64,000 nt of DNA from contig CAZGBJ010000001.1 of NCBI GenBank assembly GCA_964523895.1, positions 93,633 through 157,632 on the forward strand, given 5' to 3'. Made by a program: the position numbers and the translations under genes. This DNA is from an uncultured Enterobacteriaceae bacterium. GTDB taxonomy: Bacteria; Pseudomonadota; Gammaproteobacteria; Eutrophobiales; Eutrophobiaceae. Of this stretch, positions 1-64,000 are shown piece by piece. The notes below the pieces were generated by a model. That model did not search any database and had not been told where the DNA came from. It worked only from the letters and a program-made list of their open reading frames with translations. Positions within the stretch are counted from its first letter, which is position 1. Each line of letters begins with the position of its first letter.

Positions 1-281
1 TGGCCATCCTGGTCCGCCGCTTGTTGATAACGGAATTGTTGAACAAACCGCTCCGGGCGCTCTGTTAATGTATTAATGCCGCTACTTTTTGCTATATTTC
101 TATCTCCAGTCAACTTTATCAAAACCTGAATAAGTGCCTGTTTAATGGCTGGCTTACGTTTTGATGCTGATTCATCACTAACAGGCGCTGTTCCCTGATA
201 AAGACCCGATACCTTTATCGCATTGACCGGTTGTGATACGAGCACTGAGAAACAAATGAACATTAATAATCTAAATTTCAT
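1..281 (-). CDS. Partial CDS (N-terminal ~93 aa, runs off the window edge): secreted DUF2066-like hypothetical protein, divergent from purM
   Basis: Minus-strand translation begins MKFRLLMFICFSVLVSQPVNA (signal-peptide-like) then IKVSGLYQGTAPVSDES... and stays open to the window edge. A DUF2066 gene lying divergent to purM is the usual arrangement in gammaproteobacteria. The ORF track omits it because it is truncated. Confidence 0.45.
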   Translation of the reverse strand, partial: MKFRLLMFICFSVLVSQPVNAIKVSGLYQGTAPVSDESASKRKPAIKQALIQVLIKLTGDRNIAKSSGINTLTERPERFVQQFRYQQAADQDG

Positions 282-357
282 ACGTAAACACGCTATTCAA
301 GACTTGAGGATAAGTCAAGGATTGCGATGAAGAGTCGACACCGATACCATACGCCCA

Positions 358-1401
358 ATGAACAAACCAACAGACAAAAAATTCAGCTATAAAGACGCCG
401 GCGTTGATATAGAACAGGGCAATGAACTGATTCAACGGTTAAAAAAGAGCGTCAGCAAAACGCATAGAGCCGGTGTTATGGGTGGTCTTGGTGGTTTCGG
501 CGCTTTATTTGATCTCGGTTCATTAAATTACAAACAACCGGTGCTGGTTTCGGGAACAGATGGCGTTGGCACTAAAATCAAGCTCGCCATCGAAAATAAT
601 ATGCATGACTCTATCGGCATTGATCTGGTTGGCATGTGTGTCAATGACTTAATTGTGCAAGGAGCCGATCCTTTATTCTTTCTTGATTACTTTGCCTGCT
701 CCAGTCTTGATGTTGATATTGCCGAAACCGTGATTAATGGTATTACTCAAGGTTGTTCATTGGCTGGCTGCAGTCTCATTGGTGGTGAAACGGCTGAAAT
801 GCCAGGCATGTACCAAGCGGGTGATTATGATCTGGCTGGATTTTGTGTCGGTGTTGTTGAAAAAGATGAACTGATTACGGGACAAAATGTATCTGCAGGC
901 GATGCCATTATTGCGCTTGCTTCTAGCGGTTGTCATTCAAACGGTTATTCTCTGGTCAGGAAAATAATTGATGAAACAAATCAGGATTTATCTGAAAAGC
1001 TGGATAATAAAACGTTACTTGAGCTCTTAGTCAAACCTACCCGCATCTATGTAAAACAGATTCTTGGATTAATTAATGAAGTACCGGTTACGGCTATTGC
1101 CCATATTACCGGCGGTGGATTAGTCGAAAATATTCCTCGCGTCATTCCTGACAATTTATCAGTAGAAATTGACGCGAACAGCTGGAAACTACCGTCCATT
1201 TTTAATTGGCTTCAAGAACAGGGAAATATTGAGTCAGATGAGATGTATAAAACATTTAATTGTGGTGTCGGCATGGTTGTTTGTGTTGCGCAGGAAAACA
1301 AAGAGAAAACAATTAGTCATCTAAACAATGCTGGTGAAACTGCCTGGGAAATAGGAAAAATAATTTCCTGCGACAGTTCAGAAGATAGAGTAAAAATATA
1401 A
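358..1401 (+). CDS. purM: Phosphoribosylformylglycinamidine cyclo-ligase (AIR synthetase)
   Basis: 347 aa. The N-terminal SYKDAGVDI and the GLGGFGALF and GTDGVGTK motifs, plus overall similarity to E. coli PurM, support the call. Confidence 0.95.
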
Positions 1402-1565
1402 TGAGACCTTTGCACGATTGTTATTTTTTCATCTAGCAGCGTTGCCTAAAGCACCTACTGTTGGTGAAACGTACTCAATCGGTCATTTATAATTATAAAC
1501 TCCCTCACTCCGTGCATTTTTGCCTTACTTGAGAAAAAATTACCTGTTCGTGCAAAATCTCATAA

Positions 1566-2534
1566 CTACTTATCTGACATATAGTCAGATGGCTTTATGT
1601 CCTTGATTAGGTAGAGCGGTCTATTTTTCGTTTCGTTAAACACTCGCCCAAGATATTCACCGATTATTCCCAAAGCTAATAACTGGATCCCACCAATAAA
1701 GGTAATTAATACGACTAATGAAGGGTAACCTGCGACAGGATCACCATACATCATCTTCTTAATGATAATAAAAATTGCAAAAGTCAGCCCGGCTATCGCA
1801 GATAAAACACCCAGCATTGAAGCAAGTCTTAATGGTAATACTGAAAACGAGGTTAATCCTTCGAAGGCTAAATCCAGTAAACCTAAAAACTTCCATTTTG
1901 TTTCACCCGCGTAGCGCTCATCACGCTCATAGGTAATTTCAGCTTGCGAATAACCTACCCACGCAAACAGACCTTTCATATAACGATGTTTTTCTCGTAA
2001 CTTTAATAACGCATCTAAAGCGTTTCTACTAAGCAACCTGAAGTCGCCCGTGTCCTTTGGTATTTTTATATCACTTAGTTGATATAGAAAACGATAATAG
2101 ACAAATGAAGAGATTTTTTTGAAGGCGCTTTCACCCCTTCTCTTGATTCTTTTTGCATTAACAACATCATATCCGTCACGCCATCGCTCAACCAATTTGG
2201 GGATCAACTCCGGGGGATCCTGCAAATCCGTATCGATAACAACAACAGCATCACCTGATGCATGATCCAATCCTGCAGTAAGCGCAATCTCTTTACCAAA
2301 ATTTCTGCTTAAATCAATAATGGAGATACGAGAATCGTTATTATGTTGCCTACTCATTATTTCAAGAGTGCCATCCTGACTACCGTCGTTCACATAGATA
2401 ATTTCCAGATCAAGGTTTAGAATTTTTACTGCATCCACAAGTCTTGAATAAAACTCATCCAGCCCTGCTTCCTCATTGTAAGCAGGCGCAACAATGGACA
2501 ATACTTTATTACTACCTGTCTCTTTACTTTCCAT
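1566..2534 (-). CDS. Family 2 glycosyltransferase, polyprenyl-phosphate sugar transferase type (GtrB/ArnC-like), C-terminal TM helices
   Basis: LSIVAPAYNEE...IIYVNDGSQDGT plus the DxD region and two C-terminal hydrophobic helices typical of undecaprenyl-phosphate glycosyltransferases. Confidence 0.8.
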   Translation of the reverse strand: MESKETGSNKVLSIVAPAYNEEAGLDEFYSRLVDAVKILNLDLEIIYVNDGSQDGTLEIMSRQHNNDSRISIIDLSRNFGKEIALTAGLDHASGDAVVVIDTDLQDPPELIPKLVERWRDGYDVVNAKRIKRRGESAFKKISSFVYYRFLYQLSDIKIPKDTGDFRLLSRNALDALLKLREKHRYMKGLFAWVGYSQAEITYERDERYAGETKWKFLGLLDLAFEGLTSFSVLPLRLASMLGVLSAIAGLTFAIFIIIKKMMYGDPVAGYPSLVVLITFIGGIQLLALGIIGEYLGRVFNETKNRPLYLIKDIKPSDYMSDK

Positions 2535-2536
2535 GT

Positions 2537-3268
2537 TTATATTTTTTCCGCAACAACTATGATTGAAAGACCAAAAGGAAAAGAAAAATGTCCTATTAAT
2601 CTGGATTCAAAACTGAATATTTTTTCAAGTAACATATTAATAAGTTTAGGCGGCATTTTTAGTTTATTGCCTTTTTCTGTTGGAAATATTTTTTGTTTTA
2701 TTCTGTCAACAAGTGCTAGTGGAAATAATAAAGAATTAAAGTATGAAATAGTATCTACTTTCCAGCCATTATTTTCTATCAAAATTTTTAAATATTTGGC
2801 AGTATATCTTCTTTTGTGATGGTGTTGTTCATCATGAGCAGTCCATAAAAATTGATATGCCGGAACAGTAATGATTAACTTTCCATTATCATTCACGTAG
2901 TCTCTTAATACAGCCAAACTCTCAGCGTCTTCATCAATATGTTCTAAAACATCCAATAGTACAATTAAATCGTTATTTTTATTTATCTCCGCTGGTATCT
3001 TATCTGGCAACGAACCTTTTGACACGTTGCCTATCTGTCTGGCTTTCGCTTTAAGTAAGGCATTATCATCTCGCTCCATAGCAGTAACATCACCGTATTT
3101 TGATAGGAAAGCAAGGTTGTCTCCATTACCACAACCCGCATCCATAATACGGGAAACTTTCTCAAGATCTAAGCTTTGAACAACACTATCAATTATTTTT
3201 CGTCGCGCAACAAACCACCAATGTTGAGTTTCAACGTTATACATTTCATCAAATAATTCATTTTCCAT
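2537..3268 (-). CDS. Class I SAM-dependent methyltransferase
   Basis: MDAGCGNGDNLAFL is a glycine-rich SAM-binding motif I. The likely true start is the internal MENELFDEMY (residue 33 of the track ORF), which removes the overlap with trmJ. Confidence 0.7.
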   Translation of the reverse strand: MENELFDEMYNVETQHWWFVARRKIIDSVVQSLDLEKVSRIMDAGCGNGDNLAFLSKYGDVTAMERDDNALLKAKARQIGNVSKGSLPDKIPAEINKNNDLIVLLDVLEHIDEDAESLAVLRDYVNDNGKLIITVPAYQFLWTAHDEQHHHKRRYTAKYLKILIENNGWKVDTISYFNSLLFPLALVDRIKQKIFPTEKGNKLKMPPKLINMLLEKIFSFESRLIGHFSFPFGLSIIVVAEKI

Positions 3269-3290
3269 AATAAAATCAGCGTTAATTCTT

Positions 3291-4016
3291 TTATTTATTT
3301 TTATCCTGAACTTTTGCCAAAATGCCGCGCAAGATATTACATTCATTTTCTTCCAGCTGCGCACGATTAAAAAGCCGACGCATTCTATGCATCAATAAAC
3401 GTGGATTTTCAGGATCATGAAAACCTATATCGACCATGCATTTTTCCAGATGCTGATAAAACATTTCCATTTTATCCTGATCAACTAATGGAGAATCGCT
3501 CTCCAGTAATTCATTGCTGCTATCACTAATACCTAACAGGTATATTTCATAACAAATAAGTTGCACTGCAGAAGCCAGATTTAGTGAACTATATTCTGTA
3601 TTAGCAGGAATTTGTAATACAAGATTACATAATTCCAGCTCTTCATTACTCAGACCTGAATTTTCTCTACCAAAGACAATAGCAACAGATGAATATTTAT
3701 TTTCAGAAATTGTTTTAGCGCATTCACGAGGAAAAACTAATGGCCATGGTATACTTCTGATGCGAGCACTCGTACCAATAACCAAATCACAATCTGAAAT
3801 TGCTTCTTTTAAATCCGAACAAACAGTTGCATTAGCCAAAATATCGTCGGCACCGGTCGCTCTTGCGGATGCTTCTGCAGAAGGAAAAATTTTGGGTTCA
3901 ACAAGATATAACTTTTCTTGTGACATCGTTTTCATTGCCCGTGCTGCCGCACCAATATTACCGGGATGGGTTGTTCCAACCAGCACTATCCTCGTTTTAT
4001 CTAAAATATTTTTCAT
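3291..4016 (-). CDS. trmJ: tRNA (cytidine/uridine-2'-O-)-methyltransferase TrmJ (SpoU family)
   Basis: IVLVGTTHPGNIGAAARAMKTM matches the E. coli TrmJ N-terminus. It is divergent from suhB as in E. coli. The start probably lies at the MKNILDKTRIV methionine. Confidence 0.85.
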   Translation of the reverse strand: MKNILDKTRIVLVGTTHPGNIGAAARAMKTMSQEKLYLVEPKIFPSAEASARATGADDILANATVCSDLKEAISDCDLVIGTSARIRSIPWPLVFPRECAKTISENKYSSVAIVFGRENSGLSNEELELCNLVLQIPANTEYSSLNLASAVQLICYEIYLLGISDSSNELLESDSPLVDQDKMEMFYQHLEKCMVDIGFHDPENPRLLMHRMRRLFNRAQLEENECNILRGILAKVQDKNK

Positions 4017-4083
4017 TCTTGTTATTGCTTCACTCATGACTACTGACAACGTAGAATAACTCGTTAACTATTTGGAGAACACT

Positions 4084-4854
4084 ATGCATCCCATGCTCAA
4101 TATCGCTATCCGTGCAGCCAGAGCTGCCGGCGACTCCATTGTACGTGAAATGGATCGCGTCAGTGATATTTCGATTGATATAAAAGGAAAAAATGATTTT
4201 GTAACGGAAGTTGATAGACAAGCTGAATATATTATCATCGAAACAATTAAGAAATCTTATCCTGATCATGCTTTTTTGGGAGAGGAATCAGGAAAATCGG
4301 GTGATAGTGAATACCTTTGGATCATTGATCCGCTCGATGGCACAACGAACTTCTTACATGGCATTCCCCATTTTGCTATTTCTATTGCTCTGCAATACAA
4401 AGATCGTCTTGATCAAGCCGTCATTTATGATCCGGTAAAACAAGAATTATTCACCGCATCACAAGGTAAAGGCGCGCAACTAAATGGTAAAAAAATCCGT
4501 GTTAGCCCACAAAAAACTCTTGATGGCGCACTGCTTGCCACCGGTTTTCCTTTTCGAGAAGACCAGGAAGTCGATAAGTTTATAAAAAGCTTTAAAGCAC
4601 TATTTCCGATGATAGCCGGTATCAGAAGAGCAGGCGTCGCATCACTTGATTTGGCTTATGTCGCAGCGGGAAGGTTCGATGGCTTTTGGGAATTTAGTTT
4701 AAAATCGTGGGATATTGCTGCAGGAGTATTAATTGTACAAGAAGCGGGGGGTATTAGTTCTGAAATAAATGGTGGATTGGATTATTTGGAAAGCGGCAAT
4801 ATTATTTCTGCAAACCCAAAATTAATGAAAGCTATATTACAAAATATATCTTAA
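4084..4854 (+). CDS. suhB: Inositol-1-monophosphatase SuhB
   Basis: MHPMLNIAIRAARAAG matches the E. coli SuhB N-terminus, and the WIIDPLDGTTNF metal-binding motif is present. Confidence 0.9.
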   Translation: MHPMLNIAIRAARAAGDSIVREMDRVSDISIDIKGKNDFVTEVDRQAEYIIIETIKKSYPDHAFLGEESGKSGDSEYLWIIDPLDGTTNFLHGIPHFAISIALQYKDRLDQAVIYDPVKQELFTASQGKGAQLNGKKIRVSPQKTLDGALLATGFPFREDQEVDKFIKSFKALFPMIAGIRRAGVASLDLAYVAAGRFDGFWEFSLKSWDIAAGVLIVQEAGGISSEINGGLDYLESGNIISANPKLMKAILQNIS

Positions 4855-4897
4855 CCTTATCTTAAATAAATAATTTATCATTCAATCATCATATATT

Positions 4898-5368
4898 TTA
4901 CTGATAAGTACTTAAACTTAAGTTATTCCTTTCTAATAAATCATAACGGATACCTTCAATTCCTTGTAATCTTTTCAAGATATGAAACCTCTCCTGACTT
5001 TGAGACTCCTCAGGAAAGACACTCTTTAAAAGAGAGGATATTTGAACATAGGTAAATTCATTTTCAGGATTACCCGCCAAAATTCGTATATACAGTTGAA
5101 TTTTTGGAAGCCCATCTTGTTCAGCTTCTACTAATTGGATCCACATATTATCAAGTTTATCATTCGTCATTTCAGCCAATGTCTTAACACGAAGTTTTTC
5201 TACAGCTTCAAATTGACCTGTGAAGAACAATTTATTATGTGACCTCATATAATTACGATATTTATCAACCTCTGTCTCTGCATTAAGCCACCATGCAAAT
5301 ACAAAGCAGATTACAATGGTACAAGCTAAAATTAGATGACCTATACAAAGGCCTTTATATTTAAACAT
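4898..5368 (-). CDS. Hypothetical membrane-anchored protein (156 aa), last gene of the CotH/VTC operon
   Basis: Single N-terminal hydrophobic helix (LCIGHLILACTIVICFVFAWW). Sits 30 nt downstream of the CotH gene on the same strand. No recognisable family. Confidence 0.45.
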   Translation of the reverse strand: MFKYKGLCIGHLILACTIVICFVFAWWLNAETEVDKYRNYMRSHNKLFFTGQFEAVEKLRVKTLAEMTNDKLDNMWIQLVEAEQDGLPKIQLYIRILAGNPENEFTYVQISSLLKSVFPEESQSQERFHILKRLQGIEGIRYDLLERNNLSLSTYQ

Positions 5369-5398
5369 TATCTTATGTTTTCATCATTCCTATTAAAC

Positions 5399-8101
5399 TT
5401 ACTTTAATGAGTGATATGCACTTTGTTTTATATGGTTTATTGATTCCTCGCCAACAACAATATCTTTTTCAGTAATGCCATGAAGACTCTTGCCAGATAT
5501 TACTCCTCCTCGACTATATCGCGCGTTCTTTCGATAAAGTGCTATGGCATTCCCCTTTTCAACTGAAAATTTAATATCCTCAACACGTACAATGGATTGA
5601 TCTTTAACCGCAATACCCAATACACAATCAGCAAGCTGACTCTTTTCAACTCTCACTTCACTTGCTTCACCGACTGAAATACATTTATCGCCGGTACCAT
5701 TGATATCAACATGACTAATTACTGATTTTGAATTCATCAGATCAATTGCATCATTTCCAATATTGTAAAAACGCGAATTAGATACAGAGACATCAACAAT
5801 ATCCATATCCAATGCATCAAAGGCTGTGTTATTAAATTCACAATTTCTAATGGCGCCACTACTATATGTGACATGCAAAGCATCATCGCCTACGGAATTA
5901 TTACTTATGAAACAGTTCTCTAATTGAAAAGAATTAACATAATGAATATTAAGCTGCCCCGGATAATTAATCAGGTTTCGTTGTGCAATAGAACCGCCAT
6001 TAACGTTAATATGAGCCATGACGCTTCCAGATGCTTCTTTACCTTGTATCACAATACTGCCCCAGGCCTGATCCAGATCTTTTTGTTTAAACTTGATTGG
6101 TGATTCTTCTGTTCCCTTTGCTATTACTTTTCCATAAAAAAATAGAGAACTATTCTTTGCCATCTTAAACACCGTCCCGGGCAAAATGTTTACTGTTTGC
6201 TCTTTTGTGAAATAGCGATCCTGATTAACTTCTATTTCACCCGATAATACAATCTCACTCACTACTTTTTCTTGTGTAAGTAATTCCCATGGATGAAATG
6301 AGGCTGTGTCAGCATCATCAGGTAAATTATCTACTTTTTCAATTGTTATGATATTTGAAGTGATTGCATTTTTACCTGTTAGTTTTTTTGTTTTAATTAG
6401 ATCAGCACTCTTCGCTCCTGTGATTAAGTATTCATAATGCAATGGTGATTGTTCATATGATTCATAAACTTTTGTTTCAGCCCCGCCTATTACATTATTT
6501 GATTGGTAACTTTCTGTTACTGCAATACCTGGATATAATCGATCTAATTGTTTTTTGTTTAGTACAGGATAAATCTCACCCTCATAGATGCGGAATAATT
6601 TAATTTCCTTATCGTTTGAATTTGACACAATTGACCAAGGATTAAAATCGACCGGACTGTTACCAAATATCGAAATAGAAACTTGAAACTGATCCTTAAT
6701 ATTCTCTTTAATATGATAATTTGCAGAAATAAAATTTAACCTATTCGCTATAAGTCCATATCGATAGTTATAAACTGTTTTCAACGTTTCGATAGCATTA
6801 CTATACTCATTCATAGAAAAAGGTAGAACCTTACCAAAACGACCAAATTTAAAATAATCATCGGGTTGTTGACGATAAGGATCCGCTGCTAGTTCACGTG
6901 CAATAATGTCATCTGCTTTATCAAGCATGTCAGCAACATAATCTACAGTAAACCTTTTCCGCAAATCATAAACTGTTAGATCATGTTCATATCTTAATAC
7001 AGGATTTAATAGTATTTGTTTATAGAGAGGTGTTACCGAAAGCGATTCGGATGTACTCCAAAAACGAATATCCCATTCAATCGGTTCAAATTTTCCTAAA
7101 TAGGGATCAAAATAAATTCGATGGTTATGAAATAAATCATGATGATCACTGCCAACTAATTTATCCAATGCCCAAAAAAGATAAAATTTATTCTTATCAA
7201 AGTAAGTGTCAAAATTTTTCATAAACATTAGTGGGTCTGGATCGTGAACCGATTTTATAAACAGCTCGATATCTTCACGGTTACCTGTTGATTCTATATT
7301 TCTTGAGGCATCTTTCTTCCATAATCTACTGTCAAACCATAATTCCGGTCTACCACGATTTACATAGACTTTCTCAGAAAGTCCTCTTTCTATTCCAAAT
7401 GGATCCGGCATATATATGGTATCGCCCGAATATATACTGCCGGGCATTCGATTATTTTTACGTAAAAATGATTCATCTATTTTACTTAGAAAAAAATGTA
7501 ATCCATTTGTTTCATTATTTATGAAGACACGTGCAGGAAAATATTCCGGCGTTAATAATCCAATCGAGCGCGCCATATCATAACTCACCCAGTCTGTAAC
7601 AGTGGCCATGGTTGATGGATTAACTAAATTAAACTGACGCTCATTACGATAAGTACTAAAAGGTGGGAGCTTGATTCTGATTGATTTTTTTTCATATAAC
7701 CAATGTAAATCCATTCCTCCCCGATAACGAAACTGAGCTTCACTTAAAAATTCCGGTCGATCTACCTTTAGATGACCTTTAACAAATTTACCTTTAGCAC
7801 TTTCAGGCAAGTTCGATACTAATGACTCTAAATCTTTATTATCAGCATATAAGTAAAATGAAGGTAGGCTAGTCTGTGCAGGTAGTTGTTTAATTGTTAA
7901 CTGTTGGTAATGGCGCTCTATATATTCGTTAATAAAATAGCGTAAATGGTCTAATGTATAACTTTCTTCAATAGCCATTACCTTCTTATATTGCATCATC
8001 TCTCTTACGCCACCAAACACAATACTACTTAATATAGTTAAGATGAATAGCGCTGAAAGAATAGGCCAATATGAACAATGTCTCGAGTGACTAATATTCA
8101 T
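5399..8101 (-). CDS. CotH kinase family protein with N-terminal signal anchor and C-terminal right-handed parallel beta-helix (PbH1) domain
   Basis: Central region RYRGGMDLHWLYEKKSIRIKLPP...QFNLVNPSTMATVTDWVSYDMARSIGLLTPEYFPARVFINNETNGLHFFLSKIDESFLRKNN...IYSGD fits the CotH domain pattern. The C-terminal ~200 aa carry repeated NxxxGDDAL, NTAFDALDMD, NIGNDAIDLM and GTGDKCISVG units typical of pectate-lyase-like beta-helices. The N-terminal hydrophobic segment is WPILSALFILTILSSIVFGG. Confidence 0.75.
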   Translation of the reverse strand: MNISHSRHCSYWPILSALFILTILSSIVFGGVREMMQYKKVMAIEESYTLDHLRYFINEYIERHYQQLTIKQLPAQTSLPSFYLYADNKDLESLVSNLPESAKGKFVKGHLKVDRPEFLSEAQFRYRGGMDLHWLYEKKSIRIKLPPFSTYRNERQFNLVNPSTMATVTDWVSYDMARSIGLLTPEYFPARVFINNETNGLHFFLSKIDESFLRKNNRMPGSIYSGDTIYMPDPFGIERGLSEKVYVNRGRPELWFDSRLWKKDASRNIESTGNREDIELFIKSVHDPDPLMFMKNFDTYFDKNKFYLFWALDKLVGSDHHDLFHNHRIYFDPYLGKFEPIEWDIRFWSTSESLSVTPLYKQILLNPVLRYEHDLTVYDLRKRFTVDYVADMLDKADDIIARELAADPYRQQPDDYFKFGRFGKVLPFSMNEYSNAIETLKTVYNYRYGLIANRLNFISANYHIKENIKDQFQVSISIFGNSPVDFNPWSIVSNSNDKEIKLFRIYEGEIYPVLNKKQLDRLYPGIAVTESYQSNNVIGGAETKVYESYEQSPLHYEYLITGAKSADLIKTKKLTGKNAITSNIITIEKVDNLPDDADTASFHPWELLTQEKVVSEIVLSGEIEVNQDRYFTKEQTVNILPGTVFKMAKNSSLFFYGKVIAKGTEESPIKFKQKDLDQAWGSIVIQGKEASGSVMAHINVNGGSIAQRNLINYPGQLNIHYVNSFQLENCFISNNSVGDDALHVTYSSGAIRNCEFNNTAFDALDMDIVDVSVSNSRFYNIGNDAIDLMNSKSVISHVDINGTGDKCISVGEASEVRVEKSQLADCVLGIAVKDQSIVRVEDIKFSVEKGNAIALYRKNARYSRGGVISGKSLHGITEKDIVVGEESINHIKQSAYHSLK

Positions 8102-9162
8102 AAATTGCCTTTGAATTCAGACTTGGCAACTTTACGAAAATCATTCCGCTTTGAATATCTGCCTAAAACAAGATAAATGAAAAGAAAGCCGATCATACTG
8201 AGACAAACAATCTGCCCAATCGAAAATAGTATTGGATATTCTCGAAATGATGCACGACTGGGTAAAATGGTTGTTGCCAACTTATGATATTCAGCATAAC
8301 CAAACCATGACGAGGATTTGATGTGAGGGAAATATAACTGGAATAATTTATCTGCTTGGCAAAAAAACATGTTGAGACTGCTTTCTTCATGTGCAGTAAG
8401 AATGTTTTCTTTATTAGAAAATATTTCGAACTTTAATAAAAACGAAGTGTTTGGCATACCAAAATCAACCACGCTGAACAAACTTAATGTGACAGCCCCA
8501 TATGGAATTCCAAAATGCGTTACTAAATTAACATTCTCAATTGATTTTAGCTTTAAAGACTCTGAAATTAGTTCCGGCTTTTCTATGTTAACAGTAGATA
8601 GCATTTCAAAAAGTATCGGCCGTTCTTTTCGTTTTACTCGTCCAAAAAGAGAGTGTTTATCGAATGGAGTTAATTTTTTGTTATAACTTCTTACAGTAAA
8701 ACTTTTCATCCCTTCAGTTAACTCGCCACGATCGCTAAAGATTATTTCTTCTTTTTCTACTCTATTTTCCGGTAAACTTTCATTGAATACATGCATCAAT
8801 TCTTTATTCGTATTTAGTAATTCCAAATTATCAAAATCATAATAAGTAATGCTTCTGGTAAGTTCTCCATCATAAATAATTAGTCGTGGTTCTTTAAAGG
8901 GAACATCTCTAGAGATACCTCGAATAAAAGTGGATACTGCAGCAATATCCTTATTATCAATTAAGTAATAAGTGTTTTTGAATTTTTGATTCTGACAAAC
9001 ATTTGGAAAAGCATCATTAGCAAAGACATGAGTAACTGTACACGTCAAAATACAGACGGTGACTAAAAAGAGTATCTTTACTATAGAAAACAATGGTGAA
9101 CTTCTATACAGAAGATAAATCCTGATCGTAAGTAACCAGAGTAGCTCGAATAACACTATCAT
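8098..9162 (-). CDS. Hypothetical protein (354 aa) with N-terminal signal/anchor and C-terminal TM helix
   Basis: In-operon ORF between the DUF4956 and CotH genes. The 5' end overlaps the DUF4956 stop by 59 nt, so the true start is probably internal. The C-terminal LFSIGQIVCLSMIGFLFIYLVLG is a TM helix. No family recognised. Confidence 0.5.
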   Translation of the reverse strand: MIVLFELLWLLTIRIYLLYRSSPLFSIVKILFLVTVCILTCTVTHVFANDAFPNVCQNQKFKNTYYLIDNKDIAAVSTFIRGISRDVPFKEPRLIIYDGELTRSITYYDFDNLELLNTNKELMHVFNESLPENRVEKEEIIFSDRGELTEGMKSFTVRSYNKKLTPFDKHSLFGRVKRKERPILFEMLSTVNIEKPELISESLKLKSIENVNLVTHFGIPYGAVTLSLFSVVDFGMPNTSFLLKFEIFSNKENILTAHEESSLNMFFCQADKLFQLYFPHIKSSSWFGYAEYHKLATTILPSRASFREYPILFSIGQIVCLSMIGFLFIYLVLGRYSKRNDFRKVAKSEFKGNL

Positions 9163-9820
9163 TAGTTTGCAGTTTATTCATAAAACCAGTTTGCTCTTGA
9201 TTTGTTTTTATCTCCAATGTGATCTCAGTTCCTGCAGCAGAAACTGTTTTTGATTTTATTGAAAAGAGATCAGCTTTTTGCTTTATTTCATTGAGAACAT
9301 TGTCTTCTTTTGATGAATCAGATAGTTGGATCACTAATAAAAACGTATCGGCTACGTCTTTTCCAGAACGTGTTAAAAACAGCATAAAAACTGCAATCAT
9401 AATAGAGCCAACAATTGAAATATTAAAATAACCAACGCCATTAGCAATACCAACACTAATCGCCCAAAATAGAAAAACGAGATCCATACTATCTTTAACC
9501 GGCGTTCTAAAACGAACAATCGACAATGCACCAACCATACCTAAAGAAAGTATCAAATTGCCACTGATCGTCATTATGATCATGGATGTCACTGTACTCG
9601 CTAAAACTAACGAGATATTAAAACTGCGTTGATATAAAACGCCCTGATATGTTTTCTTATAAATAAAAAATATAAACATGCCTACAAAAAATGACATCGA
9701 TATATTAAGCAGAATATTTAATGTTGTAATTCTATCCGTACTACCCATAGACATTGCGATAAAACTTTTCTGTAGTACGTCTGCAAAGGTAACTTGATCC
9801 ATGATTAGTTGTCCTCCCAT
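9104..9820 (-). CDS. DUF4956-like polytopic membrane protein
   Basis: 238 aa with four hydrophobic helices followed by a soluble C-terminal domain. Its gene order matches the conserved VTC/DUF4956/CotH triad. Confidence 0.6.
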   Translation of the reverse strand: MGGQLIMDQVTFADVLQKSFIAMSMGSTDRITTLNILLNISMSFFVGMFIFFIYKKTYQGVLYQRSFNISLVLASTVTSMIIMTISGNLILSLGMVGALSIVRFRTPVKDSMDLVFLFWAISVGIANGVGYFNISIVGSIMIAVFMLFLTRSGKDVADTFLLVIQLSDSSKEDNVLNEIKQKADLFSIKSKTVSAAGTEITLEIKTNQEQTGFMNKLQTNDSVIRATLVTYDQDLSSV

Positions 9821-10518
9821 TTACGGACTTTATGGAAACGTCTGGCTAATGTGTATTTACTAATAGCCATTCTTTCGGAATTAATTGATGATAATACATT
9901 CTTTAAATATCCAGGAAAAAAATTGTCATACTTTATTTCCAGTATTTGTTTGCCTTCAAGAATTACTGGCATCATATCTTTTACAGATGAAAACAAATCA
10001 AGGTGGTTTATATTCGAACGTAAACCTTGATCAAACGTCACTCTAATATTAGAAACAGGCAAAACATAAGCAACTCGATTATATTCAACGATCACTTTAG
10101 GTTTATAGAGCTTTGTAACAAAGGTGGTGTAAATTTCATTAAGAACAGGGTTATTTTTACCTAATAGCACAGTATAGTTACCCAGACATACTTGTTCAGC
10201 CTCTTCTTTGCTAATTATCGCAACATCTTTTTTTACAATTTGCCCCTGTTTACGCTTTATCTCAAATTTTACAGACTCATTGGCTCCGTCACCGTAGGTA
10301 CGTAATCGAATTTTTTTTCGCAATAGATTTCCTGACTGCTTCTCATATAAGCATTCATCGTCGTGCGAATCAAAGTAAAGACTACGTACACGATAACCTT
10401 GTTGATTCTTACAGTATGCATCGACATCCATCAACGAATTTAATTGATGTAACGATCTGTCAGATTGAATCTCGTTGAGATAGAATTTTAATTCGTAACG
10501 TTTTGATTGTATTTGCAC
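9805..10518 (-). CDS. VTC-domain (polyphosphate polymerase-like, CYTH/triphosphate tunnel) protein
   Basis: KRYELKFYL...VRSLYFDSHDDECLY...KKIRLRTYGD...KFEIKRK...YNRVAY...IRVTFDQGL...ILEIKYD...ISKYTLARRF follows the VTC-domain pattern: basic tunnel residues and the RxR/KxK, RxTxD and EIK motifs. Confidence 0.75.
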   Translation of the reverse strand: MQIQSKRYELKFYLNEIQSDRSLHQLNSLMDVDAYCKNQQGYRVRSLYFDSHDDECLYEKQSGNLLRKKIRLRTYGDGANESVKFEIKRKQGQIVKKDVAIISKEEAEQVCLGNYTVLLGKNNPVLNEIYTTFVTKLYKPKVIVEYNRVAYVLPVSNIRVTFDQGLRSNINHLDLFSSVKDMMPVILEGKQILEIKYDNFFPGYLKNVLSSINSERMAISKYTLARRFHKVRKWEDN

Positions 10519-10725
10519 TGATATAAAGTAATTTATATTTTTATAAATTTTATTTAATAGTTAACAATTTCTTTAATTCTGAAGAAATATATCATGTATG
10601 ACTGACAATATATTTCAACTAGTACTTACGTTATTGATTTCACAATTACACTTTAATTTATTTCGTATTAGATGAAAGATTGAATAACTTAATGTTTTTT
10701 CACAATAATATCTTTAGTAAAAACA

Positions 10726-10786
10726 TGACAATCTTGTCACTTTATGACAACAAAAGTCATTTTTATCGATTCGATATCAGTCGAAT
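10726..10786. promoter_or_regulatory. Cluster of three palindromes, candidate enhancer/UAS sites: TGACAAtcTTGTCA, ATGACaacaaaaGTCAT, ATCGAtTCGAT/ATTCGAtatcagTCGAAT
   Basis: Perfect inverted repeats read directly at 10726-10739, 10744-10760 and 10765-10786. They lie 75-135 bp upstream of the sigma-54 -24/-12 element of pilin 1, which is the position expected for a bacterial enhancer-binding protein such as PilR. They could instead serve the divergent VTC operon. Confidence 0.3.
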
Positions 10787-10858
10787 TTATTTTTATATGT
10801 TTCATTAAATTATTGAATATATTAGGAATATTTATTATATCTGTGTTTCTACCAATTC

Positions 10859-10875
10859 TGGCATAAGCTCTGCTT
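10859..10875 (+). promoter_or_regulatory. Sigma-54 (RpoN) -24/-12 promoter for pilin gene 1
   Basis: TGGCATaagctcTGCTT has GG and GC at the canonical 10-nt spacing (consensus TGGCAC-N5-TTGCW). It lies ~95 nt upstream of the pilin ATG. The sigma-54-dependent activator PilR is encoded nearby. Confidence 0.55.
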
Positions 10876-10968
10876 AACAGTAAACACCTCAAACTGAGGT
10901 AAAAACTATAGTTTTTGTAATCAGTTTTAAACTTATATAAACAAATCCATACAAACGGAGATTTTATA

Positions 10969-11388
10969 ATGAAACAAATGAAGAAAATCACTAGTACAAG
11001 TGAAAGAGGTTTTACTCTTATCGAATTAATGATTGTGGTTGCTATTATCGGTATTCTTGCCGCAGTAGCAATTCCGTCATATCGTGCATATGTTGCTGAA
11101 TCACACGGTGGTGCAGCAATGAAAGGTGTAGGTGCTTATGTATCTCAATCTCAAGTATGTGTCGAAACAGGTGTTGGCTGTACTGAATTAACTACCAGTG
11201 CTGGTGCTGATGCTGCGGTCACTTTAACCTCTGTTTCTGAAGGCGCTACTAGCTCAACCGTCGCATATAACGAAGGTGCCTGTATTATTACTGCTACCCT
11301 TGTTGCTGCATCTGTAACCTATGTTGCAACTGTTGGTACTGCAGGTGGTGCAACAGCTGCACAGTGTCAATCTGGCGCAGGTCTATAA
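10969..11388 (+). CDS. pilA: Type IVa major pilin (PilA-like), copy 1
   Basis: Leader ends ...SERG followed by [24 protein letters not shown], the class III signal peptide and N-terminal helix. GGAG RBS. Four Cys residues (one C-x6-C pair plus a C-terminal disulfide loop). Ser/Thr/Ala/Gly-rich C-terminal domain. Confidence 0.9.
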
Positions 11389-11412
11389 TTCTTAGATTAT
11401 AGAAACGTTACT

Positions 11413-11442
11413 AAAAAGACCCGCTGATGCGGGTCTTTTTAA
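11413..11442 (+). terminator. Rho-independent terminator after pilin 1
   Basis: aaaaAGACCCGCtgatGCGGGTCTtttt: an 8-bp GC-rich stem, 4-nt loop and T-run, A-tract upstream, so it is bidirectional in form. Confidence 0.8.
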
Positions 11443-11632
11443 ATAATAATAAAGATTTATGTGGTTCTGTGCTTAGTTGTTATTTACATCGATTCATAAG
11501 GTGTTTATTCATCTCAACCAAAAGATACATCTAGTCACATCCATGGGGAATGGATAGACGCTCAAAAGCTATATTCGCGTTGACTCCATTTACAGAAAAA
11601 ATATTTTTTGTATATCGTGAAGGAGTAAACTC

Positions 11633-12040
11633 ATGAATAATAAACACTCATCTCAACAGGGTTTTACCTTAATTGAATTAATGATCGTTGTTGCGATTAT
11701 CGGTATTCTTGCCGCAGTAGCAATTCCATCATATCGTGCTTATGTTGCTGAATCACATGGTGGTGCAGCTATGAAAGGGGTCAGTGCTTATGTGGCTCAG
11801 TCTCAAGCTTGCATTGAAACAGGTGTCGGTTGTACAGAATTAGCTACTAGTGCCGGTGGTGATGCAGCAGTCACTTTAACCTCTGTTTCTGAAGCTGCTA
11901 CCAGCTCAACCGTCGCATATAATGAAGGTGCTTGTATCGTTACTGCTACCCTCACTGCCGCATCTGTGGCCTATGTTGCAACTGTTGGTACTGCAGGTGG
12001 AGCAACAGCTGCACAGTGCCAAGCCGGAGCAGGTTTATAA
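11633..12040 (+). CDS. Type IVa major pilin, copy 2 (tandem paralog)
   Basis: Different leader ([10 protein letters not shown]). The mature protein differs from copy 1 at ~11 of 125 positions. AGGAG RBS. Confidence 0.9.
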
Positions 12041-12189
12041 TTATAAAACTGTTGAAATGTTACTAAAAAGATTTGTGTAGGTTTGCACTTAGTTGTTATA
12101 AAGTTACCAATTTCATTAGCTACTAAGTGTCATACTTACAAAGAGTTACAATCTTGTTATTCGTAAACAAATTTTCAACCCAATTCCGG

Positions 12190-13515
12190 TTATTTATTAA
12201 GACCATACTTATCTAAACGATAGCGTAAAACGCGTAAGCTTATACCCAATTTTTTCGCTGCCGCTGTTCGATTCCATTTAGTCTGCTCAAGCACTTCCAG
12301 AATAGCGTTTCGTTCTATGTCATCTAGTTGATTGACCAATGAAGCCGATTTCAGCTTATCTTGCTCGTTTTCGCCCTTACTTTTCTTGTCACTTAACAAT
12401 AAACCTTCTGGTTCAATTACATCGCTTTCAGCAAGCGTGAGTGCACGCTCAAGAATATTTTCCAGTTCACGAATATTGCCAGGGAAGTGATAAGTTTGAA
12501 GCTTACTTAAAGCCTCTGTAGATAAACGCGCTATCTGTTCTCCCGACTTATCTGCCATTTGCAACAAAATATGATTCACCAGGGAAACAATATCTTCCAT
12601 ACGATCTCTCAAAGCAGGAACATGAATTTCTATAACATTAATTCGATAATATAAATCCTTGCGAAAACTTTCCTGTTCCACCATCGCAGATAGTTGCTTA
12701 TGTGTTGCGCTTAAAATGCGTATGTCGATTTCTATTTCTTCTTGCGCGCCGACAGGTCGAATGCGTTTCTCCTGAATAGCACGTAATAATTTAACCTGAA
12801 GATGTAAGGGTAAATCCGCTACTTCATCAAGAAATAAAGTCCCTCCTTCAGCTGTATGAAGTAAACCTTCTTTATCAGAATCTGCGCCGGTAAAACTGCC
12901 TTTTTTGTGTCCAAAAAATTCACTTTCCATTAATTCATGCGGAATAGCACCACAATTAACCGGAACAAATGGTTTGTTAGTACGTGGACCAATATCATGA
13001 ATCATTCTTGCTACCAATTCTTTACCTGTACCCGATTCGCCGCTGATATGTATTGGTGCCTGACTACGAGCAACTTTATTAATCGTGTTATGCAATTCTC
13101 GAATGACGGTACTATCACCGACGATCGTTGCCTTTGAAGTATTATCACTTAAACCTGAATGCAAAGCATTTTGCACCACTGTTCTTAATGAATTTAAATC
13201 AATGGGTTTTGTCAGGAAATCAAACGCACCATATTTTAATGCCTGGATAGCACTATCCATACTTCCATGAGCGGTGATTACAGCAATAGGTATTTGTGGA
13301 AAATTCGCTTGTAATTCATTAACAAATTCTACACCATTGCCGTCGGGCAATTTCATATCTGTCAGACACAAATCAAATTTATATTGATCTAACAATAATC
13401 GCGCCTTGGCAAGATCCTCTGCGCAATGACAATCAATTTGCATCCGTTGCAGTGTTATCTGCAACAGCTCCCGAATATCTGGCTCATCATCAATGATTAA
13501 CGCAAGTTGCGACAT
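12190..13515 (-). CDS. pilR: Sigma-54-dependent response regulator PilR (NtrC family)
   Basis: REC domain (IIDDEPDIRELL...DMKLPDGNG), AAA+ sigma-54 activation domain (GESGTGKELVARMIH, GAFTGA) and a C-terminal Fis-type HTH. Very close to the P. aeruginosa PilR N-terminus. Confidence 0.9.
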   Translation of the reverse strand: MSQLALIIDDEPDIRELLQITLQRMQIDCHCAEDLAKARLLLDQYKFDLCLTDMKLPDGNGVEFVNELQANFPQIPIAVITAHGSMDSAIQALKYGAFDFLTKPIDLNSLRTVVQNALHSGLSDNTSKATIVGDSTVIRELHNTINKVARSQAPIHISGESGTGKELVARMIHDIGPRTNKPFVPVNCGAIPHELMESEFFGHKKGSFTGADSDKEGLLHTAEGGTLFLDEVADLPLHLQVKLLRAIQEKRIRPVGAQEEIEIDIRILSATHKQLSAMVEQESFRKDLYYRINVIEIHVPALRDRMEDIVSLVNHILLQMADKSGEQIARLSTEALSKLQTYHFPGNIRELENILERALTLAESDVIEPEGLLLSDKKSKGENEQDKLKSASLVNQLDDIERNAILEVLEQTKWNRTAAAKKLGISLRVLRYRLDKYGLNK

Positions 13516-13517
13516 AT

Positions 13518-15131
13518 TTATACCAGTTCACCTTGTTTGTCAGTGTGCATAAAATTCAGTCTAAATGTTGTGCCATATTCTGAAGTTGAGTGTAAATTTA
13601 AATTTGCCTGATTGGCCTCGCATAATTCACGAGCAAGATATAATCCCAAACCCGAGCCCTGTGTCTCTGTTGTAAAAAAAGGTTCGAAAAGATGTTCTTT
13701 AATTTTTTCGGACACTCCAGAACCCGTATCAATGATATCAATATACGGTCTTTGTATTTCCTCGTTAATATCACAAGATAAAGTAATAACGGGCTTGCTC
13801 TGACTATAACGTATCGCATTCTCACAAAGATTCCAGACAACCTGATGTAATTGAGATGGATCCATTCTGACAAGAATATTTTCTCTCATTACCTCAAGTG
13901 CGATATCTCCGCTGGATAAATTATGCCTGGATTCAAATTCGTTAATAAATTTTTTCATCCAGGAAATTATTTCAAAATCTTCTAACGTTGCCTGATCTCT
14001 GCGACTAATACTTAGTACATTTTCAATAATATTGTTAACACGAAGAGAATGCTCATTAATAATTTCAGTTAAGCGTTTATCCTCCAGGCAGATCGTATCA
14101 GATTCTTGCAATAACTGACCTGCATGATTAATTGCGCCCAAAGGGTTCCTGACTTCATGTGCAATACTTGCTGTTAATCTTCCTAATGAAGCAAGTTTTA
14201 GATGCTGGGCTCGCTGTCTCAACCTCGCTATATCTTCAAGGAAAACTAAGATCTGATAATTTATTCCTAATGTTAATTTAATAAATGAAACCTGCAACTC
14301 GGCTTCATATTCATTTAGTTTAATAATTACATTTTGCATTCCATTGTTATTTAGCCAGTCATCTATATAAGCTTTCAGATAGTTATTTATAAAATGGAAA
14401 ATTTTATGTGTGTCTCCTTGCTGTTGCCCCAATAACTGTTTAGATGATTCATTAATAAGTAATACATTCATATTGCTATCAAGAACAATAATCCCTGATT
14501 GCATGCGCTGAACAATATGCTCATTTAATTTTGCTAATTCATTTATTTCTATAGCCTGCTGCTCAGCCAATGCTTCCGTTTCGCGTACTCGCGCAGCTAA
14601 AAGATTTCCAATAATAGCTGTGATAAAGAATGTTGCACCGAGCATTCCAGCGTGAATGTAGTTTACCCTGTCGAAGAAGAGGACGAATTGAACATACAGC
14701 TCGTGTCCCAGGACAAATAGTGTTGCAATTGCAGCAAAAAGTATCGAGATCCTTCCTTCTCGTAGTATGCTACCACCAGCAACTGCAATAATGATTAACA
14801 GACCAAAACCGCTACCAAGACCACTGCTCGAGTACATCAATAATCCCAACATAATGATGTCTAGCAGGACATGAAATGCAATTTGAATATTAAATCCGGG
14901 GCTCTGCTGCAGAATAAACCAGCTAAAAATGAAAGCCGCAAATAAATAAATGTGGCTAGTTACTGAAAAAAAATGAGCATTCATACTACCCAATGGCGCA
15001 GGCAGTTGGCCTATGTAGACCAAAATGACAAATAAACCGGAAAGCAAAACTCGATAATTATTAAAATACCGTAATGCACGCCAATCCATGGATTTGGTCT
15101 GCTTCCGTATTATTTTATTAGCTTTATCCAT
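13518..15131 (-). CDS. pilS: Sensor histidine kinase PilS
   Basis: Six N-terminal TM helices, an H-box (ASIAHEVRNPL) and an HATPase domain (N, G1 and G2 boxes). Lies immediately upstream of pilR, with 2 nt between them. Confidence 0.85.
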   Translation of the reverse strand: MDKANKIIRKQTKSMDWRALRYFNNYRVLLSGLFVILVYIGQLPAPLGSMNAHFFSVTSHIYLFAAFIFSWFILQQSPGFNIQIAFHVLLDIIMLGLLMYSSSGLGSGFGLLIIIAVAGGSILREGRISILFAAIATLFVLGHELYVQFVLFFDRVNYIHAGMLGATFFITAIIGNLLAARVRETEALAEQQAIEINELAKLNEHIVQRMQSGIIVLDSNMNVLLINESSKQLLGQQQGDTHKIFHFINNYLKAYIDDWLNNNGMQNVIIKLNEYEAELQVSFIKLTLGINYQILVFLEDIARLRQRAQHLKLASLGRLTASIAHEVRNPLGAINHAGQLLQESDTICLEDKRLTEIINEHSLRVNNIIENVLSISRRDQATLEDFEIISWMKKFINEFESRHNLSSGDIALEVMRENILVRMDPSQLHQVVWNLCENAIRYSQSKPVITLSCDINEEIQRPYIDIIDTGSGVSEKIKEHLFEPFFTTETQGSGLGLYLARELCEANQANLNLHSTSEYGTTFRLNFMHTDKQGELV

Positions 15132-15315
15132 AATTATTCAGATTAAATATAAATTTTGGCACATTAATTGAGTATAAATCACACAAATAGGATTAAAATG
15201 AGAAAAAGCTATCTTAAATATTTCAAAAAATACATGTCTTGACTATATTTAAAGAAAAATAGCGTGTTTCCGATATATACCCATGACTCTCAATCTAGCA
15301 CTATAAGGATATAAC

Positions 15316-16485
15316 ATGAACTTACACGAATATCAGGCAAAAAAGCTGTTTGCTGACTATGGCGTTCCCGTTCCAGCTGGCAAACCCGCACATTCTATCA
15401 AAGAGGTACTGCGCAACGCTGCTGAACTAGGTGGTGATAGCTGGGTAGTCAAGGCACAAGTGCACGCGGGTGGCCGAGGAAAAGCCGGTGGCGTAAAATT
15501 AGTTAGCGGAACAGAGGAACTCGAGTCTGTCGCCCGTTCATTACTCGGGTCTCAACTTATTACAAAGCAATCCGCACCGACAGGACAACCAGTTAATTGC
15601 TTGCTGATATCATCAGTTTCCAACATTGATAAAGAATTATATCTTGGCATCGTTGTTGACCGTGCCAGTCGTCGCGTTGCTATCATGGCATCTACCGAAG
15701 GCGGGATGGATATAGAAGAAGTCGCCGCCACACAACCTGAAAAAATCATCAGTATCACTATCGACCCTATCCTTGGTTTACAGGATCACCAAAGTCGGCA
15801 AATTGGTTTTGCCCTGGGATTTGATGATAAACAACGCAAGCAGCTAAGTTCTATATTAAAGGGTTTGTATAATCTGTATGTCGAGAAAGATCTGAATCTG
15901 GTTGAAATAAATCCACTCATCATTGATGGGGAAGGCAATCTTGAAGCCCTGGATGCCAAAGTTGCCATTGATGATAATGCCTTGTTTCGACAACCAAATC
16001 TGGAGGAATGGCATGATCCAAGTCAGGAAGACGAAAAAGAAAGTATTGCCAAACGTTTTGACCTCAACTATATCACTCTGGATGGAAATATAGCCTGCAT
16101 GGTCAATGGTGCCGGATTAGCAATGGCAACCATGGATATCATCAAATTGCATGGTGGTGATCCCGCTAACTTTCTCGACGTGGGTGGCGGTGCTACCGCA
16201 GAGAGAGTGGCAGAAGCATTCAAACTAATTGTTTCTGACAAAAATGTTGAAGCTATTCTGGTCAATATTTTTGGTGGTATCGTCCGTTGTGACTTGATTG
16301 CAGAAGGTATTATAAAGGCGGTAAAAGAAGTTGGTGTTGAGGTCCCCGTCGTCGTTAGACTGGAAGGTACAAAAGTGAATGAAGGTAAGGCATTGCTTGC
16401 CGATAGTGGTCTAACAATAACCACTGCCGATGACTTGACGGACGCAGCTAAAAAAGTAGTCGCTGCAGCAGAAGGAGCACAATAA
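15316..16485 (+). CDS. sucC: Succinyl-CoA synthetase beta subunit
   Basis: [19 protein letters not shown]-terminus, ATP-grasp fold, 389 aa. Confidence 0.95.
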
Positions 16486-17357
16486 TGGCCATTCTAATTA
16501 ACAAGGATACTAAAGTTATTGTTCAAGGCTTTACCGGTCGCCAAGGTACTTTCCACGCTGAACAAGCGATAGATTACGGAACCCAGATAGTCGGTGGCGT
16601 GACACCCGGTAGAGGTGGAGAAAAACACCTTAAACAACCCGTATTTGATACCGTTGCCGATGCCGTCGATGGCACTGGCGCAAATGCGAGCATGATTATG
16701 GTTCCTGCCGCTTATGCTGCGGAAGCAATCACAGAAGCGGCTGAAGCCGGAATTGCTATCATCGTCTGCATCACAGAGGGTATACCTGTTATTGACATGG
16801 TCAAAGTCAGGTCATATCTGGAACAGTTTCCTGACATTCGTCTTGTTGGGCCAAATTGTCCCGGTCTTATCACACCTGATCAATGTAAGATCGGTATTAT
16901 GCCGGGCAGTATTCATAAATCTGGAAACATTGGTATTGTTTCTCGCTCCGGCACTTTGACTTATGAAGCAGTTCATCAAACCACACAAAATGGGCTCGGA
17001 CAAAGTACCTGTGTCGGTATTGGCGGCGATCCAATACATGGGATGAACTTCATAGACTGTCTAGGCCTGTTTGAAGAGGACTCTGATACCAAGGGAATTA
17101 TCATGGTGGGTGAAATTGGCGGCACTGCTGAAGAAGAAGCTGCACAATTTATTAAAGAAAACGTCACTAAACCTGTCGTTGGCTATATCGCTGGCGTCAC
17201 TGCCCCTCCTGGAAAGAGAATGGGGCATGCGGGCGCAATTATTTCAGGCGGCAAAGGCACAGCCGATGATAAGTTTGCTGCACTTGAAGATGCCAATGTT
17301 AAAACGGTACGTTCTCCAGGCGATCTTGGTATGGCAATTGCCGAACGACTTTCGTAA
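16485..17357 (+). CDS. sucD: Succinyl-CoA synthetase alpha subunit
   Basis: [22 protein letters not shown], the catalytic His region GHAGAII, and start overlap (ATGA) with sucC. Confidence 0.95.
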
Positions 17358-17411
17358 ATATTATATCTACTTGGTAAACTTCTGACTTATGGGTATAGTC
17401 CCTCCGTTTTC

Positions 17412-19064
17412 TTGTCGCCACTTGAAATTATGTCAGATAATTCATTGCACATTCTTCTTGCCCAATTAAATCTCACCGTTGGAGATATAGAAGGCAATAC
17501 AAAAAAGATAATTGAGTCTATCAATGACGCCGAATTTAAATATGAGGCTGATATTATTGTCTTCCCTGAATTAAGTATCAGTTCCTATCCTCCGGAAGAT
17601 CTATTATTACGTCCTGCATTTAATCAATATATTAAAACGGCATTAGAAAAAATCGTAGCAGAAACTAAAAACATCCATGTAATACTTGGCTATCCAACAA
17701 AACAAAACGACAAACTCTATAATGCATGCAGCCTCATCTACAAAGGGGAAATTAAACAAACTTACTATAAACAACATCTTCCAAATTACGGTGTGTTTGA
17801 TGAAAAGCGATATTTCACTCCTGCAAATGAAACCTGTATTTTTAATATTAAAGGTATCACCGCAGCATTAAGTATATGTGAAGATATATGGGTTTCTAAG
17901 CCTATTGCCTCCGCTGCTGCTGCTGGCGCTAAAATCATGTTTAACATTAACGCTTCGCCTTATCATAAAAACAAGCTCGACGAACGTGAAAAGATAATTT
18001 CAAAACGAGCGCAAAATTCTGAAATGTATGTCGTTTACACTAATTTAGTTGGTGGTCAGGATGAACTTGTCTTTGATGGCAACTCTATGGTCGTTAATAA
18101 TAATGGTGAACTTGTTTTTCATGCACCACAATTTGAAGAAGGTTTGTTCGGTGTCCATTTGGATATTAAACAAGCTGAAAAGAAGAAAGAAGAAAAAACA
18201 ACTCAGCCTGATTTGATTGAGGAGGAAAATATTTATAACGCATTGGTTCTGGGCGTACAAGACTATGTAGGAAAAAATAATTTTAAAGGGGCTATTATCG
18301 GTTTATCTGGCGGAATTGATTCTGCATTAACATTGAGCATCGCTGTAGATGCTTTAGGTTCGGAGAATGTTGAAGCTTTAATTATGCCTTCGCGTTTTAC
18401 TGCGGATATGAGTAATGAAGATGCCTGTCTACAGGCACAAACACTTGGCGTGAAGCATGAAATAATCTCTATTGAACAACCTTTTGAATCTTTTCTTAAA
18501 GTGCTTGAACCACGCTTTAAAGATTTACCAACCGACACCACTGAGGAAAACATACAAGCACGTTGCAGAGGAATTCTGTTGATGGCTGCTTCAAATAAAA
18601 GCGGCAAACTGATTTTAACTACCGGCAACAAAAGCGAAATGGCTGTTGGCTATGCAACTTTGTATGGTGATATGGCAGGCGGCTACGCTCCGCTTAAAGA
18701 TGTATGGAAAACTCTGGTGTATCGATTAGCAAAGTGGCGCAACACAAAACAACAAGTTATTCCTGAAAGAGTAATAAGCCGACCACCTACTGCAGAATTA
18801 CGTCACGAACAATTAGATCAGGATTCATTACCTGATTATGAAATATTGGATCCGATTCTTGAGCAATACATTGAACTTGATACACATCCAAAACAGATTA
18901 TTGAAAATGGCCACGATGCTAACACTGTATATAAAGTAATTAGTCTGGTAGATAAAAATGAATATAAACGAAGACAAGCAGCGCCAGGCGTTCGAATAAC
19001 AGAAAGAGCCTTTGGCAGAGATCGACGCTACCCTATCAGTTCAGCTTATATAGAAAAAGAGTAG
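17412..19064 (+). CDS. nadE: Glutamine-dependent NAD+ synthetase (N-terminal nitrilase domain plus NAD synthetase domain)
   Basis: Carbon-nitrogen hydrolase N-terminus (FPELSISSYPPEDL, catalytic Cys region ICEDIW) and the PP-loop SGGIDSAL in the C-terminal half. 550 aa. Confidence 0.9.
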   Translation: MSPLEIMSDNSLHILLAQLNLTVGDIEGNTKKIIESINDAEFKYEADIIVFPELSISSYPPEDLLLRPAFNQYIKTALEKIVAETKNIHVILGYPTKQNDKLYNACSLIYKGEIKQTYYKQHLPNYGVFDEKRYFTPANETCIFNIKGITAALSICEDIWVSKPIASAAAAGAKIMFNINASPYHKNKLDEREKIISKRAQNSEMYVVYTNLVGGQDELVFDGNSMVVNNNGELVFHAPQFEEGLFGVHLDIKQAEKKKEEKTTQPDLIEEENIYNALVLGVQDYVGKNNFKGAIIGLSGGIDSALTLSIAVDALGSENVEALIMPSRFTADMSNEDACLQAQTLGVKHEIISIEQPFESFLKVLEPRFKDLPTDTTEENIQARCRGILLMAASNKSGKLILTTGNKSEMAVGYATLYGDMAGGYAPLKDVWKTLVYRLAKWRNTKQQVIPERVISRPPTAELRHEQLDQDSLPDYEILDPILEQYIELDTHPKQIIENGHDANTVYKVISLVDKNEYKRRQAAPGVRITERAFGRDRRYPISSAYIEKE

Positions 19065-19068
19065 CCTG

Positions 19069-19845
19069 TTATTTTACTTTCACATTTTTTACGTCATACG
19101 TGCCCGGATGGTTCGGGTAATTTAATTCTAATACGCGTAAGGCATCATCCGAAAGATCATTCATTTCCATTACACGATACGCTTTTGCCATAACAACTAA
19201 CGCATCAGGAACGGCTGGTGTGCGTGGATAATTTTCTACCACATATCTTGCTCTATTCGCAGCGGCAACAAATGCACCTCGGCGCATATAATAATTCGCA
19301 ACATGAACTTCGTTTTTTGCCAGAATGTTTCGTAAATATCGCATCCGCTGTTCTGAATCAGCAACATATTCGCTATCTGGGTAGCGTTTCACCAACTCGG
19401 AAAAAGACTGAAAAGCATTAAGAGCAGCACCAGGATCACGTTGCGATTCATCCGTAGGCAAATAACGCTGTGTAAAACCTTTGCCTTTATTAAAATTTGC
19501 CAGACCTTTCAAATAGTACGCATAATCAACATGTTTATTTTGAGGGTACAATTTGATAAAACGATCGCATGCTGACACTGATGCTTCAGGTTCATCATTC
19601 TTATAATAAGCATAAGATAAATCCAGTAATGCCTGTTGTGCATAAACCCCAAACGGGTATCTTGTTTCCAGTTTCTGATATAGCTCAACCGCTTCTGAAT
19701 AATCTCCAGACTCCAGAGCTCCTTTTGCTTCAGCATAAAAATGATCCGCATTCCAACCTGCAGTCTCATCTTCCTCCTCGTCACCACCAAAATAAGAACA
19801 AGCGGAAATAAAAAAAATCAGTAAAAAAGTGATTAAATGTCGCAT
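19069..19845 (-). CDS. bamD: Outer membrane protein assembly factor BamD (TPR lipoprotein)
   Basis: Lipobox ISACS, TPR repeats, and the conserved arrangement divergent from rluD (as E. coli yfiO/rluD). Confidence 0.85.
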   Translation of the reverse strand: MRHLITFLLIFFISACSYFGGDEEEDETAGWNADHFYAEAKGALESGDYSEAVELYQKLETRYPFGVYAQQALLDLSYAYYKNDEPEASVSACDRFIKLYPQNKHVDYAYYLKGLANFNKGKGFTQRYLPTDESQRDPGAALNAFQSFSELVKRYPDSEYVADSEQRMRYLRNILAKNEVHVANYYMRRGAFVAAANRARYVVENYPRTPAVPDALVVMAKAYRVMEMNDLSDDALRVLELNYPNHPGTYDVKNVKVK

Positions 19846-19898
19846 AGACTGTAGGTTAGCCTAATCCTATCTTAAGGGCAAAGCTTAGAAATATAGCC

Positions 19899-20849
19899 AT
19901 GAGTAAACTGCAATTACAAACAATCATACCAGAAGAGCTGGCTGGGAAACGCCTTGATCAGGCGCTTTCCAGACTATACCCCGAGCATTCTCGCTCAAGA
20001 ATTCAATCCTGGATTAAGTCTGGTGATGTCCGTGTTAATAATTTAAATATTAAACAACGGGATCAAGTCAGTGTTGGTGATGCCATTGAAATAAACACAG
20101 AACTGAATAGTGTTGATAAATATCAGGCTGAAGCAATTGAACTTGATATTATTCACGAAGATGATGCCATCATCATTATTAATAAACCTGCAGGCCTCGT
20201 AGTGCACCCAGGAGCAGGAAACCCGAATCGTACTTTGCTAAATGCCCTGCTAAACTTTGATAACAGCCTCGACACCATACCTCGTGCTGGCATCATTCAT
20301 CGCCTTGATAAGGAAACAACCGGTATTATGGTCGTTGCAAGAACGCTAGAAGCACACACCTATTTAGTTGATAAACTGCAAAAGAGAGAAATTAAACGTG
20401 AATATCAGGCGATTGTTTGCGGACAACTTGTTGCCGGCGGTTCTATTGAAAATAAAATGGGAAGGCATCCTGTTCACAGAGTCAAAATGGCAGTGACAAA
20501 CTCTGGCAAAAATGCAACGACGCACTACAGAGTACTTAAAAAATTTCAGCACTACACTCATCTGCATGTCCAACTTGAAACTGGTAGAACCCATCAGATT
20601 CGAGTACATATGTCACATATAAAACACCCGATTGTCGGCGACCCTGTATATGGAAATAATAACTCTATAAGAAAAGGCGTGAATTCATCGCTACGTGACA
20701 TTATTAAAAACTTTAAACGTCAGGCTCTGCACGCATACTCTTTGGAACTTCCTCACCCCACAACAGGAAACAAGATGAAATTTAATGCTGAATTACCTGA
20801 TGATATTAATTCATTAATAGATGCATTAAATACCCATGACCAGGCATAA
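19899..20849 (+). CDS. rluD: 23S rRNA pseudouridine synthase RluD
   Basis: S4 domain followed by the catalytic HRLDKETTG motif. 316 aa. Confidence 0.9.
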   Translation: MSKLQLQTIIPEELAGKRLDQALSRLYPEHSRSRIQSWIKSGDVRVNNLNIKQRDQVSVGDAIEINTELNSVDKYQAEAIELDIIHEDDAIIIINKPAGLVVHPGAGNPNRTLLNALLNFDNSLDTIPRAGIIHRLDKETTGIMVVARTLEAHTYLVDKLQKREIKREYQAIVCGQLVAGGSIENKMGRHPVHRVKMAVTNSGKNATTHYRVLKKFQHYTHLHVQLETGRTHQIRVHMSHIKHPIVGDPVYGNNNSIRKGVNSSLRDIIKNFKRQALHAYSLELPHPTTGNKMKFNAELPDDINSLIDALNTHDQA

Positions 20850-21579
20850 AGATAAACACTGGCTCTGGGCAGACTGGCCTGCACCAGAACATATTCACGC
20901 TGGCACATCTATTCGAACTGGCGGTCATAGCAAAAAACCTTTTAACAGTTTTAATCTCGCACAGCATGTTGGTGATAAGCCTGCCGATGTTAAAAAAAAT
21001 CGTAAAATACTAATCAGTCATCTAGGATTGCCGTCTGAACCCGCCTGGTTAAATCAAACGCATAGTTCAAAAATCATCTCTATTGATTCCACTTCTGAAA
21101 ATCGGAATGCTGATGGCAGTTTCACGATTAAACAAAATAACGTTTGTGCCATCCTGACCGCAGATTGCGTTCCGATTTTATTTTGTAATAAGGACGGAAC
21201 AAAAATCGCGGCTATTCATGCAGGTTGGAAAGGAATCTGCAACGGCATCATTGAAAATACCATTAAGATATTTTCTGACTCTGAAACAATATTAGTCTGG
21301 ATAGGCCCCTGCATCAGTAGCGAGCATTACGAGGTCGGCAAAGATGTCTATGAACGTTGTTTAAATCATTCAAGCTTGCTCAAAAGTGCATTTAATCAAA
21401 CTAATATTAATCATTGGCATTGTGACTTAGTCAAAATTGTTAACATTATTCTGAAAAATGCAGGAATTGGCACAATTTATGAGTGCAATTCATGTACTTA
21501 TAAAATGGATGAATTATTCTTTTCATATCGGCGTGAGGGCAACACAGGTCGTACAGCGTCAATGATCTGGATGGAATAG
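20836..21579 (+). CDS. pgeF: Purine nucleoside phosphorylase/laccase-domain protein PgeF (YfiH)
   Basis: DUF152 pattern (ADG...TADCVPIL...HAGWKG). Follows rluD as in E. coli. Confidence 0.8.
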   Translation: MTRHKDKHWLWADWPAPEHIHAGTSIRTGGHSKKPFNSFNLAQHVGDKPADVKKNRKILISHLGLPSEPAWLNQTHSSKIISIDSTSENRNADGSFTIKQNNVCAILTADCVPILFCNKDGTKIAAIHAGWKGICNGIIENTIKIFSDSETILVWIGPCISSEHYEVGKDVYERCLNHSSLLKSAFNQTNINHWHCDLVKIVNIILKNAGIGTIYECNSCTYKMDELFFSYRREGNTGRTASMIWME

Positions 21580-21639
21580 TGCCAATTTTAGTCTAAGCTT
21601 TAGCCATAAGAAGCAAAAAGAATAATAGGGAGCAGCATA

Positions 21640-23064
21640 ATGAGCAACAACAAGAATAAATCTCTAAGTTTCAGTGAAAGCGTCAATTTCATGGTCGATC
21701 GAGCATTAACTGTGCTTGATGTCGATCCAGGCACTTCCGCAGCTATTAAGGCCTGCAATTCAACCATTAAGGTCAGCTTTCCCGTTGAAATAAATGGCAC
21801 GATTGAAGTATTCACGGGATGGCGCTCTGTACATAGCGATCACAGATTGCCTTCAAAAGGTGGGATTCGTTTCGCCCCCATTGTCAATGAAGACGAAGTA
21901 GAAGCGCTAGCCTCATTGATGACCTATAAATGTGCCATAGTTGACGTGCCTTTTGGCGGCTCAAAAGGCGGCTTATTGATAGACCCCTCCAAGTATAACC
22001 GTGACGACCTACAACGAATCACACGCCGATTTGCGCGTGAACTTGTCCGAAAAGGCTTTCTAAGTCCGGCAACCAATGTCCCGGCCCCCGATATGGGTAC
22101 CGGGGAAAGAGAAATGGCCTGGATTACTGATACCTATAAGCACTTACACCCTGAAGATATCAATTATCTAGGCTGTGTTACCGGCAAACCAATTGCCCAT
22201 GGTGGTATTCGAGGTCGCACAGAAGCTACAGGTCGCGGTGTTGTCTATTCTATTCGTGAGTTTTTTAGACATGCTGACGACGTCAAGACCGTAGGGTTAA
22301 CGCCCGATCTTGGCGGGAAAAAAATTGTCGTCCAGGGATTAGGAAATGTGGGTTATTACGCAGCAAAATTATTAGACGAAGAAGACGATTGCAAGATCAT
22401 CGCTATTATTGAACGTGATGGTGTTTTGATAAATGAGGACGGTGTCTGTGTTGAAGATGTGAGACAGCATATTAATGAACATAAAACCATTAAAGGCTTT
22501 GCCGATGCAAAATTTTCAAAAGATGGTGCATCCGGTCTCGAGATCGAGTGTGACATTCTCATACCAGCGGCTATGGAAGCACAAATAACAAAAGATAATG
22601 CGGAGAATATTAAAACAAAGCTCATCTTTGAAGCAGCGAATGGACCTGTCACATTTGAAGCAGACGATATATTGCGTCGCCGTGGCATCACGATTATGCC
22701 CGATGCCTATGTTAACGCGGGTGGGGTAACTGTCTCTTATTTTGAATGGGTACGTAATCTATCTCATATCCGTTTTGGACGCATGGAAAGACGACATGAC
22801 GAAATGCGTGGCTCACAAATGATCAAAGTATTAGAAACAATGACTGATAAGACTGCAGAAGACTGGATGAGAAAGGAACTGATTTATGGGGCAGACGAAC
22901 TTGATCTGGTTCGATCCGGACTTGATGACACCATGCGTAACAGCTATCAACAATTAAAAAATGTTTTGGACTCTAACGAGAAAGTTGATGATTTCCGTAC
23001 TGCATCTTATGTTGTCGCCATCCAGAAATTATTACGCACCTATATTGATATTGGAGTTTATTGA
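21640..23064 (+). CDS. gdh: Glu/Leu/Phe/Val dehydrogenase family, probable glutamate dehydrogenase
   Basis: Catalytic lysine motif VPFGGSKGG and Rossmann region GLGNVGYYAAKLL. 474 aa. Confidence 0.85.
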   Translation: MSNNKNKSLSFSESVNFMVDRALTVLDVDPGTSAAIKACNSTIKVSFPVEINGTIEVFTGWRSVHSDHRLPSKGGIRFAPIVNEDEVEALASLMTYKCAIVDVPFGGSKGGLLIDPSKYNRDDLQRITRRFARELVRKGFLSPATNVPAPDMGTGEREMAWITDTYKHLHPEDINYLGCVTGKPIAHGGIRGRTEATGRGVVYSIREFFRHADDVKTVGLTPDLGGKKIVVQGLGNVGYYAAKLLDEEDDCKIIAIIERDGVLINEDGVCVEDVRQHINEHKTIKGFADAKFSKDGASGLEIECDILIPAAMEAQITKDNAENIKTKLIFEAANGPVTFEADDILRRRGITIMPDAYVNAGGVTVSYFEWVRNLSHIRFGRMERRHDEMRGSQMIKVLETMTDKTAEDWMRKELIYGADELDLVRSGLDDTMRNSYQQLKNVLDSNEKVDDFRTASYVVAIQKLLRTYIDIGVY

Positions 23065-23184
23065 CGTGCACTAGCAATTGCTCCTGCATCGCCTATAGCG
23101 CCTACTGTCGGTGCTAGTATTTCCGTCTTCCATGTCGATCAAACGTGTGGCATTGCCTATTTGAAATTTTGCTTTCTGAAAGCA

Positions 23185-23212
23185 CTTGAATATTTATAAC
23201 ATGGCCTCATTT
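23185..23212 (+). promoter_or_regulatory. Candidate sigma-32 heat-shock promoter for clpB
   Basis: CTTGAA-N14-CCTCATTT resembles the sigma-32 consensus (CTTGAAA-N13-15-CCCCATNT). It lies ~30 nt upstream of the clpB start. Confidence 0.45.
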
Positions 23213-23241
23213 TATGATCATAGCTATAAATGAGACAAAAA

Positions 23242-25833
23242 ATGCGACCCGATAAATTAACAACAAAATTACAACTGGCACTGGCTGAAGCACAGAGTCT
23301 GGCTGTGGGTCGCGATCACCAATATATCGAACCTGTCCATCTGGCACAGGCATTACTTAACCAGGATGGCGGAACACTTTCTCACATACTGTCTAGTTCA
23401 GGAGTTAAACTGAATAAATTAGGCTCGGAAATATTAAAACTTCTGGATTCATTACCAACTGTCAGTGGTGCAGGTGGTGATGTTCATATCAGTCGTGACC
23501 TGGATCGCGTCTTGAACCTTATGGATAAGATTGCCCAGGATCGGAATGATGATTTTATTGCCAGTGAACTTTTTGCCCTGGCTGCATTGCAAGACAAAGG
23601 AAAATTAGGTGCTTTATTAAAACAAAATGGTGCTGATGAGAACAAGCTTAATGTTGCGATCAACGCCTTACGTGGCGGCGAAAAAGTCAAGGATGCAAAC
23701 ACTGAAGAAAATCGACAGGTACTGGAAAAATATACCAATGATCTTACTGCCATGGCTGAAAGCGGCAAACTGGATCCTGTCATTGGTCGCGATGAAGAAA
23801 TTCGACGCACCATCCAGGTATTACAACGCCGTACTAAAAATAATCCGATCTTAATTGGTGAGCCCGGCGTAGGGAAAACAGCGATTGTCGAAGGTTTGGC
23901 GCAACGTATTGTCAATGGTGAAGTGCCTGAATTATTAAAACGAAAAAGATTATTAGCGCTTGATATGGCTGCACTCATTGCTGGCGCCAAATTTCGTGGT
24001 GAATTTGAAGAACGTTTAAAGGCAGTCTTGCATGATCTTGCAAAACAGGAAGGTCAGATAATCCTGTTCATCGATGAAGTACACACGATGGTTAGTGCTG
24101 GCAAAGCTGAAGGTGCTATGGACGCCGGAAATATGCTTAAACCTGCTTTAGCACGCGGTGAACTTCATTGCATTGGTGCGACTACGCTCGATGAGTTCCG
24201 TGAAAATATTGAGAAGGACGCTGCTTTGGAACGTCGATTCCAAAAGGTGCTGGTTAATGAACCTAATGTTGATGACACCATTGCCATACTTCGGGGTTTA
24301 AAGGAACGTTACGAGGTTCATCATAATGTGCAGATAACTGATCCTGCCATTGTTGCAGCCGCAACATTGTCCAATCGTTACATCACCGATAGACAATTAC
24401 CTGATAAGGCAATTGATTTGATTGATGAGTCAGCAAGTCGTATCAGTATAGAAATTAATTCAAAGCCGGAAGCTATGGATCGGCTTGAACGTCGAGTAAT
24501 TCAAATGAAAATTGAACGTGAGGCATTAAAAAAGGAAACAGATACTGCATCGGAAAAACGACTAAAGTTACTTGAAACAGATATTGAAGAGACTGAACGA
24601 GAATTTACTGATCTGGAAGAAATATGGATATCTGAAAAAGCAGCCTTGCAAGGAACTCACCATATTAAAGAAAAACTTGAACAAGCAAGATTCAATTTTG
24701 AAGCAGCTAAACGTTCAAGTGATTTGAATCAGATGTCAGAACTCCAGTATGGCGTCATCCCGGAACTTGAAAAACAACTGGATATGGCGGGACAGGCTGA
24801 GATGCAAGAATTGAAATTACTTCGCAATAAAGTGACTGAGAACGAAATTGCTGAAGTTGTTGCTAATTGGACAGGTATCCCGGTCAATAAAATGATGCAA
24901 GGCGAACGTGAAAAATTACTGGCGATGGAAGATGCATTACATCAGCGCGTGGTCGGACAAGAACAAGCCATTACTGCCGTTGCTAATGCCATTCGTCGCT
25001 CACGTGCAGGACTTTCTGATCCAGACAAACCCAATGGCAGTTTTCTTTTTCTAGGGCCAACTGGCGTAGGCAAAACAGAGCTGTGTAAAAGTCTGACTGA
25101 ATTTTTATTTGATAGTGAAGATGCCATGATCCGGGTCGATATGTCCGAATACATGGAAAAACATGCAGTCGCACGGTTGATTGGCGCGCCTCCAGGTTAT
25201 GTTGGCTATGAACAAGGCGGAATGTTGACTGAAGCCGTAAGACGACGTCCTTATAGCCTGATTTTACTAGACGAGATAGAAAAGGCTCATACCGATATAT
25301 TTAATATATTACTACAGGTACTCGATGATGGGCGTTTGACCGATGGACATGGTCGTACCGTGGACTTTCGCAATACTGTCATTGTTATGACCTCAAATCT
25401 CGGTTCACAGCTAATACAGGAAATGTCTACCGATTCAGAATATGACAATATGAAAGAAATTGTATTGAATGAAGTCAGTCACTATTTCAGACCTGAATTT
25501 ATTAACCGAATCGATGACGTCGTTGTTTTCCATGCACTGCTTCAGGAACAAATCCACGCTATTACAGAAATTCAGGTAGAGCGTCTGCGTCAGCGCTTAC
25601 ATGAACAGGAAATTGCGCTGGAATTAAGCGATGAGGTAATTACCAGTCTGGGCAACGCAGGATTTGACCCTGTTTATGGTGCCCGCCCGTTAAAACGTGC
25701 TATTCAGGAAAAGCTTGAAACACCTATAGCTGAGAAAATTCTGGCCGGAAAATATGGTGCTGGATCACTGATAAAAGTAAGCCTGGCTGAAGGGGAAATG
25801 CAGTTTTCTGAACTCGAAACAAATGCAGCATAA
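23242..25833 (+). CDS. clpB: Chaperone disaggregase ClpB
   Basis: [18 protein letters not shown] matches the E. coli ClpB start. Two AAA+ modules ([15 protein letters not shown] and [12 protein letters not shown]) and a middle coiled coil. Confidence 0.95.
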
Positions 25834-25938
25834 TTTTCTATCTTTAATTAATCTTTAATAGAAAAATAGCGATTTAGGTAAAATACTAAGATTATTAATT
25901 AAAACAGTTGGTTATTTACCTCATATACTCTAATATCT

Positions 25939-25978
25939 TTCCGAAATACTTGATAAAAATAGGTCAAGAGATTCGGAA
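25939..25978 (+). promoter_or_regulatory. Nested inverted repeat/hairpin immediately upstream of and overlapping the pilB RBS
   Basis: TTCCGAAatACTTGAtaaaaataggTCAAGagaTTCGGAA ATG: an outer 7-bp stem and an inner 5-bp stem, with the 3' arm ending at the start codon. Confidence 0.3.
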
Positions 25979-27694
25979 ATGTCGACACCTGCAAAAAAAA
26001 TAAATCTGAGTGGGCTAGCACGGAAACTCGTGCAAGATGGCCTGCTTGATGAAGAAAAAGCGCAAAGTACGCATGAAGAGGCACTAAAGAAGAAAAGACC
26101 TTTTGTTAGTCTTCTCGTAGAAAACAAACTTGTCCCCAGTAGCAGCATTGCATTGGCGGCGGCCCAGGAATTTGGTGCGCCACTGGTTGATATCGATTTA
26201 CTGGAAATTGACCCTGATGTCATCAAGCTGGTCAAAGAAGACCTCATCAAGAAACACCATGCCCTACCCATTTTCAAACGCGGTAAGCGCCTTGCTGTTG
26301 CTGTCGCTGATCCAACCAATATCCTGGCTCTTGACGAAATTAAATTTGCAACCAGCTTAGGTACTGACGCTATTGTTGTAGAAGAAGATAAACTCACAAA
26401 GACCATCGAGAAAGCCATAGAAGAAGCAGAGGGTGGCTTGGGCGACATGGATGGTGACGATTTCGATGATCTCGATGATTTGGAAGTTGCTGAAGATGGC
26501 CCACAAGAGGAGGATGACTCTGACGTTGACGATGCACCAGTAGTACGTTTTGTCAATAAATGTTTGCTTGATGCCATTAAAAAAGGCGCGTCAGATTTAC
26601 ATTTTGAACCCTATGAAAAAATGTACCGCGTACGCTTTCGTGTAGACGGTGTTTTAATGGAAGTAGCAAAACCTCCCTTGAGCCTTAATTTGAAAATAGC
26701 GGCACGCATAAAAGTAATGTCACGAATGGACGTATCAGAACGACGTGTTCCACAAGACGGACGTATCAAATTAAAACTCTCAAAAACAAAAGCGATTGAT
26801 TTTCGTGTTAGTACTTGCCCAACACTGTTCGGTGAAAAAACCTGTATGCGAATTCTGGATTCAGATGCCGCCGCATTACAAATAGATCAGTTGGGATATG
26901 AAGACCACCAGAAAGAAATGTTTTTAGACAACTTGCATAAACCTTATGGCATGTTCCTTGTTACCGGGCCAACGGGTAGTGGTAAAACTGTTTCGCTTTA
27001 TACTGGCATCAATATCCTGAATCAGGTAGATATCAATATTTCCACTGCCGAAGATCCTGTTGAAATTAATCTCCCCGGCGTCAACCAGGTTCAGGTTGAT
27101 GAGAAACAAGGCATGACATTCGATAAAGCCTTGAAAGCTTTTTTAAGACAGGATCCGGACATTATTCTGGTAGGGGAAATACGCGATTTGGGTACAGCTT
27201 CTATTGCGGTAAAAGCAGCACAGACAGGACATATGGTAATGTCGACATTGCATACCAATGATTGCCCGCAAACCCTGACCCGTTTACAAGACATGGGCAT
27301 ACAGGCTTTTGCCGTGGCAACCAGTATTAACCTTATTACTGCACAACGATTACTCCGACGCCTAAAGGAAGATAATCGGGCAGTGATAGAAATGCCTGAC
27401 GAGACCCTAAGAGAAGAAGGCTTCCCTGAAGAAATGATTAAAGAGGGCATTACTCTGTATGGCCCTGCTGAAGATACAGAAGATAATCCAGGCTACAAAG
27501 GGCGAGCAGGCATCTATCAAGTTATGCCCATATCAGATGACATGAAACGTTTGATTATTGAAGGTGCTAACGCGGTACAGTTGGCCGATCAAGCTTCGTC
27601 AGAGGGTATATGGGACATCCGTAAATCAGGTTTAATGAAGGCGGCCGCTGGCGTCACCAGTATGGTCGAAGTTAATCGAGTAACCGTAGAGTAG
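25979..27694 (+). CDS. pilB: Type IV pilus assembly ATPase PilB
   Basis: Walker A GPTGSGKT, Asp and His boxes, tetracysteine region and N-terminal GSPII domains. Confidence 0.95.
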   Translation: MSTPAKKINLSGLARKLVQDGLLDEEKAQSTHEEALKKKRPFVSLLVENKLVPSSSIALAAAQEFGAPLVDIDLLEIDPDVIKLVKEDLIKKHHALPIFKRGKRLAVAVADPTNILALDEIKFATSLGTDAIVVEEDKLTKTIEKAIEEAEGGLGDMDGDDFDDLDDLEVAEDGPQEEDDSDVDDAPVVRFVNKCLLDAIKKGASDLHFEPYEKMYRVRFRVDGVLMEVAKPPLSLNLKIAARIKVMSRMDVSERRVPQDGRIKLKLSKTKAIDFRVSTCPTLFGEKTCMRILDSDAAALQIDQLGYEDHQKEMFLDNLHKPYGMFLVTGPTGSGKTVSLYTGINILNQVDINISTAEDPVEINLPGVNQVQVDEKQGMTFDKALKAFLRQDPDIILVGEIRDLGTASIAVKAAQTGHMVMSTLHTNDCPQTLTRLQDMGIQAFAVATSINLITAQRLLRRLKEDNRAVIEMPDETLREEGFPEEMIKEGITLYGPAEDTEDNPGYKGRAGIYQVMPISDDMKRLIIEGANAVQLADQASSEGIWDIRKSGLMKAAAGVTSMVEVNRVTVE

Positions 27695-27699
27695 ATATT

Positions 27700-28920
27700 A
27701 TGGCTGAAGCAAAAAAAGCAGATATGTATGCCTGGGAAGGCACGGACAAAAAAGGCAAACGTGTTAAAGGAGAGTTGAGTGGGCAGAGCGAAGCATTAGT
27801 AAAAGCCCAATTAAGACGCCAGGGCATTAATCCTCTTAAAGTTAAAAAGAAATCAAAACCTTTATTGGGCGGTGGTGGTGGAAAAATAACACCGAAAGAC
27901 ATCACAGTCTTTAGCCGACAGTTAGCTACAATGATGTCATCAGGTGTACCTCTTGTGCAGGCTTTCGAAATTGTTGGTCGAGGTCATGATAATCCTGCTA
28001 TGCAAGATTTAATTCTGGGCGTTAAAGCAGATGTAGAAGCGGGTAATAACCTAACTGAGGCACTCAGGAAAAAACCATTACAATTTAATGATTTATATTG
28101 CAACCTTGTAGAAGCAGGTGAACATGCCGGTATACTTGAAGCCATTCTGCATAAACTTGCAACCTACATGGAGAAATCTGAAGCATTAAAATCTAAAATC
28201 AAGGCAGCGTTATTCTACCCAGGTGCGGTTATAGCAATGGCAGGCATTGTTGTAAGTATCCTAATGATCTTTGTCATACCACAATTCTCTGAACTTTTTT
28301 CCAGCTTTGGCGCTGACTTACCGGCTCTAACACAACTATTGGTAGATTGTTCAAATTTTTTCGTTGCTTATTGGTGGCTAATATTTGGCGTTACCGGTGG
28401 CGCTATTTATGGCGCAATGGAGATAAAGAAAAGATCAAAAGCCGTCCAGCAATTTCTTGATCGGGCCATATTAAAAATGCCCGTTCTTGGTGAAATAATG
28501 GAAAAAGCCGCTATCGCTCGTTTTGCTCGAACGTTAGAAACCATGTTTGCAGCAGGTACGCCTATGGTAGAAGCTATGGTTTCGGTAGCAGGTGCTTGCG
28601 GTAATATTGTTTTTTATGATGCCACTATGAAAATGAAAGATGAAATTTCTACCGGCACACAGCTTCAGGCATCCATGAGAGAAACAGGTTTATTTCCAAA
28701 CATGGTCATTCAAATGGTAGCCATCGGTGAAGAATCAGGCGCTATAGATACTATGCTTGGTAAAGTTGCTGATTGGTATGAACAAGAAGTTGATGATGCT
28801 GTTGAAGCACTGACAAGTTTACTTGAGCCGGCGATTATGGCATTTTTAGGTGGCGTTATTGGTACCATTGTTATTGGTATGTATCTTCCTATCTTCCAGA
28901 TGGGTCAAGTCGTTAAGTAA
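27700..28920 (+). CDS. pilC: Type IV pilus platform protein PilC
   Basis: Two GspF repeats. 406 aa. Follows pilB. Confidence 0.95.
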   Translation: MAEAKKADMYAWEGTDKKGKRVKGELSGQSEALVKAQLRRQGINPLKVKKKSKPLLGGGGGKITPKDITVFSRQLATMMSSGVPLVQAFEIVGRGHDNPAMQDLILGVKADVEAGNNLTEALRKKPLQFNDLYCNLVEAGEHAGILEAILHKLATYMEKSEALKSKIKAALFYPGAVIAMAGIVVSILMIFVIPQFSELFSSFGADLPALTQLLVDCSNFFVAYWWLIFGVTGGAIYGAMEIKKRSKAVQQFLDRAILKMPVLGEIMEKAAIARFARTLETMFAAGTPMVEAMVSVAGACGNIVFYDATMKMKDEISTGTQLQASMRETGLFPNMVIQMVAIGEESGAIDTMLGKVADWYEQEVDDAVEALTSLLEPAIMAFLGGVIGTIVIGMYLPIFQMGQVVK

Positions 28921-29029
28921 AATAATAATAAATGTATCGTTACTGAAGTTTCAGCAAAATAAATATATTTCTAAAAATATTTTTTTAGAGCTGTTTTTTA
29001 CGTGACCAACCAAGCCACCGAGAATATTC

Positions 29030-29908
29030 GTGCCTATAATCATTGAGTTATTTCATACATCCCCTGCCTTTTATCTCAGTACTATCTTCGTATTAGGGCT
29101 ACTCGTTGGAAGTTTTCTGAATGTTGTTATTTTTCGTTTACCTACAATGATGGAAAGCGACTGGCAGCAACAATGTTGTGAGTTACTTGATATAGATGAT
29201 GCTAAATATAAAAAAGAAAACGAAGGTTTTAATCTCATTACTCCTCGCTCGCGTTGCCCGTCTTGCAATCATCAAATTAGCGCAATGGAGAACATCCCTG
29301 TCATTAGTTATTTATTTTTAAAAGGGAAATGTAGTAATTGCGAAAATAAAATTTCGATTCGTTATCCATTAATTGAATTAGTAAGCGCAATAACTGTAAC
29401 TATTGTTGCATTTTATTTTGGTGTTACATTACAAGCGTTATTTGCAATATGTCTTACCTGGGCACTCATTGCCTTAAGCATGATTGATTTTGATCATCAA
29501 TTACTTCCTGATGATATTACACTACCCTTCTTATGGCTTGGAATTATCATAAACTTGTTTGGTATTTTTACAGATATTGAATCAAGTATACTCGGTGCAA
29601 TATTTGGCTACGGCTCATTATGGCTTGTCTATATCTCATTTAAATTAGTTACTGGTAAAGAAGGAATGGGGCATGGTGATTTTAAATTATTAGCCGTATT
29701 AGGTGCGTGGTTTGGTTGGCAGGCACTTCCTCTAATTATTATATTATCCTCTGTCGTTGGTGCCAGCATTGGCATTTTATTAATGATCTTTAAATCATAT
29801 AACAGAACAACAGCAATACCATTTGGACCCTACTTGGCAATTGCTGGCTGGACATCTATGTTATGGGGACCGTACATCATGTCTGCTTATTTAAATGCAG
29901 TAATTTAA
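29030..29908 (+). CDS. pilD: Prepilin peptidase/N-methyltransferase PilD
   Basis: CPSC...CSNC zinc motif plus polytopic membrane helices with the catalytic Asp residues. Confidence 0.9.
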   Translation: MPIIIELFHTSPAFYLSTIFVLGLLVGSFLNVVIFRLPTMMESDWQQQCCELLDIDDAKYKKENEGFNLITPRSRCPSCNHQISAMENIPVISYLFLKGKCSNCENKISIRYPLIELVSAITVTIVAFYFGVTLQALFAICLTWALIALSMIDFDHQLLPDDITLPFLWLGIIINLFGIFTDIESSILGAIFGYGSLWLVYISFKLVTGKEGMGHGDFKLLAVLGAWFGWQALPLIIILSSVVGASIGILLMIFKSYNRTTAIPFGPYLAIAGWTSMLWGPYIMSAYLNAVI

Positions 29909-29946
29909 AGACCATCCACCTGCAAAATGAATCGAATAGCTTCTTA

Positions 29947-30552
29947 ATGTCCAAGGTATTACGCATTGCCTTAACGGGTGGTATAGGTAGCGGGAAATCA
30001 ACTGTCGCAGATAAATTTCAGGATCTTGGCGCACCTATTATTGATTCAGATGTAATATCGAGAGAAATCGTCAAGCCTGGCACAGCCTGTTTAAACACTA
30101 TTGTTAACGAATTTGGCTCGGAACTTTTAACTAGCAAAGGAACGCTTGATCGGCATAAATTACGCAAGATTATATTTAATGATGAAACTACAAAAAAAAA
30201 GCTGGAAGACATTTTACACCCTGTTATCTATCAAGAAATAGAAGATCAAATATCTAGAATAAACTATCCATATTGCTTAATTGTTATTCCTCTACTTGTA
30301 GAAACACAGGCTATGCACCGTTTTGATAGAATTTTAGTTGTTGATACAGCAAAAGATTTACAAATAAAAAGAGCAACTAGTAGAGATAAATCGTCCGTCC
30401 AAATTATAGAAAAAATCATAAACAGTCAGGCTAGCCGCAATCAACGTCTTAAATATGCAGACGACATTATCGACAATAACGTTAATATTGAAGAACTTAA
30501 TGGGGCCATACTCAAATTACACAAAAGGTATCTGGAACCAAATAAGCTCTGA
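29947..30552 (+). CDS. coaE: Dephospho-CoA kinase
   Basis: LRIALTGGIGSGKST P-loop. The start is placed at MSKVL; the track ORF begins upstream and overlaps pilD. Confidence 0.9.
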   Translation: MSKVLRIALTGGIGSGKSTVADKFQDLGAPIIDSDVISREIVKPGTACLNTIVNEFGSELLTSKGTLDRHKLRKIIFNDETTKKKLEDILHPVIYQEIEDQISRINYPYCLIVIPLLVETQAMHRFDRILVVDTAKDLQIKRATSRDKSSVQIIEKIINSQASRNQRLKYADDIIDNNVNIEELNGAILKLHKRYLEPNKL

Positions 30553-30595
30553 TTAAGTAGCTATATTCATGAAAAGAATGAATAATTAATTCTAT

Positions 30596-31369
30596 ATGCA
30601 GAATAAAATAATATTTGAACAACCGCTAAACGAAAGAATGAGAAACCTATTACGTTTAGAGCATCTTTTTGATCTTATTGCGTGTCGCTCGCTAGAGACT
30701 ACTAATAAATGGGATTATCGAAATATTCTGGAATCTCTTCTTGAAATCAATGACCTTTTAAACCGCTCTGATTTTAAATCTGAATTAATTAAAGAATTAG
30801 ACCGCCATTCATCAATGCTTATATCGCTGGAAAATAACCCTGCTGTCGATCAACAAAGATTAAAAAATATAAATAATGAAATTCGTGAACTATTAATAGA
30901 ACTTAGAAATACTTCATACCAGCCCGGAAATCAATTAAAGAATGATGAGTTGATAACAAGTTTCAAACAGCGCATAAGTATTCCTGGCGGAACCTGTAAT
31001 TTTGATCTACCTCGACTTCACTTTTGGCTAAACCAGGCTGACGTCAAACAGAAACAGGATTTGGAGAATTGGTCAAATGATCTCGAGCCAATAAAAAAAT
31101 CAATTTACCTGGCATTAGATATGATAAGAAATAGTGCCAATCCGACGAGAGAAAAAGCAGAGTCCGGTTTTTACCAACAACCCATCGAATCAAATCTTTC
31201 CTGTCAGTTGATAAGAGTGTTATTACCTTCTGCCAGTCGATATTACCCGGAAATCAGTGGTGGCAAACATCGTTTTACCATACGTTTCATGGAAGAGATT
31301 ACGACAGATAATAGATCTAACCAAACAAAAAATGATGTCGATTTCGAACTTCATAGCTGTATTTTATGA
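30596..31369 (+). CDS. zapD: Cell division protein ZapD (YacF)
   Basis: [21 protein letters not shown] matches the E. coli ZapD N-terminus. Confidence 0.85.
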
Positions 31370-31566
31370 ATAAGAAATCACTATGCCCAACATGCGAAAA
31401 AAAGACGGAACTTAACAATTCCAATTCATATCGCCCTTTTTGTTCTAAACGTTGCAAACTAATCGATCTTGGCCAATGGGCTGACGAAAGTTATTCAATA
31501 TCCGAAACAACTGTCACTGATAACAATATTGATTCTGATTCTTACAAAAATATTGAGATTAGTTAG
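31366..31566 (+). CDS. yacG: DNA gyrase inhibitor YacG (zinc ribbon)
   Basis: CPTCEKK...[17 protein letters not shown] matches E. coli YacG. Confidence 0.85.
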
Positions 31567-31598
31567 AAAAAATAGTGCTTATATACCCGTGATACCGC

Positions 31599-32543
31599 TT
31601 AGTTCCAGATTGCACCAATCATAGCTACTCCGTAAGCATTATGTAATTTAGCAATTTTTAAATCTGTTGGCGTCATACCACCGAGAGCATATACCGGAAA
31701 ATTTACTTTCCTGGTCAATTTAGAAAAACTATCCCAACCTATTGCATTCTGTTCTGGATGGCTACTAGTCTTTAAGACAGGAGAAATAAAAGCATAATTA
31801 ACATTTAATTCTTCTGCACGAACAAGCTCTTCCTCATTATGGCACGACGCGCCCAAAATATAATCTTCGCTAATCGGCCTGCTCTCATAACTCATTAGCA
31901 TGTTAGACTTTAAGTGAAGTCCATCAACATTATATCTATTCACGTCAGAAGGAACGCCATTAAGGATTAATTTTGCATTGTTCTTTTTTGCTAACTTAGC
32001 TAATTCCTTAACTAGTACTGAAAGATCACTTTCATCCCTTGATTTCAACCTTAATTGAAAAAGCTTTAAACCTGAGGAAAAACATTTGCCAGCAACAGAA
32101 AGCAACCGGGCAGTATCCTCATATGATTCCTGGCTTATCACATAAATCGAACTTAATGATAATGTTTGAATAATATGTTTATTAGCCTCAGGAAATTCAT
32201 ATTTATATAATTCACTTATTCTCGACCATGCTATTTCCTGATTTTCTTTGCTGATTGGCTCACCGCTCCATTCAAATACTTTCCAGACATCTAGAAAAAC
32301 TTTTTTATCAGGATAATCATATAAAACAGTTGTAAATTGCTTTGCATCTTTGACAACTATTCCCAACTCTTCATATAACTCACGACTTAATGCAGGCAGT
32401 ACATCTTCATTTTCTTCAAGCTTACCGCCGGGAAATTCCCATAAACCAGCCAGATGTTGTCTAGCCGTTCTTTTTGTTATTAAAACTTTATTTTTATCTG
32501 AATTGTATATAACACCAACGGCAACATGTGTTCTTGGATTCAC
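31599..32543 (-). CDS. mutT: NUDIX (MutT-like 8-oxo-dGTP diphosphatase) fused to a thiamine-phosphate-synthase-like (ThiE/TenI) TIM-barrel domain
   Basis: NUDIX box GLWEFPGGKLEENEDVLPALSRELYEELGI at the N-terminus and a ThiE-like C-terminal half. About 315 aa, like the Pseudomonas PA4400-type fusion. Confidence 0.8.
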   Translation of the reverse strand: MNPRTHVAVGVIYNSDKNKVLITKRTARQHLAGLWEFPGGKLEENEDVLPALSRELYEELGIVVKDAKQFTTVLYDYPDKKVFLDVWKVFEWSGEPISKENQEIAWSRISELYKYEFPEANKHIIQTLSLSSIYVISQESYEDTARLLSVAGKCFSSGLKLFQLRLKSRDESDLSVLVKELAKLAKKNNAKLILNGVPSDVNRYNVDGLHLKSNMLMSYESRPISEDYILGASCHNEEELVRAEELNVNYAFISPVLKTSSHPEQNAIGWDSFSKLTRKVNFPVYALGGMTPTDLKIAKLHNAYGVAMIGAIWN

Positions 32544-32552
32544 TTAGGAAAA

Positions 32553-33773
32553 CTAGGTCCGATATTCTGCATTTATAGTAATGTATTCATGTGATAAATC
32601 TGTTGTCCATATTTCTTCCTGACAATTACCTCTATCAAGCCTGATTGATAACGTTATTTCACTCTGACTCATTACCGTTTTCCCTTTAGCTTCAGTATAT
32701 GTTGCGCAACGCTGTCCATTCTCAATAATACACACGTCATCAAGGCAGATATCTACTTTATTTATATCTAAATCATCAATGCCTGAGTTTCCTATCGCTG
32801 CAAGAATCCTTCCCCAATTTGGATCAGATGCAGTAAATGCAGTTTTGACTAAAGGTGACTCTGCAATTTTATATGCCACAGATAAACATTCTTCCGCATT
32901 CTTTCCTCCGTTTACTTCTATAGATATAAATTTTGTCGCGCCTTCACCATCTCTGACGATTGCTTGTGCTAGCTCACGACAAATATTTATCATTGCATTT
33001 TCAAAATCTATATAGCCATCATTATTACAACTATCGATTAATGAGTTACTCGCTTTACCCGTAGCCATAATAACACATGCATCATTTGTTGATGTATCAC
33101 CATCAATTGTAATTCTATTAAAACTCTTTTCTACCGCATTTAATAAAATTTTATCTAGAATGTTTTTATTTATATTCGCATCTGTTGCTATAAACGAAAG
33201 CATCGTTGCCATATCAGGCTTTATCATGCCCGCCCCTTTCACAATGCCAGTAATATTAACCATTTTCCCATCTATACTAAGTTGGCTTGATATTGCTTTA
33301 GGAATTGTATCAGTCGTCATTATTGCTTTTGCGGTATCTAGCCAATTATCATCAGATAAGTTTGTTAGCAAACCCGGTAATGCATTGTTTATTTTTTCTA
33401 CAGGTAAATCCTCGCCAATTACGCCTGTCGAAAAAGGAAGAACTTCCATTTCTTTACAAGCTGCTATATCAGCTAAAGTTTTACAGGTATTTTTCGCATT
33501 TAACATTCCCTGCTTGCCTGTTCCGGCATTTGCATTACCTGCATTTATTAAACAATAACGTGGCTTGGCATCATTCAAATTATTTTTTGCTACTTCAACT
33601 GGAGCAGCACAAAACAGATTTTTTGTAAAAACAGCTGAAACAGCACTGCCTTCAACAAGTTCTATCAGTGCCAAATCATTTCTTTTTTCTGCATAGATAT
33701 TTGCTGACGTCACTGAAAGGCGAACACCTTCTATAGGTATAAGTGATGAGGGAAATTCTAAACCAACTGACAT
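32553..33773 (-). CDS. argJ: Bifunctional glutamate N-acetyltransferase/ornithine acetyltransferase ArgJ
   Basis: Autocleavage site ATML (DMATMLSFIATDA). 406 aa. Confidence 0.9.
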   Translation of the reverse strand: MSVGLEFPSSLIPIEGVRLSVTSANIYAEKRNDLALIELVEGSAVSAVFTKNLFCAAPVEVAKNNLNDAKPRYCLINAGNANAGTGKQGMLNAKNTCKTLADIAACKEMEVLPFSTGVIGEDLPVEKINNALPGLLTNLSDDNWLDTAKAIMTTDTIPKAISSQLSIDGKMVNITGIVKGAGMIKPDMATMLSFIATDANINKNILDKILLNAVEKSFNRITIDGDTSTNDACVIMATGKASNSLIDSCNNDGYIDFENAMINICRELAQAIVRDGEGATKFISIEVNGGKNAEECLSVAYKIAESPLVKTAFTASDPNWGRILAAIGNSGIDDLDINKVDICLDDVCIIENGQRCATYTEAKGKTVMSQSEITLSIRLDRGNCQEEIWTTDLSHEYITINAEYRT

Positions 33774-33800
33774 TTATTCAGCCTGCTTCAATAATGGTAG

Positions 33801-36500
33801 TTAAACTAATTTCCCGTGGCATTGCTTATACTTCTTACCTGAACCACACGGGCATGGCTCATTACGTCCTATTTTTGGCTTATTACGTACAAATGGTTTA
33901 TCAGCAGAAGATGCTTGTTCAGGTGAATCAGGATTTAAGCTATTTGGTGCAGAAGCATGGCTAAAATTCATATTTTGCTCGTGCTCTTGATTCTCAGCTG
34001 CTTCAACGTCTTTTTCAGTCCTTATACTTACTTTAGAAAGAAAAACAATCACATCATGCTTTATGTTTTCAAGCATTTGTACAAACAATTCAAATGCTTC
34101 ACGTTTATACTCCTGTTTGGGGTTTTTTGCCGCGAAGCCTCTAAGATGTATGCCTTGTCTAAGATGATCCATATTTATGAGATGTTCTTTCCAATGTCTA
34201 TCCAGTACATCAAGCATAATTTGCTTTTCAATACGCCTCATTAATTCAGGCGTGATTACATCTTCTTTATCCTTTACTACCTTCTCCATGGCTGCATGAA
34301 GTTTTTCACGTAAACTTTCTTCATGTAATGATTTGTCCTCCTTGAGCCATAAACCTATATCAACAGATAAATCAAATTCATGCTGAAATGCCTCTTTTAA
34401 TCCATCTATATCCCACAATTCATCCATACTGCCACGAGGAATAAACGTATCAATAACAGCATCAATAACATCAAAACGCATTGCATTTACTTCTTCAGCA
34501 ACTGTGTCTCCATCAAGCAAATCATTTCTTTGCTCGTAGACAACTTTTCTCTGATCATTTGCTACATCATCAAAATCCAGTAAGTGTTTACGAATATCAA
34601 AGTTATGCGCTTCAACCTTGCGCTGTGCATTTTCTATTGCGCGAGTTACCAGTTTAGACTCAATAGCCTCACCTTCATCCATGCCCAGCTTCTGCATAAT
34701 TGAAGAAATACGATCTGAAGCAAAGATTCGCATTAGATTATCTTCCAAAGAAAGATAAAAACGACTTGAACCAGGATCTCCCTGACGTCCTGATCGACCA
34801 CGAAGTTGATTATCTATTCGTCGTGACTCATGCCGTTCTGTACCTATAATGTGTAAACCGCCACTATCCAGAACTTGTTGATGACGTTCAGCCCAATCCT
34901 CATTAATTTTATCAATTTGTTTTTGATCAGGATCCTTTAATGAATTAATTTCTGCCTCAAAATTACCACCCAGTACAATATCTGTACCTCGACCCGCCAT
35001 ATTCGTAGCTATGGTAATTGAACCTGACTTACCAGCTTGAGCAATAATTTCTGCTTCTTTTTGATGGAATTTGGCATTTAATACCTGATGTTTAATATTT
35101 TCCTTATTAAGGACATTAGATAGATACTCTGATACTTCAATTGATGCCGTACCAACTAATATTGGTTGGCCTTTTGATTGACGATCTTTTATATCCTCAA
35201 TCATTGCTGCATATTTTTCTTTTGCAGTCAGAAAGATAACGTCACTCTGATCATCTCTAATCATTGTCATATTAGTCGGAATAACAACGACTTCCAGATC
35301 ATATATTGATTGAAACTCAAATGCCTCTGTATCGGCAGTCCCTGTCATACCCGAGAGCTTTGAATATAAACGAAAATAATTTTGATATGTTATAGATGCA
35401 AGCGTCTGGTTTTCATTCTGTATCGATACACCTTCCTTAGCTTCTATCGCTTGATGTAATCCTTCAGACCAACGACGACCTTGCATTGTACGCCCGGTGA
35501 ATTCATCAACAATGACAATTTCGTTATCCTTAACGATATAATCAACATCAATTTTAAATAAATGGTGTGCTCTTAATGCGGCATTCAAATGATGCAAAAC
35601 AATAATATTAGCAGGATCGTACAAAGTCTGACCTTCTTTAAGAATATTATGTTCTGTTAATAATGTCTCAATATGGTCATGTCCATCTTCGGTAAAGTAA
35701 GCCTGCTTCGACTTTTCATCTAGAGTAAAATCGCCAGGTCCATCTTCAATTTTTTGAACTACTAACTTGGGAATTAATGCATTTATCGAAATATATAACT
35801 CTGATTTATCGTCCACCATTCCTGAAATAACCAGTGGTGTTCTGGCTTCATCAATAAGAATTGAATCTACTTCATCAACAATAGCGAAATTTAGACCTCT
35901 CTGAACACGACCTTCTTTAGCAAACGCCATGTTGTCACGCAAATAATCAAAACCAAACTCATTATTTGTGCCATAGGTAATATCACATTGGTATGCAACT
36001 TTTCTCTCTTCCGTTGACAGGCCACTAACAATCACGCCTGTACTTAGTCCTAGAAAACTGTATATCTGACCCATCCACTCAGAATCACGTTTAGCCAGAT
36101 AATCATTAACTGTTATGACATGAACACCTAAACCTGACAAGGCATTTAAATATGCCGCTAAAGTTGCAACCAGCGTTTTACCTTCACCTGTGCGCATTTC
36201 AGCGATACTGCCGTTATGCAATACTATCCCGCCAATGAGTTGCACATCAAAATGACGCATACTTAAAACACGTTGCCCTGCTTCTCTAACCAGGGCAAAT
36301 GCTTCTGGTAATATGCTATCGAGATTTTCGCCTTCTTTAATTCTTTCTTTTAACTGATTTGTTTTATCAGGAAAATCCTCATCATTTAATAATTTCAATT
36401 CATCTTCAAGAGGATTTATTTTCGTTACTACCTTGCTTAGTTTTTTGACTACCCGATCATTTCGAGAACCAAATATTTTTTTTACTAAATCTATAATCAT
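33801..36500 (-). CDS. secA: Preprotein translocase ATPase SecA
   Basis: 899 aa with DEAD motor motifs and the C-terminal zinc finger [14 protein letters not shown]. Confidence 0.97.
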
Positions 36501-36583
36501 ACTAGTTTATATTTTGTTTATTACGCAATATGTCACGTACTATTACGCAAAATGAATTTTAATCGGTAAGAAAATTAGAGGTA

Positions 36584-37516
36584 TTATTGCAAAGAAATAT
36601 ATTTTTTTGGATTGACTGCTTTTCCATTGTTGACCACTTCGAAATGAACATGCGGTCCGGTTGCTCTTCCTGATGAACCCATCAGAGCAATAACCTCACC
36701 TTGTTCAACCTTTTGGCCAACTACAACCAGATTTTTCTTATTATGTGCATAACGAGTTTGGTAACCATTGCCGTGGTTTACCTCGACCATTTTACCATAG
36801 CCATAGCGAACACCTGACCAGGTAACAATTCCGGAAGCAACTGTAAGTACAGGAGAACCTGTCTTGCCCGCATAATCAACACCTCCATGAAATTCCATTT
36901 TTCCTGTCATTGGATCAGTTCGCATACCAAACAACGAAGATACCCAGCCAGTCTTTGTTGGCCGACCTGTTGGAATAGTCTGATTCTGTAACGTTCTATC
37001 AATTAACATTGACTCCATCGCTGCCATTTTTTCTGCACGATCCTGTATTTTTAGATTTAACTGATCCAATGCTTCAAGAAAGTCACTGACTTCCATCGAA
37101 CCGTGCAAGTTAATTGGCTGTGGACCGCCTAAACCAGGAGCAGATGTAATATCAAATTCAATTTCATTAAGATCAGCCATATCAGCCAGGCGAGAACCAA
37201 GTGCATCCAAACGCATAACATGAGCCTGTAATTTACTTAATCTTGCTGCTAAAGCATCAAGATTTTTTTCAGCATTTTCTTGCGCTTGGTCAAGCATTTG
37301 TTGCTGGACTTCTATCTCTTTACTCCAGAGAGGTGCCGTTTGGCTATATAAAGTTTTAAATGAACCGCGTGTTAAATTTAGAGCGTAAATACTACCTGCA
37401 TGGAAAACCAATAAACCACCAACAATACTAATGATCATACACACACATAGAGTTACCGGCCCGAAAGTGAAGGACTGGCTCTTCTTTTTAGATTTTGATA
37501 TTAAAAATAATTGCAT
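36584..37516 (-). CDS. M23 family metallopeptidase with N-terminal TM and coiled-coil
   Basis: HGGVDYAG...HxH (GPHVHFEV) LytM-type active-site residues are intact. A coiled coil precedes the catalytic domain. Confidence 0.8.
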   Translation of the reverse strand: MQLFLISKSKKKSQSFTFGPVTLCVCMIISIVGGLLVFHAGSIYALNLTRGSFKTLYSQTAPLWSKEIEVQQQMLDQAQENAEKNLDALAARLSKLQAHVMRLDALGSRLADMADLNEIEFDITSAPGLGGPQPINLHGSMEVSDFLEALDQLNLKIQDRAEKMAAMESMLIDRTLQNQTIPTGRPTKTGWVSSLFGMRTDPMTGKMEFHGGVDYAGKTGSPVLTVASGIVTWSGVRYGYGKMVEVNHGNGYQTRYAHNKKNLVVVGQKVEQGEVIALMGSSGRATGPHVHFEVVNNGKAVNPKKYISLQ

Positions 37517-37554
37517 ATTTATGTTGTACCAACTAAAACCTGTATACTAAATTT

Positions 37555-38016
37555 ATGGCATTTACTGATAAAAAAAATAGAACTCTACCTATCAGCGAAT
37601 TATTACAAGATAAGCGTTATGCTATTGCTGATCTTTGTAAAAAAGCCAAGTCAATTCAGATAATAGATCAAAAATTAAAAACATATCTTGACCCATCTCT
37701 ACATGATCATTTTGAACTAGCGAATATAAAAACAGATGTTGCAACTTTACTAGTTAGTTCTTCTACCTGGGCAACCCGCCTACGTTATAATATTCCAGCT
37801 ATCCTTAACGCCTTAAATAATCAATTAAACCTTACTACTGTAAAAACAGTCAGAATTAAAGTAAAAAAAGCTATTTCTGATAACACTGCTTTAAATAAAA
37901 AACCGATTTTCTTGTCTGAAAATTCAGCTCAAGTCCTTGCTAATGTTGCAAATAATTTTAGCGACCCCGAATTACGCGCCTGTATTCTAAAACTTTCAAA
38001 AAATTATATTAAATAA
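37555..38016 (+). CDS. DUF721-like hypothetical protein
   Basis: 153 aa basic protein lying between secA and lpxC, as in Pseudomonas (the PA4405 position). Family assignment is from memory of that pattern. Confidence 0.55.
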   Translation: MAFTDKKNRTLPISELLQDKRYAIADLCKKAKSIQIIDQKLKTYLDPSLHDHFELANIKTDVATLLVSSSTWATRLRYNIPAILNALNNQLNLTTVKTVRIKVKKAISDNTALNKKPIFLSENSAQVLANVANNFSDPELRACILKLSKNYIK

Positions 38017-38017
38017 A

Positions 38018-38929
38018 TTAATCTGCAGGAATCGCCTGCATGAATGAAATTGGTGCTTCATATTCATCTTCAAAGCTAATCAACTCCCATGAATCTTCAT
38101 TAGCAATTAATTCGCGCAATAATGCATTATTTAACGCATGTCCTGATTTAAATCCTTCAAACGCGCCAATCAAACTATGCCCAAGCAAATATAAATCACC
38201 AATCGCATCAAGAATCTTATGTTTCACACATTCATCTTCATATCGAAGGCCATCTTCATTAAGAATTCTATAATCATCAACTACAACGGCATTATCAAGA
38301 CTTCCACCTAATACCAGGTTCTTCTCACGCAATAACTCAACATCACGCATAAATCCAAAAGTACGGGCACGACTCACTTCTTTAACAAATGAAGTTGTAG
38401 AGAAATCAATTTCTGCATGGCAATTACGATCACTAAAAACAGGGTGATCAAACTCAATCGTGAAGCCGACCTTAAAACCGTCAAAAGGCTCAAATATCGC
38501 CCACTTTTCTTCATGTTCGACGCGAACTTTCTTTTTTATCCGTAAAAATTTCTTTGCCGAGGACTGCTCTTCAATACCTGCAGACTGGATTAAAAACACA
38601 AACGGACCAGCACTGCCATCCATAATAGGAACTTCATCGGCACTCAAATCAATATAAGCATTATCTATTCCAAAACCTGCCAGAGCGGAAAGCAAATGTT
38701 CCACAGTTGAGATACGTACCTTATCTTTTACTAAGGTAGTTGAAAGACTGGTATCGCCAACGTATTCAGGGTTGGCTGGAATATCTACAGCAGGATCTAG
38801 ATCAACGCGACGAAACGTAATTCCGGAATTTGCAGGTGCTGGTCTTAAGGTCAAAAAGACCTTTTTTCCCGTATGAAGGCCTACCCCAGTAGCCCGAATT
38901 ACATTTTTTAATGTACGTTGCCTAATCAT
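38018..38929 (-). CDS. lpxC: UDP-3-O-acyl-N-acetylglucosamine deacetylase LpxC
   Basis: [24 protein letters not shown] matches the E. coli LpxC N-terminus. 303 aa. Confidence 0.95.
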
Positions 38930-39017
38930 TATAACTATTTAAACCTACTCTAAACTAGGAGCTTTTATTCTTATCTATTTGTATTATAGGCAATTTCGAT
39001 GTTAGCAAAACATCTAG

Positions 39018-39039
39018 CCCGGAATTTCCTAATTCCGGG
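39018..39039 (-). other. Stem-loop between ftsZ and lpxC (9-bp stem, 4-nt loop)
   Basis: CCCGGAATTtcctAATTCCGGG. There is no strong U-tract after it, so it is a possible attenuator or processing site rather than a terminator. Confidence 0.3.
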
Positions 39040-39066
39040 ACACACTATACCACGTTAAATCCGGAT

Positions 39067-40200
39067 CTAGTCCGCTTGCCTTCTTAAAAATGCAGGAATA
39101 TCAAGATAGTCCGCATCCCCTGTTACCGTATCTTCTTCTGCCTCAGGTGTCTGGTTTCGCATGATTGTCGGCCGTTCAAGATCTTTATAATCGACACTTA
39201 TGCTTTCATTTTGAACCAATTTGATACTGGATGCATCATCTTTCATATTTCCGAGTCCAGTTGCAACAATTGTAACCCGAATATCACCAGACATTTCAGG
39301 GTCAATCACGGTTCCAACGACAACTGTCGCATTATCAGAGGCAAACTCTTTGATAGTGCTACCAACTTCATCAAACTCGCCTATAGACAGATCCATACCT
39401 GCAGTAATATTCACCAAAATTCCCCTGGCACCGGAAAGATTGACATCTTCCAGTAAAGGACTGGATATCGCAGCTTCAGCTGCTATTTTTGCACGCTCTT
39501 CACCTTGTGCTTTTCCTGAGCCCATCATTGCCATACCCATTTCAGACATTACTGTTCTGACATCAGCAAAATCCACATTTATCAAACCGGGACAAGTAAT
39601 CAATTCAGCAATACCTTGAACTGCACCTAACAACACATCATTTGCTGCACTAAAAGCATTCAACAAGCTTACATCCCTACCTAGAACACTTAGCAATTTT
39701 TCATTAGGTATAGTAATTAAAGAATCAACAAACTGGCTTAGTTCAATAATTCCCTCTTCAGCAATCGCGCCACGTTTCTTGCCTTCAAAGGCAAAGGGGC
39801 GAGTCACAACTGCAACCGTTAAGATACCCATTTCTTTTGCGACCTGGGCAACAATAGGCGCGGCACCCGTACCTGTTCCCCCTCCCATACCTGCAGTAAT
39901 AAAGATCATATCTGATCCATCAAGCACATCCATTAAACGATCGCGATCTTCCAGAGCAGCTTGACGCCCAACTTCCGGATCGGCACCTGCACCCAGACCC
40001 TTGGTCATATTACTTCCCAATTGTAAAACCGTTTTTGCTCCTGAATTTTTAAGTGCTTGTGAATCTGTATTTGCACATATAAATTCAACTCCTTCTATAT
40101 TAGCGCCCAGCATATGCTGTACAGCATTGCCACCACCACCACCGACACCTATTACTTTAATAATAGCCGCCTGACTAGTTGCATCGACTAATTCAAACAT
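39067..40200 (-). CDS. ftsZ: Cell division GTPase FtsZ
   Basis: Tubulin signature GGGTGTG. 377 aa. Confidence 0.97.
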
Positions 40201-40232
40201 GTTGTAACCTCCTAAAAATTGCCATTTATTAT

Positions 40233-41468
40233 TTAAAAATTACCTTGAAACCAACTCTTCATTCTTTCAAAAATACCTTTCACACCATCATTAATATGAA
40301 TCGGTGTCATACCTTCCTGACTCTGCCTTTTTCCAAAAATTAACAAACCAACCCCCGTTGCATAAATCGGGCTTTTAACAACATCTGATAGACCTGAAAT
40401 ATATTGCGGAATACCCAGACGAACTGGCATATGAAATATTTCTTCCGCCAATTCGATCGCGCCATCCATCTTTGAACTACCTCCAGTAAGCACAATCCCG
40501 GCAGCAATCAAACTTTCAAAACCACTTCTTCTTAATTCAGATTGCACCAGACTAAATAGCTCCTCATATCTTGGCTGTACAACTTCCGCCAAAGTTTGAC
40601 GAGCGAGACGCCGCGAAGGGCGGTCACCGACGCCGGGTACTTCAATACTTTCATCATGATTTGCTAGCTGTGTCAGTGCACAAGCGTATTGAACCTTGAT
40701 ATCTTCAGCATGTTGCGTTGGCGTTCGTAGCGCCACAGCAATATCGTTAGTCACCTGATCTCCAGCAATTGGGATAACTGCAGTATGATGAATGGCACCA
40801 TCGGTGAAGACAGCAATGTCTGTAGTGCCCCCACCAATATCAATCATGCAAACGCCAAGATCTTTTTCGTCTTCTGTTAAAACGGAATAACTCGATGCCA
40901 ACTGTTCAAGAATAATATCGTCGACTTCCAAACCACAACGACGGACACACTTCACAATATTTTGCGCCGCACTGACAGCACCGGTCACAATATGTACTTT
41001 CGATTCAAGCCTAACCCCAGACATGCCAATAGGTTCTTTAACACCTTCCTGATTATCAATAACAAATTCTTGCGGCAATATATGTAAAATTTTCTGATCG
41101 GCGGGTATTGCCACAGCCTTGGCTGCATCGATAACCCGATCAACATCACTATATGAAACTTCACTATCTCGTATTGCGACAATGCCATGTGAATTCAAAC
41201 TGCGTATATGACTGCCGGCAATGCCAGTATAAACAGAATGAATTTCGCAACCTGCCATTAGCTCAGCTTCTTCAATCGCTCTTTGAATTGAGTGAACTGT
41301 CGATTCAATATTGACAACCACACCTTTTTTAAGACCACGTGACTGGTTTGAGCCAATGCCAATTATTTCAATCTCATCATCTACTGAAATCTCGCCAACA
41401 ATGGCAACTACTTTGGATGTACCAATATCCAAACCAACGATAAGATTTTTGTCTGTTTTCTTAACCAT
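40233..41468 (-). CDS. ftsA: Cell division protein FtsA
   Basis: Actin-like ATPase. [12 protein letters not shown] at the N-terminus. Confidence 0.95.
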
Positions 41469-41506
41469 ATTTTATCCGCCTGATATCATGATGCAGAATT
41501 GTTTTG

Positions 41507-42259
41507 TTATCTTTTCCATCGTATGGAAAAACCATTTGTATAACGCATATCTATTGATTCCGTCTGTTCAATTCGACCTGATATTGTCGTCGGTATTAAT
41601 GTCAAAAATCGATTTAACCGTTCCTCAAAATCACGTCGCCCCAAAACAACATTGATGCCATTATTAAGTTGAAACGACCATGCTCGTCTTTCATTCAAGC
41701 TTATTGAAACAACCTTGAAACCAATCAACTGAATCCGTTCCTGCATCGCATTAAATTGATTTAGTAAATTTAACTCCGTACCCTCAGGACCTGACAATAA
41801 CGGCAATCCCCCAGGTATAGTTGTGAGATCTGGCGCAAAATATTCTCCGGAAGAATTTAATAGGCCTGAATCTTTCCAACGAACAACAGGTATTTGTTCA
41901 ATCACGATAACTCGTAAGGCATCTGGCCATATTCGTTTTACAGTAACTTCACTAACCCATGGCTCAGCCAGTAAGGCAAGCCGAACCGCATCTACATCAA
42001 GATTAAAAAAACCACCACGAACTTTATCTGTAACAAGTAACTGTAAATCAACCGGAGACAAACGAGTAAAATCACCTTCAATTCGAACTTGCTTTATTGG
42101 CAAGGTATCTGCATGTGATAAAAATATTCCACCCCATACCAACAAAGAGATAAAACCTAAAACAAATACAATCCCAAATAGCCTTGAACCACGAACGTGA
42201 CTTCTATCTACAACGTCAAACTGTAGTTTGTTTGGATCAATGACCATGTCGATACTCAT
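41507..42259 (-). CDS. ftsQ: Cell division protein FtsQ
   Basis: Single TM followed by a POTRA domain. Sits between ddl and ftsA. Confidence 0.85.
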   Translation of the reverse strand: MSIDMVIDPNKLQFDVVDRSHVRGSRLFGIVFVLGFISLLVWGGIFLSHADTLPIKQVRIEGDFTRLSPVDLQLLVTDKVRGGFFNLDVDAVRLALLAEPWVSEVTVKRIWPDALRVIVIEQIPVVRWKDSGLLNSSGEYFAPDLTTIPGGLPLLSGPEGTELNLLNQFNAMQERIQLIGFKVVSISLNERRAWSFQLNNGINVVLGRRDFEERLNRFLTLIPTTISGRIEQTESIDMRYTNGFSIRWKR

Positions 42260-43215
42260 CAGTACTGAGATTCCTTCGCCATAGGCGCTTCCATACTTGT
42301 CGCCAATATTTGAACGGCTAACTGTTGAAAAGAAATTCCTGACTGTTTAGCCGCCATCGGAACCAGACTATGACTGGTCATGCCCGGAACTGTATTGACT
42401 TCAATTAACCACGCCTGACTTGCATCATCTATCATAAAGTCAACTCGACTCCAGCCACTGACGCCTAATAATTCACATGCTTGCAACGATAATTCGCCTA
42501 AACTTTGTTCTACACCTTCAGCCAGACCACAAGGACAAATATATTTTGTATCATCATCCTCATATTTCGCCTGGTAATCATAGAACTCACGTTTTGTTTC
42601 AAGCTTAATTATGGGCAACGTAATGTCACCTAAAATAGAAAGGGTATATTCATCTCCCTCGACCCAGCTTTCTGCCATAACTCGATCATCAAATTGATTT
42701 GCCTGTTTCCAGGCAGAAGATAAATCCGCTGCCTGGGTCACTTTACTTGCACCAACACTTGAACCTTCTCTGACAGGCTTAACCATAATCGGCAACTTCA
42801 ATTCTTCTGCTATTTGCTGCCAGTTACTTGCCTGATTTAATTCAACAGTTTCAGGTGTTAATAATCCGGCGTCGCGCCATAGTGCTTTACTACGAATCTT
42901 GTCCATTGCCAGTGCAGAACTCATTACATCGCTACCTGTATATGGCAATCCAATTGTTTCCAGCGCACCTTGTATTGTTCCATCTTCACCACCGCGACCA
43001 TGCAATGCGATAAAAACACGATCAAAATCATTATTTAATAATTGATGAAATTTATTTTTATCAAAGTCAACGGCATGAGCATCAATGCCTGCATTACAAA
43101 GCGCTGCATACACCGCCTGTCCGCTTTCCAGTGAAATTGATCGCTCAGCTGATTGGCCACCCATTAACACTGCGACCTTGCCAAATTCAGATGCTTGATA
43201 TTCCGGCAGGAGCAT
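42259..43215 (-). CDS. ddl: D-alanine--D-alanine ligase
   Basis: ATP-grasp fold. KVAVLMGGQSAERSISL at the N-terminus. Confidence 0.9.
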   Translation of the reverse strand: MLLPEYQASEFGKVAVLMGGQSAERSISLESGQAVYAALCNAGIDAHAVDFDKNKFHQLLNNDFDRVFIALHGRGGEDGTIQGALETIGLPYTGSDVMSSALAMDKIRSKALWRDAGLLTPETVELNQASNWQQIAEELKLPIMVKPVREGSSVGASKVTQAADLSSAWKQANQFDDRVMAESWVEGDEYTLSILGDITLPIIKLETKREFYDYQAKYEDDDTKYICPCGLAEGVEQSLGELSLQACELLGVSGWSRVDFMIDDASQAWLIEVNTVPGMTSHSLVPMAAKQSGISFQQLAVQILATSMEAPMAKESQY

Positions 43216-44177
43216 TATTGATCTCTCCTTTTTTCGCCAATAATTCTGACTTCCGGAATTAGTTTGATCGCATACTTTTCATATACTGTTGCCTGAATCA
43301 GTTCGATCAATTTTTCTATATCTAATGACGTTGCATTACCTGTATTAATAATAAAATTTGCATGCTTTTCCGAAACAGTCGCACCACCACATTGTTTTCC
43401 TTTCAGCCCACATGAATCAATTAACCTGGCCGCATGATCACTTTCAGGATTTCTAAACACCGAACCACAACTGTGTTGTCCTAAAGGTTGTGCCTGTGCA
43501 CGTTCACTTAATATGTTTTTTATACTTTTTTCGATTTGCTCTCTGTCTGAAATATCCAATTCCAGAGCACAGGCAATAAACCATTCATCATCGGCAAGCG
43601 AAACACTACGGTAACCAATTTCAAACTGGTCGCTGGAATAGGTCTGGCGTTCTCCTTTTCTATTTATTGTTTCTACTTGTTTTACATAGCGCCAAATTTC
43701 ACCACCATAAGCACCGGCATTCATAGCCAAAGCCCCGCCAATAGAACCGGGTATAGAGGCTAAGAACTCAATGCCTGATAAACCTTGTGTTGCAGCAAAA
43801 CGTGCTGCTTTTGCACAGGTAACACCAGCACCTAAAGTCATGCCATTTTCACCAGTGCATTCAAGTTCACTAAGTACGCCAACAACAGAGATTACGGCGC
43901 CTGGTAGTCCACCATCACGCACTAATAAATTACTACCCAAACCTACCCAGGTAACTGGCATGTCACTTGGCAAGTTGGACATAAATACAGATAAATCATC
44001 ACTATCAGCGGCGACGTAAAAATATTGTGCATTACCGCCAGTTTTCCATGACGTATGGCGTGACATTGGTTCTTGCTTTTGCAATTCACCACGTAACATT
44101 GATGTATCAATTTCAGTATTCATACTGTTATTAAAAATCACCTGCATCTGTTGCATTTCATTTTCTATACTCAACAA
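43215..44177 (-). CDS. murB: UDP-N-acetylenolpyruvoylglucosamine reductase MurB
   Basis: FAD-binding PCMH domain. Inserted between murC and ddl, as in Legionella- and Xanthomonas-type dcw clusters. Confidence 0.9.
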   Translation of the reverse strand: MLSIENEMQQMQVIFNNSMNTEIDTSMLRGELQKQEPMSRHTSWKTGGNAQYFYVAADSDDLSVFMSNLPSDMPVTWVGLGSNLLVRDGGLPGAVISVVGVLSELECTGENGMTLGAGVTCAKAARFAATQGLSGIEFLASIPGSIGGALAMNAGAYGGEIWRYVKQVETINRKGERQTYSSDQFEIGYRSVSLADDEWFIACALELDISDREQIEKSIKNILSERAQAQPLGQHSCGSVFRNPESDHAARLIDSCGLKGKQCGGATVSEKHANFIINTGNATSLDIEKLIELIQATVYEKYAIKLIPEVRIIGEKRRDQ

Positions 44178-44179
44178 AG

Positions 44180-45592
44180 TTAATGCACCGCAGTTGAGTA
44201 AAGCTGTTTCGATAAAGAACCAATATCACCGGCACCCAAGGTTAGTAACAAATCTTCTTCTTCAACTAGATTAGAAAGCACGTCCTGAACCGTTTCTTTA
44301 TCTTCGATAAAGATGGGGTCAACCTGTCCCCGTGACCGAATCGCACGGCATAAGGAACGACTATCTGCACCAGTAATCATTTCTTCACCCGCTGCATAAA
44401 CATCCAGGATTAATAAGCAATCTGCTTGTGACAAAACCTGACTAAAGTCTTCAAATAGATCACGCATGCGGGAAAAGCGATGTGGTTGATATACCACCAC
44501 CAGTCGTCGGTTCGGCCAACCCGCTTTAACAGCATCAAAAATGGCTTCTATCTCTGTTGGGTGATGAGCGTAGTCATCAATCAATGTGACGTTAATGTTA
44601 TTAAACTTGATATCACCACGAACGTGGCAACGACGTGATATACCCTGAAAATTAGATAAGGCATTAATAATGTCGTCATCACTAACACCGAGTTCATGCG
44701 CTATAGCGATAGATGCCAAGGCATTTAATAAATTGTGTTTCCCAGGTAGATTTAGTTCAACTTCCAACCAGTCTTTTTTATCTTTACGAGAAACTTTAAA
44801 CCAGGTTTTTGACTTCTCCTGCTTTATTAATTCCGCATTATAATCTGCCTCAAAATCCAGCCCATAAGTGACAACTGGTTTAGTTACTTCGGGTAGAATC
44901 TTACGTACGCCTTCATCGTCAATACATAACACGGCTAAACCATAAAAAGGTAATTGATATAAGAACTCAACAAAATTATGTCGTAAATTCGCAAAGTCGC
45001 CCGCATAAGCTTCAAGATGATCGGCGTCAATATTTGTTATTACAGCGATAACTGGATAAAGATGTAAGAAGGAGGCATCACTTTCATCGGCTTCAGCAAC
45101 AATATAATTTCCACTGCCAAGGCGTGCATGTACCCCCGAGCTATTTAACAAGCCACCTATAACATAAGTTGGATCGAGCCCGCCTTCAGCTAGGACACTT
45201 GCTACTAAACTTGTTGTTGTTGTTTTTCCATGCGTACCCGCTATAGCAATTCCCTGACTAAAACGCATGAGTTCTGCCAACATTTCTGCCCGGCGTACAA
45301 TAGGTATTCTGTTATTACGTGCAGCCACTAATTCTTCATTAGCTTCATCAATTGCACTTGTAATAACAACAACATCCGTTTCGCCTATGTTTTCAGCAGC
45401 ATGTCCGATGGTTACATTTACACCGAATGACTCCAGTCTTTGTGTGATTGCATTTTCTTTAATATCAGAACCCGTTACTTCATAACCAATGTTCTTCAAT
45501 ACTTCAGCGATGCCACCCATGCCGGCACCACCTATACCAACAAAGTGGATATGCTTCACCCGACCCATTTCATGTGTTAGCAAATCAGGCAT
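44180..45592 (-). CDS. murC: UDP-N-acetylmuramate--L-alanine ligase MurC
   Basis: RVKHIHFVGIGGAGMGGIAEVL matches E. coli MurC. The start is probably MPDLL. Confidence 0.9.
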   Translation of the reverse strand: MPDLLTHEMGRVKHIHFVGIGGAGMGGIAEVLKNIGYEVTGSDIKENAITQRLESFGVNVTIGHAAENIGETDVVVITSAIDEANEELVAARNNRIPIVRRAEMLAELMRFSQGIAIAGTHGKTTTTSLVASVLAEGGLDPTYVIGGLLNSSGVHARLGSGNYIVAEADESDASFLHLYPVIAVITNIDADHLEAYAGDFANLRHNFVEFLYQLPFYGLAVLCIDDEGVRKILPEVTKPVVTYGLDFEADYNAELIKQEKSKTWFKVSRKDKKDWLEVELNLPGKHNLLNALASIAIAHELGVSDDDIINALSNFQGISRRCHVRGDIKFNNINVTLIDDYAHHPTEIEAIFDAVKAGWPNRRLVVVYQPHRFSRMRDLFEDFSQVLSQADCLLILDVYAAGEEMITGADSRSLCRAIRSRGQVDPIFIEDKETVQDVLSNLVEEEDLLLTLGAGDIGSLSKQLYSTAVH

Positions 45593-46670
45593 GAATTGCC
45601 TCCAGACATATTTTCGCAACATCATTGGTCGCTTGTGGCTTAGACAGTGATCGTGCCTTAACTGCCATTTGCATTAGCTGTTCAGGCGCATGACATAGTT
45701 TCAATAAAAGATCTTTTAATTTCCCAATATTTAATTGTGCTTCCTGAATCAGAATTGCCGCACTTTCAACTGATAAATATTTTGCATTTTCCGTCTGGTG
45801 ATCATCGACAGCATAAGGAAATGGAATAAGTATCGAAGCACTACCCGATGCTGCTAACTCAGCAACCGTTAAAGCTCCCGCACGACAAACAACGATATCA
45901 GCCCAGGCATAAACCTCTGCCATATTATTAATGAACGGCATTACCTCTACATTTATACTGTATTCTTTATAAGCTTTTTCTGTGTCTGACAGATGTCGTT
46001 CGCCACATTGATGTTTAACTTCAAATTGATAATCACTACCCAGGGCAAACAATGTTTCAGGTATTATTTCATTTAATCTTTTCGCACCAAGACTGCCGCC
46101 AAGCACAAGTATTCTTAATAAATTTGAATCTCGATTCGCATATCGCTGCTCGGGCTCGGGTAGATTCACAATATCATTTCGTACAGGGTTCCCCGTTATA
46201 GTTAATTTTGCAGATTCCTTAAATGCCCCGGGAAATGCTGCCATAACAGAGACGGCAAATGGCGCTAATAACCGATTAGTTAAACCTGCTATTGCATTTT
46301 GTTCATGTATAAGAAGCGGTATGCGCATCATCCATGCAGCAATACCACCTGGCCCGCTTGCAAATCCACCCATGCCTAAAACAACAACAGGACGAATTTT
46401 TATCATAATCATTAATGCCTGAAATAATGCAATCATTAACATGAAGGGCGTTAACAACAAACGTATAAAACCATTACCTCTTACTCCAGCCACATTAATT
46501 TTCAATAAAGGGTAGCCATGATTTGGAACAACTCTGGCTTCCATACCTTTACTGGTTCCCAACCAGAACAATTGGAAACCTTTTTCTTTCAGATTATCTG
46601 CAACAGCCAATGCCGGATAAACATGTCCGCCTGTGCCACCTGCCATAATAAGAATATTTTTATCACGCAT
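45585..46670 (-). CDS. murG: Undecaprenyl-PP-MurNAc-pentapeptide-UDPGlcNAc GlcNAc transferase MurG
   Basis: ILIMAGGTGGHVYPALAVA motif. The start is probably MRDKNIL. Confidence 0.9.
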   Translation of the reverse strand: MRDKNILIMAGGTGGHVYPALAVADNLKEKGFQLFWLGTSKGMEARVVPNHGYPLLKINVAGVRGNGFIRLLLTPFMLMIALFQALMIMIKIRPVVVLGMGGFASGPGGIAAWMMRIPLLIHEQNAIAGLTNRLLAPFAVSVMAAFPGAFKESAKLTITGNPVRNDIVNLPEPEQRYANRDSNLLRILVLGGSLGAKRLNEIIPETLFALGSDYQFEVKHQCGERHLSDTEKAYKEYSINVEVMPFINNMAEVYAWADIVVCRAGALTVAELAASGSASILIPFPYAVDDHQTENAKYLSVESAAILIQEAQLNIGKLKDLLLKLCHAPEQLMQMAVKARSLSKPQATNDVAKICLEAIHA

Positions 46671-47871
46671 AGGCGGGCACCACTTTTGGAATAGTATTGC
46701 GAGCATCTTGTCTATTCTCATATTCAATGCGTAGCAAAATTCCCAGCAACATACAGTAGACAATTAAACTATTACCACCATAACTCATTAATGGTAGCGT
46801 CAATCCTTTAGTAGGAAGAACGCCCATATTCACACCAATGTTGATATAAGCCTGAATACCAATAATCAAACCAATACCATAGGCAAAATAGGCAGCAAAG
46901 AATTTTTCAACTCGTTCAGCAATATGTCCAATAACAAAAGCACGCCAAACAATAAATGAATATAGAAATATCATGATAATGCTTCCAAAAAGCCCAAGCT
47001 CTTCAGCAAGTACAGAAAATACAAAATCAGTATGCGCTTCAGGCAAGTAAAAAAGTTTTTGTACGCTACTACCAAGACCAACACCAAACCAATCACCACG
47101 ACCGAAAGCAATTAAGGCTTGTGTTAACTGAAATCCGCTGTCGTAAGGATCCTTCCAAGGGTCGACAAAACTCATCAGACGTTGCATACGATAGGGAGAC
47201 AAAATAGCAAGTGTAATTAATGTACTGATCGCAACAGAACCCCATGCACAAAAGCGACTTAAAGGAACGCCTGCCATGAATAACATGCCTAAGGCGGTAA
47301 CAAATAAGACAACACTGGCACCAAAGTCAGGTTCGAGTAATAACAAACCAGAGATTAGTGTCATTACACCGATTGGTCTAATAAAGCCTTTAAAATCTGT
47401 TTGCACTGTTTCACCATGGCGAACCAGATAACTGGCAAGATAAGCAATGATGCATAACTTAACTGGTTCTGATGCCTGCAATGAAAAAGGGCCTAATTGT
47501 ATCCAGCGCATACTGCCATTAACTTCCTTGCCAACACCTGGGATAAGAATTAATACCAGCATAAAAATTGCTGTCATTAATAAGGTCATACTTCCCATTT
47601 CCCATAAACGCATGGGAATTTTCAAAATAATCAGCGCTAGAGACAAGCCAATAGTTGCTGCAAGACCCTGGCGCCAAAAGTAATGTAATGGATCATCAAA
47701 CTCTCTGGCAGAAATTGAAATAGAGGCTGATGTCACCATAATCAGACCCATAAAAATAATTAGCAATGAAATGCCCATTAACCAAAGATCATAACCCGCG
47801 ATTAATTTATTCTTAATGTGATAATGCGAAGCTAAAGTTGCTTGTTGTTTATATCGTGCAGACATCAACAA
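46663..47871 (-). CDS. ftsW: Peptidoglycan glycosyltransferase/lipid II flippase FtsW (SEDS)
   Basis: Ten TM helices; member of the SEDS family. Sits between murD and murG. Confidence 0.9.
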   Translation of the reverse strand: MLMSARYKQQATLASHYHIKNKLIAGYDLWLMGISLLIIFMGLIMVTSASISISAREFDDPLHYFWRQGLAATIGLSLALIILKIPMRLWEMGSMTLLMTAIFMLVLILIPGVGKEVNGSMRWIQLGPFSLQASEPVKLCIIAYLASYLVRHGETVQTDFKGFIRPIGVMTLISGLLLLEPDFGASVVLFVTALGMLFMAGVPLSRFCAWGSVAISTLITLAILSPYRMQRLMSFVDPWKDPYDSGFQLTQALIAFGRGDWFGVGLGSSVQKLFYLPEAHTDFVFSVLAEELGLFGSIIMIFLYSFIVWRAFVIGHIAERVEKFFAAYFAYGIGLIIGIQAYINIGVNMGVLPTKGLTLPLMSYGGNSLIVYCMLLGILLRIEYENRQDARNTIPKVVPAYA

Positions 47872-49244
47872 ACCTCCAGTGCATTCACTGCGGAAACAAA
47901 TGCATCACCGCGTTGTTGATAATTTGTATACATATCCAGACTAGCGCAAGCCGGCGCAAGTAATACTAAATCACCCGATTCGGCTAGTTGTTTAGCGAAC
48001 TTGACTGCTTCATCCATATCAGCAACAAATTCATATATGACTTTCGAATCTATAACATCTGCTAATTTATTTGCATCAACACCCATCAATAACACTTTTT
48101 TCACATGTTGTTTAATAACAGAATTTAGACTGGACAAATCAGCTCCTTTACTATCGCCACCCGCAATAAGAATAATATTACCCAGATCACACAGACCTTC
48201 TATTGAGGCAATACAGGCGCCCACATTCGTCGCTTTGGAATCGTTATACCAACTAACATTATTTACTGTTTTAACCAGCTGACATCGATGTTCCAGGCCA
48301 TTAAAGTTTTTCAATGTTTCAACCATCGCATCAATGGGAACTTTAACTGAACTTGCCAAGGCCATTGCAGCCAGAGCATTAGCTACATTATGTTCACCCG
48401 TAATACCAAGTTCTTTCTGTTTAATAATTTTCTTATCACCCTGACATAAGAAAATTTCACCTTTGTCTTCAGTAACTCCAAAATTATTTCCATCTGCTTT
48501 GGATACAGAGAAAGTAATGATTTGTCTTGAGTCATCAGTCATCGCATTAACGACGTCATCATCTTGATTAATGACCATTAAACCCTGTCCTGAATAAATC
48601 TTGTTCTTTGCACCAATATATTCTTCAAGGCTTGCATAGCGATCCATATGATCAGGCGATACATTTAGTACCACGCTTGCATGCGCATTCAGAGAAAAAG
48701 TTGTTTCTAATTGAAAGCTGGACAACTCAAGCACATATAGATCTGGAATAGATTCATTCAATAACTCAAGTGCCGGCGTACCCAGATTGCCGCCAACACA
48801 CGTTTTTAAACCTGCGTTACGAGTCATCTCCGCTACCAATGTCGTCACCGTACTCTTTCCGTTAGAACCTGATATTGCAATTATTGGCGCCTTAGCTTGT
48901 CGACAAAATAATTCAATATCTCCAAAGACTGGAATGCCGTTCTCAATAGCCTGCTTAACACTATTGTTTTCCAGCGAAATTCCCGGACTCAAAATTACCT
49001 GGTCTGACGCCAATAATACGTCAGAGTTAATTTCACCAAGATACGCAGGGATAGCTTCAAACTCATTTTTTAAGACCGACAATTCTGGTGGCTCACTGCG
49101 GCTATCTGTAATTGCAATATTCAAACCTTGCATACTTAAATAACGAACACACGAAAGCCCGGTCTTGCCAAGACCAACAATAACCGCATCGTAATGAAGA
49201 TTAACTTCATCCATCGTTATCTTTTTTTCCATAACACAAAGCAA
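47865..49244 (-). CDS. murD: UDP-N-acetylmuramoylalanine--D-glutamate ligase MurD
   Basis: Mur ligase motifs (GSNGKST). Confidence 0.9.
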   Translation of the reverse strand: MLCVMEKKITMDEVNLHYDAVIVGLGKTGLSCVRYLSMQGLNIAITDSRSEPPELSVLKNEFEAIPAYLGEINSDVLLASDQVILSPGISLENNSVKQAIENGIPVFGDIELFCRQAKAPIIAISGSNGKSTVTTLVAEMTRNAGLKTCVGGNLGTPALELLNESIPDLYVLELSSFQLETTFSLNAHASVVLNVSPDHMDRYASLEEYIGAKNKIYSGQGLMVINQDDDVVNAMTDDSRQIITFSVSKADGNNFGVTEDKGEIFLCQGDKKIIKQKELGITGEHNVANALAAMALASSVKVPIDAMVETLKNFNGLEHRCQLVKTVNNVSWYNDSKATNVGACIASIEGLCDLGNIILIAGGDSKGADLSSLNSVIKQHVKKVLLMGVDANKLADVIDSKVIYEFVADMDEAVKFAKQLAESGDLVLLAPACASLDMYTNYQQRGDAFVSAVNALEVC

Positions 49245-49254
49245 GTGACATTCC

Positions 49255-50337
49255 TCAACGTATCTTCAGGCTTGCAAGGCCAATCAAAACCAGAATAACG
49301 GTAATAATCCAGAAGCGAACGATAACCCGGGGTTCTGGCCAACCTTTAAGTTCATAATGATGATGTAACGGCGCCATTTTAAAAATTCTTTTTCCGGTCA
49401 ACTTATATGAAACAACTTGTAATATGACCGAAATAGTTTCCACCACAAAAACTCCGCCCATAATAAAAAGAGCTAATTCTTGTCTAACAACTACGGCAAC
49501 TACGCCTAATGCGGCACCTAGTGATAATGCGCCAATATCACCCATAAAAACCTGTGCCGGGTACGTGTTAAACCAGAGAAACCCCAGACCTGCTCCAGCA
49601 ATTGCGCCACAAAAAATAGCCACTTCACCAACACCGGGAACGTATGGAATGGACAGATATTCTGCAAAACGAATATGGCCTGTTGCGTAAGCAAAAATAG
49701 CAAGCGCACCAGCAACTAAAACCGTGGGTAAAATAGCCAGCCCATCGAGACCATCTGTTAAATTAACTGCATTGCTTGAACCAACGATGACAAAGTAAGT
49801 AAGCACGACATACAACCAGCCCATATCGAACACAAATGATTTCACAAAAGGAACAATTAACTGTGTTTCAACAGCAAGCGTTGCGGATTGATAGAGATAA
49901 ACTCCTGCACCCAAACCAACAATTGATTGAGCCAGGTATTTATACTTTGCACTTAAACCTTTCGGATCGTTGTTAATTACTTTTTTATAATCATCAATTA
50001 AACCTATAACACCAAACAACAAAGTAACTATCAAGACAACCAATACATAACGGTTATTAATATCGGCCCAACATAAGGTACTAAATGTAATGGATATTAA
50101 AATCAATAAACCACCCATAGTAGGCGTACCCGCTTTCTCAAAATGAGTTTCCGGACCATCATCTCTTACGCTTTGACCGATTTGTTTATTTGTTAAATGC
50201 TGTATCAAATAAGGACCGAAAATAAATGAAACAAATAACGATGTCAGCACACCCAATATTATTCTTAATGTTAAATATCCGAATACATTGAAGCCGCTAT
50301 CAAACTGGGTAAGATATTCTGTTAGCCAGAGCAACAT
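49255..50337 (-). CDS. mraY: Phospho-N-acetylmuramoyl-pentapeptide transferase MraY
   Basis: [10 protein letters not shown]-terminus. 360 aa. Polytopic membrane protein. Confidence 0.95.
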
Positions 50338-51696
50338 TTATTTCCGCTCCTCTGTTAATGCATTAACTATGCGTTCCATCTGCATAGCACGCGAACCTTT
50401 GACCAGAATAGTTGTATCTTTATCAAGATAATTCATCAAAGCCTCATTTAATTCATCATGAGATTCAAAATAATAGGAATCAGAACCAAAGCCTTGTAAA
50501 GCACTAATGCTTAATTCGCCTAGAGCAAATAATTTGTCTATACCTAACTGCTTGGCTAATACACCCGCATTTTTATGAAGTTCTATCTCTGTACTACCTA
50601 ACTCACCCATATCTGCAAGAACAAGATATTTAGAACCCTTGTAATGGCTTAGCACTTTTAACGCAGCCTCAAGTGATGTTGGGTTGGCGTTATAAGTATC
50701 ATCAATAATCCGGGCGCCTTGTTTGCCTGCTTTTATTTGCAAACGTCCTTTAACTGGCAACATATTTTCAAGGCCGTTTTTGATTGTTGTTAAAGAAATA
50801 TCCAGACTCAAACAACAAGCAGTAGCTGCAAGTGCATTCATAACATTATGCTCACCACAAAGAGGCAACATAATTTCAATAGATGCTTGCGCGCAGATTA
50901 ATTCAAATTGAACCGATGAACTTTCTGCTGAGACCTTAATATTTTTTGCACGAACATCAGCATGTTCAGATTCAATTCCAAATCCAAGTTGATTTAAATG
51001 TTCACACGACTCTTTCCAATAAGTTGCATACTCATCATCAACATTTATTATTGCCGTACCTGAAGATTGCAAACCTGAATATATTTCTGCTTTTGCTTTA
51101 GCGACACCATCGATACTGCCAAAACCTTCAAGATGTGCAGGCGCGCATTGTGTAATCACCGCAACATTTGGACGGGCTATTGCACTTAACCATTCAATTT
51201 CACCTGGATGGTTGGCACCCATTTCAACTACTGCATACTGATGCTTTTTATCGAGACCAAATAAAGTTAATGGAACACCAATGTCGTTGTTAAGATTTTC
51301 CGACGTTGCATGCACTTCAGAAATTTTAGATAAAATACCACTGACCATCTCTTTGACTGTGGTCTTGCCATTACTACCGGTTATGGCAATCAACGGAATG
51401 CTTATTTCTTCACGCCAGGATTTTGCTAACAGACCCATTGCCTTGCGTGCTTCTTTTACTTGTAATACAGGTTTTGTGTTTCTTGCTTCTCGCTCAAGCA
51501 TTAAAGAAGATGCACCGTTTTCTTCAGCTACAGACACATAATCATGGCCATCAAAATGTTCGCCTGTTAATGCAATAAATAAATTTCCATCTTTAATCGT
51601 GCGACTATCAGTACTACAGCCGGAAAAGATAATATCTTCACCAATAAAATTTGAATTGGTGGCGGCAGCTGCTTTTGAAAGTGACATACTAATCAT
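50338..51696 (-). CDS. murF: UDP-MurNAc-tripeptide--D-alanyl-D-alanine ligase MurF
   Basis: Mur ligase with GSNGKTT motif. Confidence 0.9.
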   Translation of the reverse strand: MISMSLSKAAAATNSNFIGEDIIFSGCSTDSRTIKDGNLFIALTGEHFDGHDYVSVAEENGASSLMLEREARNTKPVLQVKEARKAMGLLAKSWREEISIPLIAITGSNGKTTVKEMVSGILSKISEVHATSENLNNDIGVPLTLFGLDKKHQYAVVEMGANHPGEIEWLSAIARPNVAVITQCAPAHLEGFGSIDGVAKAKAEIYSGLQSSGTAIINVDDEYATYWKESCEHLNQLGFGIESEHADVRAKNIKVSAESSSVQFELICAQASIEIMLPLCGEHNVMNALAATACCLSLDISLTTIKNGLENMLPVKGRLQIKAGKQGARIIDDTYNANPTSLEAALKVLSHYKGSKYLVLADMGELGSTEIELHKNAGVLAKQLGIDKLFALGELSISALQGFGSDSYYFESHDELNEALMNYLDKDTTILVKGSRAMQMERIVNALTEERK

Positions 51697-53201
51697 GAAT
51701 CACCTCCCATTAAGCGCCTGGCTAATTCCCGATCACTAAATGGAGACAGTGTTGAACCAATCTGTTGCGTTGTTTCGTGGCCTTTACCAGCAATTAAAAC
51801 CACATCATCTTTACCGGCACATAGAAAGGTATTTATGATTGCATCAGAGCGATCATATTTAATCACTACCTGAGATTTTTCTTTAATCCCTTCAAGAATA
51901 TTTTCAACAATTTTTTCTTCTGATTCTGTACGCGGATTATCATTCGTTAAAATAATCTGGTCAGATAAGGATTCTGCAATTGCTCCCATTTGCGATCGTT
52001 TGCCTACATCACGATCACCACCACAACCAAAGACACAATACAATTTCCCGGCGCAATAAGAACGCAATGTAGTTAATACTTTTTCAAGTGCGTCAGGAGT
52101 ATGTGCGTAGTCAACTACCAGCAATGGTTTTGACTCAGAAGAAAAATATTCCATCCGCCCAGGTATGCCAGTAAATTGAGATAGTGCCGCAGCTACTTTT
52201 TCAGGCTGAAAACCTGACACACATAATGTTGAAAATGCGGCGAGGATATTCTCTACATTAAACTTCCCCAGCAGGCCTGTTTGTGTAGTGACTTGTCCCC
52301 ACGGACTTTGTATTGTCAGATTTGTTTTAAAATGATCCGTTTCAATTTTTTCACAAGAAATAAACGAAACATCTTTTCTATTTGATTCAAGTTGATTTAT
52401 TTTTGTAGAGTACGAAAAAATATTTAACTCTGTCGGCAATATATCTATCAGTTGAATACCATAAGCATCATCAACATTAACAATGGCGTGTTTAAGACCC
52501 GATGTTTGAAACAGTTGAAATTTCGCATCAGCATAATCTTCATACGTACTATGATAATCAAGGTGGTCGCGACTCAAATTGGTAAACACGCCGATATTAA
52601 ATTCGGTTCCACCTACTCTGCCCTGATCGAGTGCATGAGAAGATACTTCCATCACGACAGAATCAACTTCATCTCTCCAGTTAGAAAACAGAGAATGTAA
52701 CTTAACTGGATCGGGCGTCGTTATATTGGCTGATTCAATTTTTCCAAATCGACCATTACCTATTGTTCCAATAACAGCGGACTGCTTTCCAAGCATAAAT
52801 AAAACTTCGGCGATCATGTACGAGACTGTTGTCTTGCCATTAGTTCCCGTAACGCCAATAACCTGCATTTCTTTTGATGGTTCATCATAAAATCGACTTA
52901 TTATGATGCCGGTCTGCTTACGTAAATTAGATACTTTAACTACTGTTACTGCTTGTGATTGCAGATTAACTTCTTCATCTTCGTCAATTGCAATTGCAAC
53001 AGCACCTGCACGAATTGCATCATCTATATAATCAATGCCATTAACTTGTGTTCCACGGTATGCCATAAATAGATCGCCTGATTCAACTTCTCTACTATCG
53101 ATAGCAACACCTGTAATATCAATTGAAACATTAACTTCAGCCAGGCCACTTAATAGTTCAGCTAGTGATTTAGAATAATTCAATTTCTCAATCGTCATCA
53201 T
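51693..53201 (-). CDS. murE: UDP-MurNAc-L-Ala-D-Glu--2,6-diaminopimelate ligase MurE
   Basis: Mur ligase with GTNGKTT motif. The DNPR motif near the C-terminus indicates meso-DAP specificity. Confidence 0.9.
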   Translation of the reverse strand: MMTIEKLNYSKSLAELLSGLAEVNVSIDITGVAIDSREVESGDLFMAYRGTQVNGIDYIDDAIRAGAVAIAIDEDEEVNLQSQAVTVVKVSNLRKQTGIIISRFYDEPSKEMQVIGVTGTNGKTTVSYMIAEVLFMLGKQSAVIGTIGNGRFGKIESANITTPDPVKLHSLFSNWRDEVDSVVMEVSSHALDQGRVGGTEFNIGVFTNLSRDHLDYHSTYEDYADAKFQLFQTSGLKHAIVNVDDAYGIQLIDILPTELNIFSYSTKINQLESNRKDVSFISCEKIETDHFKTNLTIQSPWGQVTTQTGLLGKFNVENILAAFSTLCVSGFQPEKVAAALSQFTGIPGRMEYFSSESKPLLVVDYAHTPDALEKVLTTLRSYCAGKLYCVFGCGGDRDVGKRSQMGAIAESLSDQIILTNDNPRTESEEKIVENILEGIKEKSQVVIKYDRSDAIINTFLCAGKDDVVLIAGKGHETTQQIGSTLSPFSDRELARRLMGGDS

Positions 53202-53207
53202 CCTGTA

Positions 53208-53313
53208 AACCTCAGTTGACCGGCAAAATTGCCTAATTGGCTATCACCTAAATTAATATAACGTTCTATTTTGAAATACATATTCGTGTTCTTGTGCCGG
53301 TCAACTGAGGTTT
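53208..53313. repeat. Perfect 19-bp inverted repeat (AAACCTCAGTTGACCGGCA ... TGCCGGTCAACTGAGGTTT) flanking a 68-bp AT-rich spacer in the ftsI-murE intergenic region
   Basis: Read directly: arm 1 at 53208-53226 and arm 2 at 53295-53313, exact reverse complements. With the flanking bases the arms extend to ~24 bp with one mismatch. The 3' arm on the mRNA ends 6 nt before the murE AUG and covers its RBS. Confidence 0.7.
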
Positions 53314-53324
53314 CCAGGATCATA

Positions 53325-55058
53325 TTATTCAAACCCTTGTAACCGATCAGGTTGGTGGCTATTCGCCATAATTGGGCTGGTAATTGCGGGTAGATCATCA
53401 GGCGGGATGTTCAAAATTCTAAACGCACCTTCCATCACTCTGGAAAAAACTGGCGCTGCAACAACACCGCCATAATGACTATCTCCTCTAGGTTCATCAA
53501 TGAGTATCACCATTGCAAACCGAGGTTCACTTGCAGGAGCAATACCTGCAAATAAGGACAGGTAACGATCATCGGAGTAACCACCATGTACAGATTTATG
53601 CACCGTGCCTGTTTTACCTATAACACGATAACCCCTTATTGCAGCACGTTTACCCGTACCCTTTGCAGACACCACCGTTTCCAACATCTTTCTCACTTGT
53701 CTTGCAATATTTTCAGGTAATACGCGTTTACCTGAAACAGAGTCGCTAACCTTGAGAAATGAAATTGGTAACATCACTCCACCCGTTGCTAAAACGGAAT
53801 ACGCTTGTGCAAGTTGTAGAGGTGTTACAGATAAGCCATAACCAAATGACATGGTTGCCATTTCAAAATCTGACCAGGTATTATATGGGCTTAATATTCC
53901 TGAAGACTCACCGGGAAAAGCACTACCCGTTGGCTGGCCAAAACCAAAACGCGATAATACATCCCAATATTTTTCCGGTTCCAGTGATAGTGCAATCTTG
54001 CTGGCACCAACATTACTTGATTTGGTAATAACAGTTGAAACATCGATACTTCCGTAGTTATGTATATCCCGGATGGTATGCTCACCAACCTTAAAATAGC
54101 CCGGCGATGTATTTATTGCCGTATGTGGATTATAAATTCCAGATTCCAGTCCCGCCGAGATAGTAAAGGGCTTCATTGTTGAACCGGGCTCAAACACATC
54201 GGTGACTGCACGATTACGATAAAAATGACTTTTTAAAGTTTTACGATTATTCGGGTTATAAGATGGTTGTCCAACCATCGCCATTACTTCACCTGTTCTA
54301 ACATCTAACATCACCAATGAACCACCCTTTGCCCGATGATATTTAACAGCAGCAGCCAATTCTCGGTAAGCCAAATACTGAACACGCCGATCTATACTCA
54401 GCGTCAATTTTTTCCCTGGTTCAGAAGATTCGATGCTTTCAATGTTTTCAACGACTCGATTTAAACGATCTTTCAAAACTCGTTTTTTTCCTGTTTTGCC
54501 ACTCAGCCATTGGTCATAGGCCAATTCCATACCTTCCTGACCTTGATCATCAATATTGGTAAAACCAATAATGTGAGAAGTCACTTCAGCAGCCGGGTAA
54601 TAACGCTTGTATTCGCGTTGCGTTGATACCCCTCTTATACCTAATTTTTGTATTTCCTTAACCAGGCCTGGATTCGCATGACGTTTTAAATAAACAAACT
54701 CACGACTAATTCGATCACGCAAAATTTCGTGAAGGTCTGCTACTGTCATTCCCATGACCTTTGCCAAGTCAGGAAAACGTTCAACATCTTCAAATACTTT
54801 TCGTGGCGTCACCCATATCGAATCTACCGGTGTACTCATGGCTAATGGTTCATCATTTCGATCAACAATCACACCGCGATGTGAAGGAATATCAACCACA
54901 CGAATTGATCTTGCATCGCCATGCTCTTTAAGGAATTCATTATTTAAAAGCTGCAGATAAACGGCTCGTGATGAGAGCACCGCCATGCCACACAGAAATA
55001 ACCCTAACACCAGCCAACGGCGTAATGGATATTGTGCTTGTATAGCTCGTAATTTCAT
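53325..55058 (-). CDS. ftsI: Peptidoglycan D,D-transpeptidase FtsI (PBP3)
   Basis: N-terminal TM, then SxxK (STMKP), SxN and KTG motifs. Confidence 0.9.
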   Translation of the reverse strand: MKLRAIQAQYPLRRWLVLGLFLCGMAVLSSRAVYLQLLNNEFLKEHGDARSIRVVDIPSHRGVIVDRNDEPLAMSTPVDSIWVTPRKVFEDVERFPDLAKVMGMTVADLHEILRDRISREFVYLKRHANPGLVKEIQKLGIRGVSTQREYKRYYPAAEVTSHIIGFTNIDDQGQEGMELAYDQWLSGKTGKKRVLKDRLNRVVENIESIESSEPGKKLTLSIDRRVQYLAYRELAAAVKYHRAKGGSLVMLDVRTGEVMAMVGQPSYNPNNRKTLKSHFYRNRAVTDVFEPGSTMKPFTISAGLESGIYNPHTAINTSPGYFKVGEHTIRDIHNYGSIDVSTVITKSSNVGASKIALSLEPEKYWDVLSRFGFGQPTGSAFPGESSGILSPYNTWSDFEMATMSFGYGLSVTPLQLAQAYSVLATGGVMLPISFLKVSDSVSGKRVLPENIARQVRKMLETVVSAKGTGKRAAIRGYRVIGKTGTVHKSVHGGYSDDRYLSLFAGIAPASEPRFAMVILIDEPRGDSHYGGVVAAPVFSRVMEGAFRILNIPPDDLPAITSPIMANSHQPDRLQGFE

Positions 55059-55372
55059 TTAGCTAATAGCACCACCGAGCTTCGTTCTGGCATCTTCATA
55101 TCCAGCTTGGTTCTGGCAAAGGATTCAATTCTGTCATTAATTGCCCAGGTGCTTTGTTCAAGTTGCAAACGCCCCCACTCTTCGTTCAATTCATCACCGG
55201 TTCGTTCCAATGCTTGTAACTCAACAAACAAACGGCGCGTTTCATGCCGGGCAATAACAACTTGTAACGCCGATAAAAATATAACGATGTAGAGCCCGTA
55301 ATTTAGTAATACTTTCATATCAACAACGCTCCGCCACACGTAATACAGCACTACGTGCTCGAGGATTTTCAT
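55055..55372 (-). CDS. ftsL: Cell division protein FtsL
   Basis: Small bitopic coiled-coil protein between rsmH and ftsI. The true start is probably the internal MKVLLNYGLYIV, removing the overlap with rsmH. Confidence 0.7.
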   Translation of the reverse strand: MKILEHVVLYYVWRSVVDMKVLLNYGLYIVIFLSALQVVIARHETRRLFVELQALERTGDELNEEWGRLQLEQSTWAINDRIESFARTKLDMKMPERSSVVLLAK

Positions 55373-56261
55373 TCACTTCCTTTTCAGTTGCCCGAATCTT
55401 CTTGCCTATCCTCTTTATTTTCACATTACTGTCATCCGGCATGATCGGTAATTCCGGCGGATATTCTGTCGGTGTAGATTCATCACGCATAAAACGTTTA
55501 ACGATTCTATCTTCCAGTGAATGAAAACTGATCGCGGCAAGACGACCTGCTGGACATAAAGCATCGACAGCCTGCGGTAGTACTTCTTTAATTTCATCAA
55601 GTTCACGATTAATAAAAATACGTAAGGCTTGAAATGTTTTTGTCGCCGGATGAATATCCTTTCCCTTATGTCGACTTTTCTTCGATGGAACAGCTTGACG
55701 AACAAGTTCTGCAAGTTGCGTTGTCGTTTCTATTGGAGTTTCAACACGGGCGTTAACAATATTTTTAGCAATCCGCCTGGAAGCACGTTCTTCACCATAT
55801 TCATAAATGACATTGGCAATATCAGTCTCTTCCGCTTTGTTTAACCACTCGGCAACGCTTTGTCCCTCTTCAGGATTCATACGCATATCAAGTGCTGCAT
55901 CAAAACGAAAACTAAAACCACGTTCGGCATCATCAAGTTGTGGCGAAGACACACCAAAATCAAACAAGACACCGGCACATTGTGCTTGTAAGCCATGTTG
56001 TTCAACATGTTGCGTCAACATCGTGAATGAACCTTTGATAATTTCGAAACGATTGTCTTGAACAAGGTCTGTACTGGCTGATTTAATCGCATCGGGATCT
56101 TTATCAAAAGAGAGTAGTCTGCCTTCTGGGCCAAGTCGTTTAAGAATTTCACGACTATGTCCGCCTCGACCAAACGTTGCATCAATGTAATACCCATCTG
56201 CACGTAGTTTGAGTGCCTCAATAACCTCGTCCAATAAGACTGGTTTATGCTCATAGCTCAA
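55320..56261 (-). CDS. rsmH: 16S rRNA m4C1402 methyltransferase RsmH (MraW)
   Basis: HKPVLLDEVI...DATFGRGGHS matches RsmH. Confidence 0.9.
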   Translation of the reverse strand: MSYEHKPVLLDEVIEALKLRADGYYIDATFGRGGHSREILKRLGPEGRLLSFDKDPDAIKSASTDLVQDNRFEIIKGSFTMLTQHVEQHGLQAQCAGVLFDFGVSSPQLDDAERGFSFRFDAALDMRMNPEEGQSVAEWLNKAEETDIANVIYEYGEERASRRIAKNIVNARVETPIETTTQLAELVRQAVPSKKSRHKGKDIHPATKTFQALRIFINRELDEIKEVLPQAVDALCPAGRLAAISFHSLEDRIVKRFMRDESTPTEYPPELPIMPDDSNVKIKRIGKKIRATEKEVNENPRARSAVLRVAERC

Positions 56262-56290
56262 TGTGTTGAATCACCTAACGTCGTCAAACG

Positions 56291-56749
56291 TTACAGTGAC
56301 AGCGACTGTAATGATTCTGGTGTGGGAACCGAATCATCACCGACTGTCTCCAGCCATTCATCACGTTGAGCCTCCCAAGCCTTCTCATTCCAGATTTCGA
56401 ATTTATTACCCTGCCCGAGGATGACAGCCTTTTTAGTGAGGTCAGAATAAGAACGCAATTCCTTGGGGATAAGGATGCGTCCCTGGCTATCAAGCTGACA
56501 ATCCGTAGCATAACCACGCATCATCTGCTTAGTTCGTCGGCTTTGTTTATCGAAATCAGAAAGAGAGGCTAACTTATCTTCAATCACATCCCATTCCGGC
56601 AGGGGATACAGCCAGAGAGAGCGATCTAGCGGGTTCAGAGTAATAACAAGACTGTTTTCGGCTTGCACGGAAATAAGCTCACGATAGCGAGATGGAACCG
56701 CTAAACGCCCCTTATTATCTATACTTATTTTATTAAAGCCTCGAAACAC
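56291..56749 (-). CDS. mraZ: Transcriptional regulator MraZ
   Basis: Full-length alignment to E. coli MraZ ([23 protein letters not shown] aligns with VFRGFNKISIDNKGRLAVPSRYR) places the start at the GTG at 56747-56749. The 14 extra residues in the track ORF come from an upstream GTG that is part of the MraZ box. Confidence 0.85.
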   Translation of the reverse strand: MFRGFNKISIDNKGRLAVPSRYRELISVQAENSLVITLNPLDRSLWLYPLPEWDVIEDKLASLSDFDKQSRRTKQMMRGYATDCQLDSQGRILIPKELRSYSDLTKKAVILGQGNKFEIWNEKAWEAQRDEWLETVGDDSVPTPESLQSLSL

Positions 56750-56775
56750 AATGTTATCCCCGTTCTGTTGGTAAA

Positions 56776-56800
56776 ATCCACTTTTACCCACAATTTCCCA
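56776..56800 (-). promoter_or_regulatory. MraZ-box: three direct repeats GTGGG/GTGGG/GTGGA at 10-bp periodicity upstream of mraZ
   Basis: The plus strand reads TCCAC(56776), CCCAC(56786), CCCAC(56796). On the minus strand these are GTGGA, GTGGG and GTGGG, 27-51 nt upstream of the mraZ GTG. This matches the known MraZ operator architecture (three GTGGG repeats with ~10-nt period). Confidence 0.5.
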
Positions 56801-57045
56801 CTTCGTGAACTATAGGGATTTCAAGGCTTTACTGTCAAGGTTTCTTTGTGTTTTTTTTCATGAAATATGTCTTGTGTAACAATAACTTAGCTAACAAAAG
56901 TTGATTTTAACTGTCATAAACAAATTAATTGATTCAATAAGACTATTTAATTCATTATCTTCGAATATTTACCTAATAGATTACTTTAAGTTGTGATATT
57001 TTAATTGTGAAAACTGTTATTTTTCTAAATTTATTAATGATTTAC

Positions 57046-57396
57046 TCAATTTTCTTCAAAATTTGCTCCCATCTCATGTGCAAGCTGAAAATAACGCTGA
57101 CTAAGCGCCATATTTATCTCAACACCATCCATGCCATTTTGGTACAAAATACCCAAATTATGTGCCGCAACCGCGTCTCCCATATCCACTGCCTTTTCTA
57201 ATAACTCTAGTGCTTTTACTGCATCAACCTCAACACCTGCACCTCTTTGATAAGCAACACCTAACATCCCAATTGCCCCGGCAATGCCTTCATCAGCAAG
57301 CGGTTTCAATAGAAGTAAGGCCTTACCATACTCACCATCAGAAAAAGCCTGACTAACAATTTCAATTGCGTCTTGTACGTCTTTAATTTCGTCCAT
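57046..57396 (-). CDS. Sel1-repeat (TPR-like) protein, 116 aa
   Basis: Repeated ...G.GV..D...A..L...A...G...A...LG..Y..G units typical of Sel1/HcpA-like repeats. Confidence 0.6.
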   Translation of the reverse strand: MDEIKDVQDAIEIVSQAFSDGEYGKALLLLKPLADEGIAGAIGMLGVAYQRGAGVEVDAVKALELLEKAVDMGDAVAAHNLGILYQNGMDGVEINMALSQRYFQLAHEMGANFEEN

Positions 57397-57836
57397 CAGT
57401 CACTAATCACGTACTTTAATGTTTCGACAACTTGCTCTGGTGTTTGCGCCCAGGCCATAGCAGCAGCATCCACTTCTTTCAAGGGATGGATAATAGATTC
57501 GTCATGCAAAGTGATATACGGTTTACCCAAAGCAGCACAGCAACCCGCATCAAACGCCGCGTTCCATTGTTTATATTTGTCACCAAATCGAACAATCGCG
57601 ATATCACATTTTTCGATTAAATTTTTAGTACGAATACTATTCACTTTGGATGATTTATGATCACGCCAAAAATTATTCTCATCTTTACCCAGGTGATCGC
57701 CAGCGGCATCACTTGCATCATGATCAGTCACTGCCGAAGTATAGGTAATCGGCAAACCGAGTTTATCGGTGCCTTGTTTAATTTGCTCGCGCCAATCCGT
57801 GTGGATCTCACCGGATAAGTAAACCGTCCAACTCAT
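57396..57836 (-). CDS. YtoQ-family protein (nucleoside 2-deoxyribosyltransferase-like fold), 146 aa
   Basis: MSWTVYLSGEIHTDWREQI start and the overall length and pattern match the YtoQ family. Start/stop overlap (ATGA) with the Sel1 gene. Confidence 0.55.
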   Translation of the reverse strand: MSWTVYLSGEIHTDWREQIKQGTDKLGLPITYTSAVTDHDASDAAGDHLGKDENNFWRDHKSSKVNSIRTKNLIEKCDIAIVRFGDKYKQWNAAFDAGCCAALGKPYITLHDESIIHPLKEVDAAAMAWAQTPEQVVETLKYVISD

Positions 57837-57980
57837 GCTGTGCCCTCTTTAAGAATAATTTCTTGGATTAGAATAAATGTTTAATTTTTAAAACGATACA
57901 ACAATATAGCAAGCATCATAATTGTTCATTCTTTAAACATCTTTTTGCCATTATGTTTCGAAAATAGTAAATAAAAAAAG

Positions 57981-58316
57981 AGTCGGCCGATAAGCCGGGT
58001 TCTGTCGTGGACAATCATTCATCTGGGATGCACATCACTATGCACCTCAAGCGACCTACCCGGAAACAGTGCGGGCCGCACCATCGTTTCCCTATTTGGT
58101 CTTGCTCCAGGTGGGGTTTACCCTGCCACTGTTATTGCTAACAGAGCGGTGCGCTCTTACCGCACCATTTCACCCTTACCTGCCGAAACAGGCGGTATAT
58201 TTTCTGTGGCACTTTCCATCGGCTCACGCCGCCCAGATGTTATCTGGCACCTCGCCCTATGGAGCCCGGACTTTCCTCTATTGAAATACATCAACAGCGA
58301 TTGCCTGGCCAACTCT
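57981..58316 (-). ncRNA. rnpB: RNase P RNA (type A, M1 RNA)
   Basis: The minus strand contains the universally conserved P4 elements GGAAAGTCCGGGCTCCATAGGGC... and ...ACAGAACCCGGCTTATCGGCCGACT at the 3' end, followed by a T-run. Internal conserved segments AGGGTGAAATGGTGCGGTAAGAGCGCACC and CAAGACCAAATAGGG match E. coli M1 RNA. Ends are approximate to ~10 nt. Confidence 0.88.
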
Positions 58317-58395
58317 GGTTGCTAGTTTATGGTGAGAAGAATTTGTTGCAAGGAAAAACAAAGCTTAATAAAAAAATAAAATAATCGAGTACAAA

Positions 58396-58686
58396 TTAAT
58401 GAGTTATGACGCGCTCCATTTTCTGATACAGCAGCTTATTTTTGTTCTCTAAATGCCAAAGATTCAGATTGGTCTGCATGCTTAACCAAAATCGCGGAGT
58501 ACTGCCCAATACACGACTTAAGCGAATAGCAATATCTTCGGTCACGTCACCGCGCTCATTAACCACTTTCGACACCGTATTTCTGGCAATACCACACCGT
58601 CGAGCTAATTCACTCACAGTAAGACCTGTCTCTGGCAAAATGACGTTGCGAATTAACGCACCAGGATGAGAAGGTTTACGAGCCAT
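58396..58686 (-). CDS. higA: HigA antitoxin (XRE-family HTH)
   Basis: 96 aa with an HTH (LTVSELARRCGIARNTVSKVVN). Its ATG overlaps the higB stop (TAATG). Confidence 0.8.
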   Translation of the reverse strand: MARKPSHPGALIRNVILPETGLTVSELARRCGIARNTVSKVVNERGDVTEDIAIRLSRVLGSTPRFWLSMQTNLNLWHLENKNKLLYQKMERVITH

Positions 58687-58973
58687 TAGTGATAATCCTC
58701 TAAATTAATATCGACAACGTCGTTGCCATCCATGCACCATGTAATTCGCCAGTTTCCAGTCACGCGAACACTGTACTCACCTTTACGCTGACCTTTTAAT
58801 CCATGAAAATAAAGACCTGAAATATCCATTTCTTCAGCAAATTCAATCGTATCTAATGCATCCAAAATCACAATTAATCGCCCAGCAATTTCTGCACGAA
58901 TACCGCGTTTATCTGTATAACGCGGATCTTCGAAGAAACGCTTCAATCCCTTGTGGCGAAACTTTTTGATCAT
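58686..58973 (-). CDS. higB: HigB toxin (RelE/ParE superfamily mRNA interferase)
   Basis: MIKKFRHKGLKRFFEDPRYTD...GNWRITWCMDGNDVVDINLEDYH matches the HigB plasmid-maintenance killer family. The toxin gene precedes the antitoxin, as in hig loci. Confidence 0.8.
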   Translation of the reverse strand: MIKKFRHKGLKRFFEDPRYTDKRGIRAEIAGRLIVILDALDTIEFAEEMDISGLYFHGLKGQRKGEYSVRVTGNWRITWCMDGNDVVDINLEDYH

Positions 58974-59050
58974 ATGTTTTAAGTGTAATCATTATGATTA
59001 CATAATGCAACTTGAATAGTTACAGGTTTAAAATATTAGAGAGTGCTAAT

Positions 59051-59884
59051 TTATAATTTACGTGATCGACCTTTTTCGTATTGTGGTGTATTACGTTCCT
59101 TTTGCTCATTTTGTAACTTTAAATAGTTTTCCCAACGGCGTTGCTCAAGCTCACCGGACTCTAAAGCATTTTTAACCCCGCATTTTATTTCAGTGTCATG
59201 TTGGCAGTTATTAAATTTACATTGAGAGATGAATTGCATGATGTCATCAAAGGTATCTTCAAGCCCGCTTTCACAATCACTTAGCTGTAATTCTCTAATT
59301 CCTGGGGTATCAATTAATACGCCACCATCATTAAGCAAATGTAATGATCGTGATGTTGTTGTATGTTGGCCTTTACCATCTTCTGCGCTGACTTCTGCGG
59401 TCAGTTGTTCTGCGTCCGTTAAACTATTGATCAATGTTGATTTACCAACACCAGAAGAACCAACAAGTGCAATAGTATGACCCTCTGTACATAAAGATCG
59501 TAACGACTCTAAACTTGCTTTATCTTTCGCATTAACACATTCAACACTAAGATCTTTTTGCAAACTCTGTACTTCTTCTTTATATGACTCACTATCATCT
59601 ATTAGATCAATCCTGGTTAAAACAACGACGGGGTTAATTCCAGCTTCATTGGCTAAGGTTAAATAGCGTTCTATGCGTGAAACATTAAAATCCTGATCAC
59701 ACGACATGACGATAAATAAGGTATCAACATTAGCAGCAATCGTTTGATCATTAGTCCGTTTACCCGCAGCCTTACGTATCAACACTGTTACCCGATCAAG
59801 TATTCGAAGTGGTCGTTCGCCTCCATTCGGAATTAATATCCAATCTCCCACTGCAAACACTTTTGGATCACTAAAGACACCCAC
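59051..59884 (-). CDS. rsgA: Ribosome small-subunit-dependent GTPase A (RsgA/EngC); the annotated GTG start truncates the N-terminal OB domain
   Basis: G-motifs VGSSGVGKSTLINSL and DTPG, plus the C-terminal zinc finger CKFNNCQHDTEIKC. The open frame continues 53 codons upstream with conserved OB-fold sequence (ARISKIHRSHCIVW...) but has no ATG, GTG or TTG. Confidence 0.85.
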   Translation of the reverse strand: MGVFSDPKVFAVGDWILIPNGGERPLRILDRVTVLIRKAAGKRTNDQTIAANVDTLFIVMSCDQDFNVSRIERYLTLANEAGINPVVVLTRIDLIDDSESYKEEVQSLQKDLSVECVNAKDKASLESLRSLCTEGHTIALVGSSGVGKSTLINSLTDAEQLTAEVSAEDGKGQHTTTSRSLHLLNDGGVLIDTPGIRELQLSDCESGLEDTFDDIMQFISQCKFNNCQHDTEIKCGVKNALESGELEQRRWENYLKLQNEQKERNTPQYEKGRSRKL

Positions 59885-60202
59885 TTCGAAATCTTTTACT
59901 TCTTGACTACTCCAAACAATGCAATGACTACGATGAATTTTTGAAATACGAGCGGGATAGGATTGAGCCTCCTCTTCTGAAGTTAACTGATCAGAGAAGA
60001 ATGACTTCCAACCTAATTGAGATAATCTAAAAATAATAATTTCCTAAAGTCATTACGCTATGTGTTGTTAACTCTATATGTCTGCTTTCGGCTGCGTCGA
60101 TAAGTTGAAGTCGCTAGCTTTATTATTGCAATCCTTAAATCGGTCAGAAGTGGATATTAAGCAATAAATTATTCTCTATTCAAACTATATTATTTAATCC
60201 GT

Positions 60203-60400
60203 TTACAAATTATTAAATGTTGTTGGATCTAGGACCGCGAACATTCCACCAAAAAACATAGTAAACATGAATGCAAGTATGGTTAAAATTATCATCGCTG
60301 GAATAGATGCAATCGTTGCCTTAACCATAAATATAACCATTGACCAAAACGGCATTTTAATATCGACAATATTTACTTCATTTACTCTATATTCTTCCAT
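60203..60400 (-). CDS. Small hypothetical membrane protein (65 aa, two TM helices)
   Basis: Strong SD (AGGAGA, 6 nt before the ATG). Two hydrophobic helices. The overlapping plus-strand ORF 60267-60539 has no SD. Confidence 0.5.
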   Translation of the reverse strand: MEEYRVNEVNIVDIKMPFWSMVIFMVKATIASIPAMIILTILAFMFTMFFGGMFAVLDPTTFNNL

Positions 60401-60477
60401 ATTGATTCTCCTCTACATTTACTTTTTTATAAAGTTCGCTTTGGGTTGTGATTTCAACCAATTCTTAAAAGCAAACA

Positions 60478-61314
60478 TTATTCTTTTTGTCCTGGATCTA
60501 ATGCTAATTGATACACTTCGTTCTTCTTTTTTCCTGTAATATTTGCAGTTAAACCTGCGGCATCTTTCGGCGGTAACTTTTCCGAAAGAATTTGATTGAT
60601 TCGTAAGACTTCTTGATCATTTACCGATGTTTCTTGTGCGCCTTCGATGATCACAACAAACTCGCCTTTTATTTTTATCTCGCCGCTTTCGAGCTTTTCA
60701 TTAATCACTGCTAAATTATCGCAGACGATTTGTTCGAATTGTTTAGTGAGTTCTCTGGCGATAGTAACGCGTCTTTCTGTGCTAAATATTTCCTGCATGA
60801 TTTTTACTGATTCAACGATACGATGTGGTGCTTCGTAAAAAACCAGTGTTCGTGATTCATTTGTTAATTCTTGTAAACGTTTCTTACGTGCTTCACTTTT
60901 TGCAGGCAAATACCCTTCAAAAATAAATTTGTTTGTCGGTAAACCGGATGCGGACAAGGCGGCAATAATGGCAGAAGGGCCGGGGATAGGAACGACTTGA
61001 ATATTGTTGTCATGTGCTGCAACAACCAGTTTATAACCTGGGTCATTAATCAATGGTGTTCCGGCATCGGAGATTAGCGCAATTGATTTGCCAGCTAATA
61101 GTTGCTGTATCAATTGCGGTGTTACTTTTTCTTCATTATGTTCGTGGTATGCACAGGTTTTGGTTTTAATAGCAAACCTTTCCAGTATGGTTTTACTATG
61201 GCGCGTGTCTTCGGCAGCGATTAAATCCACCTGTTTTAAGATCTCAATGGCTCGCTCGCTGATGTCGCCTAAATTGCCGATTGGCGTTGCCACAATATAG
61301 AGTGATGCTTCCAT
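60478..61314 (-). CDS. rsmI: 16S rRNA 2'-O-methyltransferase RsmI (tetrapyrrole-methylase fold)
   Basis: LYIVATPIGNLGDISERAIEIL...AAEDTRHS matches RsmI. Confidence 0.9.
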   Translation of the reverse strand: MEASLYIVATPIGNLGDISERAIEILKQVDLIAAEDTRHSKTILERFAIKTKTCAYHEHNEEKVTPQLIQQLLAGKSIALISDAGTPLINDPGYKLVVAAHDNNIQVVPIPGPSAIIAALSASGLPTNKFIFEGYLPAKSEARKKRLQELTNESRTLVFYEAPHRIVESVKIMQEIFSTERRVTIARELTKQFEQIVCDNLAVINEKLESGEIKIKGEFVVIIEGAQETSVNDQEVLRINQILSEKLPPKDAAGLTANITGKKKNEVYQLALDPGQKE

Positions 61315-61408
61315 TCTTCTGTATATGAACCCTGTTTAAAAATAAATGTCGTAATTATCGCTGCAATGTACAATAGATACCCATGATACCTAGAAATACA
61401 TATTCATA

Positions 61409-63244
61409 GTGCGACTTTTAATCATTTTTCTTTTATCTCTGTCTTTATTATCTGGCTGCGGGCCTACGCGGTCGTCTAATCAACAATCTCAGGTCGATCC
61501 TGAGGAAAGTGCTCGCGTTTTAATGCAGTCTGGTGACTACTCTGCTGCTGCGCTAGAGTATTTAACTCTGGCTGAAAACGACAAAAATAACTCGGCGGTT
61601 TACCGCCTCAAAGCAGCAGCAGCCTATGTTGAAGCAGGGCAATATACTGAAGCGAATTTTATATTGAGCGAAACCACTATTCCTGAAGAAGACTCTGTAC
61701 AACAGTTGAGAATGCGTATTTTGAGTGCACGCCTTCAACTGGAATTTGGACAACCCGGCAATGCACTCAATCTACTAAATGAAATATCCGAGCTGGAAAT
61801 TCCACAAAGTCTGCAGATTACATACTACGACATACTTGCCCGAGCGTATCTGGCACACGGTGAATATATTAAAGCGGCGTCAGAACGTTTACGACTTTCA
61901 AATATTTTGAGGGCGCCAGGCGAAATAGATCAAAATAATCGTTCGCTTTGGAAAATTTTTGAGGCGATACCTGAATCTGAACTTGAAGAGTTGCGCTTTG
62001 TTGCGCCAGATGAATTAACAAGCTGGTTTGAGCTGGCATCGATTTATCAGGGCTACCGCTATCAACCTGCCAAATTAAAGAATGCGATTGATGGCTGGAT
62101 TCAACGTTATCCGGGACACCCCGCCTATTCAGTTATAACGCCGCAACTTATCAGTCAAAGTAGTGTGTTTGTTCAACGCCCTTCCAAAATTGGATTGTTG
62201 TTACCTTTATCGGGAAAGTACAAAAAGTCATCCACTGCCATACGCGATGGTTTTCTGGCCGCCTGGTATCTTGATACGCAAGAAAAATCAGAAATTAAAA
62301 TTTATGATGCGAATTCATTAAACATTATTGAAGTATACCGACAAGCTATTGAAGATGGTGTTGATTATGTTGTTGGTCCATTGGAAAAAGAAGCCGTTAA
62401 TCAATTGGCCGATTATGGTGAGCTTCCAGTGCAAGTACTCGCACTCAATCGCCAGGATTTAAAAAGCGAACAAGAACTTAATAAAAAATTAATGCAATTT
62501 GCGTTATCTCCGGAAGATGAAGCCATTCAAATTGCTGAAGCAGCAATGTCCGATGGTCATAGACTGGCATTAGTTATAACGCCAAATATCCCCTGGGGAG
62601 ATCGAATTGCAAATGCTTTTAAAACGCGTTGGTTAGAATTAGGTGGCGGCATTCTGGAGCACACTCACTTTGAAAGCAGTGCAAAGGATTTTGCAACGCC
62701 GGTTAAACAATTATTAAATATTGATAGCAGCGAACAACGTGGCAAAGATCTTCGGAGCAAACTTAATATAAAAATAAATACTGTGACGCGTCGCCGAGAA
62801 GATGCTGATTTTATTTTCAGCGCTGCTGTACCGGGTGATGCACGTCAATTGTTTCCACAGTTTCGTTTTCATCGCGCTGCTGATTTGCCTGTGTATTCAA
62901 CTTCACATGTTTTCACTGGTATTGTTGATAGCGCTAAAGATGCTGATCTGAATGGCGCGATGTTTATTGATATGCCATGGATACTGGATACATCACGACA
63001 ACTTTCAATCATTCAGGATGCGCTTAATCGAAATTGGGCACAGGAAAAATCACAATATCGTCGATTGTATGCATTGGGTATCGATGCTTATCATTTAATT
63101 CCTGAAATGGGTCGCCTCAGTCTTGAAGAAAATAGTGTTTTAAACGGTGAAACTGGTGATCTGTCTATTGGTTCTAATAATATTGTAAAGCGACAATTGC
63201 GCCGCGCTCAATTTGTCGAGGGGAAACCGAGCTTATTGAATTAG
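61409..63244 (+). CDS. lpoA: Penicillin-binding protein 1A activator LpoA (lipoprotein)
   Basis: Lipobox LLSGCG, N-terminal TPR domain and a C-terminal periplasmic-binding-protein-like domain. The rsmI/lpoA/yraN/diaA order matches E. coli and Pseudomonas. Confidence 0.85.
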   Translation: MRLLIIFLLSLSLLSGCGPTRSSNQQSQVDPEESARVLMQSGDYSAAALEYLTLAENDKNNSAVYRLKAAAAYVEAGQYTEANFILSETTIPEEDSVQQLRMRILSARLQLEFGQPGNALNLLNEISELEIPQSLQITYYDILARAYLAHGEYIKAASERLRLSNILRAPGEIDQNNRSLWKIFEAIPESELEELRFVAPDELTSWFELASIYQGYRYQPAKLKNAIDGWIQRYPGHPAYSVITPQLISQSSVFVQRPSKIGLLLPLSGKYKKSSTAIRDGFLAAWYLDTQEKSEIKIYDANSLNIIEVYRQAIEDGVDYVVGPLEKEAVNQLADYGELPVQVLALNRQDLKSEQELNKKLMQFALSPEDEAIQIAEAAMSDGHRLALVITPNIPWGDRIANAFKTRWLELGGGILEHTHFESSAKDFATPVKQLLNIDSSEQRGKDLRSKLNIKINTVTRRREDADFIFSAAVPGDARQLFPQFRFHRAADLPVYSTSHVFTGIVDSAKDADLNGAMFIDMPWILDTSRQLSIIQDALNRNWAQEKSQYRRLYALGIDAYHLIPEMGRLSLEENSVLNGETGDLSIGSNNIVKRQLRRAQFVEGKPSLLN

Positions 63245-63250
63245 ATCTTC

Positions 63251-63646
63251 ATGTCTCAGGAATTATCAAGGATGATAAAAAATACTAAAACGAGAAACCA
63301 TTCCGGCAAACAGGCAGAAGAGTTCGCTGCAAAATATCTTGCTAAACAAAATGTAAAAATAATTACTCGAAATTTTCACTGTCGATTTGGTGAAATCGAT
63401 CTCATTGGACTCGATCAGGAAATATTGCTTTTTGTTGAAGTTCGCTATCGAAAAAACGAGAGTTATTTAGCCGCTGTTGAAACCATTGATCGACATAAAT
63501 GTAAAAAAATTGTGACAACTAGCAAATACTATTTGAACAAACAGAGAAACTATCAATCTTACTTTTGTCGGTATGATGTTATTACCCTAACCGGAGAGCT
63601 TGATAGACCTGTAATCGAGTGGATTAAAAATGCATTTCAGGCATAA
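63251..63646 (+). CDS. yraN: YraN (UPF0102) endonuclease-like protein
   Basis: GEIDLIG...VEVRYR motif of the UPF0102 family. Confidence 0.8.
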   Translation: MSQELSRMIKNTKTRNHSGKQAEEFAAKYLAKQNVKIITRNFHCRFGEIDLIGLDQEILLFVEVRYRKNESYLAAVETIDRHKCKKIVTTSKYYLNKQRNYQSYFCRYDVITLTGELDRPVIEWIKNAFQA

Positions 63647-63672
63647 TATCGGCAGTTTTTTTATGGTATTAA

Positions 63673-64000
<328 letters not shown>

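What the first reader, a model, noticed from the sequence alone, without database searches (positions are those of the whole stretch)
4898..10518. AT-rich five-gene operon encoding the VTC-domain / DUF4956 / CotH-kinase triad, inserted between suhB and the pilin locus
Five co-directional, tightly packed or overlapping minus-strand genes sit in a visibly more AT-rich stretch than the flanking housekeeping DNA. That is consistent with horizontal acquisition. The VTC + DUF4956 + CotH gene neighbourhood recurs in unrelated bacteria, but to my knowledge no function has been shown for it. Working hypothesis (inference): the soluble VTC domain, a triphosphate-tunnel polyphosphate-polymerase fold, plus the polytopic DUF4956 membrane protein mirror the eukaryotic VTC complex, in which a catalytic domain is fused to a membrane channel. 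They could make and translocate polyphosphate across the inner membrane, where the exported CotH atypical kinase uses it (or ATP) to phosphorylate envelope or surface substrates. The neighbouring type IV pilins are obvious candidates. This would be a new extracytoplasmic phosphorylation system.
Basis: partly seen in the sequence, partly recalled or inferred. Interest (0 to 1): 0.85.

Follow-up and report, generated by a model that had tools for sequence, protein, structure and literature searches.

The report
Polyphosphate-fed envelope kinase operon near pilins
A conserved five-gene operon beside the pilus-subunit genes pairs a cytoplasmic polyphosphate-polymerase-like enzyme and a membrane protein with an exported CotH kinase, which might explain how bacteria phosphorylate surface structures where there is no ATP, though no function has been shown.

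Summary
Five co-directional, overlapping minus-strand genes lie at 4898-10518. Pfam supports VTC (4e-38), DUF4956 (5e-11) and CotH (8e-22) plus a beta-helix. The stretch is AT-richer (GC 0.336 vs 0.389), but mostly at codon positions 1 and 2. GC3 barely differs, there are no island marks, and relatives at about 60% identity keep the synteny, so recent horizontal acquisition is not supported.

New here:
- The VTC protein keeps every Vtc4 tunnel residue, including the K200 equivalent.
- The CotH plus beta-helix protein is N-terminally anchored and predicted periplasmic.
- The fifth protein is a TPR-like anchor.

VTC and DUF4956 flank the CotH gene in 35 of 39 well-flanked loci from more than 12 phyla, in four gene orders. 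In Gammaproteobacteria the five-gene form sits beside a major type IV pilin gene in 11 of 11 fully flanked loci, against 0 of 47 elsewhere, where glycosyltransferases dominate.

Best reading (inferred, about 0.4): polyphosphate made in the cytoplasm is passed across the membrane to fuel periplasmic phosphorylation of a surface polymer, here probably pilin or its glycan. The triad was already noted, and partly deleted, in Gram-positive pel loci. Its mechanism is unknown.

The parts
9805..10518 (-). g1: soluble Vtc4-like VTC/triphosphate-tunnel protein (237 aa), candidate cytoplasmic polyphosphate polymerase.
   Evidence: Pfam VTC E=4.3e-38. A profile of 42 relatives matches the yeast Vtc4 catalytic domain over its full length, E=5.5e-20, against Vtc2 at 1e-9. 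Invariant R7, K11, R71, R73, E86, K88, K97, Y146, R148, R159, E194, K196, S220 and K221 align with Vtc4 R196, K200, R264, R266, E279, K281, K294, Y359, R361, R373, E426, K428, S457 and K458. No hydrophobic segment.
9104..9820 (-). g2: DUF4956 polytopic membrane protein (238 aa) with a C-terminal soluble domain. It is distantly MgtC-like and is the candidate membrane conduit or partner of g1.
   Evidence: Pfam DUF4956 E=4.7e-11. All 42 family members hit DUF4956 and 34 of 42 also hit MgtC (best 3.8e-7). NCBIfam MgtC/SapB 3.5e-4 over residues 83-218. Four to five hydrophobic segments. Invariant motif VGALSIVRFRTPVKD. It is next to g1 in 61 of 79 genome loci and 73 of 80 metagenome loci.
8098..9162 (-). 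g3: periplasmic, membrane-anchored protein (354 aa) with a divergent CYTH/triphosphate-tunnel fold. It lacks the ExExK metal motif and is the candidate periplasmic (poly)phosphate-binding partner of CotH.
5399..8101 (-). g4: N-terminally anchored, predicted periplasmic CotH kinase domain (about 80-456), then beta-sandwich linkers and a right-handed beta-helix (about 615-885). 900 aa.
   Evidence: Pfam CotH 8.3e-22 and Beta_helix 2.8e-10. AF2 pLDDT 90.6. Foldseek matches B. cereus CotH 5jda at E=4e-15, TM 0.79, and the helix resembles glucanases, alginate lyase/epimerases and tailspikes. HHDxFHN...WD motif: D322, N326 and D344 are conserved. 69 of 76 family members have one N-terminal TM helix, with no acidic residue in the N-flank of 61 of them.
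4898..5368 (-). g5: small protein (156 aa) with an N-terminal TM helix and a TPR-like helical periplasmic domain. Among the genome loci it is confined to the pilin-linked gammaproteobacterial form; one weaker, TPR-repeat-like match lies in a locus of the other gene order (L113).
   Evidence: No Pfam hit. TM at residues 7-25. Found in 15 genome loci and 6 metagenome loci; those with the gamma-type gene order are Gammaproteobacteria where named. Conserved motif 'Y.R(I/L)LA.(N/D)P.RE.TY'. Only 3 word-index homologues.
10519..10968 (.). AT-rich (GC about 0.23) divergent intergenic region between g1 and pilin A. It holds a sigma54-type -24/-12 element, TGGCAT-N5-CTGCT, at 10859-10873 (+) upstream of pilin A.
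   Evidence: No matching element was found on the minus strand for the operon.
10969..12040 (+). Two tandem type IVa major-pilin paralogues (139 and 135 aa). They are candidate substrates or functional partners.
   Evidence: N_methyl motif. Four Cys and 19-21% Ser+Thr. A pilin gene lies within 1.5 kb of the five-gene module in 11 of 11 fully flanked gamma-type loci, in three different relative arrangements.
12190..15131 (-). pilR (sigma54 activator) and pilS (sensor kinase), the pilin regulators that travel with the pilin and the module.
   Evidence: Pfam annotations of the identical contig. Co-located.

Best explanation
The five genes encode one envelope-spanning phosphoryl-transfer machine.

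Proposed mechanism:
1. g1, a soluble Vtc4-type tunnel enzyme, polymerises phosphate from ATP on the cytoplasmic face.
2. The polytopic MgtC-like DUF4956 protein g2 docks g1 and passes the chain, or its terminal phosphates, across the inner membrane. Its invariant basic loop RFRTPVKD is predicted to face the cytoplasm.
3. On the periplasmic side, the membrane-anchored CYTH-fold protein g3 receives or holds the phosphate chain. g3 has lost the metal-binding ExExK motif, so it is more likely a binder than an enzyme.
4. The membrane-anchored CotH kinase g4 uses this phosphoanhydride donor, in a compartment without ATP, to phosphorylate a surface polymer held by its beta-helix domain.
5. g5 is a TPR-like adaptor.

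In this gammaproteobacterial lineage the target is most likely the type IV major pilin or a glycan on it. In other phyla the same VTC-DUF4956-CotH core serves exopolysaccharide loci.

Shown here: domain and fold identities, conserved catalytic residues, predicted topology, and gene linkage.
Inferred: polyP synthesis, translocation, use of polyP by CotH, and the substrate.
For: Domains.

g1 keeps all Vtc4 tunnel and catalytic positions and is closer to catalytic Vtc4 than to inactive Vtc2/3.

g4 is a confident CotH-fold model. It has the Asp/Asn/Asp catalytic positions that align with or next to those whose mutation inactivates B. subtilis CotH.

Topology: g1 has no TM helix; g2 has 4-5 TM helices; g3, g4 and g5 have periplasmic domains by the positive-inside pattern, signal-like N-termini and an invariant Cys pair.

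g3 has a triphosphate-tunnel fold. Its family includes proteins that hit Pfam CYTH and a CotH-beta-helix-CYTH fusion, which places CYTH and CotH in one compartment and one process.

Linkage: 35 of 39 well-flanked CotH loci carry VTC and DUF4956, in four gene orders, in more than 12 phyla and in archaea. In the reverse direction, DUF4956 follows VTC in 73 of 80 loci.

Pilin linkage: 11 of 11 against 0 of 47. The module lies upstream of, divergent from, or downstream of the pilin gene, and in four genomes it sits between pilBC and pilA. Genes beside pilA are a known site for pilin-modifying accessory genes (PMC11841053).

Genetics elsewhere: deleting the DUF4956 and CotH homologues of S. intermedius cuts Pel-dependent aggregation by more than 50% (PMC12345266).
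Against: - No biochemical evidence exists for any step. No CotH or Fam20-type kinase is known to use polyP (my own knowledge).
- DUF4956 is unrelated to the VTC channel domain, and nothing shows that it forms a pore.
- In S. intermedius no aggregation or Pel-level change was reported for the VTC-gene deletion.
- The CotH-CYTH fusion protein P0247 has no VTC or DUF4956 within 7 kb. Four well-flanked CotH/beta-helix loci also lack them. The kinase can therefore exist without the proposed donor system nearby.
- The pilin linkage could be inherited synteny plus one in-place inversion of the module. It is confined to one clade, and the adjacent pilins share no special Ser/Thr-rich acceptor motif.
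- The beta-helix resembles glycan-active enzymes, not protein binders.
- The g4 catalytic Asp is offset by one residue in the pairwise alignment.
Confidence: 0.4

Rival explanations
1. The machinery is the same, but the substrate is an exopolysaccharide or another envelope glycan. g4 is a glycan kinase or phosphotransferase whose beta-helix binds the polymer. The pilin adjacency in Gammaproteobacteria is conserved synteny, or co-regulation, without a direct enzyme-substrate relation.
For: - The beta-helix domain is most similar to glucanases, alginate lyases/epimerases and tailspikes.
- Outside Gammaproteobacteria the commonest neighbours are GT4 (16 loci), GT2 (13) and sugar epimerase/dehydratases (13).
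- RefSeq plasmids show the triad inside EPS clusters.
- The triad is linked to Gram-positive pel loci and has Pel phenotypes there.
- A GT2 and a methyltransferase lie 1.5 kb from the operon, and a GT2 directly follows g5 in L007 and L036.
- Fam20B and POMK show that kinase-fold enzymes can phosphorylate sugars (own knowledge).
Against: - No polysaccharide synthase or export genes lie within 10 kb in the window.
- Pilin adjacency is 11 of 11 in this clade and survives local rearrangement, including a position inside the pilB-pilA interval.
Confidence: 0.27
2. The end product is extracytoplasmic polyphosphate itself, exported or surface-anchored for phosphate storage, cation binding or matrix function. 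CotH primes, anchors or regulates the chain (for example by phosphorylating an acceptor that is then extended), and g3 caps or holds it.
For: - A Vtc4-like enzyme with all polymerase residues.
- A periplasmic tunnel-fold protein that has lost its catalytic acidic motifs, consistent with chain binding.
- Metallophos phosphoesterases recur beside the triad in Gemmatimonadota and Planctomycetota.
- PPK-independent, exopolyphosphatase-resistant extracellular polyP exists in some bacteria and its source is unknown (PMC13484657).
- Many hosts are sediment or vent sulfur oxidisers.
Against: - This does not explain why an intact kinase with a glycan-type beta-helix is the most constant partner.
- It does not explain the pilin or polysaccharide neighbourhoods.
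- The B. cereus authors report no VTC4 homologue in that organism.
Confidence: 0.15
3. The genes are linked only through regulation. VTC and the MgtC-like protein adjust cytoplasmic phosphate or ATP status, as MgtC does in Salmonella. The exported CotH works independently with another donor, or is a non-catalytic adhesin-like surface protein.
For: - The MgtC relationship of DUF4956.
- MgtC acts on ATP synthase and on phosphate signalling (cited in PMC12345266).
- CotH/beta-helix proteins sometimes occur without the pair.
- Fungal CotH proteins act as invasins (titles).
Against: - Tight, order-shuffled adjacency across phyla and translational coupling (4- to 59-nt overlaps) argue for one physical process.
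- The kinase catalytic positions are conserved in 76 sequences.
- The CYTH-CotH fusion ties phosphate-chain chemistry to the exported kinase.
Confidence: 0.1
4. The stretch is a recently acquired AT-rich genomic island that was dropped by chance between suhB and the pilin locus.
For: GC is lower than in the flanks. The triad occurs on plasmids in Gram-positives.
Against: - GC3 is nearly at background.
- There is no tRNA, integrase or att-like repeat.
- Identical synteny is kept in relatives at 59-62% protein identity, and pilin linkage is kept at 43-50%.
Confidence: 0.04

Closest known systems
VTC-DUF4956-CotH accessory genes of Gram-positive pel loci (S. intermedius SIR_1593, SIR_1592, SIR_1594; Whitfield et al. 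2020, 10.1101/768473; PMC12345266), and the C. perfringens NELoc-2 / Planococcus plasmid cassette.
   Same: The same three domain families lie adjacent. The DUF4956 protein is described there too as an MgtC-like TM domain plus a cytoplasmic C-terminal domain, and CotH as secreted. The mechanism is unknown there as well.
   Different: - Here there are no pel genes, no DUF4832 and no FN3 domain.
- CotH is fused to a right-handed beta-helix.
- Two extra components are present: a periplasmic CYTH-fold protein and a TPR-like anchor.
- The host is Gram-negative.
- The conserved neighbour is a type IV pilin gene, not a polysaccharide synthase. The 2025 paper states that the three-gene synteny was not found outside Pel loci.
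Eukaryotic VTC complex (yeast Vtc4/Vtc3/Vtc1, PDB 3G3Q, 7YTJ, 8I6V).
   Same: A Vtc4-type tunnel domain with all phosphate-binding and catalytic positions, encoded next to a membrane protein. A second, probably non-catalytic tunnel-fold subunit is present (compare Vtc2/3).
   Different: - The catalytic domain is a separate soluble protein.
- There is no SPX domain.
- The membrane partner is MgtC-like DUF4956, not the VTC TM domain.
- The second tunnel-fold protein is on the opposite (periplasmic) side and has no detectable sequence similarity to g1.
Bacillus CotH spore-coat Ser/Thr kinase (PDB 5JD9/5JDA) and Fam20-type secretory-pathway kinases.
   Same: The atypical kinase fold (Foldseek E=4e-15, TM 0.79) and conserved catalytic Asp/Asn/Asp. 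Like Fam20 kinases, it works outside the cytosol.
   Different: Spore CotH acts in the mother-cell cytoplasm with ATP on Ser-rich coat proteins. Here the kinase is membrane-anchored and periplasmic, fused to a glycan-type beta-helix, with an unknown donor and substrate.
Pilin-accessory gene cassettes (P. aeruginosa tfpO, tfpW/X, tfpY, tfpZ; PMC11841053).
   Same: The genes lie immediately beside the major pilin gene. In one arrangement (L006, L008, L009, L033, L034) they lie co-directionally downstream of it.
   Different: There is no homology to any Tfp accessory protein. The chemistry would be phosphorylation rather than glycosylation. This is a five-gene machine rather than one gene, and the module stays constant while the adjacent pilin types vary.
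CYTH/triphosphate tunnel metalloenzymes (YgiF, CyaB, ThTPase, NeuTTM).
   Different: g3 is exported and membrane-anchored, misses the ExExK and C-terminal ExExE acidic motifs, and does not reach the Pfam CYTH threshold.

Membership tests
Vtc4-type polyphosphate polymerase (VTC domain, PF09359) | Match to the VTC domain model above the curated threshold. | tested here: met
   131.6 bits against a cut-off of 23, E=4.3e-38, profile positions 1-230 of 235.
Vtc4-type polyphosphate polymerase (VTC domain, PF09359) | Tunnel residues, including the catalytic Lys (Vtc4 K200) and R264, R266, K281, Y359, R361, R373, E426, S457, K458. Their roles are from my own knowledge of Hothorn et al. 2009. | tested here: met
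   All are invariant in 42 relatives and align position for position with Vtc4. The match to catalytic Vtc4 (5.5e-20) is much stronger than to inactive Vtc2/3 (1e-9 to 1e-7).
Vtc4-type polyphosphate polymerase (VTC domain, PF09359) | Covalent link to the VTC transmembrane domain and an N-terminal SPX domain; part of a Vtc1-containing complex. | tested here: not met
   g1 is 237 aa with no TM segment and no other domain. Its partner g2 is DUF4956/MgtC-like.
Vtc4-type polyphosphate polymerase (VTC domain, PF09359) | ATP-dependent polyP synthesis coupled to translocation. | not testable with these tools
   This needs an enzyme assay or proteoliposomes.
CotH kinase (PF08757) | Match to the CotH model and to the solved CotH fold. 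| tested here: met
   78.5 bits against a cut-off of 23.8. phmmer to 5JD9 gives 8.7e-6. The AF2 model (pLDDT 90.6) against 5jda gives E=4e-15, TM 0.79.
CotH kinase (PF08757) | Catalytic Asp and metal-binding Asp (B. subtilis D228 and D251; mutants are inactive, PMC7821199). | tested here: inconclusive
   D344 aligns with the 'WD' Asp, and N326 is invariant. The catalytic Asp aligns with H321, with the nearly invariant D322 adjacent (a one-residue offset). The mapping of B. subtilis numbers onto the B. cereus chain rests on the identical 23-residue spacing, which is an inference.
CotH kinase (PF08757) | Ser/Thr protein kinase activity with ATP on spore-coat proteins. | not testable with these tools
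   The host is a non-sporulating Gammaproteobacterium and the protein is predicted periplasmic. Donor and substrate are unknown.
DUF4956 (PF16316) / MgtC-like membrane proteins | Match to DUF4956; a polytopic N-terminal part plus a soluble C-terminal domain. | tested here: met
   43.2 bits against a cut-off of 30.6. 42 of 42 relatives hit DUF4956 and 34 of 42 also hit MgtC below threshold. Hydropathy.
CYTH / triphosphate tunnel metalloenzymes (g3) | Eight-stranded tunnel fold. | tested here: met
CYTH / triphosphate tunnel metalloenzymes (g3) | Sequence membership (Pfam CYTH) and the ExExK metal-binding motif. | tested here: not met
   g3 has no Pfam hit. Only remote relatives (P0243, P0215, P0247) reach CYTH and carry ENE[YVI]K. 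g3 has FKNTYY in that strand and KFEIF in place of ExExE. hhalign against the g1 family gives probability 0.4%.
Pilin-accessory gene cassette | Conserved position immediately beside the major pilin gene. | tested here: met
   11 of 11 fully flanked gamma-type loci against 0 of 47 other loci, in three arrangements.
Pilin-accessory gene cassette | Homology to known accessory proteins (TfpO/PilO O-antigen-ligase-like, TfpW GT-C, TfpX/Y/Z). | tested here: not met
   No such Pfam or NCBIfam domains occur in any of the five products.
Pilin-accessory gene cassette | Demonstrated effect on pilin modification or pilus assembly. | not testable with these tools
   This needs pilin mass spectrometry or twitching assays.
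Gram-positive pel accessory triad | Contiguous with pelDEA(DA)FG. | tested here: not met
   The neighbours within 10 kb are purM, a GT2, a methyltransferase, trmJ, suhB, the pilins, pilRS, sucCD and nadE.
Horizontally acquired genomic island | Deviant codon-level composition, mobility genes, a tRNA or att repeats, and patchy presence among close relatives. | tested here: not met
   GC3 is 0.268 against 0.302 +/- 0.048. There is no tRNA in the window, only short chance repeats, and synteny is kept at 59-62% identity. Presence or absence in very close relatives could not be tested.

The most novel reading that the evidence does not exclude
Prokaryotes have a VTC-like, PPK-independent machine that makes polyphosphate at the inner membrane and hands it to the outside. 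There a CotH kinase, helped by an exported CYTH-fold protein, uses it instead of ATP to phosphorylate surface polymers. In this lineage the target would be type IV pilin, which would be a new kind of pilin modification. This would be a general, ATP-independent energy supply for extracytoplasmic phosphorylation in bacteria and some archaea.
Probability: 0.3. Interest if true: 0.92.

Novelty: new variant of a known kind. Interest (0 to 1): 0.72.

Why it matters
How bacteria could phosphorylate proteins or glycans outside the cytoplasm, where no ATP pool is known, is unresolved. So is the source of PPK-independent and extracellular polyphosphate: a 2026 preprint reports such a pool in the Bacillus cereus group with no known synthase.

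This operon puts four things into one translationally coupled unit:
- an intact Vtc4-type polymerase;
- a membrane protein;
- an exported phosphate-chain-binding fold;
- an exported kinase.

The unit recurs in more than a dozen phyla. It therefore gives a concrete, testable candidate for both problems.

The strict linkage with the major pilin gene in Gammaproteobacteria adds a specific, easily assayed substrate hypothesis, namely pilin mass. It would also extend the list of pilin-accessory systems from glycosylation to phosphorylation.

If the hypothesis is wrong, the result still corrects the published view that the triad is specific to Pel loci.

Tried and rejected
- Single-sequence phmmer of g1 against PDB found nothing. 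Only the family profile reached Vtc4.
- hhalign of the g3 family against the g1 family showed no similarity. g3 is therefore not a recent duplicate of g1, and its fold assignment rests on structure prediction plus remote CYTH-positive relatives.
- An enlarged g3 profile found no further g3-like genes in loci of other phyla. The fourth component there is different: a TPR-like 390-aa protein, a 216-aa unknown protein, or Metallophos.
It was repeated with 18 closer sequences, so that sample is biased to the window's clade.
- The g5 homologue search gave only 3 proteins, so no structure was predicted for g5.
- The genomic context of the CotH-CYTH fusion P0247 showed no VTC or DUF4956 nearby. This counts against strict dependence.
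- PADLOC gave only a sub-threshold PtuB hit (0.003), so a defence-system reading was rejected.
- Sigma70 promoter and terminator scans were not above shuffled expectation.
- There are no att-like flanking repeats, no tRNA, and only RNase P RNA in Rfam.
- The adjacent pilins were searched for a shared Ser/Thr-rich acceptor tail, and none was found.
- The Nguyen et al. 2016 CotH paper is not in the library. The catalytic-residue information was taken from PMC7821199.


Full report
**1. The observation**

ORF listing shows five minus-strand genes at the stated coordinates:
- g1, 9805-10518 (237 aa)
- g2, 9104-9820 (238 aa)
- g3, 8098-9162 (354 aa)
- g4, 5399-8101 (900 aa)
- g5, 4898-5368 (156 aa)

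They overlap by 16, 59 and 4 nt, followed by a 30-nt gap. Pfam confirms VTC for g1 (E=4.3e-38), DUF4956 for g2 (4.7e-11), and CotH (8.3e-22) plus a right-handed beta-helix (2.8e-10) for g4. g3 and g5 match nothing in Pfam or NCBIfam.

The flanks are suhB/trmJ on one side and two pilin genes plus pilR/pilS on the other. pilBCD lie 15 kb away at 25979-29908. The rest of the window is core chromosome: the dcw cluster, secA, dciA, clpB and RNase P RNA. The exact g4 protein occurs only on metagenome contigs with the same gene order, so the organism is an unnamed marine gammaproteobacterium.

**2. Composition and the 'insertion' idea**

The region is AT-richer than the window (GC 0.336 against 0.389). 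The five genes (0.327-0.343) lie about two standard deviations below the other 46 genes (0.399 +/- 0.034; p=1e-4). The deficit sits in codon positions 1 and 2. GC3 is 0.268 against 0.302 +/- 0.048 (p=0.045), within the range of core genes such as trmJ and secA.

There is no tRNA, no integrase and no att-like repeat. The order pilS-pilR-pilin-g1..g5-suhB-trmJ is kept in MAGs whose g4 is only 59-62% identical.

So the AT-richness is real. It is better explained by the amino-acid make-up of fast-evolving membrane and exported proteins than by recent transfer. Old transfer is not excluded, since the triad is plasmid-borne in some Gram-positives.

**3. The parts**

*g1.* A profile of 42 relatives matches the yeast Vtc4 catalytic domain end to end (E=5.5e-20; Vtc2 only 1e-9). 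The residues invariant in the bacterial family align with Vtc4 R196, K200, R264, R266, E279, K281, K294, Y359, R361, R373, E426, K428, S457 and K458. That these are the catalytic Lys and the phosphate-binding tunnel is from my own knowledge of the Vtc4 structure paper. g1 has no hydrophobic segment.

*g2.* This protein has four to five hydrophobic segments and a roughly 85-aa soluble C-terminal domain. All 42 relatives hit DUF4956 and 34 also hit MgtC weakly. The invariant loop VGALSIVRFRTPVKD is predicted to face the cytoplasm by the positive-inside pattern (inference).

*g4.* The AF2 model is confident (pLDDT 90.6). It has an N-terminal TM helix, a CotH domain that superposes on B. cereus CotH (E=4e-15, TM 0.79), beta-sandwich linkers, and a beta-helix resembling GH87 glucanase, alginate lyase, AlgE/AlgG epimerases and tailspikes.
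- The motif HHDxFHNHxxYFD...FEPIEWD is conserved in 76 sequences.
- D344 aligns with the metal-binding Asp.
- D322 lies next to the position of the catalytic Asp. Mutation of these residues inactivates B. subtilis CotH.
- 69 of 76 family members have one N-terminal TM helix, and in 61 of those the N-flank carries no acidic residue, which fits an N-in signal anchor. The kinase and the beta-helix are therefore predicted to be periplasmic.

*g5.* This is an N-terminal TM helix plus a TPR-like helical domain.

**4. The overlooked gene g3**

Only 12 word-index homologues exist. A profile search of 1.84 billion representatives finds 119.

The family has a signal-peptide-like N-terminus, two invariant cysteines, and a C-terminal TM helix followed by a basic tail. 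This describes an exported, membrane-anchored domain.

Sequence evidence backs this up. Remote family members P0243 and P0215 reach Pfam CYTH (1.5e-11, 4e-5) and carry the ExExK motif, with the same signal-peptide/TM architecture. P0247 is a natural fusion of CotH, a beta-helix-like region, CYTH and a TM helix.

g3 itself has lost ExExK and the acidic ExExE strand but keeps several basic positions (K177, R178, R181, K244). I read it as a phosphate-chain binder rather than an enzyme (inference). It has no detectable sequence similarity to g1.

**5. Gene linkage**

I fetched 79 genome loci with the g4 family and called the five families with iterated HMMs.
- VTC and DUF4956 both lie beside CotH in 61 of the 79 loci.
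- They are both present in 35 of the 39 loci that have at least 3 kb on both sides.
- Four gene orders occur: VTC-DUF-CotH, CotH-VTC-DUF, DUF-CotH-VTC, and divergent.
- The hosts are Gamma- and Alphaproteobacteria, Campylobacterota, Planctomycetota, Gemmatimonadota, Bacteroidales, Clostridia, Elusimicrobia, Myxococcota, Bdellovibrionota, Acidobacteriota, Verrucomicrobiota and two archaea.

In the reverse direction, DUF4956 follows VTC in 73 of 80 metagenome loci fetched with VTC. CotH is seen wherever the contig is long enough, with few exceptions. Adjacency that survives order shuffling is strong evidence for one process.

g3 occurs only in Gammaproteobacteria and Campylobacterota (22 genome loci). 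Among the genome loci, g5 occurs only in Gammaproteobacteria.

**6. What sits next to the module**

Outside the gamma clade the recurrent neighbours are GT4 (16 loci), GT2 (13), NAD-dependent sugar epimerase/dehydratases (13) and Metallophos phosphoesterases. Annotated plasmids show the triad inside exopolysaccharide clusters.

In the gamma-type five-gene form the neighbour is a type IVa major pilin. In 11 of 11 loci with both flanks available, a pilin gene lies within 1.5 kb, against 0 of 47 for all other loci. Three arrangements occur:
- the pilin divergent from g1 (the window and L005);
- the pilin co-directionally upstream (L006, L008, L009, L033, L034 and many metagenome contigs);
- the pilin convergent downstream of g5 (Thiodiazotropha, Microbulbifer, Sedimenticola, Kangiella), where the module sits between pilBC and pilA.

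One in-place inversion could relate the second and third arrangements, so the loci are not independent events. Even so, the linkage persists at 43-50% g4 identity while the other flank changes.

The adjacent pilins belong to several sequence types and share no special acceptor motif. A sigma54-type promoter precedes pilin A. None was found for the operon.

**7. Literature**

- The triad was noted as accessory genes of Gram-positive pel loci, together with DUF4832 (10.1101/768473). It was also noted in C. perfringens NELoc-2 (PMC2879425).
- In S. intermedius, deleting the DUF4956 gene (SIR_1592) or the CotH gene (SIR_1594) cut aggregation by more than 50% and changed Pel levels. No such change was reported for the VTC-gene mutant. 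The authors state that the synteny was not found outside Pel loci and that the mechanism is unknown (PMC12345266).
- No paper in the library reports activity of a bacterial VTC-domain protein.
- A 2026 preprint reports PPK-independent extracellular polyP in the B. cereus group with no known synthase.
- Genes beside pilA are a recognised site for pilin-modifying accessory genes (PMC11841053).

**8. Mechanism and rivals**

Best reading (confidence about 0.4): g1 makes polyP at the cytoplasmic face. g2 passes it across the membrane. g3 holds it in the periplasm. g4 uses it to phosphorylate a polymer bound by its beta-helix, and g5 scaffolds the assembly. The target here is probably pilin or a pilin glycan.

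Every enzymatic step is inferred. What is shown is the identities, the conserved residues, the predicted topology and the linkage.

The main rival (0.27) keeps the machine but makes the substrate a glycan and the pilin linkage incidental. A second (0.15) makes exported polyP the product. A third (0.10) sees only regulatory linkage. Recent island insertion is unlikely (0.04).

Points against the best reading:
- no kinase of this fold is known to use polyP;
- DUF4956 is not related to the VTC channel;
- the VTC mutant is silent in Streptococcus;
- some CotH/beta-helix genes, including the CotH-CYTH fusion, lack a nearby VTC pair.

**9. Verdict**

The feature is real, conserved and uncharacterised. 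It is a new variant of a triad already noticed in Gram-positive pel loci: five genes, Gram-negative, beta-helix-fused, CYTH-assisted and pilin-linked.

Its horizontal-acquisition argument does not survive.

Noticed in passing
window 10969-11388 and 11633-12040 (+); 10859-10873 (+): Two tandem, closely similar type IVa major-pilin paralogues. Only the first is preceded by a sigma54-type -24/-12 element (TGGCAT-N5-CTGCT). Several related loci also carry two pilin copies beside the module.
   Followed up: partly
window 1566-2534 (-) and 2537-3364 (-): A GT2 glycosyltransferase with C-terminal hydrophobic segments, and a SAM methyltransferase, lie about 1.5 kb beyond the operon (past suhB and trmJ). 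In L007 and L036 a GT2 homologue directly follows g5, so these genes may belong to the same surface-modification neighbourhood.
   Followed up: partly
protein P0247 (JGI sample 3300071358, 33.9-kb contig): A 1196-aa fusion of CotH, a beta-helix-like region, CYTH (with ExExK) and a C-terminal TM helix, behind a lipoprotein-like signal. No VTC or DUF4956 gene lies within 7 kb. It sits next to a class A PBP gene.
   Followed up: partly
L063:12850-14010, L043:12667-14178 and 9 further loci: Calcineurin-like (Metallophos) phosphoesterases, one with a purple-acid-phosphatase N-terminal domain, recur next to the triad in Gemmatimonadota and Planctomycetota. They could be a phosphatase counterpart to the kinase/polyP system.
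   Followed up: no
L038 (archaeon SMAG_U8126) and L041 (Candidatus Iainarchaeum): CotH/beta-helix followed by VTC (and by DUF4956 in L041) on contigs assigned to archaeal MAGs. The module therefore seems to cross domains, unless the binning is wrong.
   Followed up: no
L060, L063, L066, L068, L072, L073, L077 (e.g. L077:8092-9264): In Gemmatimonadota and some Planctomycetota, a roughly 390-aa protein with a weak TPR hit occupies the slot between DUF4956 and CotH that g3 occupies here. In four Planctomycetota-type loci a 216-aa unknown protein lies between VTC and DUF4956 (L029:827-1477). These look like lineage-specific fourth components.
   Followed up: partly
window 8098-9162 (-): The g3 start is ambiguous. 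The long ORF overlaps g2 by 59 nt, one public gene call starts 38 codons later (P0001, 316 aa), and most relatives start at the equivalent of residue 12 (MIRIY...). Either way an N-terminal hydrophobic segment precedes the tunnel domain.
   Followed up: partly
window 37555-38016 (+): The lowest-GC gene of the window (0.307, GC3 0.18) is a DciA helicase-loader homologue, a core gene. This shows that low GC alone does not mark foreign DNA here.
   Followed up: no
window 57975-58316 (-): Bacterial RNase P RNA class A (347.6 bits). It is the only Rfam hit, and there are no tRNA genes in the 64 kb.
   Followed up: no
g4 residues 739-834 (window about 5600-5890): The beta-helix carries a ladder of invariant acidic residues on successive turns (GDDALH, FDALDxD, GNDAxDL, GDKCIS, VKD). 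They are as conserved as the kinase motifs, which suggests a second active or metal/polyanion-binding site.
   Followed up: no

What the first reader, a model, noticed from the sequence alone, without database searches (positions are those of the whole stretch)
4898..10518. AT-rich five-gene operon encoding the VTC-domain / DUF4956 / CotH-kinase triad, inserted between suhB and the pilin locus
Five co-directional, tightly packed or overlapping minus-strand genes sit in a visibly more AT-rich stretch than the flanking housekeeping DNA. That is consistent with horizontal acquisition. The VTC + DUF4956 + CotH gene neighbourhood recurs in unrelated bacteria, but to my knowledge no function has been shown for it. 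Working hypothesis (inference): the soluble VTC domain, a triphosphate-tunnel polyphosphate-polymerase fold, plus the polytopic DUF4956 membrane protein mirror the eukaryotic VTC complex, in which a catalytic domain is fused to a membrane channel. They could make and translocate polyphosphate across the inner membrane, where the exported CotH atypical kinase uses it (or ATP) to phosphorylate envelope or surface substrates. The neighbouring type IV pilins are obvious candidates. This would be a new extracytoplasmic phosphorylation system.
Basis: partly seen in the sequence, partly recalled or inferred. Interest (0 to 1): 0.85.

Follow-up and report, generated by a model that had tools for sequence, protein, structure and literature searches.

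The report
Pilus-linked polyphosphate and CotH kinase cassette
Next to the type IV pilin genes sits a conserved five-gene, membrane-spanning cassette: a yeast-like polyphosphate polymerase inside the cell, an MgtC-like membrane protein, and an exported "phosphate tunnel" protein plus a CotH kinase outside the inner membrane, which may phosphorylate pilus or surface molecules where no ATP source is known, although no function has been shown.

Summary
Five co-directional, abutting minus-strand genes occupy 4898-10518. GC is 33.6% against a genome mean of 39.1% (0.45th percentile). The Pfam calls for VTC, DUF4956 and CotH are significant. The triad is real and non-random: all 7 VTC-positive genomes among 300 sampled from the phylum have DUF4956 within 5 kb, and 8 of 11 loci also have a ~900-aa CotH. 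It has already been noted in the literature, without a function.

New here:
- The unnamed 354-aa gene encodes an exported, membrane-anchored triphosphate-tunnel (TTM/CYTH) fold (pLDDT 91.7; YgiF Z 13.6, Vtc4 Z 10.6).
- VTC keeps the Vtc4 tunnel residues.
- DUF4956 folds like MgtC/SapB/YhiD, not like the eukaryotic VTC channel.
- The five genes form a conserved cassette that lies beside the major pilin gene in most loci seen, including between pilB and pilA in Candidatus Thiodiazotropha.
- In congeners lacking the cassette, the same slot holds AT-rich glycan islands.

Codon usage is not foreign, and no mobility signatures were found.

Best reading, by inference: an envelope-spanning phosphoryl-supply and kinase module that modifies pilin or another pilus or surface substrate. 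PolyP synthesis, translocation, the phosphoryl donor and the target are all untested.

The parts
9805..10518 (-). Cytoplasmic VTC-domain protein (237 aa): a Vtc4-like triphosphate-tunnel polyphosphate-polymerase domain with no SPX or membrane segment.
   Evidence: PF09359, E 4.3e-38. A family profile hits the yeast Vtc4 catalytic domain 3g3q at E 3e-18. Invariant R7, K11, R71, R73, E86, K88, K97, Y146, R148, D163, E194, K196 and K221, plus near-invariant S220, align with the Vtc4 motifs RQTTKY, RLRWYG, VERK, YNRTAF, LEVK and FSKF. No hydrophobic segment.
9104..9820 (-). DUF4956 membrane protein (238 aa; probably starts at Met7, position 9802). It has about five helices, an invariant cytoplasm-side VRFRTPxKD motif and a C-terminal ACT-like domain. 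The fold is MgtC/SapB/YhiD-like.
   Evidence: PF16316, E 4.7e-11. Invariant G97, R103, F104, R105 and K109. Model pLDDT 70.8. AFDB Swiss-Prot Foldseek: SapB 3e-8, YhiD 6.5e-7 (TM 0.53/0.58), MgtC about 1e-6, over residues ~30-234. Homologues are 67-89% identical in more than 120 clusters.
8098..9162 (-). Exported, inner-membrane-anchored TTM/CYTH-fold protein (354 aa as called). It has an N-terminal signal or anchor segment, a tunnel-fold domain at about residues 58-305, a C-terminal TM helix at 315-333 and a basic tail. No Pfam family.
   Evidence: No Pfam hit even at E 10. The family comprises 71 clusters. AF2 model pLDDT 91.7. Foldseek PDB top hits are ThTPase, AtTTM3, YgiF and Vtc3 (E about 1e-5 to 1e-6). 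VIA-align: YgiF Z 13.6, Vtc2 Z 11.2, Vtc4 Z 10.6. AFDB clusters: DUF4349 8.9e-16 and CYTH proteins. Homologues carry classical ~20-residue signal peptides and conserved C56 and C268. There is a conserved basic cluster and no ExExK motif.
5399..8101 (-). N-terminally anchored CotH kinase-like domain (about residues 85-450), a middle region, and a C-terminal right-handed beta-helix (about 620-900). Total 900 aa.
   Evidence: PF08757, E 8.3e-22, and PF13229, E 2.8e-10. The profile hits B. cereus CotH 5jd9 over its full length at E 1.4e-28. Conserved motifs: KKS, DESFLRKN, GSIY(224), HN(326) and W343-D344. H321 sits at the position of the Bacillus catalytic Asp and D322 follows it. TM segment at 14-32. 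Four conserved Cys in the beta-helix. The beta-helix carries the most nearly invariant columns.
4898..5368 (-). Small N-terminally anchored helical protein (156 aa), possibly TPR-like. It is the last gene of the cassette and is present in every full cassette seen (151-164 aa).
   Evidence: No Pfam hit. TM segment at 7-25. Atlas hits to TPR clusters are leads only (0.88-0.89). Orthologues occupy the same position in L007, L008, L053, L049, L055, L056, L066, L067 and L068.
10519..10968 (.). AT-rich (23% GC) divergent intergenic region between the cassette and pilin 1. It holds a sigma-54-type -24/-12 element at 10859-10873 (+) about 95 nt upstream of pilin 1, and GACA/TGTC repeats at 10725-10760.
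   Evidence: Sequence. TGGCATAAGCTCTGC was found, but the motif count in the whole window is not above chance, so only its position is suggestive. GC.
10969..11388 (+). Type IVa major-pilin-like gene 1 (139 aa).
   Evidence: PF07963, E 4.4e-09. Canonical [20 protein letters not shown]-terminus.
11633..12040 (+). Type IVa major-pilin-like gene 2 (135 aa), a tandem paralogue 87% identical to gene 1.
   Evidence: PF07963, E 8.8e-11. Alignment.
12190..15131 (-). pilR (sigma-54 activator, 12190-13515) and pilS (13518-15131): the pilin two-component regulators that flank the pilins in every related locus.
   Evidence: Pfam for PilR. The PilS assignment rests on orthologues in related loci that carry 6TM_PilS, HisKA and HATPase_c and on 35-79% protein identity to them.
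25979..29908 (+). pilB, pilC and pilD (context). In this genome they are separated from pilA-pilRS by sucCD, nadE, bamD, rluD, gdh and clpB.
   Evidence: Pfam T2SSE+MshEN, T2SSF and Peptidase_A24. tblastn with Thiodiazotropha PilB gives 56% identity.

Best explanation
The five genes form one conserved, envelope-spanning module tied to the type IV pilus locus.

Shown by computation:
- A soluble cytoplasmic Vtc4-like tunnel enzyme.
- A very conserved MgtC/SapB-like polytopic membrane protein, with an invariant basic RFRTPxK motif predicted at the cytoplasmic face.
- An exported second tunnel-fold (TTM) domain, held at the outer face of the inner membrane by a C-terminal helix.
- An N-terminally anchored CotH kinase fused to a beta-helix.
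- A small anchored helical protein.

Inferred mechanism:
1. VTC uses ATP to build a phosphoanhydride polymer (polyP) at the membrane.
2. The DUF4956 protein, probably as an oligomer, receives it and passes it, or its phosphoryl groups, across the membrane.
3. The periplasmic tunnel protein binds or processes it. One possibility is that it regenerates a nucleotide donor.
4. The CotH domain uses that supply to phosphorylate a substrate at the periplasmic face.
5. The most likely substrate is the neighbouring major pilin, while it is still membrane-embedded before assembly, or another pilus component. The beta-helix and the helical-repeat protein would act as substrate-binding or scaffold parts.

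Functionally the cassette would be a pilin/surface modification module. It would be an alternative to the glycan islands that occupy the same slot in congeners.
For: Anatomy:
- Family and fold assignments.
- The Vtc4 tunnel residues are invariant across 13 bacterial homologues.
- TTM-protein homologues carry signal peptides, a conserved Cys pair and a C-terminal TM helix with a basic tail.
- The CotH beta-helix has four conserved Cys and an N-terminal TM segment.
- A streptococcal homologue is reported in secretomes (bioRxiv 10.1101/2024.04.20.589940).

Linkage of the parts:
- VTC and DUF4956 are adjacent in 11 of 11 loci from 7 of 7 VTC-positive genomes in the phylum sample, and CotH is present in 8 of 11.
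- The same five-gene order recurs in G001, G006, L053, L049/L050, L055, L056, L066, L067 and L068. L054 shows at least the first four genes in the same order. Identity to the window's TTM protein falls as low as 26% in L054.
- A three-gene VTC-DUF4956-TTM unit exists without CotH (L057). This suggests the first three genes are a self-contained supply unit.

Specialised role:
- The genome already has PPK1, PPK2 and PPX.

Pilus link:
- A major pilin gene is the immediate neighbour in 10 of 12 cassette loci and 5 of 7 distinct arrangements.
- These include coaE-pilD-pilC-pilB | cassette | pilin-pilR-pilS in Candidatus Thiodiazotropha (L066) and in L068, L056 and L049/L050, and pilS-pilR-pilin-cassette-suhB in L053 and L067.
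- G000 has only 7 prepilin-motif genes in 2.57 Mb. Chance adjacency would be under about 1% per locus.

Slot logic:
- In congeners G022, G007, G008 and G003, the suhB-to-pilin interval holds 18-40 kb of mostly AT-rich DNA.
- In the two intervals scanned in bulk (G022, G007) this encodes sugar-nucleotide, glycosyltransferase, methyltransferase and PMT_2 (GT-C) genes.
- In all four congeners an unannotated ~630-aa ORF follows the pilin.

Evolutionary pattern:
- The cytoplasmic and membrane parts are 85-89% identical among congeners.
- The exposed parts are 33-71% identical.
Against: - No experiment or expression data exist; no RNA run was found.
- MgtC-family proteins are not known channels (my knowledge). 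DUF4956 shows no likeness to the eukaryotic VTC membrane domain.
- The CotH domain keeps the adenine-binding Tyr and Trp. PolyP is therefore unlikely to be its direct donor, and the link between polyP and the kinase needs an extra unproven step.
- The canonical catalytic Asp is replaced by His, with an Asp one residue later. Kinase activity is therefore not assured.
- CotH topology is not settled by charge rules, because K/R residues lie on both sides of the TM segment.
- The exported TTM protein lacks the ExExK motif and may only bind its ligand.
- Pilin adjacency across loci may descend from one ancestral insertion and is not a set of independent events.
- Two cassette loci (L054, L055) have no adjacent pilin.
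- The looser triad lies next to glycan genes, not pilins, in other lineages (L009 and L033) and in Gram-positives (PMC7112168).
Confidence: 0.4

Rival explanations
1. The machine is the same, but the target is a surface or periplasmic glycan or another envelope polymer rather than pilin. The CotH domain, or its conserved beta-helix, would act on a polysaccharide, for example by glycan phosphorylation or by attaching or organising polyP on a polymer. Pilin adjacency would only reflect a hypervariable surface-modification slot.
For: - The beta-helix (PF13229, weak NosD and GH28 likeness) carries the most nearly invariant columns in these proteins, with invariant Asp, Lys and Ser residues.
- Divergent VTC-CotH-DUF4956 clusters in congeners G004 and G008 lie among what look like sugar-nucleotide and glycosyltransferase genes, judged from their N-terminal sequences.
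- In Gram-positives the triad is contiguous with pel polysaccharide operons (PMC7112168).
- The same slot in congeners holds glycan islands.
Against: - The five-gene version seen here is next to pilin genes, not glycan genes, in 10 of 12 loci. That includes the gap between pilB and pilA in distant hosts.
- No glycan-synthesis gene lies within or beside the cassette in this window.
Confidence: 0.2
2. The cassette is a polyphosphate export or periplasmic polyP handling system in its own right, for phosphate or metal storage, or for extracellular polyP. CotH and the small protein would be regulators or accessories, and there would be no functional tie to pili.
For: - VTC-DUF4956 pairs occur without CotH (G170 and G198).
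- A VTC-DUF4956-TTM trio occurs without CotH (L057).
- The exported TTM protein has a conserved basic cluster suited to phosphate chains.
- PPK-independent extracellular polyP exists in bacteria and its source is unknown (PMC13484657).
Against: - The conserved placement beside pilA in several arrangements is left unexplained.
- CotH and the 156-aa gene are retained in nearly every cassette with the exported TTM.
- The MgtC-like fold is not a known polyanion channel.
Confidence: 0.13
3. The module is mainly cytoplasmic and regulatory. VTC would make or hydrolyse a triphosphate or polyP signal in the cytoplasm. DUF4956 would act like MgtC, binding and modulating another membrane protein such as the ATP synthase or a sensor kinase like PilS or PhoR. 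CotH would phosphorylate cytoplasmic targets, and nothing would cross the membrane.
For: - DUF4956 matches MgtC, SapB and YhiD over its whole length. Salmonella MgtC acts by binding membrane partners (my knowledge).
- CotH keeps ATP-type binding residues.
- The charge distribution around the CotH TM segment is ambiguous.
- PilS and PilR are constant neighbours.
Against: - The TTM protein is clearly exported: homologues have cleavable-type signal peptides, a conserved Cys pair and a basic C-terminal tail.
- Beta-helix domains with conserved Cys pairs are typically extracytoplasmic (my knowledge).
- A streptococcal homologue is found in secretomes.
- Most relatives have K/R-rich N-termini before the TM segment.
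Confidence: 0.1
4. The cassette is a drifting accessory island that lands in a recombination hot spot beside pilin genes. Its genes may be functional, but their location says nothing about their role.
For: - The suhB-to-pilin interval is hypervariable and mostly AT-rich in the genus.
- The cassette is AT-rich relative to its flanks in other hosts too: 36.1% against 45.4% in Thiodiazotropha and 39.0% against 44.8% in L067.
- Its distribution is patchy: 3 of 23 congeners and 0 of 400 sampled genomes of the class.
Against: - No integrase, tRNA or flanking repeats were found, and codon usage is native.
- Adjacency to pilA persists while the other flank changes between suhB and pilB, and while orientation changes.
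- In Pseudomonas aeruginosa, genes next to pilA are pilin-specific accessory genes (my knowledge).
Confidence: 0.07

Closest known systems
Eukaryotic VTC complex (Vtc4/Vtc3 or Vtc2/Vtc1), the polyphosphate polymerase-translocase of yeast vacuoles and acidocalcisomes
   Same: - The catalytic tunnel domain is homologous (PF09359; profile against 3g3q at E 3e-18), with the basic and acidic tunnel residues conserved.
- As in the Vtc4 plus Vtc2/3 pairing, two tunnel-fold proteins occur in one system: one canonical and one divergent.
- Both are associated with a membrane component.
   Different: - There is no SPX domain.
- The tunnel domain is a separate soluble protein, not fused to membrane helices.
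- The membrane partner is MgtC/SapB-like, not the Vtc1-type three-helix domain.
- The second tunnel domain is exported to the opposite side of the membrane. It is recognisable only by fold.
- A CotH kinase is attached to the system.
cotH / polyphosphate-polymerase / DUF4956 accessory genes of Gram-positive pel operons (Whitfield et al. 2020, PMC7112168; S. intermedius SIR_1594-1592, bioRxiv 10.1101/2024.04.20.589940)
   Same: - The same three families sit in one operon.
- CotH is predicted to be secreted or anchored, and VTC cytoplasmic.
- DUF4956 is described there as a four-TM protein with an ACT domain.
- Function is unknown.
   Different: - Here the gene order is VTC-DUF4956-TTM-CotH-small protein.
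- CotH is fused to a beta-helix rather than FN3.
- An exported TTM-fold protein replaces DUF4832.
- The neighbours are type IV pilin, pilRS and pilBCD genes rather than pel genes.
Bacillus CotH spore-coat kinase (PDB 5JD9/5JDA; Nguyen et al. 2016 as cited in PMC7821199 and PMC12189002)
   Same: - Full-length homology of the kinase domain (E 1.4e-28).
- Conserved KKS and DE.FL motifs, the adenine-sandwich Tyr and Trp, the Asn of the catalytic loop and the metal-binding Asp.
   Different: - The Bacillus catalytic Asp position (D228 in B. subtilis) is His321 here, followed by Asp322.
- The protein is membrane-anchored, about 2.5 times longer and carries a beta-helix.
- It acts, if at all, outside the cytoplasm.
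- B. subtilis has CotH without VTC or DUF4956 (controls).
MgtC/SapB/YhiD family membrane proteins
   Same: The whole-length predicted fold is shared: a helical membrane domain plus a C-terminal ACT-like domain. JGI annotates some homologues as YhiD-like.
   Different: - Sequence similarity is below family thresholds (PF02308 14.5 bits against a cut-off of 31.4; NCBIfam 20 bits against 214).
- DUF4956 has its own invariant LSLGxVGALSIVRFRTPxKD motif.
- It is obligately paired with a VTC gene.
Pilin accessory and modification genes next to pilA: P. aeruginosa tfpO/tfpW-Z; Neisseria PptA/PptB phospho-form transferases (my knowledge)
   Same: - The position is immediately beside the major pilin gene.
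- Presence is variable and lineage-specific.
- The predicted site of action is the periplasmic face of the inner membrane.
- Congeners carry glycosylation-type genes in the same slot.
   Different: - There is no sequence relation to TfpO, TfpW or PptA.
- The chemistry would be direct phosphorylation by a kinase-fold enzyme supplied by a dedicated polymerase, not transfer of a glycan or of a lipid-derived headgroup.

Membership tests
VTC domain / Vtc4-type polyphosphate polymerase (PF09359) | Significant match to the family model | tested here: met
   E 4.3e-38, 131.6 bits against a cut-off of 23, covering positions 1-230 of 235.
VTC domain / Vtc4-type polyphosphate polymerase (PF09359) | Conserved tunnel residues of the catalytic subunit: R/K on strand 1, the RxR pair, ExK motifs, YxR and SK | tested here: met
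   R7, K11, R71, R73, E86, K88, K97, Y146, R148, D163, E194, K196 and K221 are invariant in 13 homologues. S220 is near-invariant (at least 90%). All align with the corresponding Vtc4 motifs in 3g3q and 5iiq.
VTC domain / Vtc4-type polyphosphate polymerase (PF09359) | PolyP synthesis from ATP | not testable with these tools
   Needs an enzyme assay.
Eukaryotic VTC complex architecture | SPX sensor domain and Vtc1-type membrane helices forming the channel | tested here: not met
   VTC has no hydrophobic segment. No SPX or DUF202-type domain was reported for any of the five products at the Pfam thresholds used. The membrane partner folds like MgtC/SapB.
CotH kinase family (PF08757) | Match to the family model and to the solved CotH structure sequence | tested here: met
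   PF08757, E 8.3e-22. Against 5jd9: E 8.7e-06 with a single sequence and 1.4e-28 with a profile, over the full length.
CotH kinase family (PF08757) | Nucleotide- and metal-binding residues: adenine-sandwich Tyr and Trp, catalytic-loop Asn, metal-binding Asp | tested here: met
   GSIY224, W343, N326 and D344 are conserved in the eight cassette-type proteins aligned. Residue roles are taken from PMC12189002 and PMC7821199.
CotH kinase family (PF08757) | Catalytic Asp at the canonical position, five residues before the loop Asn (B. subtilis D228) | tested here: not met
   The alignment places His321 there, with Asp322 one residue later. More distant triad-type CotH proteins have no Asp in this stretch. 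A one-residue alignment slip cannot be excluded without a structure.
CotH kinase family (PF08757) | Protein kinase activity | not testable with these tools
   Needs an assay.
DUF4956 (PF16316) | Match to the family model | tested here: met
   E 4.7e-11, 43.2 bits against a cut-off of 30.6. Precomputed PF16316 is recorded on all 120 listed homologues.
MgtC/SapB family (PF02308) | Sequence match above the family threshold | tested here: not met
   14.5 bits against a cut-off of 31.4. NCBIfam PRK09977: 20.2 bits against 214.
MgtC/SapB family (PF02308) | Shared fold: membrane domain plus ACT-like C-terminal domain | tested here: met
   Foldseek against AFDB Swiss-Prot: SapB 3e-8, YhiD 6.5e-7 (TM 0.53/0.58), MgtC about 1e-6, over the whole length. 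Model confidence is only moderate (pLDDT 70.8).
Triphosphate tunnel metalloenzyme / CYTH superfamily (for the 354-aa product) | Eight-stranded tunnel fold | tested here: met
   Model pLDDT 91.7. TTM proteins fill the top of two independent searches: Foldseek at E about 1e-6, and VIA-align with YgiF Z 13.6, Bh2851 13.1, Vtc2 11.2 and Vtc4 10.6.
Triphosphate tunnel metalloenzyme / CYTH superfamily (for the 354-aa product) | ExExK signature on the first strand, and a sequence match to the CYTH or VTC models | tested here: not met
   The first strand reads YYLID. There is no Pfam hit at E 10. hhalign against the VTC family gives only a weak local match (probability 10.6%). Conserved acidic and basic residues exist elsewhere in the protein.
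Pilin accessory / modification loci | Conserved position immediately beside the major pilin gene | tested here: met
   10 of 12 cassette loci and 5 of 7 arrangements, including the pilB-pilA gap in Candidatus Thiodiazotropha.
Pilin accessory / modification loci | Cassette-dependent covalent change of pilin | not testable with these tools
   Needs mass spectrometry of pilin with and without the cassette.
Horizontally acquired genomic island | Atypical base composition and patchy distribution | tested here: met
   0.45th percentile for GC. Present in 3 of 23 congeners. Also AT-rich relative to its flanks in two other hosts.
Horizontally acquired genomic island | Foreign codon usage, or an integrase, tRNA or flanking repeats | tested here: not met
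   Codon-usage likelihood percentiles are 40-94. No tRNA lies within 1-20000. There are no convincing flanking repeats.

The most novel reading that the evidence does not exclude
The cassette would be a previously unknown way of powering protein phosphorylation outside the cytoplasm.

1. A bacterial Vtc4-like polymerase spins polyP at the inner face of the membrane.
2. An MgtC-like oligomer threads it across.
3. A second, exported tunnel-fold protein runs the polymerase reaction in reverse, or otherwise hands on phosphoryl groups, to feed an anchored CotH kinase.
4. That kinase phosphorylates type IV pilin before assembly.

This would create a new class of pilin phospho-modification that alternates with glycosylation islands at the same locus.
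Probability: 0.15. Interest if true: 0.9.

Novelty: new variant of a known kind. Interest (0 to 1): 0.72.

Why it matters
Three open questions meet here.
1. How can kinase-fold enzymes work outside the bacterial cytoplasm, where no ATP supply is known?
2. Do bacteria have a Vtc4-type, PPK-independent route to polyphosphate, and can they move it across a membrane? PPK-independent extracellular polyP has just been reported in the Bacillus cereus group with no enzyme assigned (PMC13484657).
3. What do the widespread but uncharacterised VTC/DUF4956/CotH gene clusters do?

The five-gene, pilus-embedded version gives a concrete candidate substrate (pilin). It has a compact set of parts that could be moved into a laboratory host. 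It also has two tunnel-fold proteins on opposite sides of one membrane, an arrangement not described before as far as the held literature shows.

If pilin is the target, this would add a new chemistry to the pilin modifications that shape adhesion, aggregation and resistance to pilus-specific phages.

Tried and rejected
- **Complex prediction of DUF4956 with VTC:** no answer (score 0.00). It counts neither for nor against binding.
- **RNA evidence:** only three DNA runs from subsurface metagenomes hold the stretch, and no RNA holder is listed. Nothing can be said about expression.
- **PADLOC defence models:** no meaningful hit.
- **Atlas look-alikes:** nothing for the 354-aa protein; only sub-threshold TPR leads for the 156-aa protein.
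- **Direct sequence comparisons:** the 354-aa protein against VTC by BLASTP gave nothing, and by hhalign only a weak YFD-strand match (probability 10.6%). Their relation rests on fold alone.
- **Extra ~360-380-aa membrane proteins in other triad loci:** the one in L042 is not related to the TTM family, and the one in L035 is HlyD-like. The idea of a universal fourth gene was dropped.
- **The search for related loci:** the 52-sequence alignment failed. A smaller alignment found only three genome loci.
- **Class-wide scan for the TTM family:** 0 of 400 genomes, so no unbiased sample of contexts could be built. The synteny claim rests on 12 loci found through protein look-ups.
- **Foldseek of the DUF4956 model against the PDB:** only small ferredoxin/ACT-like hits at E about 1e-2.
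- **PDB sequence search with the C-terminal half of CotH:** nothing found.
- **Mobile-element signatures:** none found (tRNA, flanking repeats).
- **Sigma-54 motif:** the count in the window is not above chance; only its position upstream of pilin 1 is suggestive.
- **Legionella-type origin:** I first suspected this from the GC content.

Full report
**1. The observation**

The minus strand carries five abutting ORFs:
- 4898-5368 (156 aa)
- 5399-8101 (900 aa)
- 8098-9162 (354 aa)
- 9104-9820 (238 aa)
- 9805-10518 (237 aa)

Pfam gives the following:
- VTC, E 4.3e-38, for the 237-aa product.
- DUF4956, E 4.7e-11, for the 238-aa product.
- CotH, E 8.3e-22, plus a right-handed beta-helix, E 2.8e-10, for the 900-aa product.
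- Nothing for the other two products. NCBIfam adds nothing.

The flanks are a suhB-type inositol monophosphatase on one side. On the other are two prepilin genes followed by a PilR-type sigma-54 activator and PilS.

The whole assembly is 2.57 Mb at 39.1% GC. The operon is 33.6% GC, lower than 99.5% of equally long windows. So the described object is there and its composition is unusual.

Synonymous codon usage, however, is typical of the genome (percentiles 40-94), and GC3 is only moderately low. No tRNA, integrase or flanking repeat marks the borders.

**2. Is the gene triad more than chance?**

In 300 genomes drawn evenly from the phylum, VTC occurs in 7, DUF4956 in 10 and CotH in 24.
- All 7 VTC genomes (11 loci, about five families) have DUF4956 within 5 kb.
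- Eight of the 11 loci also carry a CotH of 860-1020 aa between or beside them. The usual order is DUF4956-CotH-VTC.
- VTC plus DUF4956 without CotH also occurs (G170, G198).
- Among the control genomes, Bacteroides thetaiotaomicron, Corynebacterium glutamicum and Methanosarcina acetivorans ring for all three families. Bacillus subtilis rings only for CotH.

The neighbourhood has been noticed before, as accessory genes of Gram-positive pel operons (PMC7112168). It was also described in S. intermedius (bioRxiv 10.1101/2024.04.20.589940) and in C. perfringens NELoc-2 (PMC11677781). No function has been shown in any of these.

**3. The parts**

*VTC.*
- A profile of 13 bacterial homologues hits the yeast Vtc4 catalytic domain at E 3e-18.
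- The columns that never vary (near-invariant for S220) are R7/K11, R71/R73, E86/K88, K97, Y146/R148, D163, E194/K196 and S220/K221.
- They align with the Vtc4 strands RQTTKY, RLRWYG, VERK, YNRTAF, LEVK and FSKF.
- To my knowledge these are the tunnel residues that bind and polymerise phosphate (Hothorn et al. 2009).
- The protein has no membrane segment.

*DUF4956.*
- This is the most conserved part: 67-89% identity across more than 120 clusters, and 75% to a Candidatus Thiodiazotropha protein.
- The model (pLDDT 70.8) has five helices and a C-terminal beta-alpha-beta-beta-alpha-beta domain.
- It matches SapB, YhiD and MgtC models over its whole length (E 3e-8 to 1e-6).
- By the positive-inside rule, the invariant VRFRTPxKD motif and the C-terminal domain face the cytoplasm (inference).
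- It is therefore not a copy of the eukaryotic VTC membrane domain.

*The 354-aa product.*
- It has 71 relatives at the 50% cluster level.
- Most are about 325 aa. They begin with a classical ~20-residue signal peptide, share a conserved Cys pair, and end in a TM helix plus a basic tail.
- With this alignment AlphaFold2 gives pLDDT 91.7.
- Two independent structure searches put triphosphate tunnel enzymes on top. Foldseek finds ThTPase, AtTTM3, YgiF and Vtc3 at E about 1e-6. VIA-align finds YgiF Z 13.6, Vtc2 Z 11.2 and Vtc4 Z 10.6. AFDB clusters give a DUF4349 protein at 8.9e-16 and CYTH proteins.
- It lacks the ExExK signature but keeps a cluster of about eleven basic positions, several acidic ones, and His170 and Tyr160.
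- Sequence-level kinship to VTC is not detectable.

*CotH.*
- A profile aligns with the whole of B. cereus CotH (E 1.4e-28).
- The KKS and DESFL motifs are conserved in the cassette-type proteins. So are the Tyr and Trp that sandwich adenine in the Bacillus enzyme (roles from PMC12189002), the loop Asn and the metal-binding Asp.
- The position of the Bacillus catalytic Asp (D228 in B. subtilis, PMC7821199) is His321, followed by Asp322.
- The C-terminal beta-helix holds most of the nearly invariant columns and four conserved Cys.
- The N-terminal TM segment has basic residues on both sides, so charge rules alone do not fix the topology.
- An outward orientation is inferred from the beta-helix, the Cys pattern, the K/R-rich N-termini of most relatives and the reported secretion of a streptococcal homologue.

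*The 156-aa product.* It has an N-terminal TM segment and a helical remainder. Atlas gives only leads to TPR proteins.

**4. Context: the main new result**

The five genes recur in the same order: VTC, DUF4956, exported TTM (~325-350 aa), CotH-beta-helix (~900 aa), then a small ~155-aa protein. They do so even where the TTM protein is only 26-29% identical to the window's copy (L049/L050, L054).

A major pilin gene is the immediate neighbour in most of them:
- **Window, G001 and G006:** pilins lie divergent from VTC, then pilR and pilS. suhB lies on the other side.
- **L053 and L067:** pilS-pilR-pilin(s)-cassette, followed in L067 by suhB and spoU.
- **L056 and L049/L050:** pilB, with pilC and pilD in L050, on one side, and a pilin on the other, followed by pilR and pilS in L056.
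- **L066 (Candidatus Thiodiazotropha sp., GCA_025656675.1) and L068:** coaE-pilD-pilC-pilB | cassette | pilin(s)-pilR-pilS.

Two loci (L054, L055) have no adjacent pilin. One distant locus (L057) has only VTC-DUF4956-TTM.

G000 has seven prepilin-motif genes in about 2.6 Mb. Chance adjacency would therefore be below about 1% per locus. The loci are related, though, so they are not independent trials. What can be said is that adjacency to pilA has survived changes of the other flank and of orientation.

Within the genus, suhB and pilS lie on one contig in every genome checked. The interval between them varies from 8.7 kb here to 18-40 kb in G007, G022, G003 and G008.
- These longer intervals are AT-rich in G022, G007 and G008 (32.5-35.3% GC). 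The G003 interval is 37.5-39.2%, near the 39.1% genome mean of G000.
- The two intervals scanned in bulk (G022, G007) encode GDP-mannose dehydratase, epimerases, GT2/GT4 glycosyltransferases, methyltransferases and a PMT_2 GT-C enzyme.
- In all four congeners an unannotated ~630-aa ORF follows the pilin gene.

The cassette thus occupies a slot that otherwise holds glycan, and possibly pilin-glycosylation, genes.

A second, divergent VTC-CotH(-DUF4956) cluster sits among what look like sugar-nucleotide and glycosyltransferase genes in G004 and G008.

**5. Other facts bearing on mechanism**

- The genome has PPK1, PPK2 and PPX elsewhere. VTC is therefore not needed for bulk polyP.
- Among congeners the cytoplasmic and membrane parts are as conserved as suhB (85-89% against 86-88%). 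CotH (62-71%), the TTM protein (49-60%) and the small protein (33-56%) diverge faster, as exposed proteins often do.
- The cassette is AT-rich relative to its flanks in other hosts too (36.1% against 45.4% in L066).
- The family is rare: 3 of 23 congeners and 0 of 400 sampled genomes of the class.

**6. Interpretation**

What is shown is an anatomy:
- an intact-looking Vtc4-type polymerase inside the cell;
- an obligately linked MgtC-like membrane protein;
- a tunnel-fold domain and, probably, a kinase-beta-helix outside the inner membrane;
- all held together as one unit beside the pilin gene.

What is inferred is the flow: polyP made inside, handed across, and used outside to drive phosphorylation of pilin or another pilus or surface substrate.

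The weakest links are these:
- Whether DUF4956 conducts anything.
- How polyP would feed a kinase that appears built for an adenine nucleotide.
- The identity of the target.

The exported tunnel protein is the obvious candidate for the missing step. It could bind polyP, or regenerate ATP from ADP by the reverse polymerase reaction. That is speculation.

The rivals are listed with their evidence in the Rival explanations section. They are a glycan target, polyP export as an end in itself, a cytoplasmic MgtC-style regulatory module, and mere hot-spot hitch-hiking.

**7. Comparison and novelty**

The triad as such is a known but uncharacterised neighbourhood. The following were not found in the held literature:
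- the five-gene form;
- the exported TTM-fold member;
- the MgtC-like nature of DUF4956;
- the embedding in type IV pilus loci.

I therefore rate it a new variant of a known kind, with a categorically new mechanism possible but unproven.

**8. Limits**

There is no experimental or expression evidence. The organism is an uncultured subsurface gammaproteobacterium. Complex prediction gave no answer. The synteny sample is small and phylogenetically linked. Residue-level claims for CotH rest on sequence alignment only.

Noticed in passing
window 10969-11388 and 11633-12040: Two tandem major-pilin-like genes are 87% identical to each other. Their short Ser/Thr/Ala/Gly-rich globular parts match only the N_methyl model, not Pfam Pilin. 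G001 and G006 also carry two copies.
   Followed up: partly
window 10725-10873: A sigma-54-type -24/-12 element (TGGCATAAGCTCTGC) lies about 95 nt upstream of pilin 1. GACA/TGTC repeats lie about 100-130 nt further upstream, in the intergenic region shared with the cassette. Co-regulation of the cassette by PilR is possible but untested.
   Followed up: partly
L009 (G004:C1) 9539-13530; L033 (G008:C28) 17215-19804: Congeners carry a second, divergent VTC-CotH(-DUF4956) cluster (21-32% identity). It sits among ORFs that look like sugar-nucleotide and glycosyltransferase genes. In G008 it lies inside the same suhB-to-pilS variable interval.
   Followed up: partly
L059-L065 (G022, G007, G008, G003 between suhB and pilS): The 18-40 kb variable intervals, AT-rich except in G003, encode glycan-synthesis genes (scanned in G022 and G007). 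An unannotated 620-640-aa ORF lies directly after the pilin gene; further 624-635-aa ORFs in G008 and G003 carry C-terminal TPRs. There is also a PMT_2 (GT-C) enzyme. This looks like a pilin glycosylation island.
   Followed up: partly
L057 424-2944 (GCA_030596405.1): This locus has a three-gene version, VTC-DUF4956-exported TTM, without CotH or the small protein. A separate CYTH gene and an Exo_endo_phos gene lie about 2.5 kb away.
   Followed up: no
L068 11707-14453: In this pilB | cassette | pilin locus the CotH gene is called as two pieces (460 aa CotH, 268 aa beta-helix) with a 560-nt gap. It is either a broken gene or a long-read assembly error.
   Followed up: no
L066 9291-14941; L067 9339-14923: The cassette is AT-rich relative to its surroundings in other hosts as well: 36.1% against 45.4% GC in Candidatus Thiodiazotropha, and 39.0% against 44.8% in L067.
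   Followed up: partly
window 9802-9820 and 9104-9162: The gene starts are probably called too far upstream. Most DUF4956 homologues begin at the window protein's Met7. Most relatives of the 354-aa protein begin near its residues 24-48. The 59-nt and 16-nt overlaps may therefore not be real.
   Followed up: partly
window 15316-30552: Between pilS and pilBCD lie sucCD, nadE, bamD, rluD, a glutamate dehydrogenase and clpB. In Thiodiazotropha clpB-coaE-pilDCB and pilA-pilRS-nadE directly flank the cassette. This suggests a rearrangement split the pilus locus in this lineage.
   Followed up: partly
G000 contigs C3 and C5: Canonical ppk1 (C3:98198-98740 region) and ppx (C3:95404-96252) lie about 2 kb apart. 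ppk2 is on C5, and a second partial PPK2 match is on C42.
   Followed up: no

What the first reader, a model, noticed from the sequence alone, without database searches (positions are those of the whole stretch)
4898..10518. AT-rich five-gene operon encoding the VTC-domain / DUF4956 / CotH-kinase triad, inserted between suhB and the pilin locus
Five co-directional, tightly packed or overlapping minus-strand genes sit in a visibly more AT-rich stretch than the flanking housekeeping DNA. That is consistent with horizontal acquisition. The VTC + DUF4956 + CotH gene neighbourhood recurs in unrelated bacteria, but to my knowledge no function has been shown for it. Working hypothesis (inference): the soluble VTC domain, a triphosphate-tunnel polyphosphate-polymerase fold, plus the polytopic DUF4956 membrane protein mirror the eukaryotic VTC complex, in which a catalytic domain is fused to a membrane channel. 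They could make and translocate polyphosphate across the inner membrane, where the exported CotH atypical kinase uses it (or ATP) to phosphorylate envelope or surface substrates. The neighbouring type IV pilins are obvious candidates. This would be a new extracytoplasmic phosphorylation system.
Basis: partly seen in the sequence, partly recalled or inferred. Interest (0 to 1): 0.85.

Follow-up and report, generated by a model that had tools for sequence, protein, structure and literature searches.

The report
Pilin-linked VTC/CotH envelope phosphorylation cassette
Five tightly packed genes beside the type IV pilin genes encode a predicted cytoplasmic polyphosphate polymerase, its membrane partner, a periplasm-facing triphosphate-tunnel protein, an exported CotH kinase and a small anchor protein. 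Together they look like an untested way to power phosphorylation outside the cytoplasm, most likely of the pilus or another surface polymer.

Summary
Window 4898-10518 carries five co-directional, overlapping minus-strand genes: VTC, DUF4956, a 354-aa protein, CotH plus beta-helix, and a 156-aa protein. They lie between suhB and two pilin genes, and GC is 33.6% against 39.1% for the genome.

Three results change the picture.

- The 354-aa protein is a divergent CYTH/triphosphate-tunnel domain held between two membrane helices, predicted to face the periplasm. In one metagenome protein this domain is fused to CotH.
- The same five-gene cassette sits next to type IV pilin genes in all 16 genomes or contigs with enough flank. 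These include Microbulbifer and Ca. Thiodiazotropha, and the arrangements differ.
- In two congeners, the suhB-to-pilin interval holds glycan-synthesis islands instead.

Synonymous codon usage is not atypical and no mobility genes are present, so recent transfer is not supported. VTC-DUF4956 is a tight pair (246 of 300 carriers); CotH joins it in about a third. Simpler triads lie in polysaccharide loci.

Best reading, inferred and not shown: a polyphosphate-fed extracytoplasmic kinase module that serves the pilus. The bare triad has already been noted in the literature, without a function.

The parts
9805..10518 (-). VTC-domain protein, 237 aa, soluble and basic. Predicted cytoplasmic triphosphate-tunnel polyphosphate polymerase.
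   Evidence: Pfam PF09359, E 4e-38. A profile of 10 orthologues hits yeast Vtc4 3g3q at E 1e-8, against Vtc2 at 0.017. Aligned tunnel residues: K11=K200, R71=R264, R73=R266, K88=K281, Y146=Y359, R148=R361; all are invariant in alignment A4. No membrane helix.
9104..9820 (-). DUF4956 membrane protein, 238 aa: four hydrophobic segments by hydropathy (five helices in the model) plus a C-terminal alpha/beta domain of about 80 aa. Orthologues start at the ATG at 9802.
   Evidence: Pfam PF16316, E 5e-11. Weak MgtC similarity (NCBIfam 3.5e-4, Pfam 0.045). Invariant motif LSLG-VGALSIVRFR..K. AF2 model pLDDT 64.7, with weak ACT-domain and MgtC C-domain-like matches. Lies next to VTC in 246 of 300 carriers.
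8098..9162 (-). 354-aa protein: N-terminal membrane helix or signal, divergent CYTH/triphosphate-tunnel domain (about residues 60-301), C-terminal membrane helix, and a Lys/Arg-rich tail. The tunnel domain is predicted to face the periplasm. The start codon is uncertain.
   Evidence: AF2 pLDDT 78.7. VIA-align Z 13.6 to YgiF 5a60 (rmsd 3.9 over 187 aa), Z 11.3 to Vtc2, Z 10.4-11.0 to Vtc4. Distant family members hit Pfam CYTH above cut-off, and P0245 is a CotH+CYTH fusion. Topology. C56 and C268 are invariant in the 15 closest sequences.
5399..8101 (-). 900-aa CotH-type atypical kinase (about residues 125-448) followed by a right-handed beta-helix (719-860), behind one N-terminal membrane helix (14-32).
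   Evidence: Pfam CotH E 8e-22 and Beta_helix E 3e-10. B. cereus CotH 5jd9, E 9e-6. HHD-x3-N...EPIEWD motif, with N326 and D344 conserved. Topology. 117 homologues of the same architecture.
4898..5368 (-). 156-aa protein: N-terminal membrane helix (7-25) plus a helical domain of 131 aa, possibly TPR-like.
   Evidence: No family match. Orthologue in Microbulbifer, BLASTP 4e-24. The TPR-like reading is a lead only: Atlas score 0.89, TM below 0.5. The Pfam-weak TPR protein in the same position in L035 shows no BLASTP similarity to orf156.
10519..10968 (.). AT-rich (about 23% GC) divergent control region between the cassette and pilin gene 1. It holds a sigma-54-like TGGCAT-N5-CTGCT at 10859-10874 (+) and TGTCA/TGACA repeats at about 10724-10757.
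   Evidence: The promoter scans are not above chance, so this is position-based inference only.
10969..12040 (+). Two tandem type IV pilin genes (10969-11388 and 11633-12040), 87% identical, each with four Cys. These are the candidate target.
   Evidence: Pfam N_methyl, NCBIfam pilin models. 300-nt direct repeat, 86%. Protein alignment. Cys count.
12190..15131 (-). pilR (sigma-54 activator) and pilS. This side of the variable slot is conserved.
   Evidence: Pfam on pilR. Synteny in G001, G006, G007 and G003.
4072..4854 (+). suhB (inositol monophosphatase family). This is the conserved boundary on the other side of the slot.
   Evidence: Pfam E 2e-74, NCBIfam PRK10757. Synteny.

Best explanation
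The five genes form one envelope-spanning module that belongs functionally to the type IV pilus locus. Shown: gene layout, family matches, folds, topology signals, conservation and gene neighbourhoods. Inferred: (1) The soluble VTC protein polymerises polyphosphate from a nucleoside triphosphate in the cytoplasm, as yeast Vtc4 does. (2) DUF4956, its near-obligate neighbour, anchors it to the inner membrane and passes the nascent chain outward, playing the part of the Vtc1-type membrane ring although unrelated to it in sequence. (3) On the periplasmic side the membrane-tethered CYTH/TTM-fold protein receives, holds or trims the chain. It lacks the ExExK metal motif, so binding is more likely than catalysis. 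(4) The membrane-anchored CotH kinase, positioned by its beta-helix and perhaps by the small helical protein, uses this supply as phosphoryl donor in a compartment that has no ATP. It would modify pilin subunits, or a glycan attached to them, before assembly, changing the surface charge and behaviour of the pilus. Related triads that lack the CYTH-like protein would do the same to polysaccharides.
For: Family and active-site evidence: six Vtc4 triphosphate-binding residues aligned and invariant; Vtc4 scores better than the inactive Vtc2; CotH motif. Topology: VTC has no membrane helix. CotH, orf354 and orf156 each have an N-terminal helix preceded by basic residues. orf354 ends in a membrane helix plus a tail with 7 Lys/Arg in 21 residues, and has two invariant Cys in the central domain. 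orf354 is a TTM fold and connects by sequence to Pfam CYTH. It is fused to CotH in P0245, which places the two domains together. The genome already has PPK1 and PPK2, so VTC is an extra, specialised enzyme. Linkage: VTC-DUF4956 in 246 of 300 carriers and VTC-CotH in 108 of 300, with random at about 0. All 7 CotH genes of about 860-1030 aa sampled in Pseudomonadota have both neighbours, whereas none of 7 CotH genes of other architectures do. Pilin link: 16 of 16 informative genomes or contigs carry pilin genes next to the five-gene form, against a chance of about 0.5%. The arrangements are divergent, co-directional upstream, co-directional downstream and convergent, and the hosts span at least Cellvibrionales, Chromatiales and the window's own genus. 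In congeners the same slot holds glycan-synthesis islands with large polytopic proteins directly after the pilin genes, as expected of a pilin-accessory region. Genetics elsewhere: in S. intermedius, mutants in the DUF4956-like and CotH-like genes lower Pel levels and aggregation (PMC12345266).
Against: No activity of any bacterial VTC, DUF4956 or non-sporulation CotH protein has been measured, and I found none in the library. The three C-terminal Vtc4 residues (E426, S457, K458) could not be aligned. The CotH Asp at the catalytic-base position is displaced by one residue relative to Bacillus. orf354 lacks the ExExK motif, and Pfam CYTH does not hit it directly. The DUF4956 model is of low confidence. 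On the CotH tree the pilin-linked forms make one clade of seven plus one outlier. The 16 cases may therefore be one or two origins retained, not independent events. Relatives of the triad sit in polysaccharide loci, so the target could be a glycan. No shared promoter with the pilin genes was found. Topology rests on hydropathy and charge only.
Confidence: 0.4

Rival explanations
1. The module modifies a surface polysaccharide or glycoconjugate, not the pilin protein. CotH would act as a glycan kinase or phosphotransferase guided by its beta-helix. The module lies beside pilA only because the pilA flank is a hot spot where surface-structure islands accumulate.
For: Related triads lie inside polysaccharide loci. 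Examples: G004 and G008 of the same genus; Sulfurovum and L035, with ABC transporter, GT4 genes and inorganic pyrophosphatase; and Gram-positive pel loci, where mutants lower Pel. The beta-helix is a typical carbohydrate-binding or processing fold. G007 and G003 carry glycan islands in the same slot. CotH is distantly related to the Fam20 kinase family (stated in PMC7821199); from my own knowledge, that family includes glycan kinases.
Against: The five-gene form with the CYTH-like protein was never seen in a polysaccharide locus and was always pilin-adjacent (16 of 16), through several rearrangements. No glycosyltransferase is part of the conserved cassette. A hot spot alone does not explain adjacency in Cellvibrionales and Chromatiales, where the pilA surroundings differ.
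Confidence: 0.25
2. VTC plus DUF4956 is simply an alternative polyphosphate storage or phosphate-homeostasis system, either cytoplasmic or depositing polyphosphate in the periplasm. CotH/beta-helix and the other two proteins would be structural or adhesive envelope proteins without phosphotransfer to a defined substrate.
For: VTC-DUF4956 occurs without CotH in roughly two thirds of carriers. DUF4956 weakly resembles MgtC, which the S. intermedius authors link to phosphate metabolism. orf354 lacks catalytic TTM residues. Some CotH proteins are adhesins rather than enzymes: from my own knowledge, the fungal CotH invasins. The papers listed were not opened.
Against: The genome has PPK1 and PPK2 for ordinary polyphosphate metabolism. 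The CotH metal-binding Asp/Asn motif is conserved across the family. A CotH-CYTH fusion exists. In L049 a different kinase family (APH) takes the CotH position beside DUF4956-VTC-CYTH, which argues that a kinase is a functional part of the module.
Confidence: 0.15
3. The stretch is a recently acquired genomic island, and its AT-richness marks foreign origin. Its position beside the pilin genes is accidental.
For: GC is in the lowest 0.45% of genome windows. The cassette was found in only 3 of 23 genomes of the genus with this query. Congeners G004 and G008 carry a deeply different version elsewhere. The slot content varies among species.
Against: Synonymous codon usage is typical of the genome (z -0.4 to +1.6), and the GC deficit lies in codon positions 1 and 2. 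There is no tRNA, integrase, IS element or flanking repeat. Position and order are the same in G001, G006 and several metagenome relatives, and VTC and DUF4956 are as conserved (84-89% aa) as the flanking housekeeping genes.
Confidence: 0.08

Closest known systems
Eukaryotic VTC complex (Vtc4/Vtc3 or Vtc2/Vtc1), the vacuolar polyphosphate polymerase-translocase
   Same: The catalytic domain is homologous: Pfam VTC, a profile hit to Vtc4, and six triphosphate-binding residues aligned. A second, probably non-catalytic tunnel-fold protein is part of the set, as Vtc2/3 are. The catalytic domain is genetically tied to a small polytopic membrane protein.
   Different: There is no SPX domain and no Vtc1-type membrane domain. 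The polymerase is a separate soluble protein, and DUF4956 is unrelated in sequence to Vtc1. The second tunnel protein is predicted to lie on the far (periplasmic) side of the membrane. A kinase is part of the module. Coupled synthesis and translocation is shown for yeast only (bioRxiv 10.1101/2023.01.27.525886; PMC9911596).
Accessory gene set cotH / polyphosphate polymerase / DUF4956 (/DUF4832) beside Gram-positive pel loci (S. intermedius SIR_1592-1594); also C. perfringens NELoc-2
   Same: The same three families occur as contiguous genes. CotH is predicted to be secreted, and DUF4956 is predicted as an MgtC-like membrane domain plus a cytoplasmic ACT-like domain. The set is associated with a surface polymer, and mutants affect it.
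   Different: The hosts there are Gram-positive, the context is Pel polysaccharide, CotH carries FN3 rather than a beta-helix, and there is no CYTH-like membrane protein and no pilin genes. The S. intermedius authors state that they did not find this synteny outside pel loci, which the present locus contradicts.
Bacillus spore-coat kinase CotH
   Same: Same Pfam family, with a sequence match to the solved B. cereus structure. The Asn and metal-binding Asp (B. subtilis D251) are conserved.
   Different: Bacillus CotH has about 360 aa, works inside the mother cell with ATP, and phosphorylates the Ser-rich coat proteins CotB and CotG. Here the domain sits behind a membrane anchor, is fused to a beta-helix, and is found in a non-sporulating Gram-negative. 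The catalytic-base Asp is offset by one position.
Pilin accessory and modification genes next to pilA (P. aeruginosa tfpO/tfpW/tfpX/tfpY/tfpZ; Neisseria PptA/PptB phospho-form transferases). Comparison from my own knowledge.
   Same: These are accessory genes that travel with particular pilin alleles in a variable region flanking pilA. They act on pilin on the periplasmic side without ATP. Phospho-form decoration of pilin is known to alter pilus behaviour.
   Different: No homology: none of the five products matches O-antigen-ligase, GT-C or sulfatase-type families. The donor proposed here is polyphosphate, not lipid-linked glycans or phospholipids. No modification has been observed.
CYTH/TTM proteins (E. 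coli YgiF, CyaB-type class IV cyclases, thiamine triphosphatase)
   Same: orf354 residues 60-301 adopt the eight-stranded tunnel fold (Z up to 13.6). More distant family members score on Pfam CYTH.
   Different: Known CYTH proteins are soluble and cytoplasmic and carry the ExExK metal-binding motif. orf354 lacks that motif, is flanked by two membrane helices, and is predicted to be periplasmic.

Membership tests
Vtc4-type polyphosphate polymerase (Pfam VTC PF09359) | Match to the family model above the curated cut-off | tested here: met
   131.6 bits against a cut-off of 23, covering model positions 1-230 of 235.
Vtc4-type polyphosphate polymerase (Pfam VTC PF09359) | Triphosphate-binding tunnel residues K200, R264, R266, K281, Y359, R361 | tested here: met
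   They align to K11, R71, R73, K88, Y146 and R148, all invariant in 10 orthologues. Residue list from bioRxiv 10.1101/2023.01.27.525886.
Vtc4-type polyphosphate polymerase (Pfam VTC PF09359) | E426 (metal) and S457/K458, where K458 separates active Vtc4 from inactive Vtc2/3 | tested here: inconclusive
   Invariant E194 and S220-K221-Y222 sit in the last strands. However, the C-terminal profile gave no PDB alignment, so equivalence is inferred from position only.
Vtc4-type polyphosphate polymerase (Pfam VTC PF09359) | SPX sensor domain and a fused or partner Vtc1-type membrane domain | tested here: not met
   The protein is 237 aa with no membrane helix and no other Pfam domain. The neighbouring membrane protein is DUF4956, not the Vtc1 family.
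Vtc4-type polyphosphate polymerase (Pfam VTC PF09359) | Synthesis of polyphosphate from ATP | not testable with these tools
   This needs an enzyme assay.
CotH atypical protein kinase (PF08757) | Match to the family model and to the solved CotH structure sequence | tested here: met
   78.5 bits against a cut-off of 23.8, model positions 2-319 of 322. 5jd9, E 8.7e-6.
CotH atypical protein kinase (PF08757) | Catalytic residues equivalent to B. subtilis D228 and D251 | tested here: inconclusive
   D344 (EPIEWD) aligns with the D251 position and is invariant, and N326 is conserved. The nearest Asp to D228 (D322 in HHD) is shifted by one residue in the HMMER alignment. Residue roles from PMC7821199.
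CotH atypical protein kinase (PF08757) | Spore-coat setting with Ser-rich coat substrates | tested here: not met
   The setting is a gammaproteobacterial locus between suhB and pilin genes, and the domain lies behind a membrane helix.
DUF4956 (PF16316) | Family model match and adjacency to a VTC gene | tested here: met
   43.2 bits against a cut-off of 30.6. Adjacent to VTC here and in 246 of 300 VTC carriers.
CYTH / triphosphate tunnel metalloenzymes (PF01928), for the 354-aa protein | Eight-stranded tunnel fold | tested here: met
   Z 13.6 to YgiF, and Z 10-12 to many TTMs, over model residues 60-301.
CYTH / triphosphate tunnel metalloenzymes (PF01928), for the 354-aa protein | Direct match to the Pfam CYTH model | tested here: not met
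   No hit even at E up to 5. Only more distant members of its family reach the cut-off.
CYTH / triphosphate tunnel metalloenzymes (PF01928), for the 354-aa protein | N-terminal ExExK metal-binding motif on strand 1 | tested here: not met
   The strand that aligns to the start of YgiF (model residue 62 onward) reads N-T-Y-Y-L, and the position is conserved as such in the family. This rests on a predicted model.
Pilin accessory / modification systems flanking pilA | Conserved adjacency to the major pilin gene across lineages | tested here: met
   16 of 16 informative genomes or contigs, in at least four arrangements; chance is about 0.5%. On the CotH tree these are probably one or two origins.
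Pilin accessory / modification systems flanking pilA | Homology to known pilin-modifying enzymes (TfpO/PglL, TfpW, PptA) | tested here: not met
   None of the five products matches those families in Pfam or NCBIfam.
Pilin accessory / modification systems flanking pilA | Cassette-dependent modification of pilin | not testable with these tools
   This needs mass spectrometry of pili from the wild type and a deletion strain.
Horizontally acquired genomic island | Atypical base composition | tested here: met
   33.6% against 39.1% GC; lowest 0.45% of windows.
Horizontally acquired genomic island | Atypical synonymous codon usage | tested here: not met
   z from -0.4 to +1.6 against 1267 long ORFs; GC3 within 1.6 SD.
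Horizontally acquired genomic island | Mobility genes, a tRNA target or flanking repeats | tested here: not met
   The only Rfam hit in the window is RNase P at 57975-58316. No flanking direct repeats.

The most novel reading that the evidence does not exclude
This would be the first bacterial machine that makes polyphosphate at the inner face of the membrane, threads it to the periplasm, and uses it there as the phosphoryl donor for a CotH-family kinase. The relay would be VTC to DUF4956 to a periplasmic CYTH-like receiver. The kinase would decorate type IV pilin, giving a new class of pilus modification and an answer to how kinases can work in an ATP-free compartment.
Probability: 0.2. Interest if true: 0.9.

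Novelty: new variant of a known kind. Interest (0 to 1): 0.72.

Why it matters
Two open questions would become directly testable. One is how bacteria get polyphosphate out of the cytoplasm. The other is what fuels phosphorylation in the periplasm, which has no ATP. From my own knowledge, polyphosphate has been reported outside bacterial cells, but I know of no exporter; the library searches here turned up no characterised bacterial VTC or DUF4956 protein.

VTC-domain genes occur in about 5,600 of 36,000 sampled genera, nearly always with DUF4956, and none has a measured function. The pilin-linked five-gene form gives a concrete substrate hypothesis. It also occurs in a named species with an NCBI genome assembly, Microbulbifer rhizosphaerae (GCA_014191725.1), so knock-out and pilin mass spectrometry look feasible.

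If pilin is the target, this adds a new kind of pilus surface chemistry, with consequences for adhesion, aggregation and phage or predator recognition. If the target is a glycan, it would explain the unexplained accessory genes of Pel loci in streptococci and clostridia.

Tried and rejected
- Complex prediction of VTC with DUF4956, using paired alignments A4 and A6, returned 'no answer' (score 0.00). It carries no weight either way.
- Sequencing-run search: three DNA holders from subsurface metagenomes, which may be the source sample, and no RNA holder listed.
- A C-terminal VTC profile against the PDB gave no hit. E426, S457 and K458 could not be checked by alignment.
- VTC as a single sequence against the PDB gave no hit. 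The profile was needed.
- Foldseek on the DUF4956 model gave no match at E 0.001 or better. The model has pLDDT 64.7, and the ACT and MgtC C-domain resemblances are leads only.
- The genome-contig scan with the orf354 alignment returned only four close, unnamed MAGs, so the organism could not be named beyond Gammaproteobacteria.
- Two broader alignments (A8, A9) were too diverse for the metagenome pattern scan. A2 gave 15 mostly short contigs.
- A class-wide sample found the orf354 family in only 2 of 400 genomes, too few for a census.
- Sigma-70, terminator and sigma-54 pattern scans were not above shuffled expectation.
- Repeat search found no att-like flanks. Rfam found nothing in the region.
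- NCBIfam has no model for the VTC, CotH, orf354 or orf156 products.
- The small proteins after CotH in L034 and L035 show no BLASTP similarity to orf156. The Sulfurovum 274-aa protein is not an orf354 relative.
- Nguyen et al. 2016 (PNAS) on CotH could not be read. Its residue data are cited through PMC7821199.
- Considered and dropped: CotH as an injected effector of an intracellular bacterium. No supporting context was found.


Full report
**1. The observation**

The window holds five minus-strand ORFs at exactly the stated coordinates: 4898-5368, 5399-8101, 8098-9162, 9104-9820 and 9805-10518. Neighbouring genes overlap by a few bases or lie at most 30 nt apart.

Family matches from Pfam:
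- VTC: PF09359, E 4e-38.
- DUF4956: PF16316, E 5e-11.
- CotH: PF08757, E 8e-22, followed by a right-handed beta-helix (PF13229, E 3e-10).
- The 354-aa and 156-aa products match nothing in Pfam or NCBIfam.

The flanks are suhB (4072-4854, +) on one side. On the other side are two type IV pilin genes (10969-11388 and 11633-12040, +), followed by pilR and pilS.

The region is 33.6% GC against 39.1% for the 2.57-Mb genome. Only 0.45% of same-size windows are as low.

**2. Is it foreign DNA?**

Composition alone overstates the case. Against 1267 long ORFs of the same genome, the synonymous codon usage of the five genes lies between -0.4 and +1.6 SD, and GC3 is within 1.6 SD. The GC deficit sits in codon positions 1 and 2, which reflects amino-acid make-up. 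No tRNA, integrase, insertion sequence or flanking repeat is present.

The same five genes lie in the same order between suhB and the pilin genes in two other species of the genus (G001, G006) and in several metagenome relatives. VTC and DUF4956 are 84-89% identical at the protein level, like the flanking core genes. CotH (62-71%), orf354 (47-60%) and orf156 (33-56%) diverge faster.

The cassette is therefore old in this lineage. The interval is nevertheless a replaceable slot:
- In congener G007 the same suhB-to-pilin interval holds a glycan-synthesis island of about 16 kb, confirmed by Pfam: two GT2, one GT4, a C-methyltransferase, an epimerase, and large polytopic proteins directly after the pilin genes.
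- In congener G003 the interval is about 26 kb. Its ORFs have no counterpart in G000, start like glycosyltransferase and radical-SAM genes (judged from their N-termini only, not by Pfam), and include two polytopic proteins of about 635 aa directly after the pilin genes.
- With the CotH query, only 3 of 23 genomes of the genus have this orthologue.
- Two others (G004, G008) carry a deeply different DUF4956-CotH-VTC triad beside ORFs that look, from their N-termini, like sugar-nucleotide and glycosyltransferase genes.

**3. The parts**

*VTC.* A profile of ten orthologues finds yeast Vtc4 (E 1e-8) ahead of the inactive Vtc2 (E 0.017). The alignment pairs K11, R71, R73, K88, Y146 and R148 with Vtc4 K200, R264, R266, K281, Y359 and R361. 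These are six of the nine residues shown by mutation to be needed for polyphosphate synthesis. The remaining three could not be aligned. Invariant E194 and S220-K221 are the obvious candidates. VTC has no membrane helix.

*DUF4956.* Hydropathy gives four hydrophobic segments; the model shows five helices. An invariant LSLG-VGALSIVRFR..K segment is present, along with a C-terminal beta-alpha-beta-beta-alpha-beta domain. Resemblance to MgtC and to ACT domains is weak.

*CotH.* The product has a single N-terminal membrane helix and then 868 residues outside. It aligns with the solved B. cereus CotH. It keeps the Asn and the metal-binding Asp (D344, equivalent to B. subtilis D251). The Asp nearest the catalytic-base position is shifted by one residue.

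*The genome also has PPK1 and PPK2*, so VTC is not its only route to polyphosphate.

**4. The 354-aa protein is a second tunnel protein**

An AlphaFold model built from 12 homologues (pLDDT 78.7) shows a long N-terminal helix, an antiparallel barrel and a C-terminal helix. Residues 60-301 match triphosphate tunnel enzymes:
- YgiF: Z 13.6 (rmsd 3.9 Å over 187 residues).
- Vtc2: Z 11.3.
- Vtc4: Z 10.4-11.0.

A profile search of 1.84 billion representatives finds a small family: 181 at E 1e-3 or better, 61 at 1e-30 or better. More distant members of this family reach the Pfam CYTH cut-off. One of them, P0245, is a single 1196-aa protein with CotH at its N-terminus and this CYTH-like domain at its C-terminus.

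The strand that should carry the ExExK motif reads NTYYL. I therefore expect binding rather than catalysis.

Three features point to a periplasmic barrel: an Arg-bearing N-terminus before the first helix; a C-terminal helix followed by a tail with 7 Lys/Arg in 21 residues; and two Cys that are invariant among the closest 15 sequences. This rests on hydropathy and charge, not on a dedicated predictor.

orf156 is a membrane-anchored helical protein. A TPR-like fold is only a lead.

**5. Gene neighbourhoods**

Across one genome per genus, VTC occurs in 5643 of 36145 genera:

| Neighbour within 5 kb of VTC | Carriers tried | By likeness band | Random places |
|---|---|---|---|
| DUF4956 | 246 of 300 | 45/75, 129/150, 69/75 | 0 |
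| CotH | 108 of 300 | 30/75, 54/150, 21/75 | fewer than 3 |

I also checked the reverse direction in 401 Pseudomonadota genomes. All seven CotH genes of about 860-1030 aa have VTC and DUF4956 beside them. None of seven CotH genes of other architectures do. VTC-DUF4956 is thus a near-obligate pair, and a particular CotH class is a frequent third partner.

**6. The pilin link**

Homologues of the 900-aa CotH were traced to their contigs. The full five-gene form, including orthologues of orf354 and orf156 (BLASTP 4e-24), lies next to type IV pilin genes in:
- Microbulbifer rhizosphaerae (Cellvibrionales);
- Ca. Thiodiazotropha (Chromatiales);
- three further lineages.

Counting every genome or contig with at least about 800 bp beyond the relevant end of the cassette, 16 of 16 have a pilin gene adjacent (the Microbulbifer pilin comes from the Pfam annotation). 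The arrangements differ:
- divergent from VTC: the window, G001, G006 and L033;
- co-directional just upstream of VTC: six metagenome contigs;
- convergent after orf156: Microbulbifer, Thiodiazotropha, L032 and L064;
- co-directional downstream: L034.

The detection pattern finds five pilin-like ORFs in the window's genome, so chance adjacency is about 0.5%.

On a quick CotH tree, seven pilin-linked forms make one clade (support 100), and L034 groups with two polysaccharide-locus forms. The link may therefore have arisen once or twice and then been retained through rearrangements. The 16 cases are not independent events.

Forms without the CYTH-like protein sit in polysaccharide loci with ABC transporters, GT4 genes and an inorganic pyrophosphatase. 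In another contig, an APH-family kinase replaces CotH beside DUF4956-VTC-CYTH.

**7. Mechanism**

The best-supported reading is a relay across the inner membrane:
1. VTC makes polyphosphate in the cytoplasm.
2. DUF4956 tethers VTC to the membrane and conducts the chain outward.
3. The periplasmic CYTH-like domain receives the chain.
4. The anchored CotH kinase uses it as donor to modify pilin, or a pilin-linked glycan, before assembly.

Every step beyond family membership, fold, topology signals and linkage is inference. I put 0.4 on the whole chain. For the individual steps I estimate:
- about 0.65 that the cassette serves the pilus;
- about 0.6 that VTC makes polyphosphate;
- about 0.4 that it is exported through DUF4956;
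- about 0.3 that CotH uses it directly.

The main rival (0.25) is a glycan target. It is supported by the polysaccharide contexts, the beta-helix and the S. intermedius genetics. A storage-only role (0.15) and an accidental recent island (0.08) fit the data less well.

**8. Relation to what is known**

The triad has been noted before. It appears as accessory genes of Gram-positive pel loci (bioRxiv 10.1101/768473) and in C. perfringens NELoc-2 (PMC2879425). In S. intermedius, mutants in the DUF4956-like and CotH-like genes lowered Pel and aggregation (PMC12345266). Those authors reported finding the synteny only at pel loci, so the present locus widens that picture.

Full-text searches found no paper linking CotH to type IV pili, and none characterising a bacterial VTC-domain or DUF4956 protein.

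The module works like the eukaryotic VTC complex in outline but is not a member of it. It lacks the SPX domain and the Vtc1-type membrane domain, and the membrane partner is a different family.

I rate it a new variant of a known but uncharacterised kind. What is new is the fourth component (a periplasm-facing CYTH-like protein, fused to CotH elsewhere) and the conserved pilin context.

**9. Verdict**

The finding is real, and more interesting than a generic island. The claim of horizontal acquisition is weakened, and the triad itself was not unknown. Interest: 0.72.

Noticed in passing
window 10969-12040; loci L007, L008, L025, L026, L029, L031-L034, L058-L064 against L036-L042: Pilins next to the cassette have four cysteines in 22 of 24 distinct sequences, across three different pilin types. 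The seven pilins of congeners without the cassette have two. The window's two pilins are also unusually acidic, with 2 Lys/Arg against 7 Asp/Glu. The meaning is unknown, and the pattern may simply track shared ancestry.
   Followed up: partly
G007:C5:94758-111229 (L046, L019) and G003:C5:101334-127161 (L022, L047, L048): In two congeners the suhB-to-pilin interval holds islands of 16-26 kb. G007's is a Pfam-confirmed glycan-synthesis island; G003's was read from ORF N-termini only. Both include polytopic proteins of 518 and 633-638 aa without any Pfam family directly after the pilin genes. These are candidates for pilin glycosyltransferases. L034 has similar 644- and 593-aa genes after its pilins.
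   Followed up: partly
protein P0245 (JGI metagenome contig, no DNA held): A 1196-aa protein fuses CotH (239-501) to an orf354-like CYTH domain (936-1116). It stands beside a class A penicillin-binding protein, with no VTC or DUF4956 within 8 kb.
   Followed up: partly
L049:4302-8924: A variant module in which an APH-family kinase (576 aa) takes the place of CotH upstream of DUF4956, VTC and a CYTH-like protein, next to a polysaccharide flippase gene.
   Followed up: no
L027:13966-14610 and L035:12442-13089: In the polysaccharide-locus triads, an inorganic pyrophosphatase gene follows DUF4956 directly. No such gene is present in the pilin-linked cassette.
   Followed up: no
window 10724-10757 and 10859-10874: Repeated TGTCA/TGACA words lie about 100 nt upstream of a sigma-54-like TGGCAT-N5-CTGCT, which itself lies 95 nt before pilin gene 1. 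This is the layout expected of a PilR-activated pilin promoter. No similar site was seen before pilin gene 2 or on the cassette strand.
   Followed up: partly
window 1566-3364: A GT2 glycosyltransferase and a methyltransferase lie beyond spoU (family names from the orthologues in L023). They are absent from the corresponding place in G007, so a second variable patch flanks the locus.
   Followed up: no
phylum sample, genus g396 (for example L068, L088): Most CotH genes found in Pseudomonadota belong to one genus, where they form the C-terminal part of 1400-2270-aa proteins without VTC or DUF4956 nearby. They resemble the Sfz6 stalk-associated proteins of Zetaproteobacteria described in PMC8250860.
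   Followed up: no
window 57975-58316: Bacterial RNase P RNA, class A, on the minus strand (347.6 bits). It is the only Rfam match in the window.
   Followed up: no
G000:C13:34278-34706: A third pilA-like gene, with the same N-terminal 30 residues as the two window pilins, lies elsewhere in the genome.
   Followed up: no
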